A DNA stretch of 59,736 bases, the filler included, from Basidiobolus ranarum (lineage: Eukaryota): assembly GCA_040143965.1 (NCBI GenBank). It is 6 parts of 6 records of this genome, joined end to end, with 100 filler letters (N's around TTAATTAATTAA, not from the genome) between each part and the next. Parts side by side here need not be neighbours in the genome. Positions count along the whole stretch, not along the records: positions 39,919 to 49,784 come from JASJQH010007647.1; 5 more parts are not named here. One strand, written 5' to 3'. Below are positions 1-59,736 of the stretch, one piece after another. The notes beneath the pieces were generated by a model. It did no database searches and had not been told where the DNA came from. It saw nothing but the letters and a program-made list of their open reading frames with translations. How positions within the stretch are numbered: position 1 is the first letter of the stretch; every line of letters begins with the position of its first letter. Both the position numbers and the translations under genes were made by a program.

Positions 1-715
1 TCTCCAATGCCAACTATTACCCACTCTTTCACTGAAGAATGTAGAAATACAATATCTTGCACTTCTCTTAACTCGACTTGATACTCGTGATTCTTGACCA
101 GCCTGACCATATATTCAAGATTACCATCATATCTTATACGAACCAGTTAACTACTTTGAAACATGCTTTCCTAATAATTTGTCCACTGTTAAATCACGCC
201 GATTCAGGTAACCTTGAGCCAAACCATCTCTAGAAAGTAGGAATTCTCCTATTACTCCTGTTGACACAATTTATAACTCTTGGTTCAGAACATAGAACCG
301 ACTTTTCGAGATCGGAAGGCCGATCGGGATTCGATAAGACGATTCATGGATCTCAAATCGGGTAAAGCACACAGTGTGACTGGTGATATCAAATTTAAGA
401 GTTATCTGCGTGAGCTTAAGTTGAGATATTTTTGAGAATTGAACGGCCATTTCACCACCAAACATAATATGCTTCAACGGACATGATAGATTCAGTCTAT
501 TCAGCATTATCTGATTAAATAAAGCGACTGGCATAGTAGCAGCAATAATATTATGTCCCCCAATTCCACTTTCCTAAGATACTTGCACGACTAATGCATA
601 TCAGAGTAGCACCATTCAATCAAGCTGACCATATTTCCATAGCAGATGGAGCGAATGATGCGTTGTTAATCTGCACTATTCTAGCATTTTCAGTTGTTTG
701 AAAGTACTCCGTGCT
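1..715 (-). pseudogene. Degenerate NRPS adenylation-domain fragment, truncated by the contig edge
   Basis: The minus strand reads ARIVQINNASFAPSAMEIWSA*LNGATL...LKHIMFGGEM...RIPIGLPISKSRFYVLNQEL*IVSTGVIGEFLLSRDGLAQGYLNRRDLT...RIRYDGNLEY. These are recognisable A-domain motifs with in-frame stops at 620-622 and 271-273 and eroded core motifs. Confidence 0.85.
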
Positions 716-936
716 ATGTTAGATTGTATGTATTTTCCATTCATATTCGTATTCACATTTGTATTCTGTGTGACAACATTCCTTCCGCAGGCCAAGATGG
801 TTACGTGACCTCCACTGGGGTATTCACTACTACTGCGGAAATGGACTGCTGTATTTGTGGAATATTTATACTAGTGAATTTCCTACTCATGTTGGCAATA
901 CGATCACCCTCAGTGTTAGTATTGCCAATTAGTTGA

Positions 937-2402
937 ATGGCCGAATCCAATACCTTGACTCCAGGAACTAGTTTGGATAACTACGGAGATATATCCTCCG
1001 AGTTAGCTACTCATATGCATCTGAACACTACAAATGAATCAAGTTTGAATATCCAACACAAGTATGGATCCATTTTAAACGGTTTAAGTGAGCAAGGTTG
1101 GTGTTATCTGCTCGATATGCTAACTCACCCGATTAGTATCGGTTCGACATTACTCGCTGTACAGTATGTTCCCAGAGAGACACTAGAGGTACCTTTTTGT
1201 TTACTTGTCAAATGCTTGAATTTGAGGTTGATAAATTTCTAATAGACAACAGATGAAGGCAAGTTGGGGGATTTCAATACGAAAGTAGATGCAAGTGCAC
1301 CAAGAAGTATATAAAACTAATTTCAGGTTAAATAGAAAAATCCCCTCACTCCAGGTCTCATTTAACAAAGAATCCTCCTTACAATCGCCCTATGTATCAA
1401 TTGGCCCCTTTAGATACCGATATTTATGGTACCTTAAAGGCACTGGTGAAGCAACCAACTGAAGGCTGGTTTTCTCTCGGGAAAGGTGGTGACTATTTAG
1501 ATTCGTTTTCATCAACTACTGGACAAATAATCTAATATGTTTCTTGATTTCAAGGTCAATTCGTTAGCTGGCTACATGGCGCATGTTTTCAGTTACTTCA
1601 GGCCGGTCTACAAGGAATGATCAATAGTTACTTCAACCTCTATGATGATAGTGTCCCCTTCTGGCAACATAAACATCCTAGTCCTTATATTGTCGCAAAA
1701 GTGGCAAGTAAAATAATTTCAGGGTGCCTACAAGCTCCATTAGATATGGCTCAAACTAGGTAAGGCTTGATCCATCACTCATCAATAGACGCTTATTCAA
1801 ACCACAACTAAACGAATCTCCCACATACCCCGACTACATATATTAGATTGATAGTTCAGACATCATATAGAGATGAGGCTAAATACAAGGGATTAATCCA
1901 TTGCTTGAGAACAATGGTTTCTGAGGAGGGATTTGGAGCATTGTATCGGTTGCCAATCCTATTTTCAACTGCAATCATTGAATCCATGTCGGTCATAGAA
2001 TGTTATGAAATTTTGTTGAGGCAACCTGCTCAAGGTAAAGAAGCACTTCTGAAATGTTTCACTGTAATGCTGGGTTATGCTGCAGTGTTTTATTTGGTAG
2101 TGCTTCCTATGCATACCATTCGTAATCGTTTGCAATGTCAGATAGCTCCAATCGCTGCCAGAGAAAGCTTCAAAACAGTGGTAAGAACTTGTCCAGTTCC
2201 ATACACTGGCATACTGGATTGTGGCAAAAGAATCTTGACTGAAGAGTCGGTGATCCCACACAAGAGAGGGAACTCACTTAATTGGCGTGGGTTGTGGATT
2301 AATATTGGTTTACCTGCAAAAGCTTTCATATGGGGAATTGGTTCTTGTCCTGCCATTTACTGCTTAGCTCTAATGGCAAAGGAAGCCAAGCGTAAAGCGT
2401 AA
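937..2402 (+). CDS. Ugo1/SLC25A46-like mitochondrial carrier-family (fusion) protein, multi-exon
   Basis: Exons read HPISIGSTLLAVQYVP...RPMYQLAPL...KQPTEGWFSLGKG|QFVSW...NLYDDSVP...APLDMAQTR|LIVQ...KYKGLIHCLRTMVSEEGFGALY...PMHTIRNRLQCQ...PVPYTGILDC. Introns lie at 1189-1245, 1486-1554 and 1760-1846 (GT-AG; frame checked for the last two). A further intron at about 1260-1355 is unresolved. Confidence 0.75.
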
Positions 2403-2996
2403 TCTTATGTATTTCATATCAATAAAGATTCCTGCCAAGATTTTCCTAATTATGATGGAGCTTTAACCGACAAACTCTTATATATGTCATGAAATTATAT
2501 GGCGTATATGTTGATTACCGGTCAGTTATTTGATGCTCCGTCGCTTAAAAACTATAATCAATGCAAATCTCCTGAAGCTGCCATATCATGTAATAATAAC
2601 CTATAACATCGGAATTTACATCAGATGGGTACGAGTATAGTCACAAGATAAATTGTCAACATCAATAAGCACTAAATATGTTTCTTCACGAGTGTACTTT
2701 AATAGCAGGATTAGGTGAGAAGTCAAATATCTGACAGGGATTTCATTCTCAAATAGCTTACTCTAATAAAAAGGGCTCAGAAGAAGTTGTATGGTTGATA
2801 CAAGTTCAGTCTTAAAGAGTTCACCAATAGCATGAATATACGTCAAGTTGCTGTCGAAAGTTCACTCTTAAATAGCTCACTCCAAGAACAGAACGATGGA
2901 AAGGGTTGTAAAGCTGACGAAGAGTAGTTGTACGGTTGGTATAGATTGGTTTGTATCTCTCAATCTCAGTACTGTGGTTAACAAAATTTGAGAAAC

Positions 2997-3749
2997 TTAT
3001 ATCACGGCCAATATTTTGTTCTCCAGGTCTAGCATACTGTAGATGGTACCTTTGGCGAGATCAGTCATACTATCGTAATCTTTGGTGACTGCATATTTGT
3101 AACTATGCAAGTTATGTATGTTGTCGGTTATTTTATACATCTTGTCTCTTACTACTGTGGCTGTATCGATTGTATCCTTTAGTTGAATCGACATTCTCCA
3201 CTGTTTAGATAGAACTCCGATGCCTAATACAGTAGTTCCAAGAAACGCTGAGCTTAACAGAAATGGATTGAAAATGGAGTAAGAGGGGAAGATCCTTTCG
3301 CGATATTTCAGTACAAACACGTAGGCGATACATAATGACCCTCTTTTAAGAAACCCGGCAAACAGTTCGTTTATGGACTTTTGATAATGGATTTTTATCC
3401 TGTTCAGGAAGCTACAACATACCCTAGTTAATTCAGCTGGTGTATCGTAATCCACTTGGTTAATATTTTCCAAGTTACTATTGGCCAATAACTTGTTAAA
3501 TACATGCTTTTCCTTGAGGATATACTGTAATATGTTGTTTATGACAACTCCGTATTCCTCCGTAACATCGTAATGCTCCTTCTTGACGTTCTCTATTATA
3601 GGCTCAGTAAGAGTGTTGATTTCAGGCAGAATGTATCTAAATATGCTCACACTGTTGACAACCACTTCAACACTGCTTAGAATTACATCCATGGTAAACG
3701 GAAAGTATTCCAAAAAAAGTTTGCCAGAAAAGAGGAATAATTGTCTCAT
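2997..3749 (-). CDS. Hypothetical protein (about 250 aa) with two hydrophobic segments; may have upstream exons
   Basis: A 753-bp uninterrupted ORF in AT-rich DNA with hydrophobic stretches SLCIAYVFVL and FLLSSAFLGTTVLGIGVL. No family recognised. Confidence 0.55.
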   Translation of the reverse strand: MRQLFLFSGKLFLEYFPFTMDVILSSVEVVVNSVSIFRYILPEINTLTEPIIENVKKEHYDVTEEYGVVINNILQYILKEKHVFNKLLANSNLENINQVDYDTPAELTRVCCSFLNRIKIHYQKSINELFAGFLKRGSLCIAYVFVLKYRERIFPSYSIFNPFLLSSAFLGTTVLGIGVLSKQWRMSIQLKDTIDTATVVRDKMYKITDNIHNLHSYKYAVTKDYDSMTDLAKGTIYSMLDLENKILAVI

Positions 3750-4342
3750 CCCTCGATATCGACTTGTTAACTAACCCTAAGCTGAGTCATGAAGCAGATA
3801 TCTTCATAATTGTAGAATTTTCATCCAATAGAAATGAATCGAATAATGATGGTATTCTTTAACACGATATGTTGATGCCTACCCTAACCCTTAGTCAACT
3901 ACTGTCTATTCTTTAGCAATACTTTATTGTTTATAAACTTGACATTGGATAATATGAAGTCCAATTATCAGGAACTTCAAGATACTTTCATCAATGTATG
4001 ACACTAGTAATGGATTGATACTGTTATATTCGATATCTGCCTTCTTTTGTAATATTTTTATATCCACCTTATACTAACCCTAACGCTAAGTAAAAGGTAA
4101 ACCCAGAAGTAAGTATGCCAACTGATAACAGTCCGATGAAGAATCTGATTAAATGTCTTATTTTATATAGCAAAATATGGAGGCAGACTAACAAGAAATA
4201 TTTTCTGAAGTGGCCCATCTCCAACTACACATATCTGCTTCTATAATAATTGCATCTTAGTTTGTTGAGATTAGATATATCATTAAAGCAGTTGTACAAA
4301 TGTATGGAATAATGCAACTTTGAACTAACTATATAGGAATAC

Positions 4343-4414
4343 TCAGCACATCAGGAATTGAGCCTGGGACCTGTATTTTGTAGGTTTTGGAGCTCAACTA
4401 TTGAATTCTGGTAT
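4343..4414 (-). pseudogene. Highly decayed tRNA-like sequence
   Basis: Aligns by eye with the tRNA-like sequence at 28471-28543 (caggaattgagcctgggacct vs caggatttgaacctgggacct; gctc-aactattga vs gctctaaccactga). It lies about 80 bp downstream of a TGTTGA LTR-like start at 4263. Confidence 0.4.
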
Positions 4415-5047
4415 TTGCCTTACTAACAGCAGTTAGCTAATAATGAAGGTCAGCATTAAGCCTATTATTTTATATTAAACAAGAAAACCATACCAGAGTC
4501 TTGTGGGATAATCCTGGAACTGGCTAAGATCTGGCCTGGATAAATATTGTGGAAATCTGATTTCTGACATACAAGCACAATAACCTAATACACCAGGTAC
4601 ACAGTAAACCTACCTTTATATGCAAAGTTTGTTGGCCAAATGAAAGTTTTGGAGGTGTCATATTAAGAAACAGGACAACAACTGTAGACAAAGACAAGAA
4701 GCTGGAAAACAGGAAGATACTTGGGTGTAAACCATGAGACAAGCAAGATTAGGCTGGGAATGTTGTAGTACAATAATCTTTATTATAACTGGTGTTGATC
4801 AGATCTCAGTCCAATTAAGGAATGAGGTTAATATAAAATGGAGGATAATACAAATAGAATTATTAGAGAATACACTATGACAAGTGGAATCATTGCGGTG
4901 CTGAGGGCTGCAATTTCCAATCCAGGAGAGGATGATATAATGGCATTACACCACTTCCTATAGAAGGTTCATGAGAGAATACTCTAATCTAAGCAATGTA
5001 TTGCATTAAAGAAAAAAGGGATAAAAAGTCCTTACTTGGCTAAACTA

Positions 5048-5396
5048 TGTAGAAAATTAGCATTGCATAAACACCTATATACTCATTTATAGCTTAGTTT
5101 CCAGCTATCCTATGTTTTACCCAGAAATTACTCACTATATTCAATTATAATTTACTTAAAATAGTGATACCTACTTAGAAGCACACAGCAATATAGATTT
5201 TTCGAACCAGTCCTAGAACCTCCAGACTTTGGACCCATGCTTCTGAGACCCTCCTTTACAAAATTTACATGTTTTTTTGTTTACATATGATAAAACTATA
5301 AATGTCAACTTTCAACTCAACAAATCAATTAGTAAAATACAGCAAGTCTTCCAGTTCTCCAAGACATTTCCAACAGACTCTCAAGATACTCTAACA
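5048..5396 (+). mobile_element. Solo LTR, family A (decayed copy)
   Basis: TGTAGAAAATTAGC...CTCTAACA, similar throughout to 6213-6517. Flanks AACTA/AGCTG could be a TSD with two transitions. Confidence 0.6.
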
Positions 5397-5803
5397 AGCT
5401 GAAGAGACACATAAGGGCAGAAACTCAGAACTTTTGAAGTGGGAGATATTAGCAGGGCATATCAAAATGATAAGATTTCAAGAATAGCAGTAATTTACTA
5501 TTTGATTGAAGAGAGTTGGTTTGCTAGGCATGCTGTTTTTTATAAGTTTGATTGACTAGGTTTATAAAGAAAGTTGAAATAGGAAAGTGGGCTCTGATAT
5601 GATCTACTAGGTGGGTAGTGAAAAACCAATATTTGTCAAGACATAAACCTAACCTCTATTTATACTTTTTTATTAGAAAACATGCTTGTTAATTCCTTTA
5701 CCAAAACATTAGCTAAGCATAAGTTTAAGTAATTTTTACCTTCCTTAGGATTAATTAGCATACTCATTTAGTTTAGGGAGAGTGTTGAGATTAACCTAGC
5801 TGA

Positions 5804-6151
5804 TGTTGAAGTATTTTGGGAGTGTGTTGGAATTACTTTGAGGAACAAGAGGAATCAAAGGTCTTCACCAGCTACTTTACTCAGGCAAAAGTTGATTTGT
5901 ATAGTCTTTTCAATGAGAAAGCAAGCCAGTAAGTGGAAAATGTTAAAAACAGTCCCATGAACATGTATGCAAAGTTTGATGCTTGTGGCACAGGTTGGAA
6001 AAGCTTATATATTGGAGAACTTCTGAGTTGGTAAAGATATTAGAAGTAAATTCCTTTGAGAATAGTGAGCAAAATCTTAGTGAAATATAGAATCACTAGA
6101 TGCTAAGCTACTTTTGGCAATATAGACATTTAGGCTATGCTAATTTCAACA
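5804..6151 (-). mobile_element. Solo LTR, family A (inverted copy)
   Basis: Its reverse complement matches 6213-6517; for example 6129-6151 tttaggctatgctaatttcaaca is the near reverse complement of tgttgaaattagcattgcctaaa. It has TG...CA ends but no TSD was seen. Confidence 0.6.
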
Positions 6152-6212
6152 CAACAGAGGAGCTTTTGTCATATTGCCCACTCATAAATGCTCACAGTTT
6201 CTGAGATATATT

Positions 6213-6517
6213 TGTTGAAATTAGCATTGCCTAAACACCTATATAGTCATATATGGCTTAGTACTTAGTTATCTTATATTTCACCAAGATATTACCCATT
6301 ATTCTCAATCAGAATTTATTTAGAAGTTCTTGGATATATAGATTTTCCAACGAAGCCCCAAACTTTGCACACATGTTCCTAGGACCTTCCTTAACATATT
6401 CTACACGTTAGTTTGTTTACATCTTGACAAAACTATAAATGTCAACTCAATAAGTGAAAACCACCAATTTCTCTAATTCTCCAAACCACTTCTAACAAGC
6501 TCCCAAATACTTTAACA
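6213..6517 (+). mobile_element. Solo LTR, family A, with 5-bp target-site duplication
   Basis: Starts TGTTGAAA and ends TTTAACA, flanked by ATATT on both sides (6208-6212 and 6518-6522). Related copies occur elsewhere in the window. Orientation is arbitrary. Confidence 0.8.
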
Positions 6518-7501
6518 ATATTTATGTATACAGCCTAGTTTATGCCTGCAAAATATTCAGTGGATGAACAGTTGTAAGCATTTTAGATGGATTGTAAGTA
6601 ACTAGGATAACCGGAATAAATATGTGATTTGGACTTGTTATAAAAATTGAAAATAAGTATTTGTTCTCATCTCGGAAATAAGGTCAGGTAATGCCAAGGG
6701 TGAGTCTACAAGTTGTTTGAGAAGTTAGGCAAAATTTTAGGGAGTTTTGAATGAGTTTAAAAATTTATATCTTTTCTCAATATTTCGGGTATTTATCAAA
6801 TATATCCAACAACTATGTGACAATGGTGAATTATGTAAACAGCAATTATGATAAGCAAAGTATATGAATAGTTAGGTGCTTAATTCTAATATTCAAGAAC
6901 TGAAAGCAGTACAAATTATAGTTGTAGAGACTCGGCACTCTTCCATAGAAAGCATTTTGCAAGATCGGTGAGTCATCCAAATTAGAGTTAGTGTTGATCA
7001 CTATTTGGCATAAGAGTGTTTGAGGCTTTTGACAAGTGAGCTTAGTATAAAAAGATCGAAATCAATCTGATTAGATTAGCCAGATTTGAAGAATCACTTC
7101 TCATTGATAAATGGTATTTTTGGTTTATCTGATTACATCAATTCAACAACTGAGGAGCAATCGTGACCGAATAAAGTGGCACTTGAGGTGTATGTAAAGA
7201 GATAAATCGCAATATCGTCAGTATACTGACGCGATCAACCATTCCAAATAAGCTAGGCCCAACCACATATTAGTTGAATAGTTTTAAGGATGTTTCTTCA
7301 CATACAACACAGTCAGATATTGGTTACCAACTGGCCCAAATAGTAACCACCCCTTATGCTTCCTAACCCTAAAAACATCTATAAGAACGTGTTCTTGTCT
7401 TGAACTCCTTTCCAGCGCTTTAACTCTTCACTCACTGAGCTGGACCTACTTGCTTTCACCGGTAACTAACTTCTCTATACTCTCGGTGGTAGATCTTTGT
7501 C

Positions 7502-8624
7502 ATGAGTATCGTCGATACATTTATGTTGGAAGAAAATCGTCCTCTAAGGCGTAAAGTTATAATCACCATTGGTGCTAGTAAACGTCGGTTTATGGGTTGC
7601 CGCAGTACTCACTCTGAAGAATTATAATGGACTCCTTAGTCAAGCAGTTTTAGCCTATACTCTCGGGTTGCATCACGCGTTGGATGCTGACCATATCACT
7701 GGTATAATCTTTCCTAATCATTCTCTTTTGAGATTAACCGTTTCCCTTCAATAGCATTTGACAACATTACCCGTAAATTGATTCAGTCCAATAAAAAGCC
7801 ATGTCTAGTGGGACTTTTTTTCTCTTTAGGCCATTCTACCATTGTCATTATTGCATCCATTGCTATTGCTGCCACCGCTGTTGTTGATCAGTTCCCAGCA
7901 TTTCAAGATGTTGGTGGGGTTATTGGTACTTGTGTGTCAGGTGCGTTTCTATTACTCATTAGTATCATAGATGCAGTCATGTTGGTGAGCATTTGGAGGC
8001 AGTTAAAAGTTCTTCGTCGGGATAAAATATATAGGGAAATTGACGTGGAAGAGATGCTTAGGGGGAGTTTTGTCGCGATTTTTTAGACCAATTTTTAACT
8101 TCATGACGCAGTTGGAAAATGTATCCATTGGGAATCCTCTTGGGGTTTGGATTTGATACAGCGACTGAGATCACTCTGTTGGCTCTATCAGCTACTCAAG
8201 CAAATAACGGCTTGCCCATAGGACTGATCCTGTTCTTCCCATTATTACTTACTGCTGAAATGTCACTAATAGACACCATGGACGGCATGCTCATGCTATG
8301 TACCTATAGCTGGGCCTTCATATCCCCTATTCGTAAGATTTACTTCAACTTCACTATCACGTTTATCTCATCGGTATGGTGCAAGTGTTCAACGTACTGG
8401 GAGATACGCTAGACCTAAAAGGAAGCTTCTGGGAATTTTTTGGAGAGGTTGGGGATCATTTTGATATTGTCGGATATTGTATGTCAGTCTTTTCGTATTT
8501 ATCTGGATTATAGCCATTATCATATACAAATCTCGAAAAGAATATTGTCGTGATCCGTGGAGACAATAATGTTGCACAATTGGAAAAAGGAGAAGAATCT
8601 ATGGGAGCCTCGCTTTCAACCTAA
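7502..8624 (+). pseudogene. High-affinity nickel transporter (NiCoT; Nic1/HoxN/NixA family) pseudogene
   Basis: Motifs GLHHALDADHI (canonical RHAxDADHI), VGLFFSLGHSTIV, MYPLG..GFGFDTATEI and MSLIDTMDG are present, with an intron at about 7702-7753. Frameshifts occur near 7565, 8080-8118 and about 8380. Confidence 0.85.
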
Positions 8625-9169
8625 AAATCTCGAGTAACTAAACAAATAAATAAATTTGTAGAACTACTCCTGTACGGGGATATTTACTTCTTTTTTGCCC
8701 CATTATAAGCCTCATTAATTTCCTATGTCATTGTGCTGTCACTCACAACATTACCTGGTGAAATCTTGCTAGCAAGACAAGATGGAGTATCTTGTTTGAT
8801 GGCAATAATTTACTTACAGCTTAACACACCAGATCAAGTTAATGACAAGATTCTAGTGAGTCCATTTCAGTAAGCTACTTATTACCTGGGAAAACAAGCG
8901 AGAAAATACTGATGATGCCTTTTTGCTTAGATAATCTCGGAAGTCAGCGGTTGCAGTAATACTAGCCCTCTCCTTAGTATCGCTATCGTAATCTTTCTAT
9001 TCGTCACACATTACACAGAACATACGGAATCCAAAATCACTGGTGCCATGAAACCCTGGATGAATTAGGGTTAGGCTTTATACTGCCATCGGTAGGATTT
9101 TCCTTTTAGAAATATCAGCATATTTCGAGTCACATTTGAAACAATGTTTGATGAAATAATTATATGCAA

Positions 9170-9610
9170 GTTAGGATGTTGGCTATAGTGTGGGAAACTC
9201 GCAATTCTGTGGATTAACATCGAGTAGATATTGGTACAAGGATTAGAATGTCTTTAAGATAAGTTTGGAAATATATATCATGAGCATAGAATAGATACAC
9301 CAATGTTTATATTCTAGCATGATAAAGATCCTAAGCACTGAGATGACAGAGAATCAATTAGTATCATAGAATATGATATTAGAAAGCTTTTATGGCCACC
9401 GCAATCTCCTGCTTTTATGGCAACCGCAATCTCCTGCTTTTAATCCTAATAAGCCATTGTGAAGTTATCTTAAATTAGGTGTGGATAGTAAATGATTCCG
9501 CCAAAGGATTTAATATACTTATTGGAAGTTATAACATACCCAGAGAATATTATTAGGCCTTGTTTAGTAGTATGCCCAGAAATTATGAAGTAGATATAAA
9601 GAAAGTTTGA
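9170..9610 (+). mobile_element. Tc1/mariner DDE transposase relic
   Basis: Reads IF*HDKDPKH (FQxDNDPKH) at 9309-9338, WPPQSPAFNP (WPxQSPDLNPIE) with a 25-bp tandem duplication at 9386-9435, and SMPR near 9570. Confidence 0.7.
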
Positions 9611-9884
9611 TTAGCCAGGGATGAGAATTGCCGCATAATTCAAGATTTGATTCCTTGCTATGCTTTATGTTTACGATCTGGGGTGCAAATGCACTAGATT
9701 CACAACCGTAGTATTACTCCGAACCCTTAGCTATTCTTCACTTAATATTTTGATATATTTTACTTGATCATGATACTGGATATTGAAGCAAATGTAAGAT
9801 CTAGTTGCTTATCTATTTGCTTGATCTTCTGATTCAAGACGTAGCAGATCTAGTTAAGGATATGACTTTGGTGTAGTTAAGGAT

Positions 9885-9984
9885 NNNNNNNNNNNNNNNN
9901 NNNNNNNNNNNNNNNNNNNNNNNNNNNNTTAATTAATTAANNNNNNNNNNNNNNNNNNNNNNNNNNNNNNNNNNNNNNNNNNNN
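9885..9984. other. Artificial contig-joining spacer 1
   Basis: 44 N + TTAATTAATTAA (stops in all six frames) + 44 N. Confidence 0.98.
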
Positions 9985-12900
9985 GATGGTGAGCCCTTTT
10001 GTGGGGAATTGGAATTTCATGGGAGATACGATGTTGCAAGAAGTTGTTGTACTAATCCCATATGGCTGAAGAGTATTTATACCTTTACTGCTTAAGGAGA
10101 TACCAACTAAAGATTTTGATCCAGCTTTGCAGATGGGAATATTTTTGTACATTGCCATGTGAACCGACATTTTTCTTTCTATATTCGGTCGACTCCACTG
10201 TCGTACAACTTTCTATTTTTTTATATTAAAGATGTAGCGTGCCAACTTAACTTTGGATGATTATATATTTCAAAAGTACACTGATTAATACAATTTAATA
10301 GTATCAGAAGAAAGTAAGGGATGAGAAAAGTCATATGTTGTTTGAGGAGCCAGTGTGGTTGTTTTCACTGCCTCATGTATCCGTGCCAATTAGTAAGGAT
10401 GCTTCACAGCCATCAAATCTTGCCTACCCTGCCAATGCAATACTACTAGCGGCCTTAGGGTTGAAGTTGTACAAACCTTGTTCCTGTATACTGACACTGA
10501 CTCATCATTACCCATCGGAATAATCCGGATTGGTAGGTTAATTCTTTGACACTGGCAAGAATGTGTGGTTGTCAATTGTCCTCAGATAATCATAGATGCA
10601 TGATGATCTATGATGGGAAGGAAGCCTTTAAACTCTTGATAAGCAAGGGTTTCTGCCAAGGTTGTGTTTTCGGATTCATTTGATTAGCAAATGTATGCAA
10701 AGTTGTACAGAATTTTTATTATGGATGACTTGACTAATTTATTCCATCTCCCATCGATAATCACCATTGAGTTCTAAATTACGATGACCCAACTGGATGT
10801 ATCTTGGATAGAAGAGTCAAATTGCATGCTTCAGGTGTATTCAGTTCAATTGCTCATATGATAATTGTACTCGCTGAATGATGGATGGTCAATTATTTAC
10901 TTTGATCCAATTTCCTGGGTAATTCATCTTTTGGTTGGCACGCAATAATTAATCAAAATGCATGGTGCGAGTGGATGCACTTGGTTTATCGAATGGAAGG
11001 ATGAATCTAACCTTCTTCACTATAAGCTTTACTTTGCAAGTAGAGCATACATCTTTAGGTTGAAATCCTAAGTTTAAAATCAGATAGAAATAAAGTGACA
11101 CTCTAGATAGCAGATGGCGACTTGAACTGGCTCAGTAACTATTGAGGAGGAACAAGCTTTTCAACGTATCTTCGTTAAGACGACTTGATTAAGAATGAGT
11201 ATAATTTCAATTCTTGAATGAGTGACTATAAGATAGATTTACCTGTCCCATCCACGACCCTTTCTTGCCGAAAGACGTTGAGCATACCAGGCAGGAAAGT
11301 ACAAAGAGAAACTAATCAATGTTGGGACTTGTACAGTCTTGGAATCGGTTCAAAATTACGAAATTAATATAGTGCCCTCAGATGTTAGAGTGAAGAAACT
11401 TACGGATATTTGAGCGATCACTTGTTGAGCCTGTGTGTACTTGGGATACATTCTTCAGGCTTGATATTATTTGTTGGAGTTGCTACTTTAGATGAGGAGG
11501 TCGTACACTGGCGATTCCTTGTCTGATGGTGCTTTAAATACCATATACAAGCGTAACAAGAGCCTTTCATTCATTCAATCCCACTGGCTACTTGAAAGGT
11601 ATCTTTGGGCAATCCAATGGTCAACTAGGGCGATCCAAAGTAAATGAGGTGGCCACTAGAAAGATCTGGTGAAGATGACAGATGTCGAACGACCACATCA
11701 TTGGATTGAACATCATCCCAGTGACTGCTAAATATTTTTTTTTATCGTAATATCGATAAATCGCTAGACGTCCCGACCTTAATGCACGCCCAAATTAACC
11801 AGATATTATTCTGGATTAATCTATGCAAAAGCGCATCATCATATCTGGTTTTTGATTTAAGAATTTGCCATCCGGATACCAAATTTATGCCAGTTTCTAG
11901 CCAGCTGCGATTACGCTGTACTTGGTTACTAAAAATCCTATTCTCAAATAAGTGTAAATGCAAGTAAACAGAGGGAATGTTGCAATGGATCACAGACTAA
12001 GTCTCGCCCAACGCTTGAGGCCTTCGAATACCGAGTGAGTAAGGAGAACTCGGCTATTCCGCGCTTCCTTCACAGGCATCATGATACATACTAATAGTGA
12101 CGTTGAAATTCTGTACCTGTTGCGACATTATCTGGTTTTCAATCCTCGAATCATCCAAGCTACTCCATTATTTTCCTTTCCCCCTCACCCTGTGACCTAT
12201 GGATCGGTTGACTCGCTGTGGTAAATGAATATTTTGTCACAGGAAACATTTTTAGTAGATCCATCTTCTATGATGACCTAAAGCGACGAACTGTATTCTA
12301 AAGAATGTCAACTATGGTAAAATCTTCATCCGATAAAGATGATTAATTAAATGCGACATCGTGACTTGAGGCAAAAGTAACGTTAAACCAAAACCGGTTA
12401 TTTAGTATTTTCTGACAGTTCCTGGCAAATACATTTTGAAAACCAGCTGCTATTTACCCGGAATTCAGGTAATCTAAGGAGCGGAGAACTTCAGTGAAGT
12501 CATTCACACATACAGACGAGTAGATGAGGGTTTCATTGATAATCTAGCCAAAAATGACGAGACATGCAACAGAGAATTGATTTTCTTCTCGAGAAATCAC
12601 TTGATGTGTCCATTATGAGAGTCTAGTGATATAATATTTATACTAGCGCGATGCAACATTCGTAAACATCTAAAGCACCACAACTGAATAAGAAAGACCA
12701 CTTTGCTCCTACCGGAATTTGGAACCTTCTACACTATAACAGACTACAAAGTGCTTTGATTCTCTCACATGATTCACTACTTCCTGGAAAAGCACACCAG
12801 AGTATTCCACTTTAACAATGCAGCCATTTAAAGTAGATACTGGACCACAAATCGCTTGGACACCTTGGACTCATTTATTGAGATGATCCTTGTGGAAAGA

Positions 12901-14265
12901 TAATCTACATCTACTCTCTTAATGGTGAGTAAGTAATACTTCTCGAATTAGAGAGTGAACCAAAAAGGGAATTGAGACAAGGGAAAATTGTACAAACGTA
13001 TCTGAAATATTTGGAAAGACACCTTCCAAGGTTTACTTTGGTCTAATACATCGTATTATCTTGAATCTGAGCAAGATGAACTGGAGGAAAATCTAGTCAA
13101 TATCTCAAGATTATCCAGCGGTTTTCACCAAATAATCGCCATGCTAGAGTGGGTTTATAGTGACCTCGTGGATACTGATCGAGTATACAGATTCCATTGT
13201 TAAAGTCTAAAATGAAAGGTTGACGAAGAATAATGAAAGATATCGGTGACGATGTGAGCACCTATTGTATCTACTCTCATGATAACGGAAATTTACATGA
13301 ACTTCGGGGTTATGCATATACCACGAGTCATAATAGCATTGATAGCATTACCAATCTACACTGATCGGGAGGTAACTGATAAGGTATATGTCAATAGTAA
13401 AAGATGGTCACTTGAAATACTACACAATACTGTATAATGGTACAAAGAGTGACTTTGAATCTATATTTCCTTCCCTAAACAATCTGAATTCACAGAAGCA
13501 ACGGAGGATTATTATTCAGACCTAGTAGTTTCTGCATGAAGACTACAACTCACAACTCATCTGCTATTGATGTGACTACGCACATCAGTGATCAGCCTGT
13601 GTGTATCAACTAGCAGTATTATACTAAAATGAGTTGGAAGGATATTATCTAATGAAATTCTCATCCAGGATGCTTCTCATTTACTAGAGCCCTATTTACA
13701 ATGACTGGCCCGTTTTACAGTCACATGGAGGTAGCAGTATATATAGCCTCATGGGAATGCTCATAAACCTATCTTATCCATGAGGATATTTATAGACTAT
13801 CTTAATTGCAATTAGGCTGTAAACAATAAACCTACATATAGCACCACCGAGAGTACTAGTACTTTGTAGAATTGGATTGATATCGGAATGCAGCATTTAG
13901 CTGAATTTGCGTATCAAATGATTTCCCACATGACGAGGCTATTAAGTCGACTGTGTAATATAGGAGAAAAAGCTAAATTTATTTTAACGGTCAACTGGTG
14001 ATTAGAGTGTCTATACATATTTAACTAATCCGTAAAATAACTGGATAAGAATGATACTAGAAGAAACTTCTGTTGGTAGAAAATAAGAGTTAATATCAAA
14101 TTAATACGGTCGCATTTGAAAGTCTTCAAATGTAAATGTTATACGAGGAAAATAAAGAAACGAAGTAGTTTTACAAAAATGTGCAAAGTAATTCAACAAT
14201 TTCACTCATCGTGGTAGGTTAGTTCTCAAACATAAAATCGGGGTTACGGTGTGAATTGAGTTAGA

Positions 14266-14487
14266 TTATAGACACACATAGTCACCAGGAGAAAGTGAGA
14301 GGATCATAGAGGACTGTGGCCCACTTCCCGTAGCTTCTTTAGATTTAGGCATGGCGGGTGGAAGCATGTGTGAAGTATTTGTGTTAAGGATCGCTAAACC
14401 GCTAGCACCTAAAGTTAATCCCACAAAGGCTATTGAAGGAAAGGGCATACTTTTCGATAGAGAGGAGCGAAGTGGAACTGCAAACAT
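14266..14487 (-). CDS. Possible small protein (73 aa) with an Arg/Ser-rich N-terminus and one hydrophobic helix
   Basis: ATG in aaccATG context. MFAVPLRSSLSKS is presequence-like and is followed by IAFVGLTLGASGLAIL. No homology recognised. Confidence 0.3.
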   Translation of the reverse strand: MFAVPLRSSLSKSMPFPSIAFVGLTLGASGLAILNTNTSHMLPPAMPKSKEATGSGPQSSMILSLSPGDYVCL

Positions 14488-15149
14488 GGTTAAGATGTAA
14501 TAAGGGAACTAACAGTTTGACGACCTTTCAGATGTTCGTGTAACTTTTACTTGTAAGGTAAACGATACAACACTTAGATATGAGTACCGTGAGGGGACAG
14601 ATTGATGATATTTGTCAAGTTACAACCTCAACTTAAATACCTTTTCTAAACATCGTATAATACGTAGCTTAGGATTGGATCCATCCCCTTGATCACTCAC
14701 AAATAGCGGTCTTCAGCTTGAAAAAGATCCGGAGTCCTTCATTCTGGCCTAGTTTTCCTAGTTTGAGAAGCTGCCTCCAACTACATGCGATTGGGATATT
14801 ATTGATGGATCCTATTGGATTCGGGGCATGATCGTGATTCCAGGTGCCCATATTAATCTTACACATTGTATAGACTCGCATTGTATATATGCAGATCACT
14901 ACCGATAGTCATCGTAAGCTTTGGCATACATGAATGTCTGGCAAGTTCTCCTCTTCGGCCATCAGTTGCAAAGGATAGTCAGCAATGTCCAGCAGCCAAT
15001 CACATCTGGGATTGCATACAAATTGAGCCAGCAAGTATTTCATTAGCTGAAGACTAAGCTAAATTCGCAATGCATAGACCAAATTGATTTCATCCGTTCG
15101 CTCAGCTACCTTTCAGATCCACCCAAACAAAGCAACCCAATAGCTGAGC

Positions 15150-16020
15150 TCTACCCCAAACCATTCTGTGAGCGATTTCCTAATCTGGACTAAGACTGCA
15201 CGATTAATTCTGTGAGACACTGTGTTAATAATGTGCAAACAACGCCGACTCAATATATGCGTTGGGACAGTAGACATATTGAACCACACCCCAGTGTTAA
15301 AGCTAGCTCTAGTTTAAGCTTCCCACTGTTTCCACCGTTTCTAGCTCTGCAACCTGTATTCATTCTTGCCATTTCGCTGGATCCGCCAAGGCTATAGTTC
15401 GCATCATGGGAGTCCCACATTTTGCGCAAGCTAAGTCAGACCAATGGATGGACGAGCCTTGATTCAGCAGCTCAACAATCCCAGGATCATCCTGATTCGA
15501 TGAAATCGGAGATTAGTCACCAGGCAGGAAAGGATTGCGTCGATCTCAATCAGCCCAGCACAGATTCTGCCCATTTGTTGCATGAAGCTACTATTTTGTT
15601 ACAACTCGGATCGCAGCAACATTTGCTGCTCACGAGGTTGTTCTTCCATTGATTGAGAAAGTTTGCCCTAAATTTCAAGATTCCGAAGTCTCGATCCTGG
15701 TTTCTGTTTGCTCTGTACACGGCCGTCCTAGCTGCTTAAGTCTATCAAGCCGCTGCTATCATCAAGCTCTCGATCAAGATTTCCTCGTTTAAAGTGTAGC
15801 TCTATGGTTTCTTTCGGCTGTTCCCTATCTCTTCGACAGTTATCTGGGTATTATGCACAGCTTTCCCTATCATTGCCCCTTGAGTATGAAGTAAATCGTA
15901 TGCTACTGTGAGATTGCGCCTGTAACCAGCATGTGCTAGGTCCGTAGAGATAGGTTTATCCAAGGGGTTGGAGATACGGAAGCACCCTGAATCATTGTTC
16001 GTCTATCTGGACACCAATAA
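15150..16020 (+). mobile_element. Possible very decayed non-LTR (LINE) reverse transcriptase relic
   Basis: Weak motifs appear in the expected order across frames: LRKLSQTN (RPISLxN-like), QAGKDCVD, ILLQL, FLFALY and FVYL. There are many stops and frameshifts. Confidence 0.3.
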
Positions 16021-16168
16021 TGTATACCAATCAATTCTAGATATTCGAAACGTCCCTATCTAATGCGACAAAGGAGCCATTCGTGTGACCATATCACAAC
16101 TTTTGAAAATTTGATATATTTTGCTGAGCTATTGAGATTGAGTGATCACCTTTACACGAAGCTAAAAC

Positions 16169-16516
16169 ATGCCATTTCTGTTCACTGCCACTCCACCTCT
16201 TAGACCAAGTGGGAAAGTAATAATCCTCGACTCAACCATCCAAACAAAGTTAGAGTTACTCCGTTTGTTTGCAAAAGAGCTAGATTTTCCCGAGTACTTC
16301 GGTTATAACTGGGATAGTCTTTATGACTCACTTAGAGATGAGGTTAGCTCACTTAAAGGTGAGCTTTTCATATTCCATAGGTCCTTGGTGTCGCTAACAA
16401 CTACCGAGCAGAAAACTTATCTAAAAATTCTTCAGGATATACTTGACTTTGACTCTCGAGTGACCATCTGGTTCAACCAGTGTGATAGAGACAGTGTCCT
16501 CAGCTATCTCAAGTAG
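16169..16516 (+). CDS. Barstar-family (ribonuclease inhibitor) protein, intronless
   Basis: A 115-aa ORF with the barstar signature LLRLFAKELDFPEYFGYNWDSLYDSLRD and typical barstar length. An AATAAA lies at about 16567. Confidence 0.88.
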   Translation: MPFLFTATPPLRPSGKVIILDSTIQTKLELLRLFAKELDFPEYFGYNWDSLYDSLRDEVSSLKGELFIFHRSLVSLTTTEQKTYLKILQDILDFDSRVTIWFNQCDRDSVLSYLK

Positions 16517-19500
16517 CTCATTTGGACCTGAAGTTTTGCTCCTTTACTGTGAAAAGACCTTATGTTAATAAATATTTAATACTTGAGTATATCGCTTGAC
16601 CAAGGAGCAGATCTATCGAAGTCTTTTCATATGAACAGTAGACAGGGTTGGGATCATAATTGCTTATACTTATCACGGTACAAAATAGCTCGATTTATTC
16701 CGCTGCATATATACGATAAAGGATTTCAACGATAGTTACTATTCCTATCGAATAAAGGAATAGAGTTAAGGTTTAGGTCAACGAATTGTAGTTGAGATAT
16801 TCGAATATGATACTGTAAATATCAAGATCCATGGTCAACCTAAGATGCTGAAATCATATCCCCAACATTATTCTTGCAGACTAGACTGGATGTAGGACAT
16901 AATCTATTTGATAGCTGTGGCATGATTAGAGATGCATACAATAACTGCTACTTATGTTTACTACAAATGCTCTGGTTTTAGTGGTAACAGTTTGATTATC
17001 AGCAACGACCCTGATAACCAAAGCAACTCTCCTACTGTTTCGAAATTCGGAGGACTTACATGCAATTGATGAAATCAAATCGCTTACACGTAGCAGTTAG
17101 CCAGTGACTGGAAAGAAAGTTTAGTCTCTACTGGTGTCACTATGAAGTATAAAAAGGAAGTGGGTTCTTGACAGGTAAAATTTCGATGATAGATTTTGGC
17201 AAGTCATGTCGCAACACATGTTCAATATTGGGGCTCCATTCAGTCGTTTCTCATTACTATGTAGTAAGGATCATCTATATGTAGGATAGTATACAGTGAA
17301 GTCATTGTGCGCCGAATTGGATACTGGATTGCGGAAAATTTAAATTGATATTCATTGTTGGTCTATAAATCCCATAGTAAATCAAATTAAATTCTCAGCC
17401 AACTCACACTATGATACCTGATCAAACTGATTGTGGGCCAGGTTTGATTAGTATAACTTCTCATTGTTGCTAACTAGGAGGAAGATCCTCTAAGTATTGA
17501 AAGTCACGCTAAGTGGAAATCCTTATTTCAATCCTCACTCTCATCGTGCGAGAAAGGGGTTATTTGAAAGGTTTTTGACAGTTCTATTACGGGGTTCATT
17601 TTTATTTCACGATGTGCAGTAGATGCGTGAGGTATTGAATATGCCGATTGAACTATAGATATTTGTTTACATGTAAGATGATAGTTATTGGTGGCTTAGC
17701 GATATATTAACATATCTGGTCACATCCAAGGTTGAAATTTCATTAACTGTAAAACTGAGTTTGAAGGTCATAAAGATCCAAAGTGAAACCTCCTTTTCAT
17801 TGTTCTGGAACGGTTATTACATGTGGCGCGTATAACACTGTAAACACACCTATTCATGTGTACATAGCTATAACGATATACTGCTAGCGTAGCGGTTCCC
17901 ATGTTTTGTAAGTGCTTACAGAATACAATCGCCCAGATATCAGGAACCTATGTGAAACCAAGGACAACAACTAGCTTTTTCCAGTAATTGCAATGTGCCG
18001 TGAGAGGGTTAGTTACTAAGTTAGTATTGTTTTCAGAACAGGGATCATACAACTATCAGATCCTCAAGAAGAACATACTCGTCGTGTCCAATTAAACCAT
18101 TGTTCTCACTTGATCGGTAAAATATCTTGAGACAACTCTCAGAATAAGGAAATCGCATTTTTTGAGTGGTAGCTTGGATTGAGGTGAAGTGTTGACATCA
18201 GTTAGCAAATGGTTGAAAGAAATGATCCAACAATCGAATTTCGTAGATAAGTATACTCTTCCCACTAAATGGGTACTTTAGTTAAAATGTGCTCTTGGTT
18301 TAGTTAATCAGTAGCATATCTCACGTTTAGATGGATGTAAATGGTGGTGAAGCCTTACATATCAGATCCAGAGAATACAAAGCTGTCCATGTTTAAATGG
18401 TAGTTGCTTCATCATGTAAGCCCCAGAGATTTGTTCACTTATTTTCTAACTTGAAGCCATAGACTCAATACTTGGTAGTGAATCGGGGAGAGCACTAATA
18501 CTCTGAATGTAAGAGACAGTGAGCTCATTCAGCAGTAGTTGGGTACTCAAAGCTATTAATCACTTTTCCTAATCCAAGCATCAACCATAATTGCTACATT
18601 TTCATTAGAAATCATGGTATATTATTTGATTGTTTTTGCCTACGGGTGCATCTATCCATACAAATGAGAGATATGATCCACATAGGGTATCGTTCATTAT
18701 TTGTTCTCTTGTCATCATAGGTTTAAGGTATTGCTACTTATGACATTGAAAATAAGGAGTAAAATTCTTACTGCAATGATATGTGGTCACTGTAAATCAT
18801 GATTAGGTTTGCTGAAGGCTAAGGTGTAATCTAAAACTTATCATTTCATCCATCTTAGGTTTGAATCTCTCCTTCAATATTAGAATCTCTACTGCCCATT
18901 ACAATGTGATCATCTACACATAGTGCTACTATGCTCATAGGAACACTGGCATTCCTGTTGAAGAAGTATTCTTATTGTGAAAAATGAGCATCAGGTTGTG
19001 GGGTATTGGTTGGACGGAAATCTTGTACAGTTGTGATATGTTTGGCACATCTCAAATATATCTTAAAATACGTTAGTACGGAATAGCCGCATCGTACTTT
19101 CGATCTATTGTGCTACAGTTCTGTGTACATTTCATGGACTTAGACATGTGGCTCAACCTATCACTGTACCAAGTTTCTCACCTGATCAATTTCAACTTGG
19201 ACTGATATAAATATAATGACTTAAGGCAAGGACTAATAGCCCATAGCTTACTACTAGTTTGATACCTCATCCAAAGTAGCTGTACAGTGTGCAGGGCTTA
19301 CAATACTAGATAGTATGTTTTTGCATGAATATATTTCATCACGATTTGGCATCAACTACCATGAAAGGTCTTTGCGTAACTTTTGGTAGTTCAACTCATT
19401 TGATAGTGTTAAGCTTATCCATATTACAACATATATAGACTGGTAATCTTGGTTATGGTAAGACAGACAATTCAGACAATAGTGAAATTTCAAAAACCAA

Positions 19501-19865
19501 GAACTCCGTGTAAAATAATTTCTGAACTTGGGTAGGAATTCACCTCTATCATAGCAATTGATTTTGTGTTCCATTTACTCATCCAGCATACCCGGGCAAA
19601 TGAATTCAATGGTGTTGAAGTTTATTGTCTTTATCATATTTATTATCTCTATCTTTATACACCTAACTATTTCATATATCATATATAAGTTAGTTAACAT
19701 TACTTAGTCAAATATCACCTAGCTGAAAATTGGAACATATATTATATATATATGAGAATAATGTGAGAATTAGCAATTCCATATTGGAAATTTCAAGGTC
19801 ATTCAAATTGCCCCAAAGATAGCTCATTTTACTCCCACAGATGTTCTTAACACAACCCCAGTGTT

Positions 19866-19965
19866 NNNNNNNNNNNNNNNNNNNNNNNNNNNNNNNNNNN
19901 NNNNNNNNNTTAATTAATTAANNNNNNNNNNNNNNNNNNNNNNNNNNNNNNNNNNNNNNNNNNNN
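19866..19965. other. Artificial contig-joining spacer 2
   Basis: Same 100-nt N/TTAATTAATTAA/N linker. Confidence 0.98.
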
Positions 19966-20449
19966 CTGATTTTGCTTCTTTTTTAGTGTTTCAGATTGAT
20001 TTTGGGTATTATTCAATCAGCTAAATATAGTTTTAATGGTGTTAAGTTAAGAAATGGTTGTTTCCTGATTTGTACATGCTGGATATTACTTGAATCAAGG
20101 TACTACAATTTTGGGCATTTCTTAGAGGCTACCAATCATGCTGCAACACACTTTTTTCCTTTTTCACTGCTTACTTGACTGGAATTCTTTGTTCTCAACG
20201 ATTTGATTACATCTTTCTTTTTAATCATTGATATAAATTGCTTAAATTTCTTAGCAAATCCAAATCACATATGTTATTTAAGCAACACCATTATATTAGG
20301 CTGCAGGCCCATTGATTTCCTCATCTCGAAACAGGTTTGATAAACATTGTGAAAGAATGAATCTAACACTTTTTTGCGGAAGGCCTTTAAATACCTTATT
20401 CAAGTTTTATACCTTGGATTCTTAGTCTGATGCTGTAATTAATCTCCTA

Positions 20450-21985
20450 GGTTTCTTCAGTGAGGCTCTAATTGATTCTTTGACTCTGTTGGCTTAGGCT
20501 TGGTCTCATATTCTATAAATACTATTGAATAATCCAAATTTCCATACATCAAGAGCATTTTCTTCTAATGTAAACATTAAAGCTAGACTCTGAGCCATAT
20601 GGTGCCATCAGTTATACCAGAGCATTGTGGTTGATTCATATAGGCCTATGTGCCTTAGTCATAATAACTAAGTTGGTTAACTGAAGTTAAAGTATTGCTC
20701 ACAGTTATCAATCAAGTAGTGACACAATGTAAATTAACCTTGAACCATTCTCTGATTTAATCTACTTTAAAATATAAGCTTTGATAACAATGTAAATGAT
20801 GATACATTGCTCAATTCTGATTAAGCCTAAGCCAAGTAAGTTGGTGTTCTTAAGTAAAATTGAGTACAATACCAATAGTCTGGCATGCCCACTTTATCTA
20901 TGCATATGTCACTATTTTTGGAATATATGCAGGGCTTGAAGAAGGAGCTGATTTCCTGCAAAGAGTAGCATAGTTTGAATATGATGGATACATAGAGAGA
21001 AGTGGCCACAGGGCACCAAAGAGTTTTTCTTTCATTTACTATTCCAATCTTTACCAAAGATGGTAATATTCTATTTTTTTTCCACACTACATTGTGACAA
21101 CTATCAATGTTGGGGAGGCAGATTAATCTCCAATTCAATTTGTTAGGAGTATTAATTGCTATAGTTTTGAAAATGAATTGGTTGTAACAGATCTGGGAGT
21201 GATACCATATTCTATATATGAATCTATTTGTGAAAAAATGACAATTACAGGAGTTATGGTATTCTTGAAGTAGAGTGATCCTAACTAACAATTTTTTGTT
21301 ACCTTACTCTGTATTTGTAAGAGTGATCTGGTGCTCTGAGCAGTTTTCTCTTGTACTGTATTGAATTAACTTGGTTGGAACTTTTAGAGATATGAGCTAA
21401 CAATGAATGTAGGTTATTAACTGAGGAAATACAATTATTTTCACTTGTTATATTTCTAAATTAAATATGTTATATCTAGATAAGATGTGAGAAAGAATGG
21501 TAACTGTTACAATCCAGCTTCATTAAAGAATTCCAGCATCTCTGCAGATTAAGTGCTTATCAGGAGTTTGATCTTTTAAACCTTTCTGTCATAATCTAAT
21601 GACCAATATGAGTTGGCTTGTATCTTTTGGACATATTCAATATGAATCTATCTTTGTCTTTAGATGATTTAAACTCTGCCAGTAAACTGTCACATTGCTT
21701 CATAATGCTACTAAATAAGAAGTTCTTAGAGTTTATGCTTTAACATGAGCTTGAATGCTTTAGATGCTATCAACACTATTGTCAGGCCAAAAGTGTCAAG
21801 ATAGGAATCAGAAACATATCAAATTGAAAGCTCTTGTTTGGTTGTGTTGAATAAACCTATCTGCTTTTGTATCCAAACTATCATGGATTGTACAGTTTAA
21901 CCATACAAGCTGTTGTATCGTGACTTTGGATGTATCACCTGGCAAACTCTTATTGAATAAAGGACTGTTGCCACTTTATCATTTA
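20450..21985 (-). mobile_element. Crypton-like (tyrosine recombinase/Ndc10-II domain) transposon relic
   Basis: Ordered fragments across frames read MVSLPDLL, PTLIVVTM*CGK, LWCPVATSLY and AYM...MAPYG. They resemble Crypton/Ndc10 motifs ELPDL, ALVxxMxNGKT, CPVGALAFY and AYL..LP...MAGF. The region is CpG-depleted with many stops. Confidence 0.4.
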
Positions 21986-22096
21986 TAGCAAACTCTCTTT
22001 GACTGAAGAAAGGATGAGTAGGATAGCTAGTTCTGGTTAATTTATAAGTTATCATTAGAAGTTGGTCACATCACTAGGCATGTCATGGTCCATGTT

Positions 22097-22489
22097 TGTT
22101 GACTAAATTATGTATATTCCACATCTTGATTAACTTTAGTTAGGATAAAGCTATCAGAGACAGAGAATAATGTATCTATGGCCCCTATATCTTAGTTGTG
22201 AATAAGTCTATATCAATCATCCATATGTTATATTACTCACACATACTTATTTTATCTTATTTCAGAAATACTTCCCTAACTGAAATTTGTGGATTGTTAT
22301 TGCAACAAACCTGTCACCATTTAATCCAATTTGAATTGACTATATACATACTGCCATAAAATCAATAACTACTGATTGTACTGTTTCATCTTTACTCTTA
22401 GCAACCCTTAAAATTACAATTCAAGTCATTGAATGCATATATAGACAAAAATACTATCATAGAGAAAATTGGAAATTTAAGATGCAACA
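22097..22489 (+). mobile_element. Solo LTR, family B
   Basis: TGTTGA...TGCAACA with flanks ATGTT/TTGTT (4 of 5 match). Internal gtatctatggcccctatat and aatactatcata match the reverse complement of 39563-39818. Confidence 0.55.
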
Positions 22490-24449
22490 TTGTTTAATTT
22501 TAATCACAAAGCTAAACATAGACCACTGAACATGGCCTCTACCCAACATCATTTCCTCAAAGGCTATGTTTCTCTTTGATATAGTCAAGAGATGGATTGT
22601 TTATGGTTAGGTTGCAGCTATCGATGATACAGAGTCATCAGAACTGTTAGAGTTCTACCAATATTATGTCCAGGTTCAATAATGACCAGAATGACATCAA
22701 TTATATTCTCTACTCCTACAATCCTTTTGTGGCAAAATCATGAAGTTCTTGTATGGAGCCATTGTTATTGATAGGGCAGTGACTGTTGTTACTGCTTTCA
22801 GTTTAGATTCAACCATGTTTGTCATTGCATAGTCTTCCCTAGTCATTAATTCACATTGCAACATTATGTTTTGATTGAGTGAAGTGGTCTGCTTACTTTT
22901 TTTTGGTTTTTGTGCTGCACCTTTGTTACTTTCTTGATACTAGCTCAGAATTTTTGATTAGTTCATTACATTTCTCCCCTTCTTTCATTGTAGAGGTGAG
23001 ATATTTATTTAAAGAGTAATAATCCTATGGAATAGTTGGGTTAAAATAAAATTAACCTAATATGTAAATCAATCCCAATGTCACATCTACTCAAGTAGAA
23101 GACAATTTATTTTAGAAAATACTGAACCAGAACCAATAGTAGATAGTTTTATCTCTTGATTAGAGCATCAAAAACAGGTGTTTATCTTGGTGCAAACAAC
23201 TCAAAAAGGTATAATTCTTTGATGGGATACCTCTGGTGCTCAGTGATCACCTCTGAGAGTTAGTTACATTCATTTACAGCTTGATGGGTGATAAAGTTCA
23301 TCAGTGTTATTAGGCTAAGCCACATTAGAGTTAATTATTCATGTTAGTCTGAAATATCATGTTTGTTTAGACTGATAGTGACATTATTATCACATTTGAT
23401 AAACAGAGTTAAATCACATGCATTATGGAGCTTCAACATAGCATAAGCACTTTTGTTTGCTTAACATCGAGATAGAGTGGGACAACAATGTTTCTGTTCC
23501 AAGTCAAAAATTTTGAGCTAAGCTAGATCAGATACGTTGGGTTTTGTAAGGTGAACATTCATTAGATACTTTGGATGGCTAACTAACCCAATGACTTTAA
23601 TACTGGTAGTGATGTATTTTTACTTGAGTACAGGCAAAGGACAAGTTACTTTTGCATTTTGACCTGACTAGAGATACCATTCAAAGTTACAGTTTTAATC
23701 TAATCAAATGAGTAGCCAATAATGTGTCAAGTTACATCAGAGCACAAAATAACCAAATTGTACTGTTAATTTTGCACTTTTATCACTTCTACCCATTTGC
23801 AAATATCCATACATAGCCAAGACCAGTTCAACTCTGAAGGGAATGAATAGGGATTGTTACATTGCTATTAATAGACTCTGGTTCTTGATGTCACTATCTC
23901 ATATATATTCACCTGACCTTGTTGTTACCCTCAATGTTTAAATGCTGCAACATTCTGATTTAATGGCCTCTATATTGATGACACTGTAGCTGCAGTCATT
24001 ATGGCCAAACAACTATAACTTGGTGTGATGTCATAGCAATTTCTGACTAAAGCAATTTCTAACTAATTCTGATAAAGTTTGTTTATTCCAAAAAATATAA
24101 CATGGATGCAATGCATGTCTAGAGATCAGGATGCACATCATAAATGCAAAAGGAATCATAGTGTGATGAAATTAGTGTTTATAACACAATAGCTACCAAT
24201 GTTGCATTAACTTGAAATTTTACTCTATTTCTCACTTTTTTAGTAAGTGAGACAATCAAGAACAATACAAACAAGTCTGTGTCTATGTTTGGTGTAGGGC
24301 GCAAGTTATCTTTGTCATGAGTGATGAGCTTACTGATCTGCCTAAATGCATATTCAGAATTGCATTGAGTGAGAGAAGTCCAACAGCATTCCTGAAAGTA
24401 AAAGATTTTTTGATAAGTAATATCCAATGGAGCTGGCTATATAGGGACA

Positions 24450-27408
24450 GAGATACAATGTAAATTACTGCAGAAACCTGATGATTCAAATAAGATTAAC
24501 ATTCATTGATAAGATTTTATCCCTAACAAAAATACAATTGAATTGATCCAGATTGGATCCACCCTCCAAAATAGCAAAACTGTCAGAGAACCATGTTTGA
24601 ATATTGATCCTCAAATTTGGCATGCTTTATTCATTATCCAGCAATTTTTGCAAAAATATAATTTTTGACTGGTAAATTACTGGGTTTACTGCTCTAGGAA
24701 TTTGATTTAATACGCATGCCTTGATTTAGATATTTTAGGCTTTGAATTCCAGCCATAATGAGAATCAAAATATACAAGAATCTTATTGTGTTTAGTCTCT
24801 ACATATGCACATACTTGACTGATTAGACATAACTCCACAGCATTAATATGCTTTACCAGCAAACTAATGGTGGAGAAAAGCTAAACATCTGAGTTTTTGA
24901 ATAGCACTGACACTTGGCAAATAGCTGACTCTTGTTATCATTCACAATAAGAATAAGCTCTTGGATTTTGGCAAATTTCCATGATGAATTCAGCCAATAT
25001 ATCCCCAACTTGCAGTCAACTAATGTCCTGACACAAGTAGATGTGTCATTGCTTGAATAGATTACCCCATGGCTAAGACAATAATTCTCCATAACTCCAT
25101 CTATCTCACCAAAAAGTCTGTCTTGCAGCTTTCCTAAAAATCAGTCAGATTATCACACAAGCAAATTAGTCCAATTATAGAGGTACTTACTTTATGTCCA
25201 TCAATGGGGCTTTGTTGCTGTTATTGTGCTCAAAGAATGCAAAAACCCATTAGCACATTGAAAAGAGCCCTTTGTTGGCAGGTTAATTTGCTCTGGAGTC
25301 TCCTTAACCCATTGCATCATATCCATCACTGATTTTGCTGATACACTGTAAATCAGATTACCATGCAGTAATATCGACAATTTCACACAGAGCTTCATTG
25401 CACTGCAGAGGTGCTCCATGAGGAACTCCCAGAATGTATAGCAAGGGCCTATAATCTCTAAGCATTGTGAAAGATGCAGCAGGGAATGTATTGAATACTA
25501 GCATAGATTTACTCTATCTTTAAACTTTTAATAAAGAATTTCATATCCAATTACAAAATCTTTGCACAATTGCTGTATCTGCCTGAGATCTGCCAATGTG
25601 AGTTGATGCCATATGAATATATTAACAATATTGACAAACAACTCCCAATGTTGCCATTACTCATCAGGCAGAAATCTTTCAAAATTCCACTTGAATATAC
25701 AAATCCAATACCTCCTGTCTTTGCATTTGTATAAGGACCTAGATGAGTGGATATTGATGGAAGTCCTGGTAAAATATGATGGCTACTTGATATTTTCAAG
25801 CATTTTCCCACTCAATTCAAGCTTTGATCCTATCTCAAATGGCTCATTCATGTAGAATTTTCCACCATAGAGTGGAGCACGTAGTATTGGAATGTTGTTG
25901 AATAGTAAGTGCATAGTGCCTGATGGGAACCTCTGGCTCCAGCTGATTCCTTTTAGCTATATAATCTCAGGCTTATGGTTAATACCAAGTTTGATGTTAG
26001 ACCAACTATTTGGTGAATTGATAGCAGTTATCATAGTGAAATCTGACCAGGCTCTTGATGGTAAAATCATGAAGTTTAGTGTAGTATTTGGACAGTAGTA
26101 ATGCATATGCCTGTTAGAGTAAACTCCATTGATTTGACAAAATCTACAGCAAGATAGTGCATTGTGCTCACAAAAACCTCCAACTTTACTGATGGCAGGA
26201 GTGCCACCAATACATACAATGATATTAGCTTTAATAAAATATTCACCCATCTGAACCCCATTAGATAACCATTCAAATGCCACAATCAAAGGCTCCAAGG
26301 AGCCATCTATAAGCACAGATGATTTAGGTCCAGATATGATGGATAGTATCAAGATATTATGACTCTTATACCATTTAAAAGGAGGAGGATTTAAGTTGAT
26401 TAAGATTATTGGCAAGCAAGCCTTTCCAATGGTATATTTGTTTAGTGAGAAACCATCCAGAGCCAATGCAAATGCTTGATTATACATGTTCTCAAAGAAA
26501 CCTTGACTTTTCAGACTCTGGTAGTGTAATCCATCAAGTATATTGGTAATACCATCAGCTTTAGAGTGAGTACTTTGGTACTGGATCAATCATCTATATT
26601 TGGGTGATTTCATCAAAACTTTAACACAGGGAATCAATGGTATATAAGCCAAACATGAGTGATATTTACCTGATTCAGTGATTGCCAATTGTGTGCAAAC
26701 AGTACATGACTTCAAATTTCTCAGATCACCAGTTAAAGCCAAACATCCATTTGGACATGAAGGTAGCTTAATTACTGAAGGATTATAATTCATACAATTG
26801 ACAAGTGTTTTCCACTTGTACCAGGTCTGCAGCAAGCAACAGCTGCCACTCAAATATGGTAAAAGTGTAAGAAAACCAATAAAAACCTGGTTGCTAAGAT
26901 TGAATTGAACTCTCCACTCCTCAATAATCAAAGCTGCTTGCTTTACAGTAAGTGTTATGAGTGGACTAATGTTTGCCAATAACAAAGAGTCTATAACAAA
27001 ACCATTGTCTTCTTCTTCAACTTCAGATATACAACCATTGGTACTGGAATAACCAAGGTCAACAACTAGCAGCAAGTCCACAAAGTTGTCTGGACTTCTT
27101 GGTTTGATCAAAGTTGCATTTTGACCTACATCAGTCTGGTCATATAACTTTGGTAACTCCACAGTATCTTGACTTTGGGCAGTGTTTCCAAAACTTTGCG
27201 GCAAACTACAGTCAGTAGACTCAATGGTCAAAGCTAAAGTCAATTTAGTGCACTTATTGCTGTTGTTATACACCAGGCTTTGAGCAGCTGATGGCTTTGT
27301 ACAGTGACTATGCTGGTGATTAATGTTTCTGTGAGACCTCTGGCTTTCATAGCAGAAGAATTTGTGACAATAACAGTGGGGCTGCTTACAACATTTGTGT
27401 TGTGGCAT
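24450..27408 (-). mobile_element. CACTA/En-Spm (Tnp2-family) transposase pseudogene
   Basis: Motifs include SCPNGC..CTVC..YIPL, ILDGLHYQSLKSQGFF..AFALALDGF, PIILINLNPPP..NILILSIISGPK, GGTPAISKVGGFCEHNALSCCRFC and GPCYTFWEFLMEHLC. Scattered stops are present, including one at 26590-26592. Confidence 0.82.
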
Positions 27409-28444
27409 GAAAAGGATATTGTAGGAAAAAGAACACCTCCTATGTAAAGGTGGTATTTTAGATATAGCCCATCAATATCATCAGCTGATTCTGAGATGGT
27501 GTTACAAATGAGTCATCAGGGTATTTACAAGATATTCCTGGTAATGGATGGCAATTTTGGTTTATTATAAGCTGTTTCCAAGCAATCTCTTTACACCTAG
27601 TTTACCATCTGAAATTTCAATGCCATTCAAAAACATTCAAAATCTAAATCAAAATTGGCTTCCAAGCCCAAGCCTGCTGGCACAAAAGGAAAAAAACCAG
27701 CAAGAACAGAGGACTTCATTGATGAGTAGTCTAGCAATCCACTATCCACTTTGGAAGGCATTAACATGCTGGGAACTAACTCAAGTAATGATGAAGCATC
27801 AACCAATTTACCAGATATGTTCCTTTCCAGCAATAGTGCAAGTGAAGAGATTGTAATCCCCCAATTACATAGCAAATCAATAGATGAGGAAACCTCAACC
27901 AAAAACCATCAAACCATCAACTTTCAAAATGGCTACTTTTATCACTATTGAACAACCCTCCATAGAAAATTTGGATGGAATTATTACAACAAGGGAATTG
28001 CAGGCATAACACCATAATGATTTTATGCAATCATATGTAAAAACTACAAAGTTGCTATTAAGGCCATGACAAGCAATAATGCCACAATATTGCAATTGAT
28101 GCTGCATATGGAAGCTACTAGTCAACAGTTAGAGAGTCACTCAACAATGATACAAGACCTTCATAATGCTGTACTTGAGCTACAGCAACATGCCACTCCC
28201 TCCATCCATTCTCATACAGGATTGCAATCAGTCCCACACCATGAATATGAATGTTACCGTGACAATCTAACAGAGCAGAATATGTGTTGGAACATTAAGC
28301 CTACACAACAACCTAAAATTGCTTGGGCACATGAAAGTAGCAATCTCATAGAAAAACTGGTAAATCAAAAGACTCTGAATGTCAGAGCTGCTGTCATTTG
28401 CTCTGATGATGAGTGGTTTTAAATTTTGCAAACTGTGTGGAATC

Positions 28445-28727
28445 TGTTGAAATTATTTAGGGAGAAATATTGGGCTGGCCAGGATTTGAACCTGGGACCT
28501 CTTTCACTCTAGCAAGGTGCTCTAACCACTGAGCTACCAGTCCTTGTATGCTTTGCCTATATTGCTAGGGAACCTTAACCTAGTCTGTCAATTCATGGTA
28601 CTTTGGCATTTCCACTTTACAAGCAACTGATTGGCATTTCCACTTTGTGTTCAGATGTAGTCACCATACTCCACATTTTCCTCTTTGGGAATTACTGCTT
28701 GTATCACAAGTCACCAGACTTTCAACA
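28445..28727. mobile_element. 283-bp solo-LTR-like element containing a tRNA-like sequence
   Basis: Perfect 8-bp inverted ends TGTTGAAA...TTTCAACA, with a 5-bp TSD GAATC at 28440-28444 and 28728-28732. Confidence 0.85.
28471..28543 (-). tRNA. tRNA-like sequence or tRNA pseudogene (73 nt; nominal anticodon AGA but short variable loop)
   Basis: GGACTGG TA GCTC AGTGGTTA GAGC A CCTTG CTAGAGT GAAAG AGGTC CCAGG TTCAAAT CCTGG CCAGCCC A. The D and T arms and A/B boxes are intact; the acceptor stem has 1 mismatch and the anticodon stem has 2. Confidence 0.7.
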
Positions 28728-29843
28728 GAATCTTGCCCAAAAGCACCTGGATTTGAGCCAATTGTGGAAAAACCAAAAACCAGATATTACTCTGAAGATT
28801 CTTGATTTATTTCATGTGGCTTATCCTGTGTTTTTGCAAGCAAATGGCAATTGGGCAAGTATAGGCCTATTTATGAAACATCTCAAAAATCTATGCAATC
28901 ATTGACTTGGAAAAGAAAGAAAAGCAGCTAACAAAATACTCAAGGAGCAGGAAGTTAGTAAACTCAAGGGAAAAGCTAAGGAGTCAGTGAGTTTAGGATC
29001 AACTATCTCACTTACCAAATTCTTCACACCATTACAAAGATCTGCATTTCTAGAGTCAGATATACAGACAAAAAAACTCAATATTGCCATGGAAGCAGGT
29101 ACACCTGTTGGAAGAGTGCTAAATTTGGAAGTTTATCCAACACCTGGCACCTCTCAACAAGCCAAACACCAGCAAATATAACTCATGGCTCTCCAGCCTC
29201 AACCGGTACTCTTCAAAGTGTTGAAATTAGCCCCAAAGTTAAAGGCAAGCAAAAAGCCACATAAACACCACAAAGCACCCTTGGTAGTGTCACACTACAA
29301 GGATGTACAAAAATAGCCAAAGTGTTTGGGAGTATTTTCAAAAGTATGGAGGGAAAACTCAGTGCAAGTATGCAGAAAGTGGCTTCAGAAGAAGAACATT
29401 CAACTTGACATTTGGTCTGGTGTTGACTGTGCACATATTGGGGAAGAACTTAATACAGAGTGGCACAATATTGCAGGGTATCTGCCAGATAGATGTAAGA
29501 ATGTTGATTCAGCAATGTTAATACAATGGTGTGCTTTGATGGAGATATTGATACAAACTTGTGTTGGGTAAGAGCTAAACCTTGGGTATTAAGTACTCTA
29601 TAAAAATATACAGGATAATTTATCATAGAGACTAGGGATTTTTTAGGTGACAAATCAGCATTGAAGTGGTAATTGTTTAACATTTGAGTTATGTTTTTTG
29701 TACATGTGTTGATCCATAGTTTTCTGAGATTGTAGCCAATCATTTGCAACTATTTTGCAAGATCTTGAAATTTCACTCCTGAAACTGAAAAAATTGATTA
29801 AAATCAAATCTAACTTGACAATTTTATGATGGTAAGTAAACAG

Positions 29844-29943
29844 NNNNNNNNNNNNNNNNNNNNNNNNNNNNNNNNNNNNNNNNNNNNTTAATTAATTAAN
29901 NNNNNNNNNNNNNNNNNNNNNNNNNNNNNNNNNNNNNNNNNNN
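29844..29943. other. Artificial contig-joining spacer 3
   Basis: Same linker. It truncates the NRPS that runs into it. Confidence 0.98.
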
Positions 29944-32900
29944 TACAATCATGAATACTGATTTATCAAGACAGAGTGGCACCATCGATTCTGGACAAAC
30001 ACCGAGATTGATCAAATGATGAGCCAGTTTGTTGGCCCGTTGGTTGAGTTGTGCATAGGTAAAGTATTCTGTCGTTTCAAACTGTACTGCTATGTTCTCT
30101 GGATGGAGTAATACAGTTTGTTCATACAACGAATGAATACATATCGTCTTTACATCATCTCTCAGTGAAGCTTCTTCAGATGCGATACTTTTCCCGACGA
30201 CATTGGTATGAAAATCTTCAAAGCGCTCTTTCATCTGCAACTTATTCGTTGTGAAAGATTTGATTAAGTCACTTTCAGTAGAAGACATGGCTGGAATGCA
30301 CCCCATTTTAACTTCATTATCTACGCCGATGATCGCAACGATCACAACATTCAATCGATCTAACAGGCAACTTGCCAGTTTGTTCGTTAGTGTATCCTGA
30401 TTATAGTCTAATCGAAAACAAAGTTTTTCATTCTCCGTCCAAGCATTTAGGCAAAGTCTATATTCGGTAGGTTCTATTATTTGTTCCGCCTCAAAGGTCA
30501 CCAGATGCTTGCTATCAAGCTCCACACTATCTTTAGCTGGCATTTGAAAATTGAGAATCGCATCAAATTCTACAGAGTTTTCTGTGAGCCGGCACCATTG
30601 CTTAATCCTTTGTAAAGCACAATTTTCAAAAGGTATTCTTGATATCGTATGTTGATGGATTCCTCGCAACCAATGTAGTACTGTATCATCTTCATTGTAT
30701 TGGATTCTAAATGGCAAGGTATTGATACATGGGCCAACAACTTGATCGATATGTTTCATCGGTATATTACGACCATTGGTGATAATTCCATATATAAAGT
30801 CATCCTTTTCGTAATAAGGTCGTAGTATCAAACCCCAAGCTGCTTGTAGAAGAGTTAGTATAGTAATACCCGATTTTTGAGAGAAATCTTTCAAAATCTG
30901 TGTAGGAATTTCACAGTTGGATGAAAACTGGAGACATTTGACGTGAGGACCCATATTACCGAGCTTTGGAAAGTTGCAAGGTTGTATGTCGGCCAAGTAA
31001 GTTGCCCAATAATCGGACGCTTTTTCATTGTTGAACGATTCACCTTCTTGGATACAGAATGAAATGTAGTTTTTGTAGGGGATGAACCCTGGTCTTGTGA
31101 AGTTGTTGTAAGTGGCATCCAAAACAGCCATTGTTATTTTATCCGACCAACCATCATTAATAGCATGATGGCGACTAATTATCATTCGATTTCTTACTCC
31201 ATGCATCAAGCACAAGCGTATATTAGGTTTACCTAGTGGGAATCCTTGTGTTATATCGTCTTCAAGATATCTCTTCAAACGAATGTCGTTTTCCTCATTG
31301 TCTGTGAATATATGGCTTATCTCTATGTAGAAGTGTCGCAGGATGATTTGAAGGAATGTCCCTGGAATCGTCGCAGTATGCGGATTGGTAATAAATACTG
31401 TCCTTAATATTGGTAGATCTCGAATTGTACTTTTCCAAGCAGAGAGAAGCCTGTCAGAATCCACTCCACAAGGCAAATTATAAATATCTTGTACGTGGTA
31501 AAAGGAGGCTGATCGAATATTTCCAATGATAAGGCCTTCCTGTATAGGCGAGCAAGGATATAAATCTTCAATATTCTGCACCAGATCATCACCATAATGA
31601 GTTGATATATGCCTCATGAGTTTGTCTAACTGACATCCATTTAAATTTAGCAAAGGAATATCAGAGACCGTTAGCTCTCTTTCCTTTTTGTTTGCACAAA
31701 TAGCAATAATTTCCATCATATTTCTCCGCCAAGACTGTAGCCACTGATTGATCTGGGTATCTTGATGAAGCTCATTACTATAGGATATCGAGGCACACAA
31801 GTGATTACGCTGTATTGTGACCTCAACTTCGATGGCATTCATTCTTCTCCATTTGGGGCCACACATGTTCAAGTCGACTGTGTACTCGTTATCAACTTCT
31901 TGAAATAGAGAGTCACTCTTCTCTAAATACTGAAATCGCCCGAAATAGTTGAAGCCCACCTGCATGCTATCACTGCTATAGCTTGACGATTGTTCTTTAT
32001 TTAAGTAGCGTAGAAGACCGTAGGTAAAGCCGTTGTTAGGAATGGTCCTGCGTGTATCCTTGGTCTGCTTCAGTACATCTATAATAGTGTCCTCTGGGTT
32101 GCTTTCGATAGTAATAGGATATATCGAAGTGAACCAGCCAACGGTTCGAGAGATATCGAGTGAATCATCCCACGGTTCGCGACCGTGACCTTCAGTTGCG
32201 ATTGTAATCGAATTTACATTAAATGTTTCACAATACGAGGCTGAAAGAGCGGAAAGCATGATATCCACTGCTTCGGTACTGTAAGCATCATTACTACGGC
32301 CAAATAATAGATCCGTATGTTCGCTATCTAGAGTAAACGATAAAGTGTTCACCGTTTCCATGGTATTTAAGGATAACTTGGATGTATCAATGTTTAAAGG
32401 TTGTATTGCTATATTTTTTGGCCAGTCTTCAGAATTCAATGACTCAGCATGAGTCTTTAAATGCTTGCTCCAGTTCCTGAATGACAGTGTTTTGTAAGGC
32501 AGTGATTGTCCGTTGAGTAATCTTTCTAGGTCTTCCCAAATAATACGCCACGAAACTAGATCTATAATATAATGATGAATTGTCATGAACATCAACTGTT
32601 TACCACTAGGGAGATCATAAAGTATAAAGGAGGATACTGGTCCCGTTTCGATATTAATACGTTGTTGCACCTGTGATATATTTGCTTTCAGCTCTTCGAT
32701 GTTGTAAATCCGGGCTTGTTGAACCTGCGTGTTGCTCTGCTCATTGCTCGCTAACCATTGTCTCCAACTTCCATTTTCGCAAGAGAAGCGAGCTCTCAAT
32801 ATATCATGATGACTTATAAGTTTATAGAGAGCTTCTTTTAATGCGGGTGTTTCTATAGAATGTCGCATCCTGACCAACCACGATAAATGAAAATGATGGA

Positions 32901-35575
32901 TATTTGGTTGCATAACTTCGAAAAATTGATGTTGAATCGGAGTCAGTGGAATATCAGTTCCTTCGTCGTGGATCTCCTCTATCTTTTGTTTCTCTAACGC
33001 AAAGGGCGTAAACTGGGTATAATTTACAAGCTGATGTATAGTCGGATGTTGTAGAATACTGTGAACAGATACTTCTACTCCTTTCTGACGACATTGTGAG
33101 GATATCTGAATTGCAGAAATAGAATCACCACCCAAGTGATAAAATGAGTTCCCAGTACCTATAGACGATTTCTCTACATTCAGTACATCACTCCAAACTT
33201 CTTGCAATAGCTTTTCCATGGGGGATGAAGGTGAGTCTGTTACCTCTTTCACATCTCGTTTGAAGTTCCCACTTCTATATAGCATCTCTAGCATTTTGAA
33301 GTCCACTTTCCCGCTTGTATTAACTGGCATTCGTGTTAGAGGTATCCATACAGTTGGAACCATATATTGTGGTAATTTCTTTCGTACTAGATCTTGAACT
33401 TCAACGAGCGCCGAAAGATATTCATCTTGAATAATCGAAATTGCTTCACCTTCCGAGATAGTACTTTCGAAAGTCAAGAAAGCTACTAGGGCCTTGTTCT
33501 TCGTGGATTCCTTATTCAGAAGCCTTACCGAAGCCCTACTGACATGAATAGATTCATTTAATGCGTACTCTATCTCTTCTATTTCGATCCTTAAACCATT
33601 TAGCTTAACTTGGTTATCTTTACGGCCAAGAATGGTGATCGAGCCATCAGGATTAAATCTTCCCAAATCCCCAGATTTGTACAAACGTTCCCCAGCAGAG
33701 AACGGAGAGCATACGAAGGATTTTTCTGTAAGTTTAGGCCTATTCAAATAACCTCGAGCAAGTTGGGGACCTCCAATACAAAGTTCACCTACTGCTCCTA
33801 AAGGGATCAGTTCCAATTTATCGTTAAGGATATAGACTTTGTTGCGGCCCATCGGCCAGCCAATATTAGTGCATGAAGTCGATTGTTTCACTAAATTATT
33901 TACAATAGCATATACAGTTGTTTCAGTTGGGCCGTAACCGTTATAGAATTTTACTTCACCAGCCCAAGCATTGCGGACGTTTTTTGTGAGCATCTCACCA
34001 CCCTGTTGAAGTAGCTTAAGCGTAGGGACTTCTTTCGGATTCAACAGAGCGGCAACAGTCGTAGTTAATTGTGCTGCGGTAACCTTCATGAGACAAGCCA
34101 TCTTGGATAGATTTGTAAGTAGATTACTCTTTGAAGCTAAACATATTCGAGACCCTGTGATCAGATTAACGAATATATCCAGTATCGATGCGTCAAAGGT
34201 ATAATTAGAGAACTGTAGGAAACGATCGTCCGGGGTTAAATTAAGAATTTTTTGATGCGCAATTGCGTAGTTAACGACACTACGGTGTTCCAACATTACT
34301 CCTTTGGGTTTTCCAGTAGAGCCTGAGGTGAAGATTAGGTAACAGAGATTGGAGGATATTAACTCAGGAACTATTGGATCTGATTCGGGGGCATTGTCGA
34401 GTGCAAGATCACTTCGATCCATCAATACCAGGTGAAGGTCAGACCATGCTAGAAACATGCTTTCCTGATCTTTGGTTGTAATGCAAATCTTGGCCTTGGT
34501 ATCCTCCAAAATAAATTCAATTCTTTCTCTAGGGTATTCAGCATCCAGGGGTACATAAGCCGCTCCAGCTTTTAGAACTGCCAATATACCAACTATCATA
34601 TCAATGGATTTCTCAATGCATAATGCCACCACCTCGTCAGGTACCACACCCCACAGTATAAGAGAATGGGCTAGTCTATTGGCACGTCTGTTCAACTCGG
34701 AATATGTGATCAGTTCCTTATCTTCGAATTGAAGAGCAACATTATCAGGTGAATCTTTCACTTGACTTTCGAAAAGATAGTGTATACAGGTATCATCGTT
34801 GTAATCAGATGTGTCTTTCTGCCATTCAGTCAAAAACAAGTATTTTTCTCTATCTGAAGTCCAATTCAATGCCCCCAATGGAGAATCAAGGTTATTAATC
34901 AATGTTTGAGCCACATGCAGGAACTGCTCTATAAGGAGTAGACCTTGGTCTTGTTGAAGGTAGTTGTCCGCGAATGTTAGTTGAAGATTTATGCTTTCTT
35001 CACTACGATTCCCTTCAATACAAATGGCAAACTACGGTAATAGTGATGATAAGGTTAGTATTGATAATCGAGTGTTAATGCTAGAATAAGTATACCTCGA
35101 GATTTTGGGCGTCTAGTGACTTTTCCTGATCACTGAAGATAACACATGTATTGATTTTGGTCAGATTTTCGTTGTATAAGCAATATGGACCTTCGTGAGT
35201 GAATCGAGTGTCTGCTATCTGCTTCAACCAAGTAGCAACAGGTAGACTATCGGTTTCATGACCAAAGGTTGACTGGAATATGTACAAATTATTTACACCT
35301 TTCTCGCAGAGTTGTGGGGAATGTATGTTTACGCCAAAGGCTACATCTGGATTTCCCGTGTAGTAGTGCAACAGAATTACCCAAGACGCGTATAGTATAG
35401 ATTTATCAATAGCCACTAACTCTTTCAACGCTGGATGTTCATAAACAAGACTCAAAGATATAGCCTTTGTTCTGGCAATTCGAAACGAATTGATTTTTGC
35501 TGTTTGGGTATTTTCAACATCAAGTAAGCGTGGGAATTGGCAAACACTAAGACTTGAAGAATTCATTAGGGACAT
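29944..35575 (-). CDS. Non-ribosomal peptide synthetase, 5' part: partial C - A - T - E - C - A (3' end lost at contig edge); one intron at 35032-35095
   Basis: Exon 1 is 35575-35096, followed by a GT...TACTAAC...TAG intron, then FAICIEG... in frame with the 1672-aa ORF. A motifs: YLIFTSGSTGKPKG, YGPTE, YKSGDL. T: LGGDSIS. E: HHYIIDLVSW, EGHGRE, RTVGWFT, FNYFGRF. C: HHAINDGWS. Second A start: TYAQLNQRANKLAH. Confidence 0.95.
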
Positions 35576-37774
35576 AATATTACTTAGTACAGAAATATTC
35601 GTTCGTTACTACTGATATATTTTTTGAAAGCCATCCGAAGGCACAGTTAAATATCAGATTGAGTAACATATACTCCTTAACGTTTCCGCTTTAAGGTGAT
35701 GATTTGGGGATTGTCAGGGGAGTATTAGCAGTAATAAAGCAACCTGTTCAGTCTACAGGTTTGGGGTGTATGTCGAGAGACTTGTAGGTTTCATATTGTT
35801 TCTAATTATCATTGATAGTATCTTAGTGAAAATGGAGTGCTCGAGTTGCATCGAGTCGTCACCCAATAAAACTTGAGGATAAGTTGCATATTAGAGACTT
35901 CCGTTGAAGATCGAATAGCTATTGCTCTACGTGTGATGGATCTCAGAAATCTCGTTTGCTAATACGGCTTGTGTGGATTCGATTTGGCCTTGGTAGTAAA
36001 CCAGTGTTACCCGGATTAGAACCAGATGTCAACATTGAGTGTACGTGTGGTCTTGTATCATCTGGTCATATGGAATAATTTATAGCATCATTGCCAATCC
36101 ACCACTCTGCATATTTTCTGAACTGTGCATACTATCTGCATTTTGTGTAAGAGGGTACAATACATATATGTTGAGATATTTCTTTAATTCATTTTCCAAG
36201 CATGGAGCGACATACTATTTGGTGGGGAAATCGCTTATTGACTCAGTTTTATCGATGGTGCTAAGATAAGAATGGAGAAATTGTCCTCCAAATTGGCCTG
36301 CATAATTAAAAATAGTTGCTACAATATTGGTACTGAAGTTCTCGCATGGATTATAGAGGTTAGTGAGGGGCTTAGGAGAGGTAATCCCCGGAAATAAAAT
36401 AGAAACTTGATTATTAACGGCCATTGACCTGACAAAGTTATTTGAATTTCGGAGAAAAGCACAGTCATAAAGTGGTAGGAAGACAACATTATACAAGTTA
36501 TAGCACCAAGCTAGCTTTCTCTTATAATTATGATTGAAAAGGAGTTGAAGGTTTGTCAAGAATATTCAACTAACTGGGCTGGTTCTTCAGTATAATGCTT
36601 ACAAATATAGTCATTAATCAGGAGGCAAAATTAGTGAACTCACTTATACATCAGAGTAGAATAAAATAATTATCACTCTATTCCTTCACTACCTTCAAGT
36701 GATAGTCAGCAGGATGAAAATGTTGGATATGGTGAGTATCCCCTAATTATAATGTGATAATTTGAGCTATGAGAGGATGGGTTTAATGGGTTAGCTCGGT
36801 TGCACGTTGACGATGCACGTTGACGATTACCTAATACCCACATTCACGATTTTGACCTAACCATTTCAGACCCTTTCTGATTTCCCGCTGAAACTCTAAC
36901 AGAAATACCATACACACATGTTGCTAATGTTAACTTTTTTATCCTCGTCATTTGTGGTTAATTCTGAAAATGCTGCCCTTGAATCACACTTTCTGTAACC
37001 TTAACCCTAAGTCTCATAACAGCTCCACATCGACATCATCATCATCCCTCGATCACCCATGGAATATGAGCTGTTAATATTTGTACTAACATCACTATAA
37101 TTCCAATATTTAAAAAACAAACTCTACTCTCTGGACATGTAGATTGACTTTCGGGTAAATTAAAACTCATCTTAGTGTATCCAGATTCGTGTCGGAAACA
37201 GCGAGCCGTGAGCCGATGCGGATATTAGGATCATAATCAAAAAAGACAAGATATCGAAGAATTGCGGAAAGAAATGATGGTAGTACACTGAACGTGGGAA
37301 GAGGGTACAAAGAGCACAGAAAAGGCTGCTGGGTATAATCCCCGGTGGTAAAGACGGAAAGCATTTATTGGTGATACAAGTCCACTAATTGGTATCAAAC
37401 TCAGACAAACGTTGTTTTCAGCATCATGACTAGCTACATACAAAAAAGTATATATTAAGAAGGTTTAGATTGGAAGGTACAATATACTACTTCAGATACT
37501 CAATAAAAGAACGTAACTAGTAAGTTATTTTAGTTGGCGCATTTGGCAACTTTTTTGTGCATTAATATTCTAGGGTTAGTAATACCATACAAGTATAGTA
37601 TACATATATAGCTATTTGAACTGCTGGTGCTAGTAATAGTATGTGTTTTGTAACGAAACTTGATGACAAATTATATGAAGAAAAGGAAGAGTCTTGGTGT
37701 GTCACAGAAGAAGCATTGCAAAAGAAAATCAATCGTGATTGTAGAACAAGTCATTACTGGCTAGACTATTTTAT

Positions 37775-38434
37775 TCAAGCACTTTTTCTATCTTTAATTT
37801 GATTTCTCCTGATATTCAAGATAAAACCTAAAATGAGACCGGGAATAACAAACGAAGAGATAATAATAATAGCAGAGTATCTTCTTTGTAATGGTTCCGA
37901 GAGTTGAAAGATCTCTTTGAAGAGTTGAGCTGTGCTTGACTTTGAGTTGATGTGAAGCAATAGAATCAATCCGTTGGCAGTAAGTGTCACTGGATCTTTG
38001 GAAGAGAATGCAGCACAAGCCAAACAAAAAGCCAATTCAAAATAAAATGCAAAGGTTGGGAAGGCACCCCACATATTGGTTCCGCCTATCATGATCTTGG
38101 AGATGGGATCCAAGGGTAAATCTTGGTTATGGACCATCATATCTTCTATGAAATGAGAAAAGGAAGCCAAAAACCCAGGAGTATAAGAGCCAGTAGCAGC
38201 GCCATAGATCAAGGACAGTAGGACGGATCCGATCAAACTGTGAGTGTAGTTACAGTGAATATCAAAACCATTAATGCCGGCTTGAGGGTTAGGAGAGAAC
38301 CCTTCGTATCCAAGATATGTCATTGCACCAAAGCATACGTCAAGGAAGCCTACACCAAGTGCAAGGGTATATGGCGAAGTGTTCGGGTAATATTTTTGCA
38401 AGACGGAAGTTAGAGCAAAATGACCTGCAAACAT
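37775..38434 (-). CDS. Integral membrane putative metal-dependent hydrolase (YdjM/LexA-binding inner-membrane hydrolase-like), intronless
   Basis: The His/Asp pattern MFAGHFA...FLDV...YTHSL...SHFIED..VHNQDLP lies within multiple hydrophobic helices and resembles bacterial proteins with MFxGH...SHSL...SHxxLDxxxHxPDLP. Confidence 0.7.
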   Translation of the reverse strand: MFAGHFALTSVLQKYYPNTSPYTLALGVGFLDVCFGAMTYLGYEGFSPNPQAGINGFDIHCNYTHSLIGSVLLSLIYGAATGSYTPGFLASFSHFIEDMMVHNQDLPLDPISKIMIGGTNMWGAFPTFAFYFELAFCLACAAFSSKDPVTLTANGLILLLHINSKSSTAQLFKEIFQLSEPLQRRYSAIIIISSFVIPGLILGFILNIRRNQIKDRKSA

Positions 38435-38977
38435 TTTCTGTGTATAATGTATGAAACCGAAAGAGCGTTTGGAAAGAGCGTTTAGGGTTAATTCGCAAAA
38501 ATGGAATGAAATGAAGGCAGTGTTTGGAGTATAAATAAAGATCGAAAATACTGTTTGTATTTATACTTCAAATATACGAAGCTGCCTCAAGCGTGCCGCT
38601 TACTAATCCAAGCTTCGAATCCTGTTGCTTGTTTTATCCAAATAAAGAAACAAATAACGTGTTGATGAGGATTGATATAGAAATTGCTACTAACTAATTA
38701 TAAATCAACTTGATAAAAATTCGAGTTTCACTTGATGCTAATATAGTTGGACTTGACTCATTCACTTTCGCTTCCGCTTTCGATACCTTGCTTCCAATAC
38801 ATCGTTCAAAATAGACTTGTCTAAATATTAGCAATGTTTTTATCTGAAGAAAACCATTGAGTGTTGTTAGTAAAGGGTACAGCACGACAGCACCGATATC
38901 ATATACCATAAAAGAAATCATATACTTAAAACAAACATAACCAAGCAAAAACTAAGTGGAAAGTATTTTCGGTGGTG

Positions 38978-39057
38978 TTCTATTGTATAATGATTAATAT
39001 GGATTAAAGTTAAGGCTTCTATTGTATAATGATTAATATGGATTAAAGTTAAGGCTT
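38978..39057 (+). repeat. Perfect tandem duplication of a 39-bp unit
   Basis: ttctattgtataatgattaatatggattaaagttaaggc x2. Confidence 0.95.
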
Positions 39058-39562
39058 GTACAAGATGTAAGTCACAAATCAATGATTAAATCTGAGTGAT
39101 AAAAACCCAATTTTAACTTATCCGTGTCTATCTTATCCTATCAGATGATATTTTGGATCACCTTTAGCAACTAGGAATCATTAGTCATCCGTGCCAAACT
39201 CAACTGTATGGCTTTGTCAAAATATCATTTGCTATGAAACTCACCAACAAATATTTCTCTCATTTAATCTTTACCTGGCTTTTCTGAATTAGTGTTTGTA
39301 ATATTTTATCAGCTCTATAATTATACTATTTTGTTAAATTGATATTTTAACAGAATCAAAAACCCTACCTATTCTTTCTTTCTATACACTGGTTATCCTA
39401 TCACATGACCAAGCCTAGATATCTAGGGATCTCTCTCTCTCTCTCTGCTGTACAGATGTTGTTGGGCATCATGATTAAAAGTTGTCTGACTTAAACAATC
39501 TCTATCTCACTTATCAAAATACTTGATTACCTTCATTACTGCTCTAATAAAACTTTTGATTT

Positions 39563-39818
39563 TGTTGGAGGATCTTGACATAATGGGGGTAGACTTTGAG
39601 TATCAGAAGCAACTTATGATAGTGTGTTTTAGTTATGTTATTCTTAAGAGTATATGGTGACTTATATAGTAGAAAAGTAAATCAATTGTTTGAGATATTC
39701 AGGAGTCTGTGTAATAAGATATAATAGATAAGTGGGGGTAATAAGACATACTTCTTATATAGATATAGAGATATTCCTATTTAGAATATAGGGGCTATAG
39801 ATACGTTGCTTTCTGTTT
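39563..39818 (-). mobile_element. LTR, family B (partial, runs into the contig end)
   Basis: Ends ...GATCCTCCAACA on the minus strand. 39563-39715 is a near-identical reverse complement of 49885-50037. Confidence 0.7.
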
Positions 39819-39918
39819 NNNNNNNNNNNNNNNNNNNNNNNNNNNNNNNNNNNNNNNNNNNNTTAATTAATTAANNNNNNNNNNNNNNNNNNNNNNNNNN
39901 NNNNNNNNNNNNNNNNNN
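39819..39918. other. Artificial contig-joining spacer 4
   Basis: Same linker. Confidence 0.98.
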
Positions 39919-40087
39919 GTAACAAGGAGGCTGGAAATCAAAAAACCAAGGATTGGAGAGGTTTTTCTTTTCTTTGATGAAAATAAAGTAGAGTATACAG
40001 AGGCATTCATCACCATTGATAGATGCAGCGTTTCAAATTCAAACCATTGTTGCATAAAACCTGTGATTTTGAATGATCTCTGCAGGC

Positions 40088-40200
40088 CTATCTCATCTCT
40101 ACATCATCTATATTTCATATCTATCTCATCTCTGCATCATCTATATTTCATATCTATCTCATCTCTACATCATCTATATTTCATATCTATCTCATCTCTA
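40088..40200 (+). repeat. Minisatellite, 33-bp unit x about 3.4
   Basis: ctatctcatctct(a/g)catcatctatatttcatat repeated. Confidence 0.93.
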
Positions 40201-40915
40201 TCCTATCTCCTATTAGGGGGTATGTGGGTAGAATAGCAAGATTAAAGCCGCTAGAAAGCGGATAATCACTTATTATATGTTAAGTAAAACAAGATACAGT
40301 AGTACTTGGGCCATGTGGATTATGCATGGGTTTACTATTGATTTTCTATTGATGCTTACTGACTTTAGCATTATTCAATTTAAATAAAACATCTGCCATG
40401 GTCTTTATCATCCCTAAGTCTAGGTATACTAAAGAGTTTCTAAGCGGTACTCGCGATAGACACTGGATATTGCTTATATCCATTAAAAAACTATGAGTTA
40501 GAAAACATACCACGTAAACCTATGCAACATCTGCCTACTGTGGTGAATTACTCCTGCAAATGCAAAGTAAAAGCGTTGCTTAATAAGAATTTGTAGTTCA
40601 TGCCAATAGGTTCAACATTGACACATCTAATGCACCAATAGTGATAAGTATTCAAAGTCACTCATTCTGAGAGAGAATAAAAAAGTCATTAGTTGGGCGA
40701 ACAACAGAAAGGTTAATGAGAATCTGGTTAAAGACTTCGCTTTCCTAATTATTGTTGCATCTTTCCACTCTAGGACTTGTTTGTTACTATATGAACTGAA
40801 CCATAACGCTGCAGGGAAGAGGCAAGGCTCTAATTTTTACTTATTGAACTGGCTCTCGAAGGAACTGAAAAAGAGAGTTATTCATAAATAGTACTAAGCA
40901 TTCTTCCTGATCGGT

Positions 40916-41035
40916 CTATCTTAAATGTATTATTGTTACAAGTAAATACCGTAACTTTGACTATCTTAAATGTATTGTAACGTAACTTTAACTATCTACA
41001 TGCATTGTTGTTACAAGTAAACACCGTAACTCTGA
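40916..41035 (+). promoter_or_regulatory. Three imperfect direct repeats about 250-370 bp upstream of the NRPS ATG
   Basis: ctatcttaaatgtattattgttacaagtaaataccgtaactttga / ctatcttaaatgtattgtaacgtaactttaa / ctatctacatgcattgttgttacaagtaaacaccgtaactctga. A TATATAAA lies at about 41225. The repeats are seen; a regulatory role is inferred. Confidence 0.45.
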
Positions 41036-41282
41036 GTTGGTTTCATATAATCTAAAATTTTTGTATTTCAAGAAACTAACACAACAACGCTATACTGATG
41101 CATAATCCCTGATTGCATTAACGCCCTGAGCCCTCATGCACTCTACTAAGGAGATATTTGACCTGTGACGATACTTTTTCTTCGGCAAGGTGGATAACAC
41201 AAAAAAACTCCTCCAAATTATTCTTATATAAAGTGTTAAATATACTAATTTCAGCACAGACTTCAATAACACTAAATAAGTG

Positions 41283-44200
41283 ATGAACAGACAATCTTTT
41301 TCATGTATTGTCATCGGTGGCACTACACTAACCATCGAATGTGCAAAACGACTACGTGCCGCCGGCCATATCATTCAGGCTGTGCTACCGACAGATCAGT
41401 TGGCTAAAAATTGGACTTTAGGCGAAGAAATATCTTGCGTAGGCACAGTAGAGGAGCTTAGCGCCGTTCTAGACCAGAGGCCAGCGGATGTGCTGTTTTC
41501 AATTGTTAACCCAATTATTCTACCACAGTCACTATTGAATAGGATGCGTCACACATTTAATTATCATGATGCTCCCTTGCCTCGTTACGCCGGAACCCAT
41601 GCTACTTCCTGGGCTCTATTAGAATTGCAAAGCACCTACGCAATTACCTGGCACCAAATTACCAATAAAGTTGATGCTGGGGATGTGTACGTACAGTATC
41701 CGGTACATATCGCTTCTACTGATACAGCTCTGTCACTGAACTTGAAGTGTTACCAAGCGGCGAGTAAAGGCTTCACTGAATTAGTAGAAAATCTTGCAAT
41801 GGGGACATTAAGACCTGACCCTCAAGATTTAACACGCCGAAGTTTTTTTCCACGTCATCGCCGACCTTTCGGCGCAGGTTTTTTGCGCTGGCAGCTAACG
41901 GCTCAGAATCTATCTGCTTTGGTGCGAGCTCTAAATTTTGGTGATTTTCATCCCAACTCGTTGGCTACACCCAAACTCTTGCTATCTAATTGTATCATAC
42001 ATGTGTTAAACTTGGAAATTCTAACAGAGCGTTCAGAAAATCCACCAGGCACCCTGCTGAGGATCGACTCTGATCGTTGGTATATAACTACGGGAAGCGA
42101 TACCGTTGCTATTAGCACATTCACCAGTCTTACCGGGGAGTCATTCGACCCTCAGAAGCTGGCACGACAATTAGATCTTCGCGCAGGAGACCATTTACCT
42201 TTGATATCAGATGCAGAGGCTTGCGTGCTAACTGAGGTTTATGAAAATTTATCCAAGCAAGAGACTTTTTGGGCAAGGCGCTTGCAACGTTTCAGTTCAC
42301 TTCATCCACCTTTCGATAGTGATGCGTCAGGTATCGTACGGAATTGGCAAACGACTGAATGGAATATTCCAAGCAATTTGTTGCACCTTTCGGAGGTTAA
42401 ACGTATTGAGTGCCTTTTGAGCTCTTTCATGATTTATCTGACACGAATTACTGAGAAGAAACGACTCAATATGGGATGGGCACCAATATTAACTAAATCA
42501 GTGATGGCAGATTTCTTAGCCAATGTAGTGCCATTGGAGATTGAAATCGGTTTACGGGATTGTTTTAATGGAGTTTGTGCAAAAATAGAGACTGAGTATT
42601 CACGGCTTATAAATCATTCAACATTTCCTCTTGACCTCATTGCACGTCACCCGGAGCTTCGCACTATCAGTGAATTGCGTTTGCCACGACCCTGGAAAAT
42701 CGTTATAGCCTTAGTACCAGACCGCACCTCAGAGGATATCAACAACGTTCCAGCTCAAGCCGTCACTCAATTCCTCAACGATGCGGCTCGCGGAGACTAC
42801 CTCACGATTCAATTGTGTTCAAAAGATGGAAGTTTTCGATGGATTTATGACCCAAAGTTTATAAACGATATACTCTTTGACACAAGCACGGACCCTGAAC
42901 TAATTAGTGTTAATAATGAAATCGGACACATGCCCCGTTTCTTGAAATTATTGGAAGCATTGACCAACGAACCCACACGCCCGATTGGAGATATCGATTT
43001 ACTTCATGTCAACGAACGACGTCAACTCCTGATTAATTGGAATAAAACGGAGAGAGATTTTCCCGAAAATCAAGGGATTCATCAATTATTTGAAACACAA
43101 GTTCAACGTGCACCGCATGCAACCGCGTTAGTATGCAATGATAAATCTTTAAATTATAGGGATTTGAATGCGAGTGCCAACCGCATCGCACATTACCTTG
43201 TAGAGCTGGGTATTAAGCCAGGCGACTACATTGCTACCATGATTGAGCGTTCTATGGAGCTGGTCGCTGCTCAATTAGCTATTCTTAAAGTGGGGGCCGC
43301 TTATGTTCCTATTGACCCTCATGCTCCCGTGGAGAGACAAACCTCAATAATTTCTGATTGTGCGGCTCGATTATTGATAACCAATGTGAATTCCAATGTT
43401 TCACTTACCAAGAACACGCGGTTATTCCGTATTCCTTCCATTCTCGAAAATACATTAGATACCTCGATAGCCAATCTTAATTTATTCTCTCCAGAATTGG
43501 ATGTGGCCTATGTAATGTACACTTCCGGCTCAACTGGCTCTCCAAATGGTGTGTTGGTGCCTCATCGAGCCATCGCCTCTCTAGTCATTAACAACGGCTT
43601 CGCTGACATCGGGGTCAATGATCGTGTTGCTTTTGTGTGCAATCCAGCCTTTGACGTAACTACTTTTGAAATGTGGGCACCTTTATTGAATGGGGGTACC
43701 CTGGTCGTCGTGGACCATTGCACTGTTCTGACACCTAAAACATTTGTGCAATTTTTGCAACAGCAGAAAATTAATGTCTTATTTTTAATGCCTGCTTTGT
43801 TAGCACAAATGTCGGAAGCACTACAGCCCATCTTTCCACAGTTAAAATATCTACTTTTTGGAGGAGATACCATCAATCCTGCAGTGATCAACAATATAAT
43901 TTGTAACACTCCTCCACAACAACTGATTAACGCATACGGTCCAACTGAATGCACTACCTTCGCTACATCATATGCAGTCCCTCTAAACAAAGAACAGCCA
44001 TCAAGTATCCCGATTGGGAGACCATTAGCGAACAAGCAGGTATATTTATTGGACGGGACAGGCCAACCAGTGCCACTCGGGGCGACGGGCGAATTGCACA
44101 TAGGCGGGGCCGGCGTCGCGCACGGATATCTAAATCGGCCTGAATTGACTAGCGAAAGATTTCTTCCCGATTCATTTAGTAAGAAAGCAGGGGCTCGTAT

Positions 44201-47200
44201 GTACAAGACTGGAGATCTGGGCCGTTACCTTCCTGATGGTAATATTCAATTTCTTGGACGTAAAGACAATCAGATTAAGATTCGTGGTTTTCGGATCGAG
44301 CCGGGCGAGGTAGAAACATTACTCGTTAAGCATCCCCAAGTTCAGGAAGCCATTGTACTGACAAGGGGCAAGGATTACAACAAGCACTTAGTAGCATATA
44401 TTGTAACGGAACACAAAGAGAAACTGCTTATCAACACGCTACGCGACTTGATTGCCGCTAACCTTCCTGATTATATGATGCCAGCCGCTTTCGTGCGTTT
44501 AAGCAGTTTGCCATTAACATCCAATGGAAAAATAGATCGTAAGGCGCTACCAGCACCAGACAGAGAAAACTTTACACAGAAATCCTATGAAGCACCGCAA
44601 GGAGAGATTGAGATCACACTGGCAAAGATCTGGACCGAGTTAATCAATTTTGATGAGATTGGCCGCCATGATAATTTCTTTTCACTTGGCGGGAATTCAC
44701 TTCTCGCTGTGCAGATGATAGAACGTCTAAGTCGCCTTAATCTAAAGATACCTGTACGTACATTATTCGAAAAACCGACACTCTGTGAGCTTGCTCAATC
44801 TATCCAACGGCATGAAGAAACCCTACCCCCCAGACTAATTAAGCCTGGTATCGAAAGAATCACACCAGATTTACTTTCACTGGTCAACCTCTCACAAGCT
44901 GAAATTGACTATATTACAGAAGTGATTCCTGGTGGTGTGGCCAACATCGAAGATATCTATGGATTAACCCCACTACAAGATGGAATTTTATTTCATCATC
45001 TCCTGGCCGATAATGGAGATCCCTATTTGGTCCTGACCCAAATGACTTTTGAAAGCCGGATGTTGCTTGATAAGTATCTCGATGTCATCCAGCGGATTGT
45101 GGATCGCCACGACATCCTGCGCACTGCCTTCATTTGGAAGAATACATCCACACCGGTACAGGTTGTCTGTCGTCAAGCATCGATTGTGATCTCTGAATTT
45201 ACTTTTTGTCCAACCAATGGTCCAATTCCCAAACAGCTATTAGAAAAATATGATCCCAGCAATTATCGCACTGACATAACCAAGGCTCCTTTGCTGAGTT
45301 TTGCCATTGCGCAAGAGAGTAATGGTCGCTGGTCTCTTCTTCAGCTGCTTCACCATCTCATAGGTGATCACTCTACGGTGGACGTGATGCAATCTGAGGT
45401 GGAAGCTTTTTTTAACCATCACGATTTACCAGCTGCGCAGCAGTTTCGAAACTTAGTTGCACAATCCCGCACAGATCTTAACAATAGGGATCACGAAAAA
45501 TTCTTTTCTGATATGTTGGGTGATGTTGATGCACCGACACTGCCATTTGGGCTTGCCGATGTCTACTGCGTCGGCGCACAGATCACAGAGTCACATCAAA
45601 TGCTATCGCAAGAGTTAAATGAACGACTTCGCTTCCAGTCCAAAATATTAGGTGTGACCTTAGCCAGTTTATTTCATTTGGCTTGGGCACAAGTCTTAGC
45701 ATGTGCTAGTGACCAAGATCGAGTGGTTTTTGGCACAGTCCTATTTGGCCGAATGAATGCAGGTGAAGGAGCAGACAAAGCAATGGGATTATTCATCAAC
45801 ACGTTACCTTTCCGTATAGATATAAATGAGCGAGGTGTTCGAGAAACCGTGTTACAGACCCATAAGCGCTTAGCAATGTTGCTTGAGCACGAGCATGCAT
45901 CTCTTCCTCTAGCCCAGCGTTGTGCATCCTTACCAGTCGGAGTACCACTTTTCAGTACACTTCTAAATTACCGCCACAATGCCACGAAACCTGGTGCAGG
46001 CTCTACCATATCTGGGGTTGAGATTCTGAGTACCAAAGAGCGCTCTAATTATTCATTGCTCCTTTCGGTGGAAGATTTTGGCCATTCACTGGGTTTGACT
46101 GCTCAAATCGTGTATCCATATGATCCAGCCCGAGTGTGCGATTACATGCAAAAGACATTACAGAGTTTGGTGGATGCTTTACAATATTCACCGAAAGTAC
46201 CTGTTCCACTACTTGAAATATTACCAACGGAGGAACGCAAAACTTTACTCGAAACAATGAATGAAACAGCATCACCGTATCCCAATCACCTCTGTCTTCA
46301 TCATCTGTTTGAGGATATTGTCGAGCACACGCCTCACGCTACTGCGGTAACATATGAGGATCGTGCCTTTAGTTATGCCGAGGTGAACGTGCGTGCAAAC
46401 GGTCTTGCGCATAAACTAATCGATATGGGTGTTCAACCAGATATGCGTGTTGCAGTATGTATGGCGCGTAGTCCAGAAACTGTAATAACTTTGTTGGCAA
46501 TTTTAAAAGCTGGCGGTGCGGTTTTGCCCCTTGATCCGATTTATCCGAGTGAACGACTTGTGAACATTCTTGTTGATGGAAAGCCAGTGATTCTGATAGC
46601 TGATGCAATAGGTAGAAAAGCCATAGGTGATAATACCCTTTGCTCGCTCCCTGTGCTGGCTCCAAATAGTATTCTTAACTCATCCACAACTAATCCGAAG
46701 GTAGAAGCTTTGACAGCAAAACATCTTGCTTATGTAATTTACACATCGGGATCCACTGGTATGCCGAAGGGGGTAATGATGGAACACAAAGCAGTAGTAA
46801 ACCTGATTCTAGCTCCCTCAGCTGGCTTTGAAATCAAGCCTTCCAGTCGGGTTTTACAGTTTGCATCTTTCGGCTTCGATGTAAGTCTCTGGGAAATCCT
46901 GTTAACCTTAAGTCGCGGTGCAAATTTATACATCCCAACCGATATTGCCCGTCAAGATCGCGATGAACTTTGGAAGTATCTAGAGAGAAACGAGATAACG
47001 CACGCAATATTACCGCCGGCGCTTTTGCAGAACGGGGATGATTTGCCAAGCTTAAGTAAGCCAATATCATTGATATTAACAGGGGAAGCGCCCAATTCAA
47101 CACTGATCCAAAACTTATTGCTTCGAGAAATGGTCCATCAGGGAGTCATATTCAATGCTTATGGCCCAACTGAAACGCATGTAGCTACGGTATGGGCAAG

Positions 47201-48860
47201 TGAGAGCAATACTCTTAGAAATGGAAAGGTATCCATCGGCCGTCCAATTGCAAATACTCGGATATATTTACTTAGCAAGCAAAGACAACCGGTGCCACTT
47301 GGGGCTATAGGAGAGTTATACATTGGCGGAGTCGGTATTGCGCGCGGTTATCTAAATCTCCCCGAGTTGACTGCGGAGAAATTCGTATGTGATCCTTTTT
47401 GTACGCTGGAAGATTCAATGATGTACAAAACTGGTGATTTGGCTCGTTATCTACCTGATGGCAACATAGAATTTTTGGGTCGCAATGACTTTCAGATAAA
47501 AGTTCGCGGATTTCGAATTGAGCCTGGGGAGATTGAAACTCTTCTCATGGAACATCCTCATGTACGGGAGTGTGTTGTACTTACACAAGATAAAGATTGT
47601 GATAAGCGCTTAATCGCTTACATCACAGCCGAATCCGACGAAAAGCTTTGTAGCAAGTTACGAGTCCACCTAGAAAGCAAACTGCCCGGATATATGATTC
47701 CATCGGCATTTGTACGGCTGGAAGCGTTTCCGCTGACATCTAACGGAAAATTGGACCGCCAAGCATTTCCAGAGCCAGGTGAAGGTGATTTTGCCCATAA
47801 GACATACGAAGCACCGAAAGGTAAAACTGAAGAAGCGCTTTCCATAATCTAGGCTGAGATTCTCAAACTGGACCACGTTGGCCGCTATGATGATTTCTTT
47901 GCCCTTGGCGGATACTCTCTGCTTGCCGTTAGAATGATAAGCCGTATTCGAACCATGTTGGGCATCGAAATTGCCCTACACACGCTATTTGAAGCCCCTA
48001 CTGTTGCCGAATTGGCACAAAGTATAAACAAAAAAGATATCGTGCACCAACCAAATTCCTTTTCAGTACTACTCCCTTTGAATACTAAAGGCTCGCGAGC
48101 TCCTCTTTTCTGTGTTCACGCCGTCTCTGGTTTAAGCTGGGGCTATATTGGCCTATCTAAATATTTAGGCCCCAATCAACCGATATACGGTCTACAGGCT
48201 CGCGGACTTGATGACGAGACACCAGTGGCGGAAACAATGGAAGATATGATTTCAGATTATATTCAGCAAATACGAAATGTTCAGCCTTCTGGACCATATC
48301 ATCTACTTGGATGGTCATTAGGCGTTTATATAGCTCACAGCATTGCGACATATCTCGAAGAGCAAGGTGAAGAGGTAGCGCTACTTGCTCTTCTAGATAT
48401 TAATCCGGAGTACTCATCGCCATATTTCGAAACGGAGGCAGACCGAGATTATTGGTACATCAGATTTCTTGATCGCTATGGCGACAAAGATGATCCTAAT
48501 GCCGGCGAATATTTATGGGAAAAGACTCATAATGTCATTAAGAATAATCTTAAGATATTAAAGGGGTTCTCCCCTCCCGTTTATAGCAAAGATGCACTTT
48601 TCTTTCGGGCAACAAAAGTAGAGAACCAGTCTATCCCGTTAGTGTCGCCTCACCTTTGGAAACCGTACGTTCTTGGCAATATTGAGATTTTTGACATAAA
48701 TTGCGCCCATCGTGACATGGACAGACCTTTACCAATTGCTGAAATCGCTCGTGTTGTGGCAAGAAAACTCAAGGTGTTAAAAAATAAGTCACAGCAAAAG
48801 ATGGAGTCTAATATTCCCGTACCTCCTGTCGTTGGCCCTGATGATCATATAGTTAGTTGA
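41283..48860 (+). CDS. Bacterial-type two-module NRPS: formyltransferase - partial C - A - T - dual E/C - A - T - thioesterase; one in-frame TAG at 47850-47852 (possible recent pseudogene)
   Basis: F: FNYHDAPLPRYAG...VDAGD. A1: YTSGSTGSPNG, YGPTE, YKTGDL, NGKIDR. T1: LGGNSL. C: HHLLADNGD plus HHLIGDH. A2: YTSGSTGMPKG. The frame continues through [30 protein letters not shown] into the 308-aa ORF, whose TE has GWSLG. No introns over 7.6 kb. Confidence 0.93.
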
Positions 48861-49179
48861 ATGCTTATGTGTGATAGTCTGATGCCATCGCTCGTTGAAC
48901 TTGGAAGTCTCATATTATACATGCTTTCTCCAATTGTCAATCAATCTTGCTGGTATTATGTAAATCTTTAATTGTTCGCAAGTATTTGTAACAATAATTT
49001 ATTTCTAATGTTCCAAATCGTTGAGAATTTCAAAAAAGAATCTATATATTTTGTAAACAATCATCCGGTAAATGAGAGTTAGGGGGGATAGAAAGAACTA
49101 AATAGTATGACTTAAAGCAGATCTAACTAATAGGAGTCTTAGGAATTGCAGTGGTTTGCTAAGCAACAGCAGAGAGTAG

Positions 49180-49320
49180 GTTTGCTAGGCAGCTAGGCTT
49201 TGTGTTCTGTGTTTAAATATTTGGGTGACTTTTGGAAGTAGTTTGGAGAATTGGGGAAATTGGTGGTTTTCACTTATTGATTTATTGAGTAGAAAGTTAA
49301 CATTTATACTTTTGTCAAGG
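49180..49320 (-). repeat. Partial copy of LTR family A
   Basis: Reverse complement of 6424-6517 (gacaaaa.tataaatg...aataagtgaaaaccaccaatttc...ttctccaaac). Confidence 0.75.
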
Positions 49321-49784
49321 GTTAGGGGGATGAAAAGTACCAGGTGGTATAGACTTTATTTAGCATATATACTAATCTAAACAAAGTGACAATCAAGATA
49401 TCAATCTTCTAAGATATTGTAACAAAACTAGATCAGATCCATACTTAACTTGATGACCAATGTAAGTCAGTTCTGAGGATGTATATATAGTGTTACGGGG
49501 CACAGGTAGTAAGTAGAAAGGAAGATAATCATCACAAACCAAATGGACAATAATCAAAAACCTGGAATAATGGGGATCAAAGAAGGTGTCTTGGAGGCAA
49601 GATATTGCTTTGAAAGGTATAGCTGGAAGTCTATAGCAACAATTTTGGGCTGTTTTGTTTGATACAGTTGTAAAGCTAATTCAGAAACTAGAGGATCATC
49701 TTGTATCAGTTTCCAGCAGGATAGTGGATTTGAAGATGGTGTGACTAGCCACTTCTTTTCCAGTGGATTTCTGAAGTCATTTAG

Positions 49785-49884
49785 NNNNNNNNNNNNNNNN
49801 NNNNNNNNNNNNNNNNNNNNNNNNNNNNTTAATTAATTAANNNNNNNNNNNNNNNNNNNNNNNNNNNNNNNNNNNNNNNNNNNN
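49785..49884. other. Artificial contig-joining spacer 5
   Basis: Same linker. Confidence 0.98.
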
Positions 49885-50377
49885 ATTACACAAACTCCTG
49901 AATATCTCAAACAATTGATTTACTTTTCTACTATATAAGTCACCATATACTCTTAAGAATAAACTAACTAAAACACACTATCATAAGTTGCTTCTGATAC
50001 TCAAAGCCTACCCTTCTTGTGTCAAGATCCTCCAACACATTGCCTAAGAATCTATATAGTCATATATAGCTTAGTACTTAGTTATCTTATAGTTCACTAA
50101 GATATTGTCCATTATTCTCAATTGGAATATACTTAGAATATTTTTACCAACTTAGAAGTTCTCTGATATATATATTTTTTTTAAACTTGTGCTAGAAGCC
50201 ATAAAACTGTACACACATTTTCCTGGGACCTTCCTTAACACATTCTACATGTTAGTTTGTTTACATCCTGACAAAACCATAAATGTGATCCTTCTACTCA
50301 ATAGATCAATAAGTGAAAACCACCAATTTCTCTGATTCTCCAAACCACTTCCAACAGGCTATCAAAGTGCTTGAACA
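49885..50377 (+). mobile_element. Nested LTRs: end of a family B LTR (49885-50037) inserted into a family A LTR (50038-50377)
   Basis: ...gatcctccaaca is followed directly by cattgcctaa..., which corresponds to about position 12 of the family A LTR at 6213. Confidence 0.7.
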
Positions 50378-51148
50378 TAACCAACATAGCCTGAGCATAT
50401 ATATAGTTGTATCTCTCTAGTTTTCCAAATCACCTCCAACAAATTCCATATCGAATCTGTTGCTATTAGCAATTTTCAATTCCAAGACTTAGCACATTGA
50501 TTTTGTATTGTTATTCTCTTTGACCCAGCCATAATATATTTAAAATGGTTTTACTGCTGTTGGGATAACTACATACATGCAATAAACCACCTCTTTCTTG
50601 GTGATGAATAGAGCACTTTCTAAGAACTGTGGACGAGATAGAAAGGAATCCCCTTTTATGACACTTGTCAGAATAGATATTTTCACTTAAACTTGCGGTA
50701 TTAAACTGCATTAATTAATACTTTGATGGTTTTTATTTATCTATTTGCCAATTATTTACACATAGGATCAGATAATAACCAATACTTAGCTTGTGTTATG
50801 GTTATGTGCATAAAGCTTGTAAGGGTTAGGGTTCGATTGTCAGATCACGATTTGCAACTTAACAATCCAACAATTGAATCGTCTTTAGCAATGCTGAGTT
50901 GCGTATGTGCAAAATTTCAATTGCGCTTGACCAATAGTGATGGAAGGTTATTCGTACTGCCGAATGTTACACCGATTGGATTGTATCTGTCACGAAGCGG
51001 CACAATTTACGGTATGTCACTAGCGGGCACAACTTATGGTACATATTATTCTTTATTTAGTGAGATGGAACATACTAAGTCAAGGTTATAAACAAAGATG
51101 ATGAAGATCCCACCTCACACAATGTGAAAGTCTATTGAGTGAGAAGAT

Positions 51149-52429
51149 TTACAAAGGAATGTGAATCATAGCATCACGGCTGGCACCCACACCAATCCAT
51201 TCAACCTTGGTTCCAAGGAAGTTCTCAATGTATTGAACATACTTTTGAGCATTGACTGGGAGCTCCTCGAACTTGCGGCATTTGGAAATATCCGATTGCC
51301 AGCCAGGTAAGGTTTCGTATTGAACCTCAACTTTGCCCAAGGTTCCCAAGTCAGCTGGGAACGAATCCATTACTTCACCATTAAGCTTATAAGCGGTAGC
51401 TACCTTGATCTCAGGGAAAGTATCAAGAACATCAAGCTTGGTGATGTTGATGCTTGAGTATCCGTTGATCATATGGGAGTACTTGAGAACGACAAGATCT
51501 AACCAACCACAACGTCTCTTTCTACCGGTAGTAACACCGACTTCGGCACCGATGGATTGAAGGCGTTCACCATCCTCATCGTGAAGCTCGGTAGGGAATG
51601 GACCACCGCCAACACGGGTAGTATAGGCCTTAACAACACCAATAACTTTACCGATGCTTCTGGGAGGGATACCTAATCCAGTGCAGACGCCAGCAACACC
51701 AGTGTTGGAAGAAGTAACATAAGGATAGGTACCGAAATCGATGTCAAGCATAATAGCGTTAGCACCTTCCACCAAAACGTTCTTGTTTTCACTGAGAGCT
51801 TTGTGGATATATGAAACACCATCAACAACGAAAGGCTTAATTCTTTGAGCCAATTGTCTGTATCTTACGAGCTCAGCCTCAACATCATATTCGAAGTGAC
51901 CATAACGCTTACGCTTCTTCTCAACAAGAGAGCGGAATTTGGAGTTGAATACCTCTTCATCGAAAAGATGATGGATACGGATACCATCACGGTTGGCTTT
52001 GGAAGCGTAAGCTGGTCCGATACCCTTCTTGGTAGTTCCAATACTACCTCTGCCGAGTTCGTCTTCCTTAAGGCCATCAACGATTTGATGAAGGTCCAAA
52101 ACAAGATGGGCACGGTCGGATACGAAGATACGATCTTCACAGTCAAGTCCCTTGTTGATGATAGTCTCTAATTCTTGGAAGAAAGCAGGCAAGTGAACAA
52201 CAACACCATTTCCGAGAAGGTTATGGCAGTCAGGGTTTACCAAACCAGATGGGAGCATATGGAAGTCATACTTGATTCCATTGGCAACAATGGTATGTCC
52301 GGCATTGTTTCCACCTTGACAACGGGCGCAAAGGTCAATATCAGCGCCTAGAAGGTCAACAAGTTTACCTTTGCCTTCATCACCCCATTGGGCACCTAGT
52401 ACGACGGTAACCTTGTTATCAACGGTCAT
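51149..52429 (-). CDS. ADE12: Adenylosuccinate synthetase
   Basis: 426 aa with motifs [66 protein letters not shown] and TKLDVLD. Codon usage is strongly biased. Confidence 0.98.
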
Positions 52430-54926
52430 CTATAGAGATAACTAAAGAGTGTGGAAGTGTAAGGAAATTTGAGCGGAGTCACAAATCTTTTTCCACCTGA
52501 ACGCAAGAGGGTATTTGTATGGCTAAAAAAAAAAAGGGTTGACCTCGAATTAACCCCAGCAACTAGAAAAGCAGTCTCGAGAGACGAATGAGCTAGTCAA
52601 TAACAACGGAGAAAAGAACATTCGGGATGGAGGGCTTTCACGACTGGACAATAATCTAGCTTGCTGATTTGTTGTCCAGCAATTTTTTTTCAGTATCGGA
52701 TCTTACTATATGAGTCATTCTAAGTGGTGGATTTTTTGCACTTGATTCAACCATCATCCTGAGCGTGATAATTTTGTATCACGTAAAAGGCCAATAATGT
52801 CTAGATCTGGATATTACCCTGGAGATACGTCCTCCCATTAAGCAGGATTCTCTGATATGATTCCTACTAATATCTAGATCTTCCGGTGGTCGTAGGAATA
52901 ACCAATGCAGATGAATAGCTCTCGGAATAACTCGGAGGATGACGGTAACCGAATTTGATGGCCAAGGATAAACCTAATGTTATGCAATACCTAACCTAAG
53001 TGTATCTGAATTTGAATTAGACCGGGCAATGTTGGAAAGGCAGAAGAGGGAATGTGTAGGATTGGAAGTATATATGGACAGTCGCTGGAGTGCTGGTTGG
53101 GAAGTTTGAAGCTAAGATTCATAACTGTTGAAATGAGTAATTTACAATCAATCCATTTGTACTTCTGTAACATCATGACTCTGTGGCTTAGATTACTTCA
53201 GTCGCCTTCAATATCATTTTTTAAAGAGTCACTCCAAGTCCTACCTGTTGAAGCACTCCTATGTTGGTGAAGTATCAATTTACACCCACACCCCTTGACA
53301 ACTCGAACTTGGGCCATCAAATAGCCTAATCCTTGGCTTATAGATGCATGAAAAAGCACTAATTAAGTAAGGAAATATGTGTGAAAGGATTGCTGCAAAA
53401 GTGGGGGAATAGTGGCACACTTTTAATTTTCAATTTTCTCATTAATCTATATTTATACTTGCAGAGTAGCAAGACTTTAGGAGATTTATATGTGTGCCTG
53501 CCAAAGTCCAGAGATTGGGTAAAAGTAGGAATGTCTTCCTGACACATGAAGCAGAGCATTTCCGTCTTGCAGAATCAACTTAATATGTTGCTGAACATAA
53601 ATAAATGTGGGATTTGATGGTAATGTCTTAGTGATCTTCAAGACACAATCGTCATTTTAAATGATTGTTGCGATTCAATGAAATGCCACAGATGTTTTCA
53701 AATGGTCAAGTAATGCAAAACAAGGTAAAATGATGGAGGAATGTGGTGGTCTGATTCATGCTCTGACAGACACCAATTTATCCACCATGTGGCTCCAGGT
53801 TTAGACTCCCATGGCTTATACGTCTCGACACAATCTTTAAAGTTCAAGGAAAGTCAAGCATCTGCTGGATTACTCTATATCCCCCTCAATCACACTGATT
53901 TGATTGCCGAGCTTGCTATTTGAGCTTTGTTTCAACATCAATCACACCATACTAGAGATAATGTAATCAATAATGACGCTGCTGTCTGTATAATTGGATA
54001 CAGATAAAGTAAAGATTAGGCTCATTGGCTTGAGGTTTCTTTCGCAACGAATATTATTCCCAAGTCGCATTTATCTGAAACTAGCTGGATGAGATTTGTG
54101 GGGTATACGACCAAGGATAACTCACAGAGTGAACATGTGTAGTTGAGCAGGGGCATAAGTATCTACACCATACAATTAAAGCCATACACTGCAACACATA
54201 GATTTCAAGTGTTCAAAGAAAGAACCTTAAATTTGGTATATGAAAGAGATATACAGAATGGAAGTCACGAATTATCAAGTACAAAACAGAAGGCATGAAC
54301 AGCTACTTGATGACAAAAACAACGAGAACGGGAGCAAGAGCAGGATACTGGTTTCCATCTGATTCGGACTCGTACATTAAGCATGAATCAAAATAATGCT
54401 GAATCAATTATAATGGCAGCTTAGTGGATCAAATATAGTAGTGGTCTGGTGGATCCTTGATTGATTCTAGCCGTACACCGGTAGGCACTAGCTAGCAATT
54501 TGAGCCACATATATTCCTAATAGATTAAGATGGGGATACAGAACTGTGCTTTGGTTTCGCCTTTGTCTTGCTTTATTGGAGCTTCATTAGGATCTAACGA
54601 CGGGTTTTATGAAATCTTCTCGATATTATTTCAGGCTGAAAATACGCGAAATGATTGGAATTCTGATTTCCTCCTTATTTCGACCAATCCCACGTCTTGA
54701 TTATCCTCCAATGATTCATTTGGAGCATCCCTTTGAGTGACTGGCTTTGATGGCATTATATAAACTCCATGGTCACCACATCATATCCGTATCTCGGTTC
54801 CGTTTTGAACTCAAGAGCTTATCATCCACAGTAGCCATCTCAGCATTATTCCTCTATTCGTAACTTAAAAGTGGCTTTTTCTGCTCTGCTTTAGTCTTAT
54901 ATTGTACATCGAACTCCCTCTATAGT

Positions 54927-56369
54927 ATGCTCTCTATTGGACAATTAGAAAGAATGAGCATTGACTCTTCCTTCTTTTTGAACCTTAATACTGATGATGG
55001 GTTGCTGTTAGACGAGCAGTTGCTACTTTCATCTGATGAATATTTCCATTCGACCAAGCTTGAGCCATCAACCAAGCCTATAGGTGTGTCGGAATTATCA
55101 TTCAAAGGATCAAATGATATGCTGGACTTCAACTTCATACTTTCATCGGATGGGTCTTGCAATGTTGACTCTCTTTCAATGCCTGAAGGCAACGGTTACC
55201 AAATTCCACATCTTGCACAAGGTATAGCATCAGCATCGTTGTGTATCTAGCTGTAAACATATTGGCTGATCTATTCATTATTGTTAGGTAATCCCGAACA
55301 GTCTTCTAGGAACAACAGCTTCCCTGATGGAAGTTTAAATTCAATGCTTCTGATGTCCTATTCGGATTCGTCTTTAGAAACCCCTAAAAATCATTTATCC
55401 CTTCATTCAGAAGATTCTCAGTTTCCACCCTTTGCCTTCCCCAACTCAAACACAATCACCACTTCTTCTCCACTCTCCACACCAACCTCGTATCTCATCA
55501 CTCCTATCTATGAAGACCCTCTTGCCATTGATCCTACCTCCATCTGCAGACCCTGTGACGTCTTGGAGTATAATGATTCGTTTACCAGGTCACTCAGTCC
55601 TGCTGCTCACCCGGAGAAATCGGAAGCATCCAAGCCTACTAAAAGATCAAATTCTGAGCCGACAAATGAATTTTCACCAGACAAGAAGCAGAAGAGTGAT
55701 GTCAAAGAAAATGAACGACTTATCTCTGAATTTGACGTTGAAAATCCATCGATGTTCGAAGATTTGTTCAGAGATATAGAGGCGGTAGAAATCAATTGTC
55801 GTCAAATGTCGGAAATCGTCGATCCAAGTGAGATAACTGGTCTGATCAATGAGTTTTTAGACACGGAGAGTAGTGAGGGCACACCGGATAAAGAGGATGT
55901 AGACTCTGACTATACTCCATTGAGTAGTCGGCGCTCGAGTATATCCTCATTCGGCGCAGATGATTCGCATTTAATAAAGGACAAAGCCATCAGATGTTCT
56001 GCGGAAGCATCCAAAAAAAGTCCAAGATCCTCTGTTCGCAAGAATTCGAGAAAGAAGAGTGTCTCTGAAAACGTTGATATTCAAGAGTTGGATGAAACAG
56101 CTGCAATTTACCCCTGTGATTTCCCTTCTTGCGGAAAAGCATTTACTCGACTGTATAATCTCAAATCTCACTATCGTACTCATACCGACGACCGACCTTT
56201 TGCCTGCGACAAATGCGATCAAACATTTAGTCGCAATCATGATCTCAAGCGTCATTATAAGATTCACTCCGGTGTTAAGCCATTCAATTGCGAGCATTGT
56301 GGCAAAAAGTTCTCCAGAATGGATGCGCTGGGCCGGCACCGCGCAAAGAGACCTCAGTGCCGTGAATAG
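54927..56369 (+). CDS. Crz1-like C2H2 zinc-finger transcription factor (about 458 aa; intron 55222-55287)
   Basis: A phase-1 GT-AG intron joins the two ORFs in frame. A Ser-rich acidic region precedes fingers [50 protein letters not shown] and CEHCGKKFSRMDALGRH...C. Confidence 0.88.
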
Positions 56370-59059
56370 AAAATAGTACCTTGCCCTCTTTTGTTTCATG
56401 TTTTGTTGAGTCGCACGTTCAATACATTGTATTCCATCCACTTCCTGCACTATCATCACTTACATATTGTTTATTTTCCATCAATTTCCGACCTTTTATG
56501 TGTTATATTTGCAAAATTCCTCAAAAACGTTTCCAACTCCGTCAACTTCCACATTATACCTCCCAAAAAATCCTTCCGTCCCCTTTCCTCATCCTGAAAT
56601 CACGACATCACGTTCGAATTAAATGAAAGCAACGCTTGCACCTAACAGCTGATAGGTTTTTGATTCTAAAAAGAAACGCATAAATTAGCCCTAACGAATG
56701 GATTATTGTTCTTTCCGTATCTCTTGATAGGTTTCGTGCTTTGTTTTTTTCGACCCCTCCCCTCCTCACTCCTCAAATGGTGGACTCACTAAAAGTATAC
56801 ATATTGATTTACCTTCGCATGCTAGATCGGTGATATAGCTCAGTAAATATTTAGAAGATGATTCTCGAACATTTACACATCGTCTACGCCAAGACACAAA
56901 TAAAACAGCTGGAAGCTGGAGATTGGTTAGATTCAATGCTATATCTTGATAACATGCAATTAAAAGAGAATGGTTTTCCTCTCTACGGATGCCCTGAAGC
57001 TAGACCGGAGATGATCGACATTTCTTGTGGATATGTTAGACTTGTGTCCCAAAGCTCGACGTTACCATCACATGTCACTCATTCATTCTAGCTACCTTAA
57101 CCCCTTTTTTTTGGCTACACAAAAATGATGGCACTTTGTTTAAATGAATGATATGCATATATTCTCCACTGATCAATTGCGTTCTTAGCAGCATGTGGAG
57201 TTTCATTGGATTCACTCACTATATCCGCATCCATCGTTCACACATTCCTAAGCGGGTTTTAAAATCAGGGGTGACTTTGATTGTACCAGTTTAACATCAT
57301 GTAATCTATACTGGAATAAGAGATGAACAAAGAGAAATGTCCGCTTGCATGTAACATAGACTATACGATACGGTAGGGAATAGAGTACATGGGAATGGGA
57401 ATTCCCTCGCAATATTGGATACAAGAAACGATTGCATGGATCCATTGTTAGGTCAGCGTGTTGAAGTGATACACTCATCTGGACTGAGACGCATCTGTTG
57501 GGGCTATGTTTCGCTTGTGTGTCCTCTTATACGTCTCATATGGTAATGATGTTGTATCGAATAGGATTGCTAATGCTATTGTATCGAATGAGTAATCTCT
57601 CGCTTGAAACATACGCACATTCTTATTACTAGATGTTCACTGACGTGTCCAACTTCACTCAACAACTAGGAAGATCAACACCAAAGAATCTAATATATAT
57701 TAGCAATAGCCACTTGCTCACCCACTCTATCCACACTACCTGCTCTACCTGCTTTTAATGGAATGCTCAACCGCTTTCTCATGGACCCGCCCACGTCATG
57801 AAGTTAATGTATCAAATCCGGAAATGTACTAATGGAATATCAATTCATTTTTGTTCCGAGATCTGGGGCCATTTAGGCATTTAGCCATTGATGCATTGGA
57901 AGGTATTCTACTTCGTCTTACAATTATCATGAAGTGCTTATGCAGTGTCAGGCTAACCCCCAACTGTAACCGCCGCCCTCGTCCGAACCCTAACCTTTAT
58001 CGACCCTCTGCAAAACACTCAATCTGTCACTCTTCCTTTCATCAGTAGGACGAGAAAAAAAATGATGATTAGGGTTACTACGTGATGATCTTAATATGAT
58101 GAGTGAGCATGATAGAGACTTTTTAAGTTAGAATGTAAGTAAATTTTTAGAATTATCGATAATCCAATGAAGTCTTTAACCAGATATATACTCATCAAAC
58201 TAGTTATCAACTTTAATACCGGTAATTTAAATTATGATACATCTTTTATTGTGTGTGGCTTTCTTCATTGGAAATATTTTAAACTATCGGTGAATTAAAC
58301 TGGTTTCATGATATAGATGCATCAAAATTCCCTCACTAAACTCACTCAAACATGATTTAGTTGGTTATTGTCGTCCATTGGTATATATGCTACTGAAACA
58401 ATTGAGTTAACTCATATATTGTAAAGCTTGAAAAATAATCACTGAACTAAATATCGTTTGCAGGTAATTTAGGATAACAGAGACAGGTAGTGGTGTTATA
58501 TATATCTTATGTAAGTAATAACCTTCAATACAAACTCTATGTATATTAAATAGACTCAAATGAAAATGTTACCACCTTACTCTTGAATATCCTAGCATTA
58601 TTTCATAATATGGATAAATATTTTAATGAAGGCAATTGGAGCTTGTAGAGTAATTTTAGAGACATCAGACTTTATTTTATATTAAGTCATATAATAGTAA
58701 GTTCATACCTCTATAGATCTCTGTCCCATTGGGAAATTGGTGAATGTTGCTAGATGTTTTAGGATTTTAGATGGAAATATTGTCAGTGATAGTGATTATT
58801 GTTGATTGGCTATTTGTTTCCTATATATACTGCTGAAGGTAACAAGCAAACAAGCAATGCTAGTATGTTTGGAGTAAGTACAAGCCTAATGAGTCATTCT
58901 TAGATAGAATTGGAAAGGTATCATACATACCTTGGTAAGGAAAGGGTCAAATATGAAGGTTGCAGGAACAAGTGTACCAAGCTTGGAGACTTCTGGGCAG
59001 GTTTGAGAAAATCATATTATTAAATAACTTCCAAGCTGATAAAAGTATTGCACAGAAAT

Positions 59060-59550
59060 TGATAAAGTGTTTGGGAGCCTGTTGGAAGTGGTTTGGAGAA
59101 TTTGAAAAATTGTGGTTTTCACTCACTGATTTATTGAGTTGAAAGTAAACATTTATAGTTTTGTCAATATGTAAGCAAACTAACATGTAGAATGTGTTGA
59201 GCAAGGTCTGAGACTTCTTTGAAAAATCATATATCTGTGAGCTTCTCAGTTGGTAAAACTATTCTAAAATATCCCAATTGAAATTGATGGGGAATAGTGA
59301 AATTTACTGAAAATATTAACATTAACTTGGAAGTGCACAGATATGTAGATTTTTCAAGATTGTGCTAGAAGCCTCAAACTTTGCACAAATCTTCCTAAAC
59401 CCTTTCTCAAGATAGGCCACATCTTGACTTACTTACATCCTGACAAAACTATGAATATCAACTTTCAACTCAATCAATCAATATGCAAAAATTGTAAATT
59501 TCTCTACTTCTCCAAACCATTTACATGAGGTGCCCAAGTCATTTAAATGG
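59060..59550. repeat. Two oppositely oriented partial copies of LTR family A
   Basis: 59060-59290 is reverse-complement-similar and 59340-59550 is direct-similar to 6213-6517 and 50038-50377. Confidence 0.7.
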
Positions 59551-59736
59551 TACTTTGCCTATGACTGATATTTTGACTCAAAATACAAATATAAAATTCA
59601 ACATTATGTTCAAGCTTGACCACAGATGGTTTTTGAAGTTGCTTGCTCTGCTGCATAGCCTGAGCACCTATATAACCATGAGTAATCTAACATCTAGTTA
59701 TTCAATATGTTGCAATGATATCACCCACTACTCTCA

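Follow-up and report, generated by a model that had tools for sequence, protein, structure and literature searches.

The stretch of Basidiobolus ranarum DNA analysed here (the window; 59,736 nt from assembly GCA_040143965.1) contains, on the plus strand at positions 16169..16516, an open reading frame (ORF) of the barstar family that runs from ATG to TAG without an intron and encodes 115 amino acids. The repeat search exposed the window as six separate contigs placed end to end, the longest first (9884, 9881, 9878, 9875, 9866 and 9852 nt), and separated by five artificial linkers of 100 nt, each composed of 44 N, TTAATTAATTAA and another 44 N. These linkers occupy positions 9885..9984 (between contigs 1 and 2), 19866..19965 (between contigs 2 and 3), 29844-29943, 39819-39918 and 49785-49884. 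The barstar ORF is located on contig 2 (9985..19865; 9881 nt; hereafter, the barstar contig), where no other gene was recognisable. ORFs that span linkers, for example, 29896-34914, and any gene neighbourhood that extends across a linker are artefacts. Because the six contigs are unlinked, no physical link joins the fungal genes of the window to the barstar ORF.

Family assignment and predicted fold

The protein encoded by the ORF matched the Pfam family Barstar (PF01337) with an E-value of 1.4e-14 and a score of 54.2 bits, against the curated cut-off of 23.4 bits. The match covers residues 22-93 of the protein and positions 9-78 of the 96-position profile, and its score falls inside the range observed for five single-domain bacterial relatives (48.2-65.8 bits). 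No family in NCBIfam was assigned to this protein. Among the 15 PDB chains listed by phmmer, 14 were variants of the Bacillus barstar (best E-value, 0.0034), with residues 16-60 of the ORF aligned to residues 3-47 of barstar without gaps.

The AlphaFold2 model, for which an alignment of 44 sequences was the input, has a mean pLDDT of 94.5 and a pTM of 0.87, and adopts the alpha/beta fold of barstar, with a parallel sheet packed by helices. The best 25 rows of a Foldseek comparison of this model with PDB (ranks 1-25) were all barstar chains (TM-score by target, 0.68-0.79; E-values down to 3.4e-05), and the structure search of the ESM Atlas yielded a TM-score of 0.87 to a bacterial barstar cluster. 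By profile match and predicted structure, the ORF at 16169-16516 is a genuine barstar-family (Imm-Barstar) gene.

Bacterial homologues are covered from end to end without interruption, which indicates that the ORF is intact and intronless. The sequence-only reading of this locus, which had described an intact, intronless barstar-family gene and proposed a Pfam scan as a check, is borne out on both counts. The length of the ORF carries no weight of its own: an open frame of at least 116 codons arose in 213 of 500 Markov-1 simulations of the barstar contig, so that the size alone is not above chance, and the significance of the ORF comes from the family and fold matches. By sequence inspection, the N-terminus does not have the appearance of a signal peptide. 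Downstream of the ORF, 51 nt past the stop codon, there is an AATAAA hexamer (16567..16572, plus strand), a possible polyadenylation signal, albeit a weak one in AT-rich DNA.

The predicted inhibitory helix and the subfamily signature

Residues 40-55 (FPEYFGYNWDSLYDSL; codons at 16286..16333 on the plus strand) comprise both the signature of a barstar subfamily and the predicted RNase-binding helix with its D49xxxD53 motif. In the ungapped phmmer alignment, Y43, D49 and D53 correspond to Y29, D35 and D39 of the Bacillus amyloliquefaciens barstar, the residues that dominate binding to the active site of the RNase. The acidic DxxxD motif is thus kept on the predicted RNase-binding helix, in the form D49-S-L-Y-D53. 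In the same alignment, W38 of barstar is matched by Y52, whereas T42 and W44, which have roles in the classical barstar, are replaced with R56 and E58, respectively.

Four residues, P41, F44, N47 and W48, are invariant among the 44 aligned sequences, and all four are kept in the ORF. The same holds for seven of the eight columns that are at least 90% conserved, a level of conservation reached by G45 and D49 among others; the one exception is A50, which is replaced with S. By these sequence features, the ORF belongs to a subfamily of barstars of about 120 amino acids signed FP-x-YFG-x-NWDAL. The DxxxD pattern is named as a motif of the Imm-Barstar family in the available text of Zhang et al. 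2012 (PMC3482391).

Bacterial ancestry of the barstar ORF

An exhaustive profile-free search retrieved 772 proteins at E-values of 0.001 or below, including 11 at 1e-10 or below; at 1e-30 or below, the query itself stood alone. The best relative other than the query had an E-value of 1.3e-14, and identity did not exceed 48% among the 150 matches listed. A profile search with an alignment of the family produced 345 matches; seven of the 120 matches listed are labelled with their source, in every case a bacterium (Flavobacterium, two Pseudomonas, an uncultured bacterium, Planktothrix, Cyanobacteriota and Pseudanabaena). The genome loci of relatives, nine in total, are likewise all bacterial. The only organism name among the best ten clusters is Draconibacterium, and the nearest clusters in the ESM Atlas belong to PF01337 and are labelled 'Bacteria 100%' where taxa are given. 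The relative in a Planctomycetota locus (L001) is 41% identical to the ORF over residues 13-89, and metagenome proteins reach up to 48%. Since every relative that can be traced to an organism is from a bacterium, the ancestry of the ORF, as judged from sequence comparison, is bacterial.

A word-based search of a collection of 5.8 billion protein clusters, which includes Basidiobolus meristosporus and dozens of early-diverging fungi, returned the query alone among four candidates, and from one contig, whose recorded length of 9881 nt agrees with that of contig 2. No fungal orthologue was found among the predicted proteomes. With no orthologue and a single contig, there is no sign of conservation of this gene in other Basidiobolus isolates or in a transcript assembly. 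A broad vertical distribution across fungi, which the sequence-only reading had named as evidence that would count against its own proposal, is therefore not what this collection contains.

In a maximum-likelihood tree of 116 rows, only 8 of the 112 inner branches were well supported, and none of these contains the row of the ORF. Nearest to the ORF in this tree are two proteins from metagenomes and the Draconibacterium cluster. The phylogeny that had been suggested for this gene provides no supported clade around it and points to neither a donor nor a direction of transfer. The end branch of the ORF (1.07) is near the median (0.93), that is, there is no pseudogene-like acceleration.

A plasmid or phage vector was considered as well and rejected: the plasmid collection yielded one weak match (Arthrobacter, 45% identity over 49 aa, E-value of 7e-4), no match to the protein was found among GenBank phages, and IMG/VR contributed one contig. 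This viral contig of 51.5 kb (L019) encodes, at 2941-3318, a protein of 125 aa that belongs to the subfamily of the ORF. This is an orphan barstar on a virus, with no same-strand ORF of at least 70 aa in the 575 nt upstream.

RNase partners of the bacterial relatives

In eight of the nine bacterial genome loci, an ORF encoding an RNase with a barnase/RNase Sa-like end domain is located directly upstream of the barstar relative. Four of these upstream ORFs were checked and matched the Ribonuclease family PF00545 with E-values from 4e-15 to 5e-24. The best local identity to the ORF (58% over 46 aa) was that of a relative on a metagenome contig (L010:2-1741), a 147-aa protein whose gene starts 10 nt after an RNase ORF. 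This upstream ORF contains a PT-HINT domain (E-value of 1.6e-24) and a C-terminal PF00545 Ribonuclease domain (E-value of 4.5e-15), along with an Rhs-like C-terminal core recognised by sequence inspection, a combination that identifies it as a polymorphic toxin. Judging from the domain content of these loci, the bacterial subfamily provides immunity to guanyl-specific RNases of the barnase/RNase Sa type (PF00545), secreted or Rhs-delivered, whose genes it directly follows. The earlier characterisation of barstars as bacterial immunity proteins encoded beside their toxins thus holds for the relatives of the ORF.

Orphan copies are found among the relatives as well. Apart from the viral copy on L019, the barstar relative in a locus of an uncultured bacterium (L002:1042-3354) lies behind a serpin (PF00079, E-value of 5.9e-61), with no RNase.

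Gene content of the barstar contig and the search for a partner

None of the 40 stop-to-stop ORFs of at least 55 aa analysed at positions 9000-24000 had a Pfam match above the cut-off, and their best matches were at the chance level (E-values of 0.012-0.09). When the entire barstar contig (9985-19865) was scanned against Pfam in six frames, with X at stops, Barstar was the sole family detected at an E-value of 0.1 or below, and there was one other row, with an E-value of 0.4. The longest other stop-to-stop ORF on this contig is 84 aa, and ORFs of at least 100 aa cover 4% of its length. No tRNA, Rfam family or tandem repeat was detected on the barstar contig. The surrounding DNA had been described as decayed; this is not apparent from our analysis, in which the flanks simply contain nothing recognisable.

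A tblastn search of the window with eight partner RNases gave a best E-value of 0.51 (29-50 near the ORF), and an RNase HMM built from eight domains, run against the 2609 stop-to-stop ORFs of at least 15 aa in the window, gave a best E-value of 4.5. A second copy of barstar was not found in the window in the HMM run either. The pairing of toxin and immunity genes is accordingly absent, with no RNase on the 9881-nt contig nor elsewhere in the window. The earlier statement that no RNase accompanies the barstar gene on its contig stands by Pfam, tblastn and HMM alike, with the amendment that the true contig is 9985-19865 rather than the 59.7-kb window. On the same tblastn and HMM results, we reject the idea that traces of an RNase gene transferred together with the ORF persist upstream of it. 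Capture by a transposon was dismissed too: the flanks show no notable repeats, inverted or direct, and the apparent repeats (D1 and I1-I3) are the artificial linkers.

Probable association of the barstar contig with the fungal genome

Contig 6 carries a marker of the host, a gene for adenylosuccinate synthetase (51149-52429) that shares 92% identity with its counterpart in Basidiobolus meristosporus CBS 931.73. On the barstar contig, the six-frame Pfam scan detected no fungal gene, and a physical link to fungal genes is therefore not apparent; nor does this contig share a repeat with any of the other five at E<1e-3.

The composition of the barstar contig was compared with that of the other contigs and of bacterial loci. 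The dinucleotide relative-abundance distance that separates the barstar contig from contig 4 is 0.029, and that from contig 6 is 0.032 (0.031-0.036 to the non-coding parts of these two contigs), compared with 0.033 between contigs 4 and 6 themselves and 0.17-0.33 between the barstar contig and four bacterial loci. Among the latter, a cyanobacterial locus with a GC content of 36.8%, about equal to that of the barstar contig, is at a distance of 0.173. Tetranucleotide correlations point in the same direction, with r of 0.77-0.79 between the barstar contig and contigs 1, 4 and 6, and 0.00-0.28 with the bacterial loci. The observed/expected ratio (o/e) of CpG is 0.64 on the barstar contig and 0.63 on contig 6, which carries the Basidiobolus marker, and a GC3 of 0.448 for the barstar ORF compares with 0.424 and 0.416 for two fungal genes.

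The scarcity of long ORFs indicates that the barstar contig is not ordinary bacterial DNA, and by this feature together with the di- and tetranucleotide profiles, the flanks of the gene and its composition are host-like. The barstar contig is thus probably of eukaryotic origin and from the same genome as the fungal contigs, its ties to the fungus being only those of composition and ORF scarcity. On the sequence evidence, the barstar ORF is a real gene of bacterial origin that is probably located in the fungal genome.

Other contigs of the window

A dispersed repeat family, with copies of about 100-340 nt that are 72-95% identical, is common to contigs 1, 4, 5 and 6. Copies were located at 6225-6517, 39563-39715, 49220-49318, 49885-50377 and 59070-59167; as an example, 39563-39715 and 49885-50037 are 94.8% identical. 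The copies often lie at contig ends, which probably explains the assembly breaks there.

The genes recognised on contigs other than that of barstar include a C2H2 zinc-finger ORF, a fragment of a mitochondrial carrier and two large intronless ORFs, bacterial in style, for non-ribosomal peptide synthetases (NRPS). One of the NRPS ORFs occupies 29944-34914 on the minus strand and is cut by the contig end (domain order A-T-C...). The other (41280-47852, plus strand; 2190 aa) begins with formyltransferase domains, continues with A-T-C-A, and is followed by a separate thioesterase ORF (47934-48860, plus strand). The contigs that carry the NRPS genes share the dispersed repeat with the Basidiobolus marker contig, which ties these genes to the fungal genome.

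Contig 3 (19966-29843) stands apart from the rest of the window. It contains 14 CpG in 9878 nt (o/e of 0.046, as opposed to 0.52-0.85 in the other five contigs), with an excess of TpG and CpA (1.40 and 1.41). Fragments of a tnp2-type transposase are present on its minus strand at 25957-27408, and a tRNA-Ser(AGA), on the same strand, at 28471-28543. This contig looks like a transposon-rich region that has undergone methylation-driven C-to-T decay, or else like DNA of other origin.

Comparison with known systems

The barstar of B. amyloliquefaciens (1BRS, 1BGS and 1A19; PF01337) has the fold of the predicted ORF model and the same inhibitory-helix motif, and both proteins are small, cytoplasmic and devoid of a signal peptide, which for the ORF is a prediction. 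The identity between the two is about 20-23%. The ORF differs from this barstar in its length, which is greater by about 25 residues and includes an additional strand at the N-terminus of the model; in the presence of R56 and E58 in place of T42 and W44; and in having no adjoining barnase gene and probably a fungus as its host.

The bacterial FPxYFGxNWDAL subfamily, represented by members from Planctomycetota (L001), Terriglobia (L003), and Planktothrix and other cyanobacteria (L004-L009), as well as by proteins of Draconibacterium, Pseudomonas and Flavobacterium, shares with the ORF its length, the residues P41, F44, N47 and W48, and the predicted architecture. In the nine genome loci, however, these genes adjoin a PF00545 RNase in all cases but one, whereas the ORF has neither partner nor neighbours.

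Among the polymorphic toxin systems, L010 demonstrates that the subfamily of the ORF serves a toxin of the Rhs-like/PT-HINT/RNase type. The occurrence of Imm-Barstar beside RNase toxins is described in the available part of Zhang et al. 2012 (PMC3482391), in agreement with the loci of the relatives. The eukaryotes listed there for Imm-Barstar are dictyostelids, Naegleria and chlorophytes, and fungi are absent from that list. As far as that list goes, the Imm-Barstar genes of these three groups are earlier transfers to eukaryotes; a barstar in a eukaryote is therefore not new in kind. In contrast to Imm-Barstar and orphan immunity systems, the ORF is a single copy and not a polyimmunity locus.

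Bacterial genes acquired by horizontal gene transfer (HGT) are a known component of Basidiobolus genomes. According to the available text of Tabima et al. 2020 (PMC7466969), candidates for bacterial HGT account for 2-5% of Basidiobolus genes, and 61% of them are intronless. As described in that text, these genes resemble the barstar ORF in the lack of introns, in host-like composition and in having bacterial nearest relatives; the candidates retained there, however, had fungal flanking genes and coverage like that of their scaffolds, neither of which is in evidence for the ORF here. The literature search, the scope of which did not extend to the HGT gene lists of PMC7466969, found no report of a barstar in Basidiobolus, and two of the three files that supplement PMC11291939 contain no entry for barstar, barnase, PF01337 or PF00545.

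Origin and possible role of the barstar gene

Our best reading, to which we give slightly more than an even chance, is that a bacterial antitoxin gene was gained by Basidiobolus and, as an orphan, protects it against RNases. An unsampled bacterium would have been the source of the gene, which would have passed horizontally into the nuclear genome of a Basidiobolus species while its toxin partner did not, and would now be an orphan immunity gene surrounded by gene-poor DNA. The protein, if it is expressed, should stay in the cytoplasm because its N-terminus does not resemble a signal peptide. There, barnase-type RNases that enter the cell would have their active site covered stoichiometrically by the acidic helix (D49 and D53, with Y43), in the way that barstar caps barnase, and the fungus would thereby be shielded against the RNase toxins of surrounding bacteria. 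What the analysis shows is the family, the fold, the conserved motif, the bacterial relatives with their RNase partners, the lack of such a partner on the barstar contig and the host-like composition; that the gene is integrated into the genome of the fungus, was transferred horizontally, is expressed, binds RNases and protects its host is what we infer. The horizontal gain by the fungus put forward in the sequence-only reading agrees with the bacterial relatives and with the fact that no fungal orthologue was found; the location in a fungal genome, on which it depends, is probable rather than established. Weighing against our reading are the lack, on the barstar contig, of fungal genes and of repeats in common with the other five, the absence of an orthologue from the 5.8-billion-cluster collection, a tree in which the ORF has no supported position, the replacement of T42 and W44, and an ORF length within the range of chance.

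Three other explanations have to be weighed. The ORF could be a bacterial fragment lying in gene-poor fungal DNA, neither expressed nor functional, whose frame is open only through its youth. Barstar is indeed the sole recognisable gene in 9.9 kb, the 5.8-billion-cluster collection contains no orthologue or second contig, and an open frame of 116 codons is not rare in DNA like that of the barstar contig, as the simulations show. Such a fragment would not, however, be expected to retain all four of the invariant and seven of the eight near-invariant residues of the family or a Pfam score typical of working bacterial members. Furthermore, no remnant of a co-transferred bacterial gene is present beside the ORF, and the composition of both the ORF and its contig equals that of the host, which together suggest a long residence, during which an unconstrained frame with a GC content of 38% should have gained stops. 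We accordingly view a functionless fragment as unlikely, although it is the strongest of the competing explanations. We consider it distinctly improbable that the 9.9-kb contig is not fungal at all, being either a chimera of the assembly or DNA of a second organism present in the sample, in which case no transfer would have taken place. The lack of a fungal gene and of a shared repeat on this contig would fit such an origin, as would the fact that the window is joined from contigs with no link to one another. A bacterial contig, however, would be densely coding, in contrast to the 4% observed in ORFs of at least 100 aa; the di- and tetranucleotide signatures fit contigs 4 and 6 as closely as those fit each other and are far from those of bacterial loci, including the one of equal GC; and the CpG ratio is practically that of the Basidiobolus marker contig.

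The remaining explanation, in our judgement the least probable, is that the protein is an antidote to an RNase of the PF00545 type encoded elsewhere in the fungus's own genome, either endogenous or co-acquired, and protects the cytoplasm as in Bacillus. This is the canonical role of barstar, the relatives are paired with RNases in nearly all of the genome loci, and fungi in general encode RNases of the N1/T1 family, which belong to the same Pfam family as PF00545. No such RNase was found in the 59-kb window, however, and the classical barstar reportedly does not inhibit the fungal RNase T1.

Implications for Basidiobolus biology

The preferred reading, an acquired orphan antitoxin, admits a more specific form that we put forward tentatively and regard as rather unlikely, namely, that this gut-dwelling fungus uses the captured, toxin-less immunity gene as a cytoplasmic shield against barnase-type RNase toxins of competing bacteria. 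The toxins would be secreted, or injected by Rhs/T6SS-type systems, in the guts of amphibians and reptiles. If true, such a shield would parallel, in another kingdom, the orphan immunity genes of bacteria.

As it stands, the barstar ORF adds a further probable bacterial gene to the many that this genus is known to have gained. If the gene is fungal and expressed, it would represent a eukaryote that uses a bacterial antitoxin as its defence against the RNase weapons of bacteria. Should this be the case, a defensive class would be added to the mostly metabolic bacterial genes of Basidiobolus, and toxin/immunity dynamics between kingdoms could be studied in a case that is both simple and testable.

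Follow-up and report, generated by a model that had tools for sequence, protein, structure and literature searches.

A 283-bp LTR-like insertion with a tRNA-like sequence in Basidiobolus ranarum, probably of the Helenus kind

The window analysed here, a stretch of 59,736 nucleotides of Basidiobolus ranarum DNA (GenBank assembly GCA_040143965.1), is built of six pieces, each about 9.9 kb long, with linkers made of 44 N, TTAATTAATTAA and 44 N between them at positions 9885-9984, 19866-19965, 29844-29943, 39819-39918 and 49785-49884, and no feature is read across the joints. The element that is the subject of this work lies in piece 19966-29843, which comes from record JASJQH010007645.1. Elsewhere the window has an adenylosuccinate synthetase gene (51149-52429), whose product shares 92% identity with its Basidiobolus meristosporus counterpart and about 72% or less with the next matches, and long frames of the non-ribosomal peptide synthetase type at 29944-35031 (minus strand), 41280-47852 (plus strand) and 47853-48860 (plus strand), the last with PP-binding and thioesterase domains. 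The 1711-residue frame among these, interrupted by a linker, has a translation that by eye resembles adenylation and carrier domains. A tandem array with a 33-nt unit in an 11-nt register, made of CT- and AT-rich motifs, occupies positions 40088-40210, and a dispersed repeat gives an inverted match of 153 nt at 95% between positions 39563-39715 and 49885-50037 of two different pieces.

The surroundings of the element are those of a decayed DNA-transposon unit, in which a Transposase_21 (tnp2) frame with an in-frame stop (25957-27471, minus strand) lies beside an accessory frame (28021-29316, plus strand); the Transposase_21 frame that adjoins this host frame covers positions 25957-26589 on the minus strand. 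The host frame belongs to a repeated gene family, is split by the element and is itself decayed, with stop codons of its own at 28420-28422, 28903-28905 and 29179-29181. Among the homologs of this accessory frame are a hypothetical protein from Basidiobolus ranarum and an unnamed 299-residue protein. In tblastn comparisons, the B. ranarum hypothetical protein P0121 matches positions 28360-28446 with its residues 53-81 and positions 28726-28857 with its residues 79-122, and P0122 matches positions 28039-28458 with residues 23-162 and 28726-29049 with residues 156-260. Both proteins align without gaps across the site, so the 283 bp together with one copy of the target duplication are a clean insertion. 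The first-pass annotation had claimed that removal of the insert restores the reading frame of the host; colinearity with the two proteins supports the restored continuity, but an intact gene is not recovered, since the three host stops remain. As a lone solo LTR in a dead transposon gene, the element would be without evident effect on its host.

The element occupies positions 28445-28727 and is framed by two copies of GAATC, on the left at 28440-28444 and, in the same letters, on the right at 28728-28732. Its left terminal arm, TGTTGAAA (28445-28452), and its right terminal arm, TTTCAACA (28720-28727), form perfect 8-bp inverted repeats, so the order along the plus strand is GAATC, TGTTGAAA, the interior, TTTCAACA and GAATC. 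The letters of this arrangement were read twice, and the insert of 283 bp with these ends and its perfect duplication is thereby borne out as first described. The element is listed on the minus strand under the assumption that its tRNA-like sequence is sense, an orientation that is not proven. It is non-coding, with stops in all six frames and a longest open stretch of about 50 codons wholly inside it. A perfect 16-nt direct repeat is found in its non-tRNA part, at 28603-28618 and 28631-28646, and may be a duplicated regulatory site. Apart from this repeat, terminal sequence is not repeated internally, and no tiny complete TRIM is found within the 283 bp. One unit is observed at the locus, where no paired LTR, PBS or PPT is seen.

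Structures with 8-bp inverted ends that start with TG, placed 100-1000 bp apart and flanked by a 5-bp duplication, occur exactly once in the window, and block shuffles of it (n=200) yield a mean of 0.065 such structures, with at least one in 13 of the 200. The homologous proteins that run across the site are stronger evidence for insertion than this shuffle count. A looser search, for TG..CA pairs with a 5-bp duplication, returns five pairs in the window; besides the element and family B these are 40-1367, 39975-46566 and 53246-57735, which span genes or lack LTRs and are taken as chance.

The tRNA-like sequence of the element is 73 nt long, and lies at 28471-28543 (minus strand), which is 26 bp inward of the element's left end. 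ARAGORN recognises it, as does the Rfam tRNA model RF00005, with 51.1 bits where the gathering score is 29. With the definitions of PMC10886601 (section 3.5), where box A is TRGCY..YGG and box B is GGTTC, a box A-like motif is found at nt 8-18 of the tRNA-like sequence (28526-28536, minus strand) and a box B-like motif at nt 52-62 (28482-28492, minus strand). In the Rfam alignment, the acceptor stem has one non-standard pair and the anticodon stem has two. ARAGORN places AGA (Ser) at the anticodon position, yet the shape is that of class I. The predicted fold is cloverleaf-like and has a z-score of -0.61, which means a stability no greater than that of shuffles. This agrees with the first-pass annotation, which had described a full tRNA-shaped sequence with intact A and B boxes and a broken anticodon stem. 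As read from its sequence, with this stem and a Ser-type anticodon in a class-I shape, the segment is non-functional as a tRNA. On the strand of the tRNA-like sequence, the element holds no stretch of at least four T, and the first such stretch belongs to host DNA, 101 nt downstream of the tRNA-like 3' end; the element is thus not a self-contained Pol III unit. Models in which the position of the segment derives from strong-stop DNA or from a primer tRNA were rejected, because CCA is not encoded and the segment stands neither at an element end nor beside an LTR terminus. Since the outer GAATC duplication encloses the tRNA-like sequence, this was already there at integration. What entered the transposon-associated gene, by a 5-bp staggered cut, was a non-coding TG..CA unit that already held a decayed tRNA copy.

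Further copies of the element were sought in several collections. BLAST of the element within the window returns the element alone, plus short matches with E above 0.01. A 20-nt pattern from the decayed anticodon region has no exact match in metagenome, viral or prokaryote genome contigs. A 22-nt pattern from the T-arm and acceptor has none in viral contigs and three in metagenome contigs (L001 7275-7349, L002 2115-2189 and L003 1190-1264). These three were rejected as copies of the element, being prokaryote-type tRNA-Val(TAC) genes in which the T-arm and the 3' half of the acceptor are identical or nearly so to the tRNA-like sequence over 30 nt only, and the likeness is taken as convergence at the tRNA level and not as relationship. 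Putative rRNA-like sequence adjoins the three loci, as judged by eye. At the protein level, a 108-residue frame that crosses the right end of the element (28579-28902) has two matches among 1.84 billion representative proteins, both limited to its host part (query residues 49-105) and both beginning at query residue 49-50, which is the right end of the element. No further copy of the element emerges by way of this frame, and the protein search with a 73-residue frame (28584-28802) gives no candidate; both are weak nulls, as frames of this window are not called genes in such collections.

A second set of repeats in the window, referred to here as family B, is about 305 bp long and has seven whole or partial copies, at 5048-5398, about 5805-6151 (minus strand), 6213-6517, 49232-49319 (minus strand), 50026-50377, 59077-59208 (minus strand) and 59321-59540. 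Family B begins with TGTTGAAATTA and ends with ..ACTTYAACA, and it is like the 283-bp element in its first 11 nt, which are the same, in its last 10 nt or so, which are similar, in length (305 against 283 bp) and in the 5-bp duplication. A perfect duplication of its own, ATATT, flanks the copy at 6213-6517, and the remaining copies are truncated or have no matching duplication. The copies tend to pair head-to-head, with three of them within 1.5 kb. The interior of family B is unrelated to that of the element, and no tRNA match is found in any of its copies. The common termini and the ATATT duplication indicate that insertions of integrase type with these ends form a real class in the genome. 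This disposes of the possibility, raised in the first-pass annotation, that the ends of the element had arisen by chance. Judged by its interior, family B is a separate family and not a version of the 283-bp element that lacks the tRNA-like sequence, so it gives no answer to the question of whether other copies of the element are devoid of it. Family B could be made of solo LTRs or be a separate miniature element of the integrase type. The 5' terminus that the two have in common slightly favours the opposite orientation of the element, in which its tRNA-like sequence would be antisense.

Elements with this combination of features have been published from other fungi. Helenus elements (Kojima 2024, PMC10886601), for which TRIMp3 is an alternative label, are TRIMs with tRNA-like sequences in their LTRs, with 113 families in Pucciniales and some more in Agaricomycetes. 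Their LTRs measure 120-323 bp and the whole element, in which two LTRs enclose a short internal region with PBS and PPT, about 311-1263 bp; their target duplications are of 4-6 bp, and of 5 bp in fungi; many copies are solo LTRs; and the fungal members are apparently mobilised by Copia elements (PMC10886601). The A and B boxes of their tRNA-like part are conserved and the part usually makes no functional tRNA (PMC10886601). The tRNA-like sequence of the LTR has no complementarity to the PBS (PMC10886601), which argues against an element that encodes its own primer.

The first-pass annotation had proposed an LTR that carries a tRNA-derived Pol III promoter module and had known of no description of such an element for these fungi. 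The anatomy (TG..CA ends, 5-bp duplication, absence of coding capacity, A and B boxes) fits the first proposal, but the kind is not an undescribed one, and the statement on novelty is wrong for fungi in general, where Helenus was already published. Within the collection of papers searched, neither Helenus or TRIMp3 nor a comparable LTR element is described for Basidiobolus. Zoopagomycota species are absent from Table 1 of PMC10886601; as that screen ran from Repbase seeds to related genomes, their absence from it is not evidence of absence. The element is probably Helenus-like, of a kind published for other fungi, in a phylum without an earlier report.

The more specific reading, in which the 283 bp are a solo LTR of a small non-autonomous Helenus-type LTR retrotransposon (TRIM) resident in the Basidiobolus genome, has about an even chance of being right, and the status as a TRIM is assigned by analogy with the published elements. 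Under this reading, the integrase of an autonomous LTR retrotransposon would have inserted a two-LTR element in trans, and a later recombination between the LTRs would have left a single LTR with its duplication intact. The tRNA-like part would be, or would formerly have been, an internal RNA polymerase III promoter of the parent element. The LTR would in that case be read on the minus strand, and some 184 bp of U3-like sequence (28727-28544) would precede the start of the tRNA-like part.

An ordinary LTR retrotransposon driven by Pol II, either autonomous or a large non-autonomous derivative, would leave a solo LTR with an identical integration signature, and in such an LTR the tRNA-like part would be a passenger tRNA or SINE fragment without promoter role. 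The absence of a Pol III terminator from the element and the existence of family B, which shares the ends but not the tRNA-like part, are in line with this explanation, as is the statement that "not a few" LTRs in Repbase contain tRNA-like parts and that only some of these belong to TRIMs (PMC10886601). Against it, neither a TATA box (TATAAA, TATATA and close variants) nor AATAAA or ATTAAA is present on either strand of the element. The completeness of the 73 nt and the canonical boxes beside a decayed anticodon stem further suggest a constraint on the boxes, which one copy cannot prove. A Pol II-driven source is unlikely, without being negligible.

A non-autonomous DNA transposon of MITE-like type, mobilised by a DDE transposase akin to retroviral integrases and carrying the tRNA-like part as captured cargo, would explain the perfect 8-bp terminal inverted repeats; the short TG..CA ends and the 5-bp duplication would then result from cut-and-paste movement. 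In the window, the element and family B occur only as solitary units of about 300 bp, never paired around an internal region, in the company of DNA-transposon genes (Transposase_21). The inverted repeat is, however, merely 8-10 bp long and its TG start and CA end are the usual form of an LTR, and no transposase with such ends is seen in the window. To our knowledge, few superfamilies of DNA transposons give 5-bp duplications, and none with TGTTG ends is common in fungi. An origin from a DNA transposon is quite unlikely.

The tRNA-like part could also be a one-off, a tRNA-derived retrocopy or SINE that landed in a single LTR copy or in its immediate parent, in a family that is otherwise without it. 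Only a single copy is seen, and insertion of a SINE into an LTR is the origin proposed for tRNA-bearing LTRs of the Helenus type (PMC10886601). The outer duplication speaks against a one-off, as the segment it encloses was present at integration, and a reading of the sequence around the 73 nt reveals no direct repeat, no A-rich tail and no CCA; this explanation is very unlikely. A tRNA-derived SINE of the classic type, mobilised by a LINE, would account for a tRNA-like sequence that has A and B boxes but is hardly credible, because the anatomy contradicts it: that sequence does not stand at the 5' end, neither an A-rich nor a LINE-like tail follows it, and the termini form TG..CA inverted repeats with a 5-bp duplication of fixed length.

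Two more far-reaching readings may be considered. Basidiobolus might have its own lineage of LTR elements built on a captured tRNA promoter, the first outside Dikarya and probably of independent origin, which is possible at somewhat less than an even chance; the layout of the element, with its tRNA-like module 26 bp from the LTR end and no terminator, is unusual. In a bolder version, the 283-bp element and family B would move as single integrase substrates of about 300 bp and would not be remnants of two-LTR elements. If the family is confirmed, Helenus/TRIMp3, reported from rusts and mushrooms, would reach into a fungal phylum that diverged early, and the view that LTR elements capture Pol III promoters recurrently would gain support. 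Counts of tRNA genes in Basidiobolus should be checked against such copies, since these inflate tRNA gene predictions, as Helenus copies do in rusts (PMC10886601).

Among known systems, SINEs of the tRNA-derived type (SINE2) share with the element a short, non-coding body and a tRNA-derived module with A and B boxes. In a SINE the tRNA head forms the 5' end, the tail is A-rich or of LINE type, and insertion proceeds through target-primed reverse transcription. The element is instead a 283-bp unit with integrase-type TG..CA ends and a 5-bp duplication, whose tRNA-like part, read on its own strand, covers nt 185-257 of 283 and is followed by 26 nt ending in CA, with no tail; the rejection of the SINE and PBS readings in the first-pass annotation is upheld.

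Cassandra elements, as they are summarised in PMC10886601, are plant TRIMs with a 5S rRNA copy in their LTRs, of which the promoter and the terminator are conserved. As far as that summary goes, the principle is the same, in that a non-autonomous LTR element carries a copy of a small Pol III gene within each of its two LTRs, whereas the copy is here derived from a tRNA and the terminator is absent. No 5S rRNA match is found by Rfam in the region at E<=1, where the tRNA is accompanied only by a weak match, on the opposite strand, that looks like plastid ycf2.

The closest system is Helenus, to which the element is likened by its published description. The host differs, being Basidiobolus of the Zoopagomycota where the fungal Helenus belong to Pucciniales and a few Agaricomycetes, and so does the state of the unit, which is solitary here, with no paired LTRs, PBS or PPT seen and no T-run terminator within it. 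The likeness covers every feature visible at this locus: a unit of LTR size that holds a tRNA-derived sequence with both boxes, A and B, a length of 283 bp within the range of 120-323 bp, LTR-type termini with the 5-bp duplication of fungal Helenus, no coding capacity, the solo-LTR state that is common in Helenus, and a tRNA-like part that is no credible tRNA.

Follow-up and report, generated by a model that had tools for sequence, protein, structure and literature searches.

We found that the window, a 59,736-nt stretch of DNA from assembly GCA_040143965.1 of Basidiobolus ranarum, a fungus of the frog gut, carries a bacterial-type, two-module nonribosomal peptide synthetase (NRPS) that begins with a formyltransferase-family domain (F); we refer to it as the F-NRPS. 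The gene is probably of proteobacterial origin and would have come from a relative of the fungus-dwelling Burkholderiaceae (Glomeribacter/Mycetohabitans group), with long residence in Basidiobolus, during which it was recoded to the composition of the host, duplicated and, in this copy, hit by a nonsense mutation in the second carrier domain (T2). Bacterial-like NRPSs are already published for Basidiobolus (Tabima 2020, PMC7466969) and Mortierella (Wurlitzer 2020, bioRxiv 10.1101/2020.08.21.262279), and a fungal NRPS with a formyl-starting module was not found in print. What the F-NRPS would add to the bacterial NRPS parts known in fungal genomes is a formyl-initiating module.

The window consists of six separate, size-sorted contigs of about 9.9 kb each (9884, 9881, 9878, 9875, 9866 and 9852 nt), with a spacer of 44 N + TTAATTAATTAA + 44 N between one and the next; the true context of the F-NRPS gene is therefore its own contig only, in which it has flanks of 1.36 kb and 0.92 kb. 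Because of this make-up, an earlier reading of the locus context and of the gene as transposon cargo falls. The NRPS2 gene, AdSS and the C2H2 gene do not lie on the contig of the F-NRPS, and the 153-nt inverted repeat (39563-39715 / 49885-50037) that seemed to bracket the NRPS as terminal repeats spans different contigs; a target-site duplication is also absent.

Table 1. Features of the F-NRPS and its contig, in positions of the window.
Feature	Positions	Strand	Basis
Contig carrying the F-NRPS (piece 5 of six)	39919..49784		Spacer positions
F-NRPS frame, 2525 codons + stop, no intron, one internal TAG	41283..48860	+	ORF scan, Pfam, alignment to bacterial homologues
Formyltransferase (F), residues 1-300, two lobes, Fmt/ArnA type, Asn93-His95-Asp131 retained	41283..42182	+	Pfam, PDB sequence search, AF2 + Foldseek, motifs
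Truncated condensation domain (half C), residues ~301-590, C-terminal lobe only, without HHxxxDG	42183..43052	+	Pfam, AF2, Foldseek
A1 adenylation domain, pocket code DVFFLGATFK (Val/Ile-like)	43053..44582	+	Pfam, pocket-code extraction, printed codes
T1 carrier domain, GGNS	44583..44837	+	Pfam, motif
Dual epimerisation/condensation (E/C) domain, HHLLADNGD + HHLIGDH	44880..46322	+	Pfam, motifs, tree
A2 adenylation domain, pocket code DVWIITAVAK	46323..47792	+	Pfam, pocket-code extraction
T2 carrier domain, GGYS, broken by TAG	47793..48047	+	Pfam, motif
In-frame TAG, 5' of T2 serine	47850..47852	+	Trp column in 8/8 aligned homologues
Type I thioesterase (TE), GWSLG, His in CAHRDM	48048..48857	+	Pfam, NCBIfam, motif
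Dispersed-repeat fragment, common to contigs 1 and 6	49210..49319		Five matches, 75-88% identity, E 1e-13 to 3e-28

The ORFs at 41280/41283-47852 and 47853-48860 form one frame that is split by a single TAG. A frame of 2525 codons is too long to arise by chance in DNA of 42% GC, and it is real. Aligned with the bacterial homologues it is collinear, and gaps of intron size are absent, in agreement with the intronless gene first described. No spliceosomal intron has been acquired, a trait that is not essential to the class of bacterial-like NRPSs in early-diverging fungi.

The first-pass annotation had given the architecture as F-A-T-E/C-A-T-TE. Pfam and motif searches recovered all of these domains, but the order omits a half C between F and A; the full order is F - truncated C - A - T - dual E/C - A - T - TE, with all catalytic motifs kept. 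F stands at the N-terminus, upstream of A1-T1 in the initiation module, and Pfam places Formyl_trans_N at residues 57-166 (2e-13) and, weakly, Formyl_trans_C at 199-288 (6e-4). The PDB sequence search matched F to ArnA (5e-13), Fmt (7e-10) and LgrA (2e-6, residues 52-183), and the AF2 model of F matched Fmt/ArnA in Foldseek (E 2e-22, TM by target 0.82-0.84). The catalytic Asn-x-His and Asp that had been reported are kept in FNYHDAPLPRYAG (Asn93, His95) and VDAGD (Asp131); in an alignment of 29 sequences the first two residues are invariant and the third is conserved to 90% or more. What did not survive is a likeness in build to the F of LgrA, to our knowledge the only characterised F domain of an NRPS, since the build is a full two-lobe Fmt/ArnA one and the match to LgrA is weak. 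The compact build of ~190 residues fused directly to A is absent: LgrA F is described as having ~193 residues joined directly to A, whereas in the F-NRPS a two-lobe F of ~300 residues with Formyl_trans_C is followed by a half C of ~290 residues. This half C matches positions 190-339 of the Pfam Condensation profile below the cut-off (E 4e-4), while that of the homologue P0037 matches positions 189-456 with 49.5 bits. The AF2 model of the half C has a pLDDT of 80 and matches NRPS C domains in Foldseek (E 7e-10).

For the rest of the protein, Pfam reports two AMP-binding and two PP-binding domains, Condensation at residues 1223-1656 and Thioesterase (1.6e-24). The pocket positions of the A domains were located by motif anchoring, with GrsA numbering. 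The A1 code belongs to a family, DxFFLGxTFK / DAFWIGGTFK, that fits the printed Val and Ile/Val codes in their 8-letter forms, and the aliphatic pocket proposed at first is borne out; no match to the 10-letter codes was found in print, and the same holds for the A2 code. Both T domains keep GGxS. A dual E/C domain is recognised by an additional His motif, HH[I/L]xxxxGD, close to its N-terminus (Rausch 2007); in the F-NRPS this motif reads HHLLADNGD, and 7 of the 8 homologues in the alignment conserve it. The active-site HHxxxD is present as HHLIGDH. With both His motifs present and the tree placement given below, the dual E/C assignment holds, as does that of a GxSxG thioesterase at the C-terminal end, whose GWSLG and CAHRDM motifs align with those of the homologues. 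The E/C domain (C2) is 46-58% identical to C domains of proteobacterial lipopeptide synthetases, some of them arthrofactin-type, among the matches listed. In NCBIfam, the TE is matched best by the EntF C-terminus.

The TAG precedes both the T2 serine and the TE, and the frame through all essential domains is thus interrupted; the protein deposited for this contig ends at the TAG, with 2189 aa. Reading the TAG as a sense codon or as part of an intron was rejected, as the aligned proteins stay collinear through this position and there is no sign of a variant code. Rescue by a split gene also fails because the ATG ORF at 47934-48860 begins after the T2 serine and cannot provide the carrier. From these features the window copy is probably inactive, a dead duplicate left by the nonsense mutation in T2, and its practical importance would accordingly be small. 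It is somewhat unlikely that the gene is instead intact in the organism, with the TAG being an error of sequencing or assembly, or else a single allele in a multi-copy genome, and the product made as by the paralogue described below. This would fit a gene in which the TAG is the only defect in 7.5 kb, with no frameshift and every catalytic motif present, and an assembly that is highly fragmented, with contigs of ~10 kb; the deposited protein, however, stops at the TAG, and assembly errors are not usually single-base substitutions. The relative rates bear on both sides. Whichever of the four outgroups is used, unique changes are more numerous in the window copy than in the paralogue (112 vs 82, 98 vs 87, 89 vs 72 and 111 vs 78), but the excess is slight and not significant with two of the four. 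RIP-like decay of the window copy was rejected, as it has 36 GC-to-AT transitions of 79 and the paralogue 24 of 64 (p 0.39), with unremarkable RIP indices.

The bacterial origin is indicated by both the trees and the collinearity. The careful F-halfC tree (23 rows) groups the window copy with its paralogue (100/100) and places a Glomeribacter MAG and G097 as their sister (96/95), inside a proteobacterial clade, and a quick tree of 38 rows gives the same placement. The C2 tree puts the F-NRPS in the proteobacterial dual E/C clade (support 100, branch length 1.28), adjoining Mycetohabitans and separate from 12 rows of fungal type (11 C, one E), among them the NRPS of a neighbouring piece. This nesting in proteobacterial clades rather than among fungal NRPSs, together with full-length collinear identities of 52.8% and 51.3% to Mycetohabitans proteins, upholds the horizontal acquisition from a bacterium that the first-pass annotation had suggested. 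Among the matches listed, the F-halfC part is 48-52% identical to Glomeribacter-type proteins vs ~42% to those of Mycetohabitans, while the remainder is nearest to Mycetohabitans; no single donor is picked out, and the source lineage pointed to is the Glomeribacter/Mycetohabitans group of fungus-dwelling bacteria.

A gene family native to fungi, either passed from fungi to bacteria or inherited vertically, is hardly credible. F-halfC units do occur in two early-diverging fungal lineages, but in the tree, among many bacterial rows, the two do not fall together, and their union in one fungal clade (a group named after the first tree had been seen) is rejected with a p-AU of 0.0008. Residues 1-600 gave 148 matches, and the 120 listed include just two with a fungal name, P0002 and P0010; for C2, P0131 is the only such one among the 120 matches listed, and the fungal-type C domains are distant from C2. 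The F-halfC family is spread over rhizobia, Enterobacterales, Burkholderiaceae, Acidobacteriota and others among the matches listed, and the loading unit is found on 95 plasmid records, 53 of which are predicted to be conjugative. A pattern search for related loci with the divergent window query gave 11 pattern matches, 0 of them confirmed.

The physical presence of the F-NRPS in the fungal genome is supported indirectly, by a repeat of ~100 nt, by composition and by the paralogue. The case first made against contamination was an LTR family shared with contigs that carry spliced genes. The sharing holds, since the repeat fragment has five matches on contigs 1 and 6, where a C2H2 zinc-finger gene and a fragment of a mitochondrial carrier are found; its identity as an LTR is not borne out, as a scan of 10 ORFs of 150 aa or more lying outside the F-NRPS gave no match to a reverse transcriptase or integrase. 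The GC3 of the F-NRPS, 0.388, falls within the range of genes elsewhere in the window (0.370-0.425), and its AT-rich flanks (34-35% GC) resemble the other pieces as well. An intact relative, first sought as an orthologue in sister genomes, does exist, but as a paralogue in the same assembly (K7432_010635, 81% identity, same locus-tag prefix). We consider it extremely unlikely that the contig is bacterial contamination or endosymbiont DNA. The architecture is wholly bacterial, introns are absent, no recognisable eukaryotic gene was seen on the 9.9-kb contig and the closest relatives are fungus-dwelling bacteria, as would be expected of such DNA. Against this, however, stand the host-like GC3 and flanks, the repeat shared with the contigs of the zinc-finger gene and the carrier fragment, the second copy in the assembly, the in-frame stop and a best bacterial identity of only ~53%. 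In addition, no protein family was found in the flanks among the two of five ORFs (at least 70 aa) scanned, and no flank ORF among those scanned matched a bacterial locus.

The F-NRPS shares its order, F-halfC-A-T-E/C-A-T-TE, with a stand-alone NRPS of Mycetohabitans (the cluster of P0007; e.g. L001 9959-17614), which has 2536 aa vs 2525 aa, 51-53% full-length identity and the same TE type. The Mycetohabitans gene is bacterial, stands alone in its locus and, in M. rhizoxinica, is carried by a plasmid record of 823 kb; its product was not found in print, as judged by titles. The A1 codes are close (DAFFLGCTFK in Mycetohabitans), whereas the A2 codes differ, with DVWHISLITK in Mycetohabitans. 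LgrA of linear gramicidin (F-A-T, PDB 5ES5 and others) is similar in its N-terminal formyltransferase-family domain, its Val-type A-T and the condensation that comes next, and its motifs suggest the same Asn-His-Asp chemistry; the downstream part of the F-NRPS differs in having a dual E/C and a TE.

Among eukaryotic systems, MpcA and MpbA of Mortierella alpina are bacterial-like NRPSs of an early-diverging fungus and are described as having a dual E/C, a TE and an N-terminally truncated C without HH, as in the F-NRPS, and as originating from (endo)bacteria related to Burkholderia, with host-like GC and codon use (Wurlitzer 2020). They are pentamodular, with nine introns each and proven products, and have no formyltransferase domain as far as the preprint text goes ('formyl' 0 times), whereas the F-NRPS has two modules, no intron, a predicted formyl start and a broken copy. 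From the same genus as the F-NRPS, bacterial-clade ('surfactin-like'/MBC) NRPSs were reported as transfers from bacteria, with bimodular gene models listed, and 'formyl' occurs 0 times in the main text (Tabima 2020). The mollusc Fmt-A-T-R enzyme of the bursatellin locus is also eukaryote-encoded, starts with a formylation domain and is described as closest to bacterial homologues (PMC11869996). In contrast to the F-NRPS, it is an animal enzyme with one module, reductive release and introns, and it is nearer to the F-halfC-A-T-R protein of Entomortierella (P0010).

The domain order suggests a mechanism, in which we infer formyl transfer, epimerisation, substrates and product, as well as the loss of function in this copy. 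A1 would load a Val/Ile-like L-amino acid onto T1, and the Fmt/ArnA-type F would formylate the T1-bound amine with N10-formyl-tetrahydrofolate as donor, while the half C may serve only as a structural platform against A1. The dual E/C would then epimerise the formyl-aminoacyl-S-T1 to the D form and couple it to the A2-loaded amino acid, and the TE would release N-formyl-D-Xaa-L-Yaa. The predicted product, from the pocket codes and motifs, is N-formyl-D-(Val/Ile-like)-L-Xaa. Formyl transfer by F to the aminoacyl-S-T is proposed by analogy only because F is closer to ArnA/Fmt than to LgrA F and a half C lies between F and A.

These same features would be expected if F did not formylate the T1-bound amino acid, being a relic or having another acceptor, and the Fmt-like LctF is described in print as formylating CoA and not an amine. 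Likewise, the EntF-like match of the TE would fit oligomerisation of dipeptidyl units in place of hydrolysis, and the Mycetohabitans A2 code begins with DVWH, which resembles Ser codes. A product other than a simple formyl dipeptide is nevertheless quite unlikely. Over 29 homologues, Asn-His-Asp and the folate-site motif around it vary little or not at all, which argues for retained catalysis by F; F-halfC-A-T is a widespread, conserved unit, to judge from the 148 matches; and the N-terminal position of F is that described for LgrA.

In bacteria the F-halfC-A loading unit is both common and conserved, but its build is unlike that of LgrA F, so that the intact paralogue or the Mycetohabitans gene would offer a good biochemical entry. 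We also considered a wider scenario, which we regard as very unlikely, of at least two captures of formyl-starting NRPS genes from Burkholderia-related fungus-dwellers (by Basidiobolus and by a Mortierellomycete), with the N-formyl-D-aminoacyl peptide of the paralogue acting on formyl-peptide receptors of the gut. The link to these receptors is speculation; if true, the peptide would mimic a bacterial danger signal in the vertebrate gut while being encoded by a fungus.

Co-transfer of a YdjM-like ORF (37775-38434) with the F-NRPS was rejected because the ORF sits on another contig. By tblastn, it had 0 matches in 75 bacterial loci and 0 in genomes G001-G003. The Atlas look-alikes of this ORF are all bacterial.

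The F-NRPS starts with a formyltransferase (Formyl_trans_N at residues 57-166 and a weak Formyl_trans_C at 199-288), which is followed by a stretch that received no assignment and then by AMP-binding, PP-binding, Condensation (1223-1656), AMP-binding, a PP-binding domain cut by an internal TAG and Thioesterase, as assigned with Pfam and NCBIfam. The first-pass annotation had read this order as F-A-T-E/C-A-T-TE; the F domain, both A/T modules, the dual E/C domain and the TE stand, while the half C between F and A1 had not been listed. This segment (residues ~300-590) is a condensation domain reduced to its C-terminal half, without the HHxxxDG lobe. The window protein gives a weak match there to Pfam Condensation positions 190-339, and the same stretch of the homologue P0037 matches positions 189-456 with 49.5 bits. 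Its AlphaFold model (pLDDT 80) matches the NRPS C domains of Txo1, RzmA (starter C), LgrA and EntF with E about 1e-9.

In the model of residues 1-600, the F-halfC unit (pLDDT 85, pTM 0.83), the first ~310 residues are predicted to form a complete two-lobe formyltransferase, which superposes on Fmt and the ArnA transformylase (E 2e-22, TM by target 0.82-0.84). By sequence, F is also closer to ArnA (5e-13) and Fmt (7e-10) than to the LgrA F domain (2e-6, residues 52-183 only). The catalytic Asn-x-His and Asp claimed for F were confirmed: FNYHDAPLPRYAG and VDAGD are kept, and across 29 homologues Asn93 and His95 never vary and Asp131 is shared by at least 90%. The frame further retains both carrier serines, HHLIGDH and, at the proposed GxSxG thioesterase end, GWSLG with the TE histidine. 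The second His motif HH[I/L]xxxxGD is given as the defining mark of dual E/C domains (Rausch 2007), and that of the module-2 C domain is HHLLADNGD. In the paralogue P0002, a 5-residue tandem duplication (KGDPY) lies directly behind the N-terminal His motif of the dual E/C domain, aligned to window residue ~1244, and the motif is still matched.

Coordinates of features (window positions)
Feature	Position	Strand	Remarks
F-NRPS frame	41283-48860	+	single frame, 2525 codons, one internal TAG at 47850-47852
Fungal-type NRPS (partial C, A, T, E, C, start of A)	29944-35575	-	runs off contig end
YdjM-like membrane hydrolase ORF	37775-38434	-	Atlas look-alike clusters all bacterial
Adenylation-domain-like fragment, weak	187-477	-	contig 1; 29.6% over 98 aa to piece-4 NRPS, E 5e-7
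Transposase_21 (tnp2/CACTA-type) ORF	25957-26589	-	contig 3
tRNA gene	28471-28543	-	contig 3
153-nt repeat	39563-39715 (near contig 4 end), 49885-50037 (very start of contig 6)		95% identity, opposite orientations
~340-bp repeat family	50038-50377, 5061-5384, 6225-6517, 59058-59530		adjoins 153-nt repeat
Gaps	9885-9984, 19866-19965, 29844-29943, 39819-39918, 49785-49884		

The window is six contigs of a fragmented assembly placed end to end in descending order of size (9884, 9881, 9878, 9875, 9866 and 9852 bases), each gap being N44, TTAATTAATTAA and N44, with TTAATTAATTAA a stop in every one of the six frames. Three of the lengths agree with the longest contig given for the protein that the piece encodes: 9875 for P0251, 9866 for P0001 and 9852 for P0130. 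Hence features are not linked across pieces, and the true context of the F-NRPS is 39919-49784 only, which leaves it 1364 bases of upstream and 924 of downstream flank. A neighbourhood with the A-T-E-C-A gene of piece 4, adenylosuccinate synthetase and the C2H2 gene was rejected, as all three are on other contigs, and so was a 153-nt "inverted repeat" bracketing the F-NRPS, whose copies also lie elsewhere. The assembly probably breaks inside the 153-nt/~340-bp repeat.

The assembly itself is fungal, because the piece-4 NRPS is identical to a protein listed for B. ranarum (K7432_010783, 100% over the 491 residues compared, query 1110-1600), its gene bears one 64-nt intron (35095-35032, GTATAC...TACTAAC...TAG) and its relatives are fungal: five B. 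ranarum paralogues (45-60%), then Dimargaris, then SidD-like synthetases of Dikarya (25-27%). On indirect evidence, it is very improbable that the F-NRPS contig is a bacterial contaminant. The repeat sharing invoked earlier against contamination holds in part, for a ~100-nt fragment (49210-49319) that is matched five times on contigs 1 and 6 (75-88% identity, E 1e-13 to 3e-28), where a mitochondrial-carrier fragment and a C2H2 zinc-finger gene lie. The GC3 of the F-NRPS (0.388) falls within that of genes on other pieces (0.370-0.425), and its flanks have 34-35% GC, like non-coding DNA elsewhere in the window; no family match was found in the two flanking ORFs scanned of five of at least 70 aa. 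A search of sister genomes for an intact orthologue had been suggested; what was found is P0002 (K7432_010635, 2506 aa), full-length, uninterrupted and 81% identical. Since it shares the locus-tag prefix, it is a paralogue in the same assembly and no sister-species orthologue, which also argues against contamination.

The copy in the window is probably dead, judging from its reading frame. The TAG occupies a column that is Trp in all eight aligned homologues and lies about 20 residues ahead of the T2 serine, so that the product would end F-halfC-A-T-E/C-A, without a second carrier or TE. Rescue by a downstream ATG ORF (47934-48860) is ruled out because it starts past the T2 serine. In Tajima-type counts with one outgroup per comparison, unique changes in the window copy slightly exceeded those in the paralogue with all four outgroups (112 against 82, p 0.037; 98 against 87, p 0.46; 89 against 72, p 0.21; 111 against 78, p 0.020), and no RIP-like signature was seen between the two copies. 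These features fit a recently inactivated redundant duplicate and also an assembly error at the TAG, which is an unlikely but realistic alternative.

Horizontal transfer from bacteria, as the first-pass annotation had proposed, is well supported by trees in which both F-halfC and the module-2 C domain fall among bacterial rows. Out of 6991 candidates of 1388-4419 aa, 148 were matched by residues 1-600 at E <= 1e-3; the window protein aside, the 120 listed include two fungal names, P0002 and the Entomortierella protein P0010. All other named listed matches are bacterial: a Glomeribacter MAG (48%), then Sinorhizobium, Mesorhizobium, Bradyrhizobium, Photorhabdus, Xenorhabdus and Mycetohabitans (39-42%), then Acidobacteriota and others. 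Full-length BLAST was collinear throughout with P0007 (52.8%, 2530 columns), whose 90% cluster comprises Mycetohabitans endofungorum, sp. B3/B4 and "Burkholderia sp. b13", and with Mycetohabitans sp. B2 (51.3%) and M. rhizoxinica (47.8%).

In the maximum-likelihood F-halfC tree (23 rows, LG+G4; a 38-row quick tree agrees), the window protein and its paralogue group at 100/100*, sister to the Glomeribacter MAG protein and a protein of a 2.3-Mb genome, G097 (96/95*). This group joins a clade of Entomortierella, Mycetohabitans and Photorhabdus/Xenorhabdus (99/100*) at weak support (81/79), and outside these the rhizobia branch next. The Entomortierella protein, P0010 (E. beljakovae, 1562 aa), has an F-halfC-A-T start and a reductase end; holding it together with the Basidiobolus pair was rejected (p-AU 0.0008, for a group named after the first tree was seen), and it represents either a separate capture or DNA of an endobacterium in the Entomortierella assembly. 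Of 199 scored genomes sampled from the bacterial family of genome G001, 10 match at E <= 1e-20 and only 6 of these, all 2.3-3.8 Mb, carry the full 1-600 unit.

Searched apart from F, the module-2 C domain shares 46-58% identity with C domains from proteobacterial lipopeptide synthetases, of which some are listed as arthrofactin-type, with one fungal name (Gryganskiella, a Mortierellomycete) among 120 listed of 5534 matches. It groups with the bacterial dual E/C domains in a 31-row quick tree (clade SH-aLRT 100, branch length 1.28). There Mycetohabitans is its neighbour (support 87, not starred), and 12 fungal-type rows, to which the long-branch warnings were confined, stand apart. F-halfC has its nearest relatives in the Glomeribacter type, and the rest of the protein has them in Mycetohabitans; no one donor lineage stands out. 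Plasmid records with the loading unit (F-halfC-A) number 95; 53 are predicted to be conjugative, and four come from Mycetohabitans. The NRPS of Mycetohabitans sp. B46 stands alone, with no other NRPS within 10 kb, a LysR regulator upstream and unrelated genes downstream. Tc-toxin-complex genes (SpvB/TcdB-type, TcA binding domain) adjoin it at 17868-27518 of locus L001.

The pocket residues of A1 and A2 were taken by motif anchoring, at positions that follow GrsA numbering. The A1 code is DVFFLGATFK in the window copy, DAFFLGGTFK in the paralogue, DAFFLGCTFK in Mycetohabitans and DAFWIGGTFK in one homologue. DAFWIGGT is printed for Val in surfactin synthetase (PMC10548584) and DAFFLGVTFK for Ile/Val positions of cyanopeptolins (PMC2533009); because its code family matches these, A1 is predicted to be Val/Ile-like, in keeping with the aliphatic pocket suggested before. 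The A2 code is DVWIITAVAK in both fungal copies versus DVWHISLITK in Mycetohabitans, and the second residue probably differs from the bacterial one; neither code was found in the published literature. By analogy with LgrA (review PMC10510592), formylation of aminoacyl-S-T1 would fall to F, and the C-A platform would be preserved by the half C. Inversion and condensation would be the work of the dual E/C domain, and hydrolysis by the TE would give N-formyl-D-(Val/Ile)-L-Xaa. This product and any host effect are predictions.

The initial observation of a formylating, bacterial-type NRPS is right, and transfer of bacterial NRPSs into fungi is a kind of event already known. Tabima et al. 2020 (PMC7466969) describe bacterial-clade NRPSs acquired by Basidiobolus through transfer, bimodular models included; the word "formyl" is absent from the main text, and the supplements may list a counterpart of the F-NRPS. 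Wurlitzer et al. 2020 (bioRxiv 10.1101/2020.08.21.262279) report Mortierella NRPSs of endobacterial origin and host-like composition that contain dual E/C domains as well as a TE and a truncated starter C, again without the word "formyl". A mollusc Fmt-A-T-R enzyme (PMC11869996) is a eukaryotic precedent for the formylation domain, and no formyl-starting NRPS of a fungus turned up in a literature covering few subscription journals. Neither 75 bacterial NRPS loci nor genomes G001-G003 yielded the YdjM-like ORF of piece 4, whose look-alike clusters are all bacterial and which may be another transferred gene.
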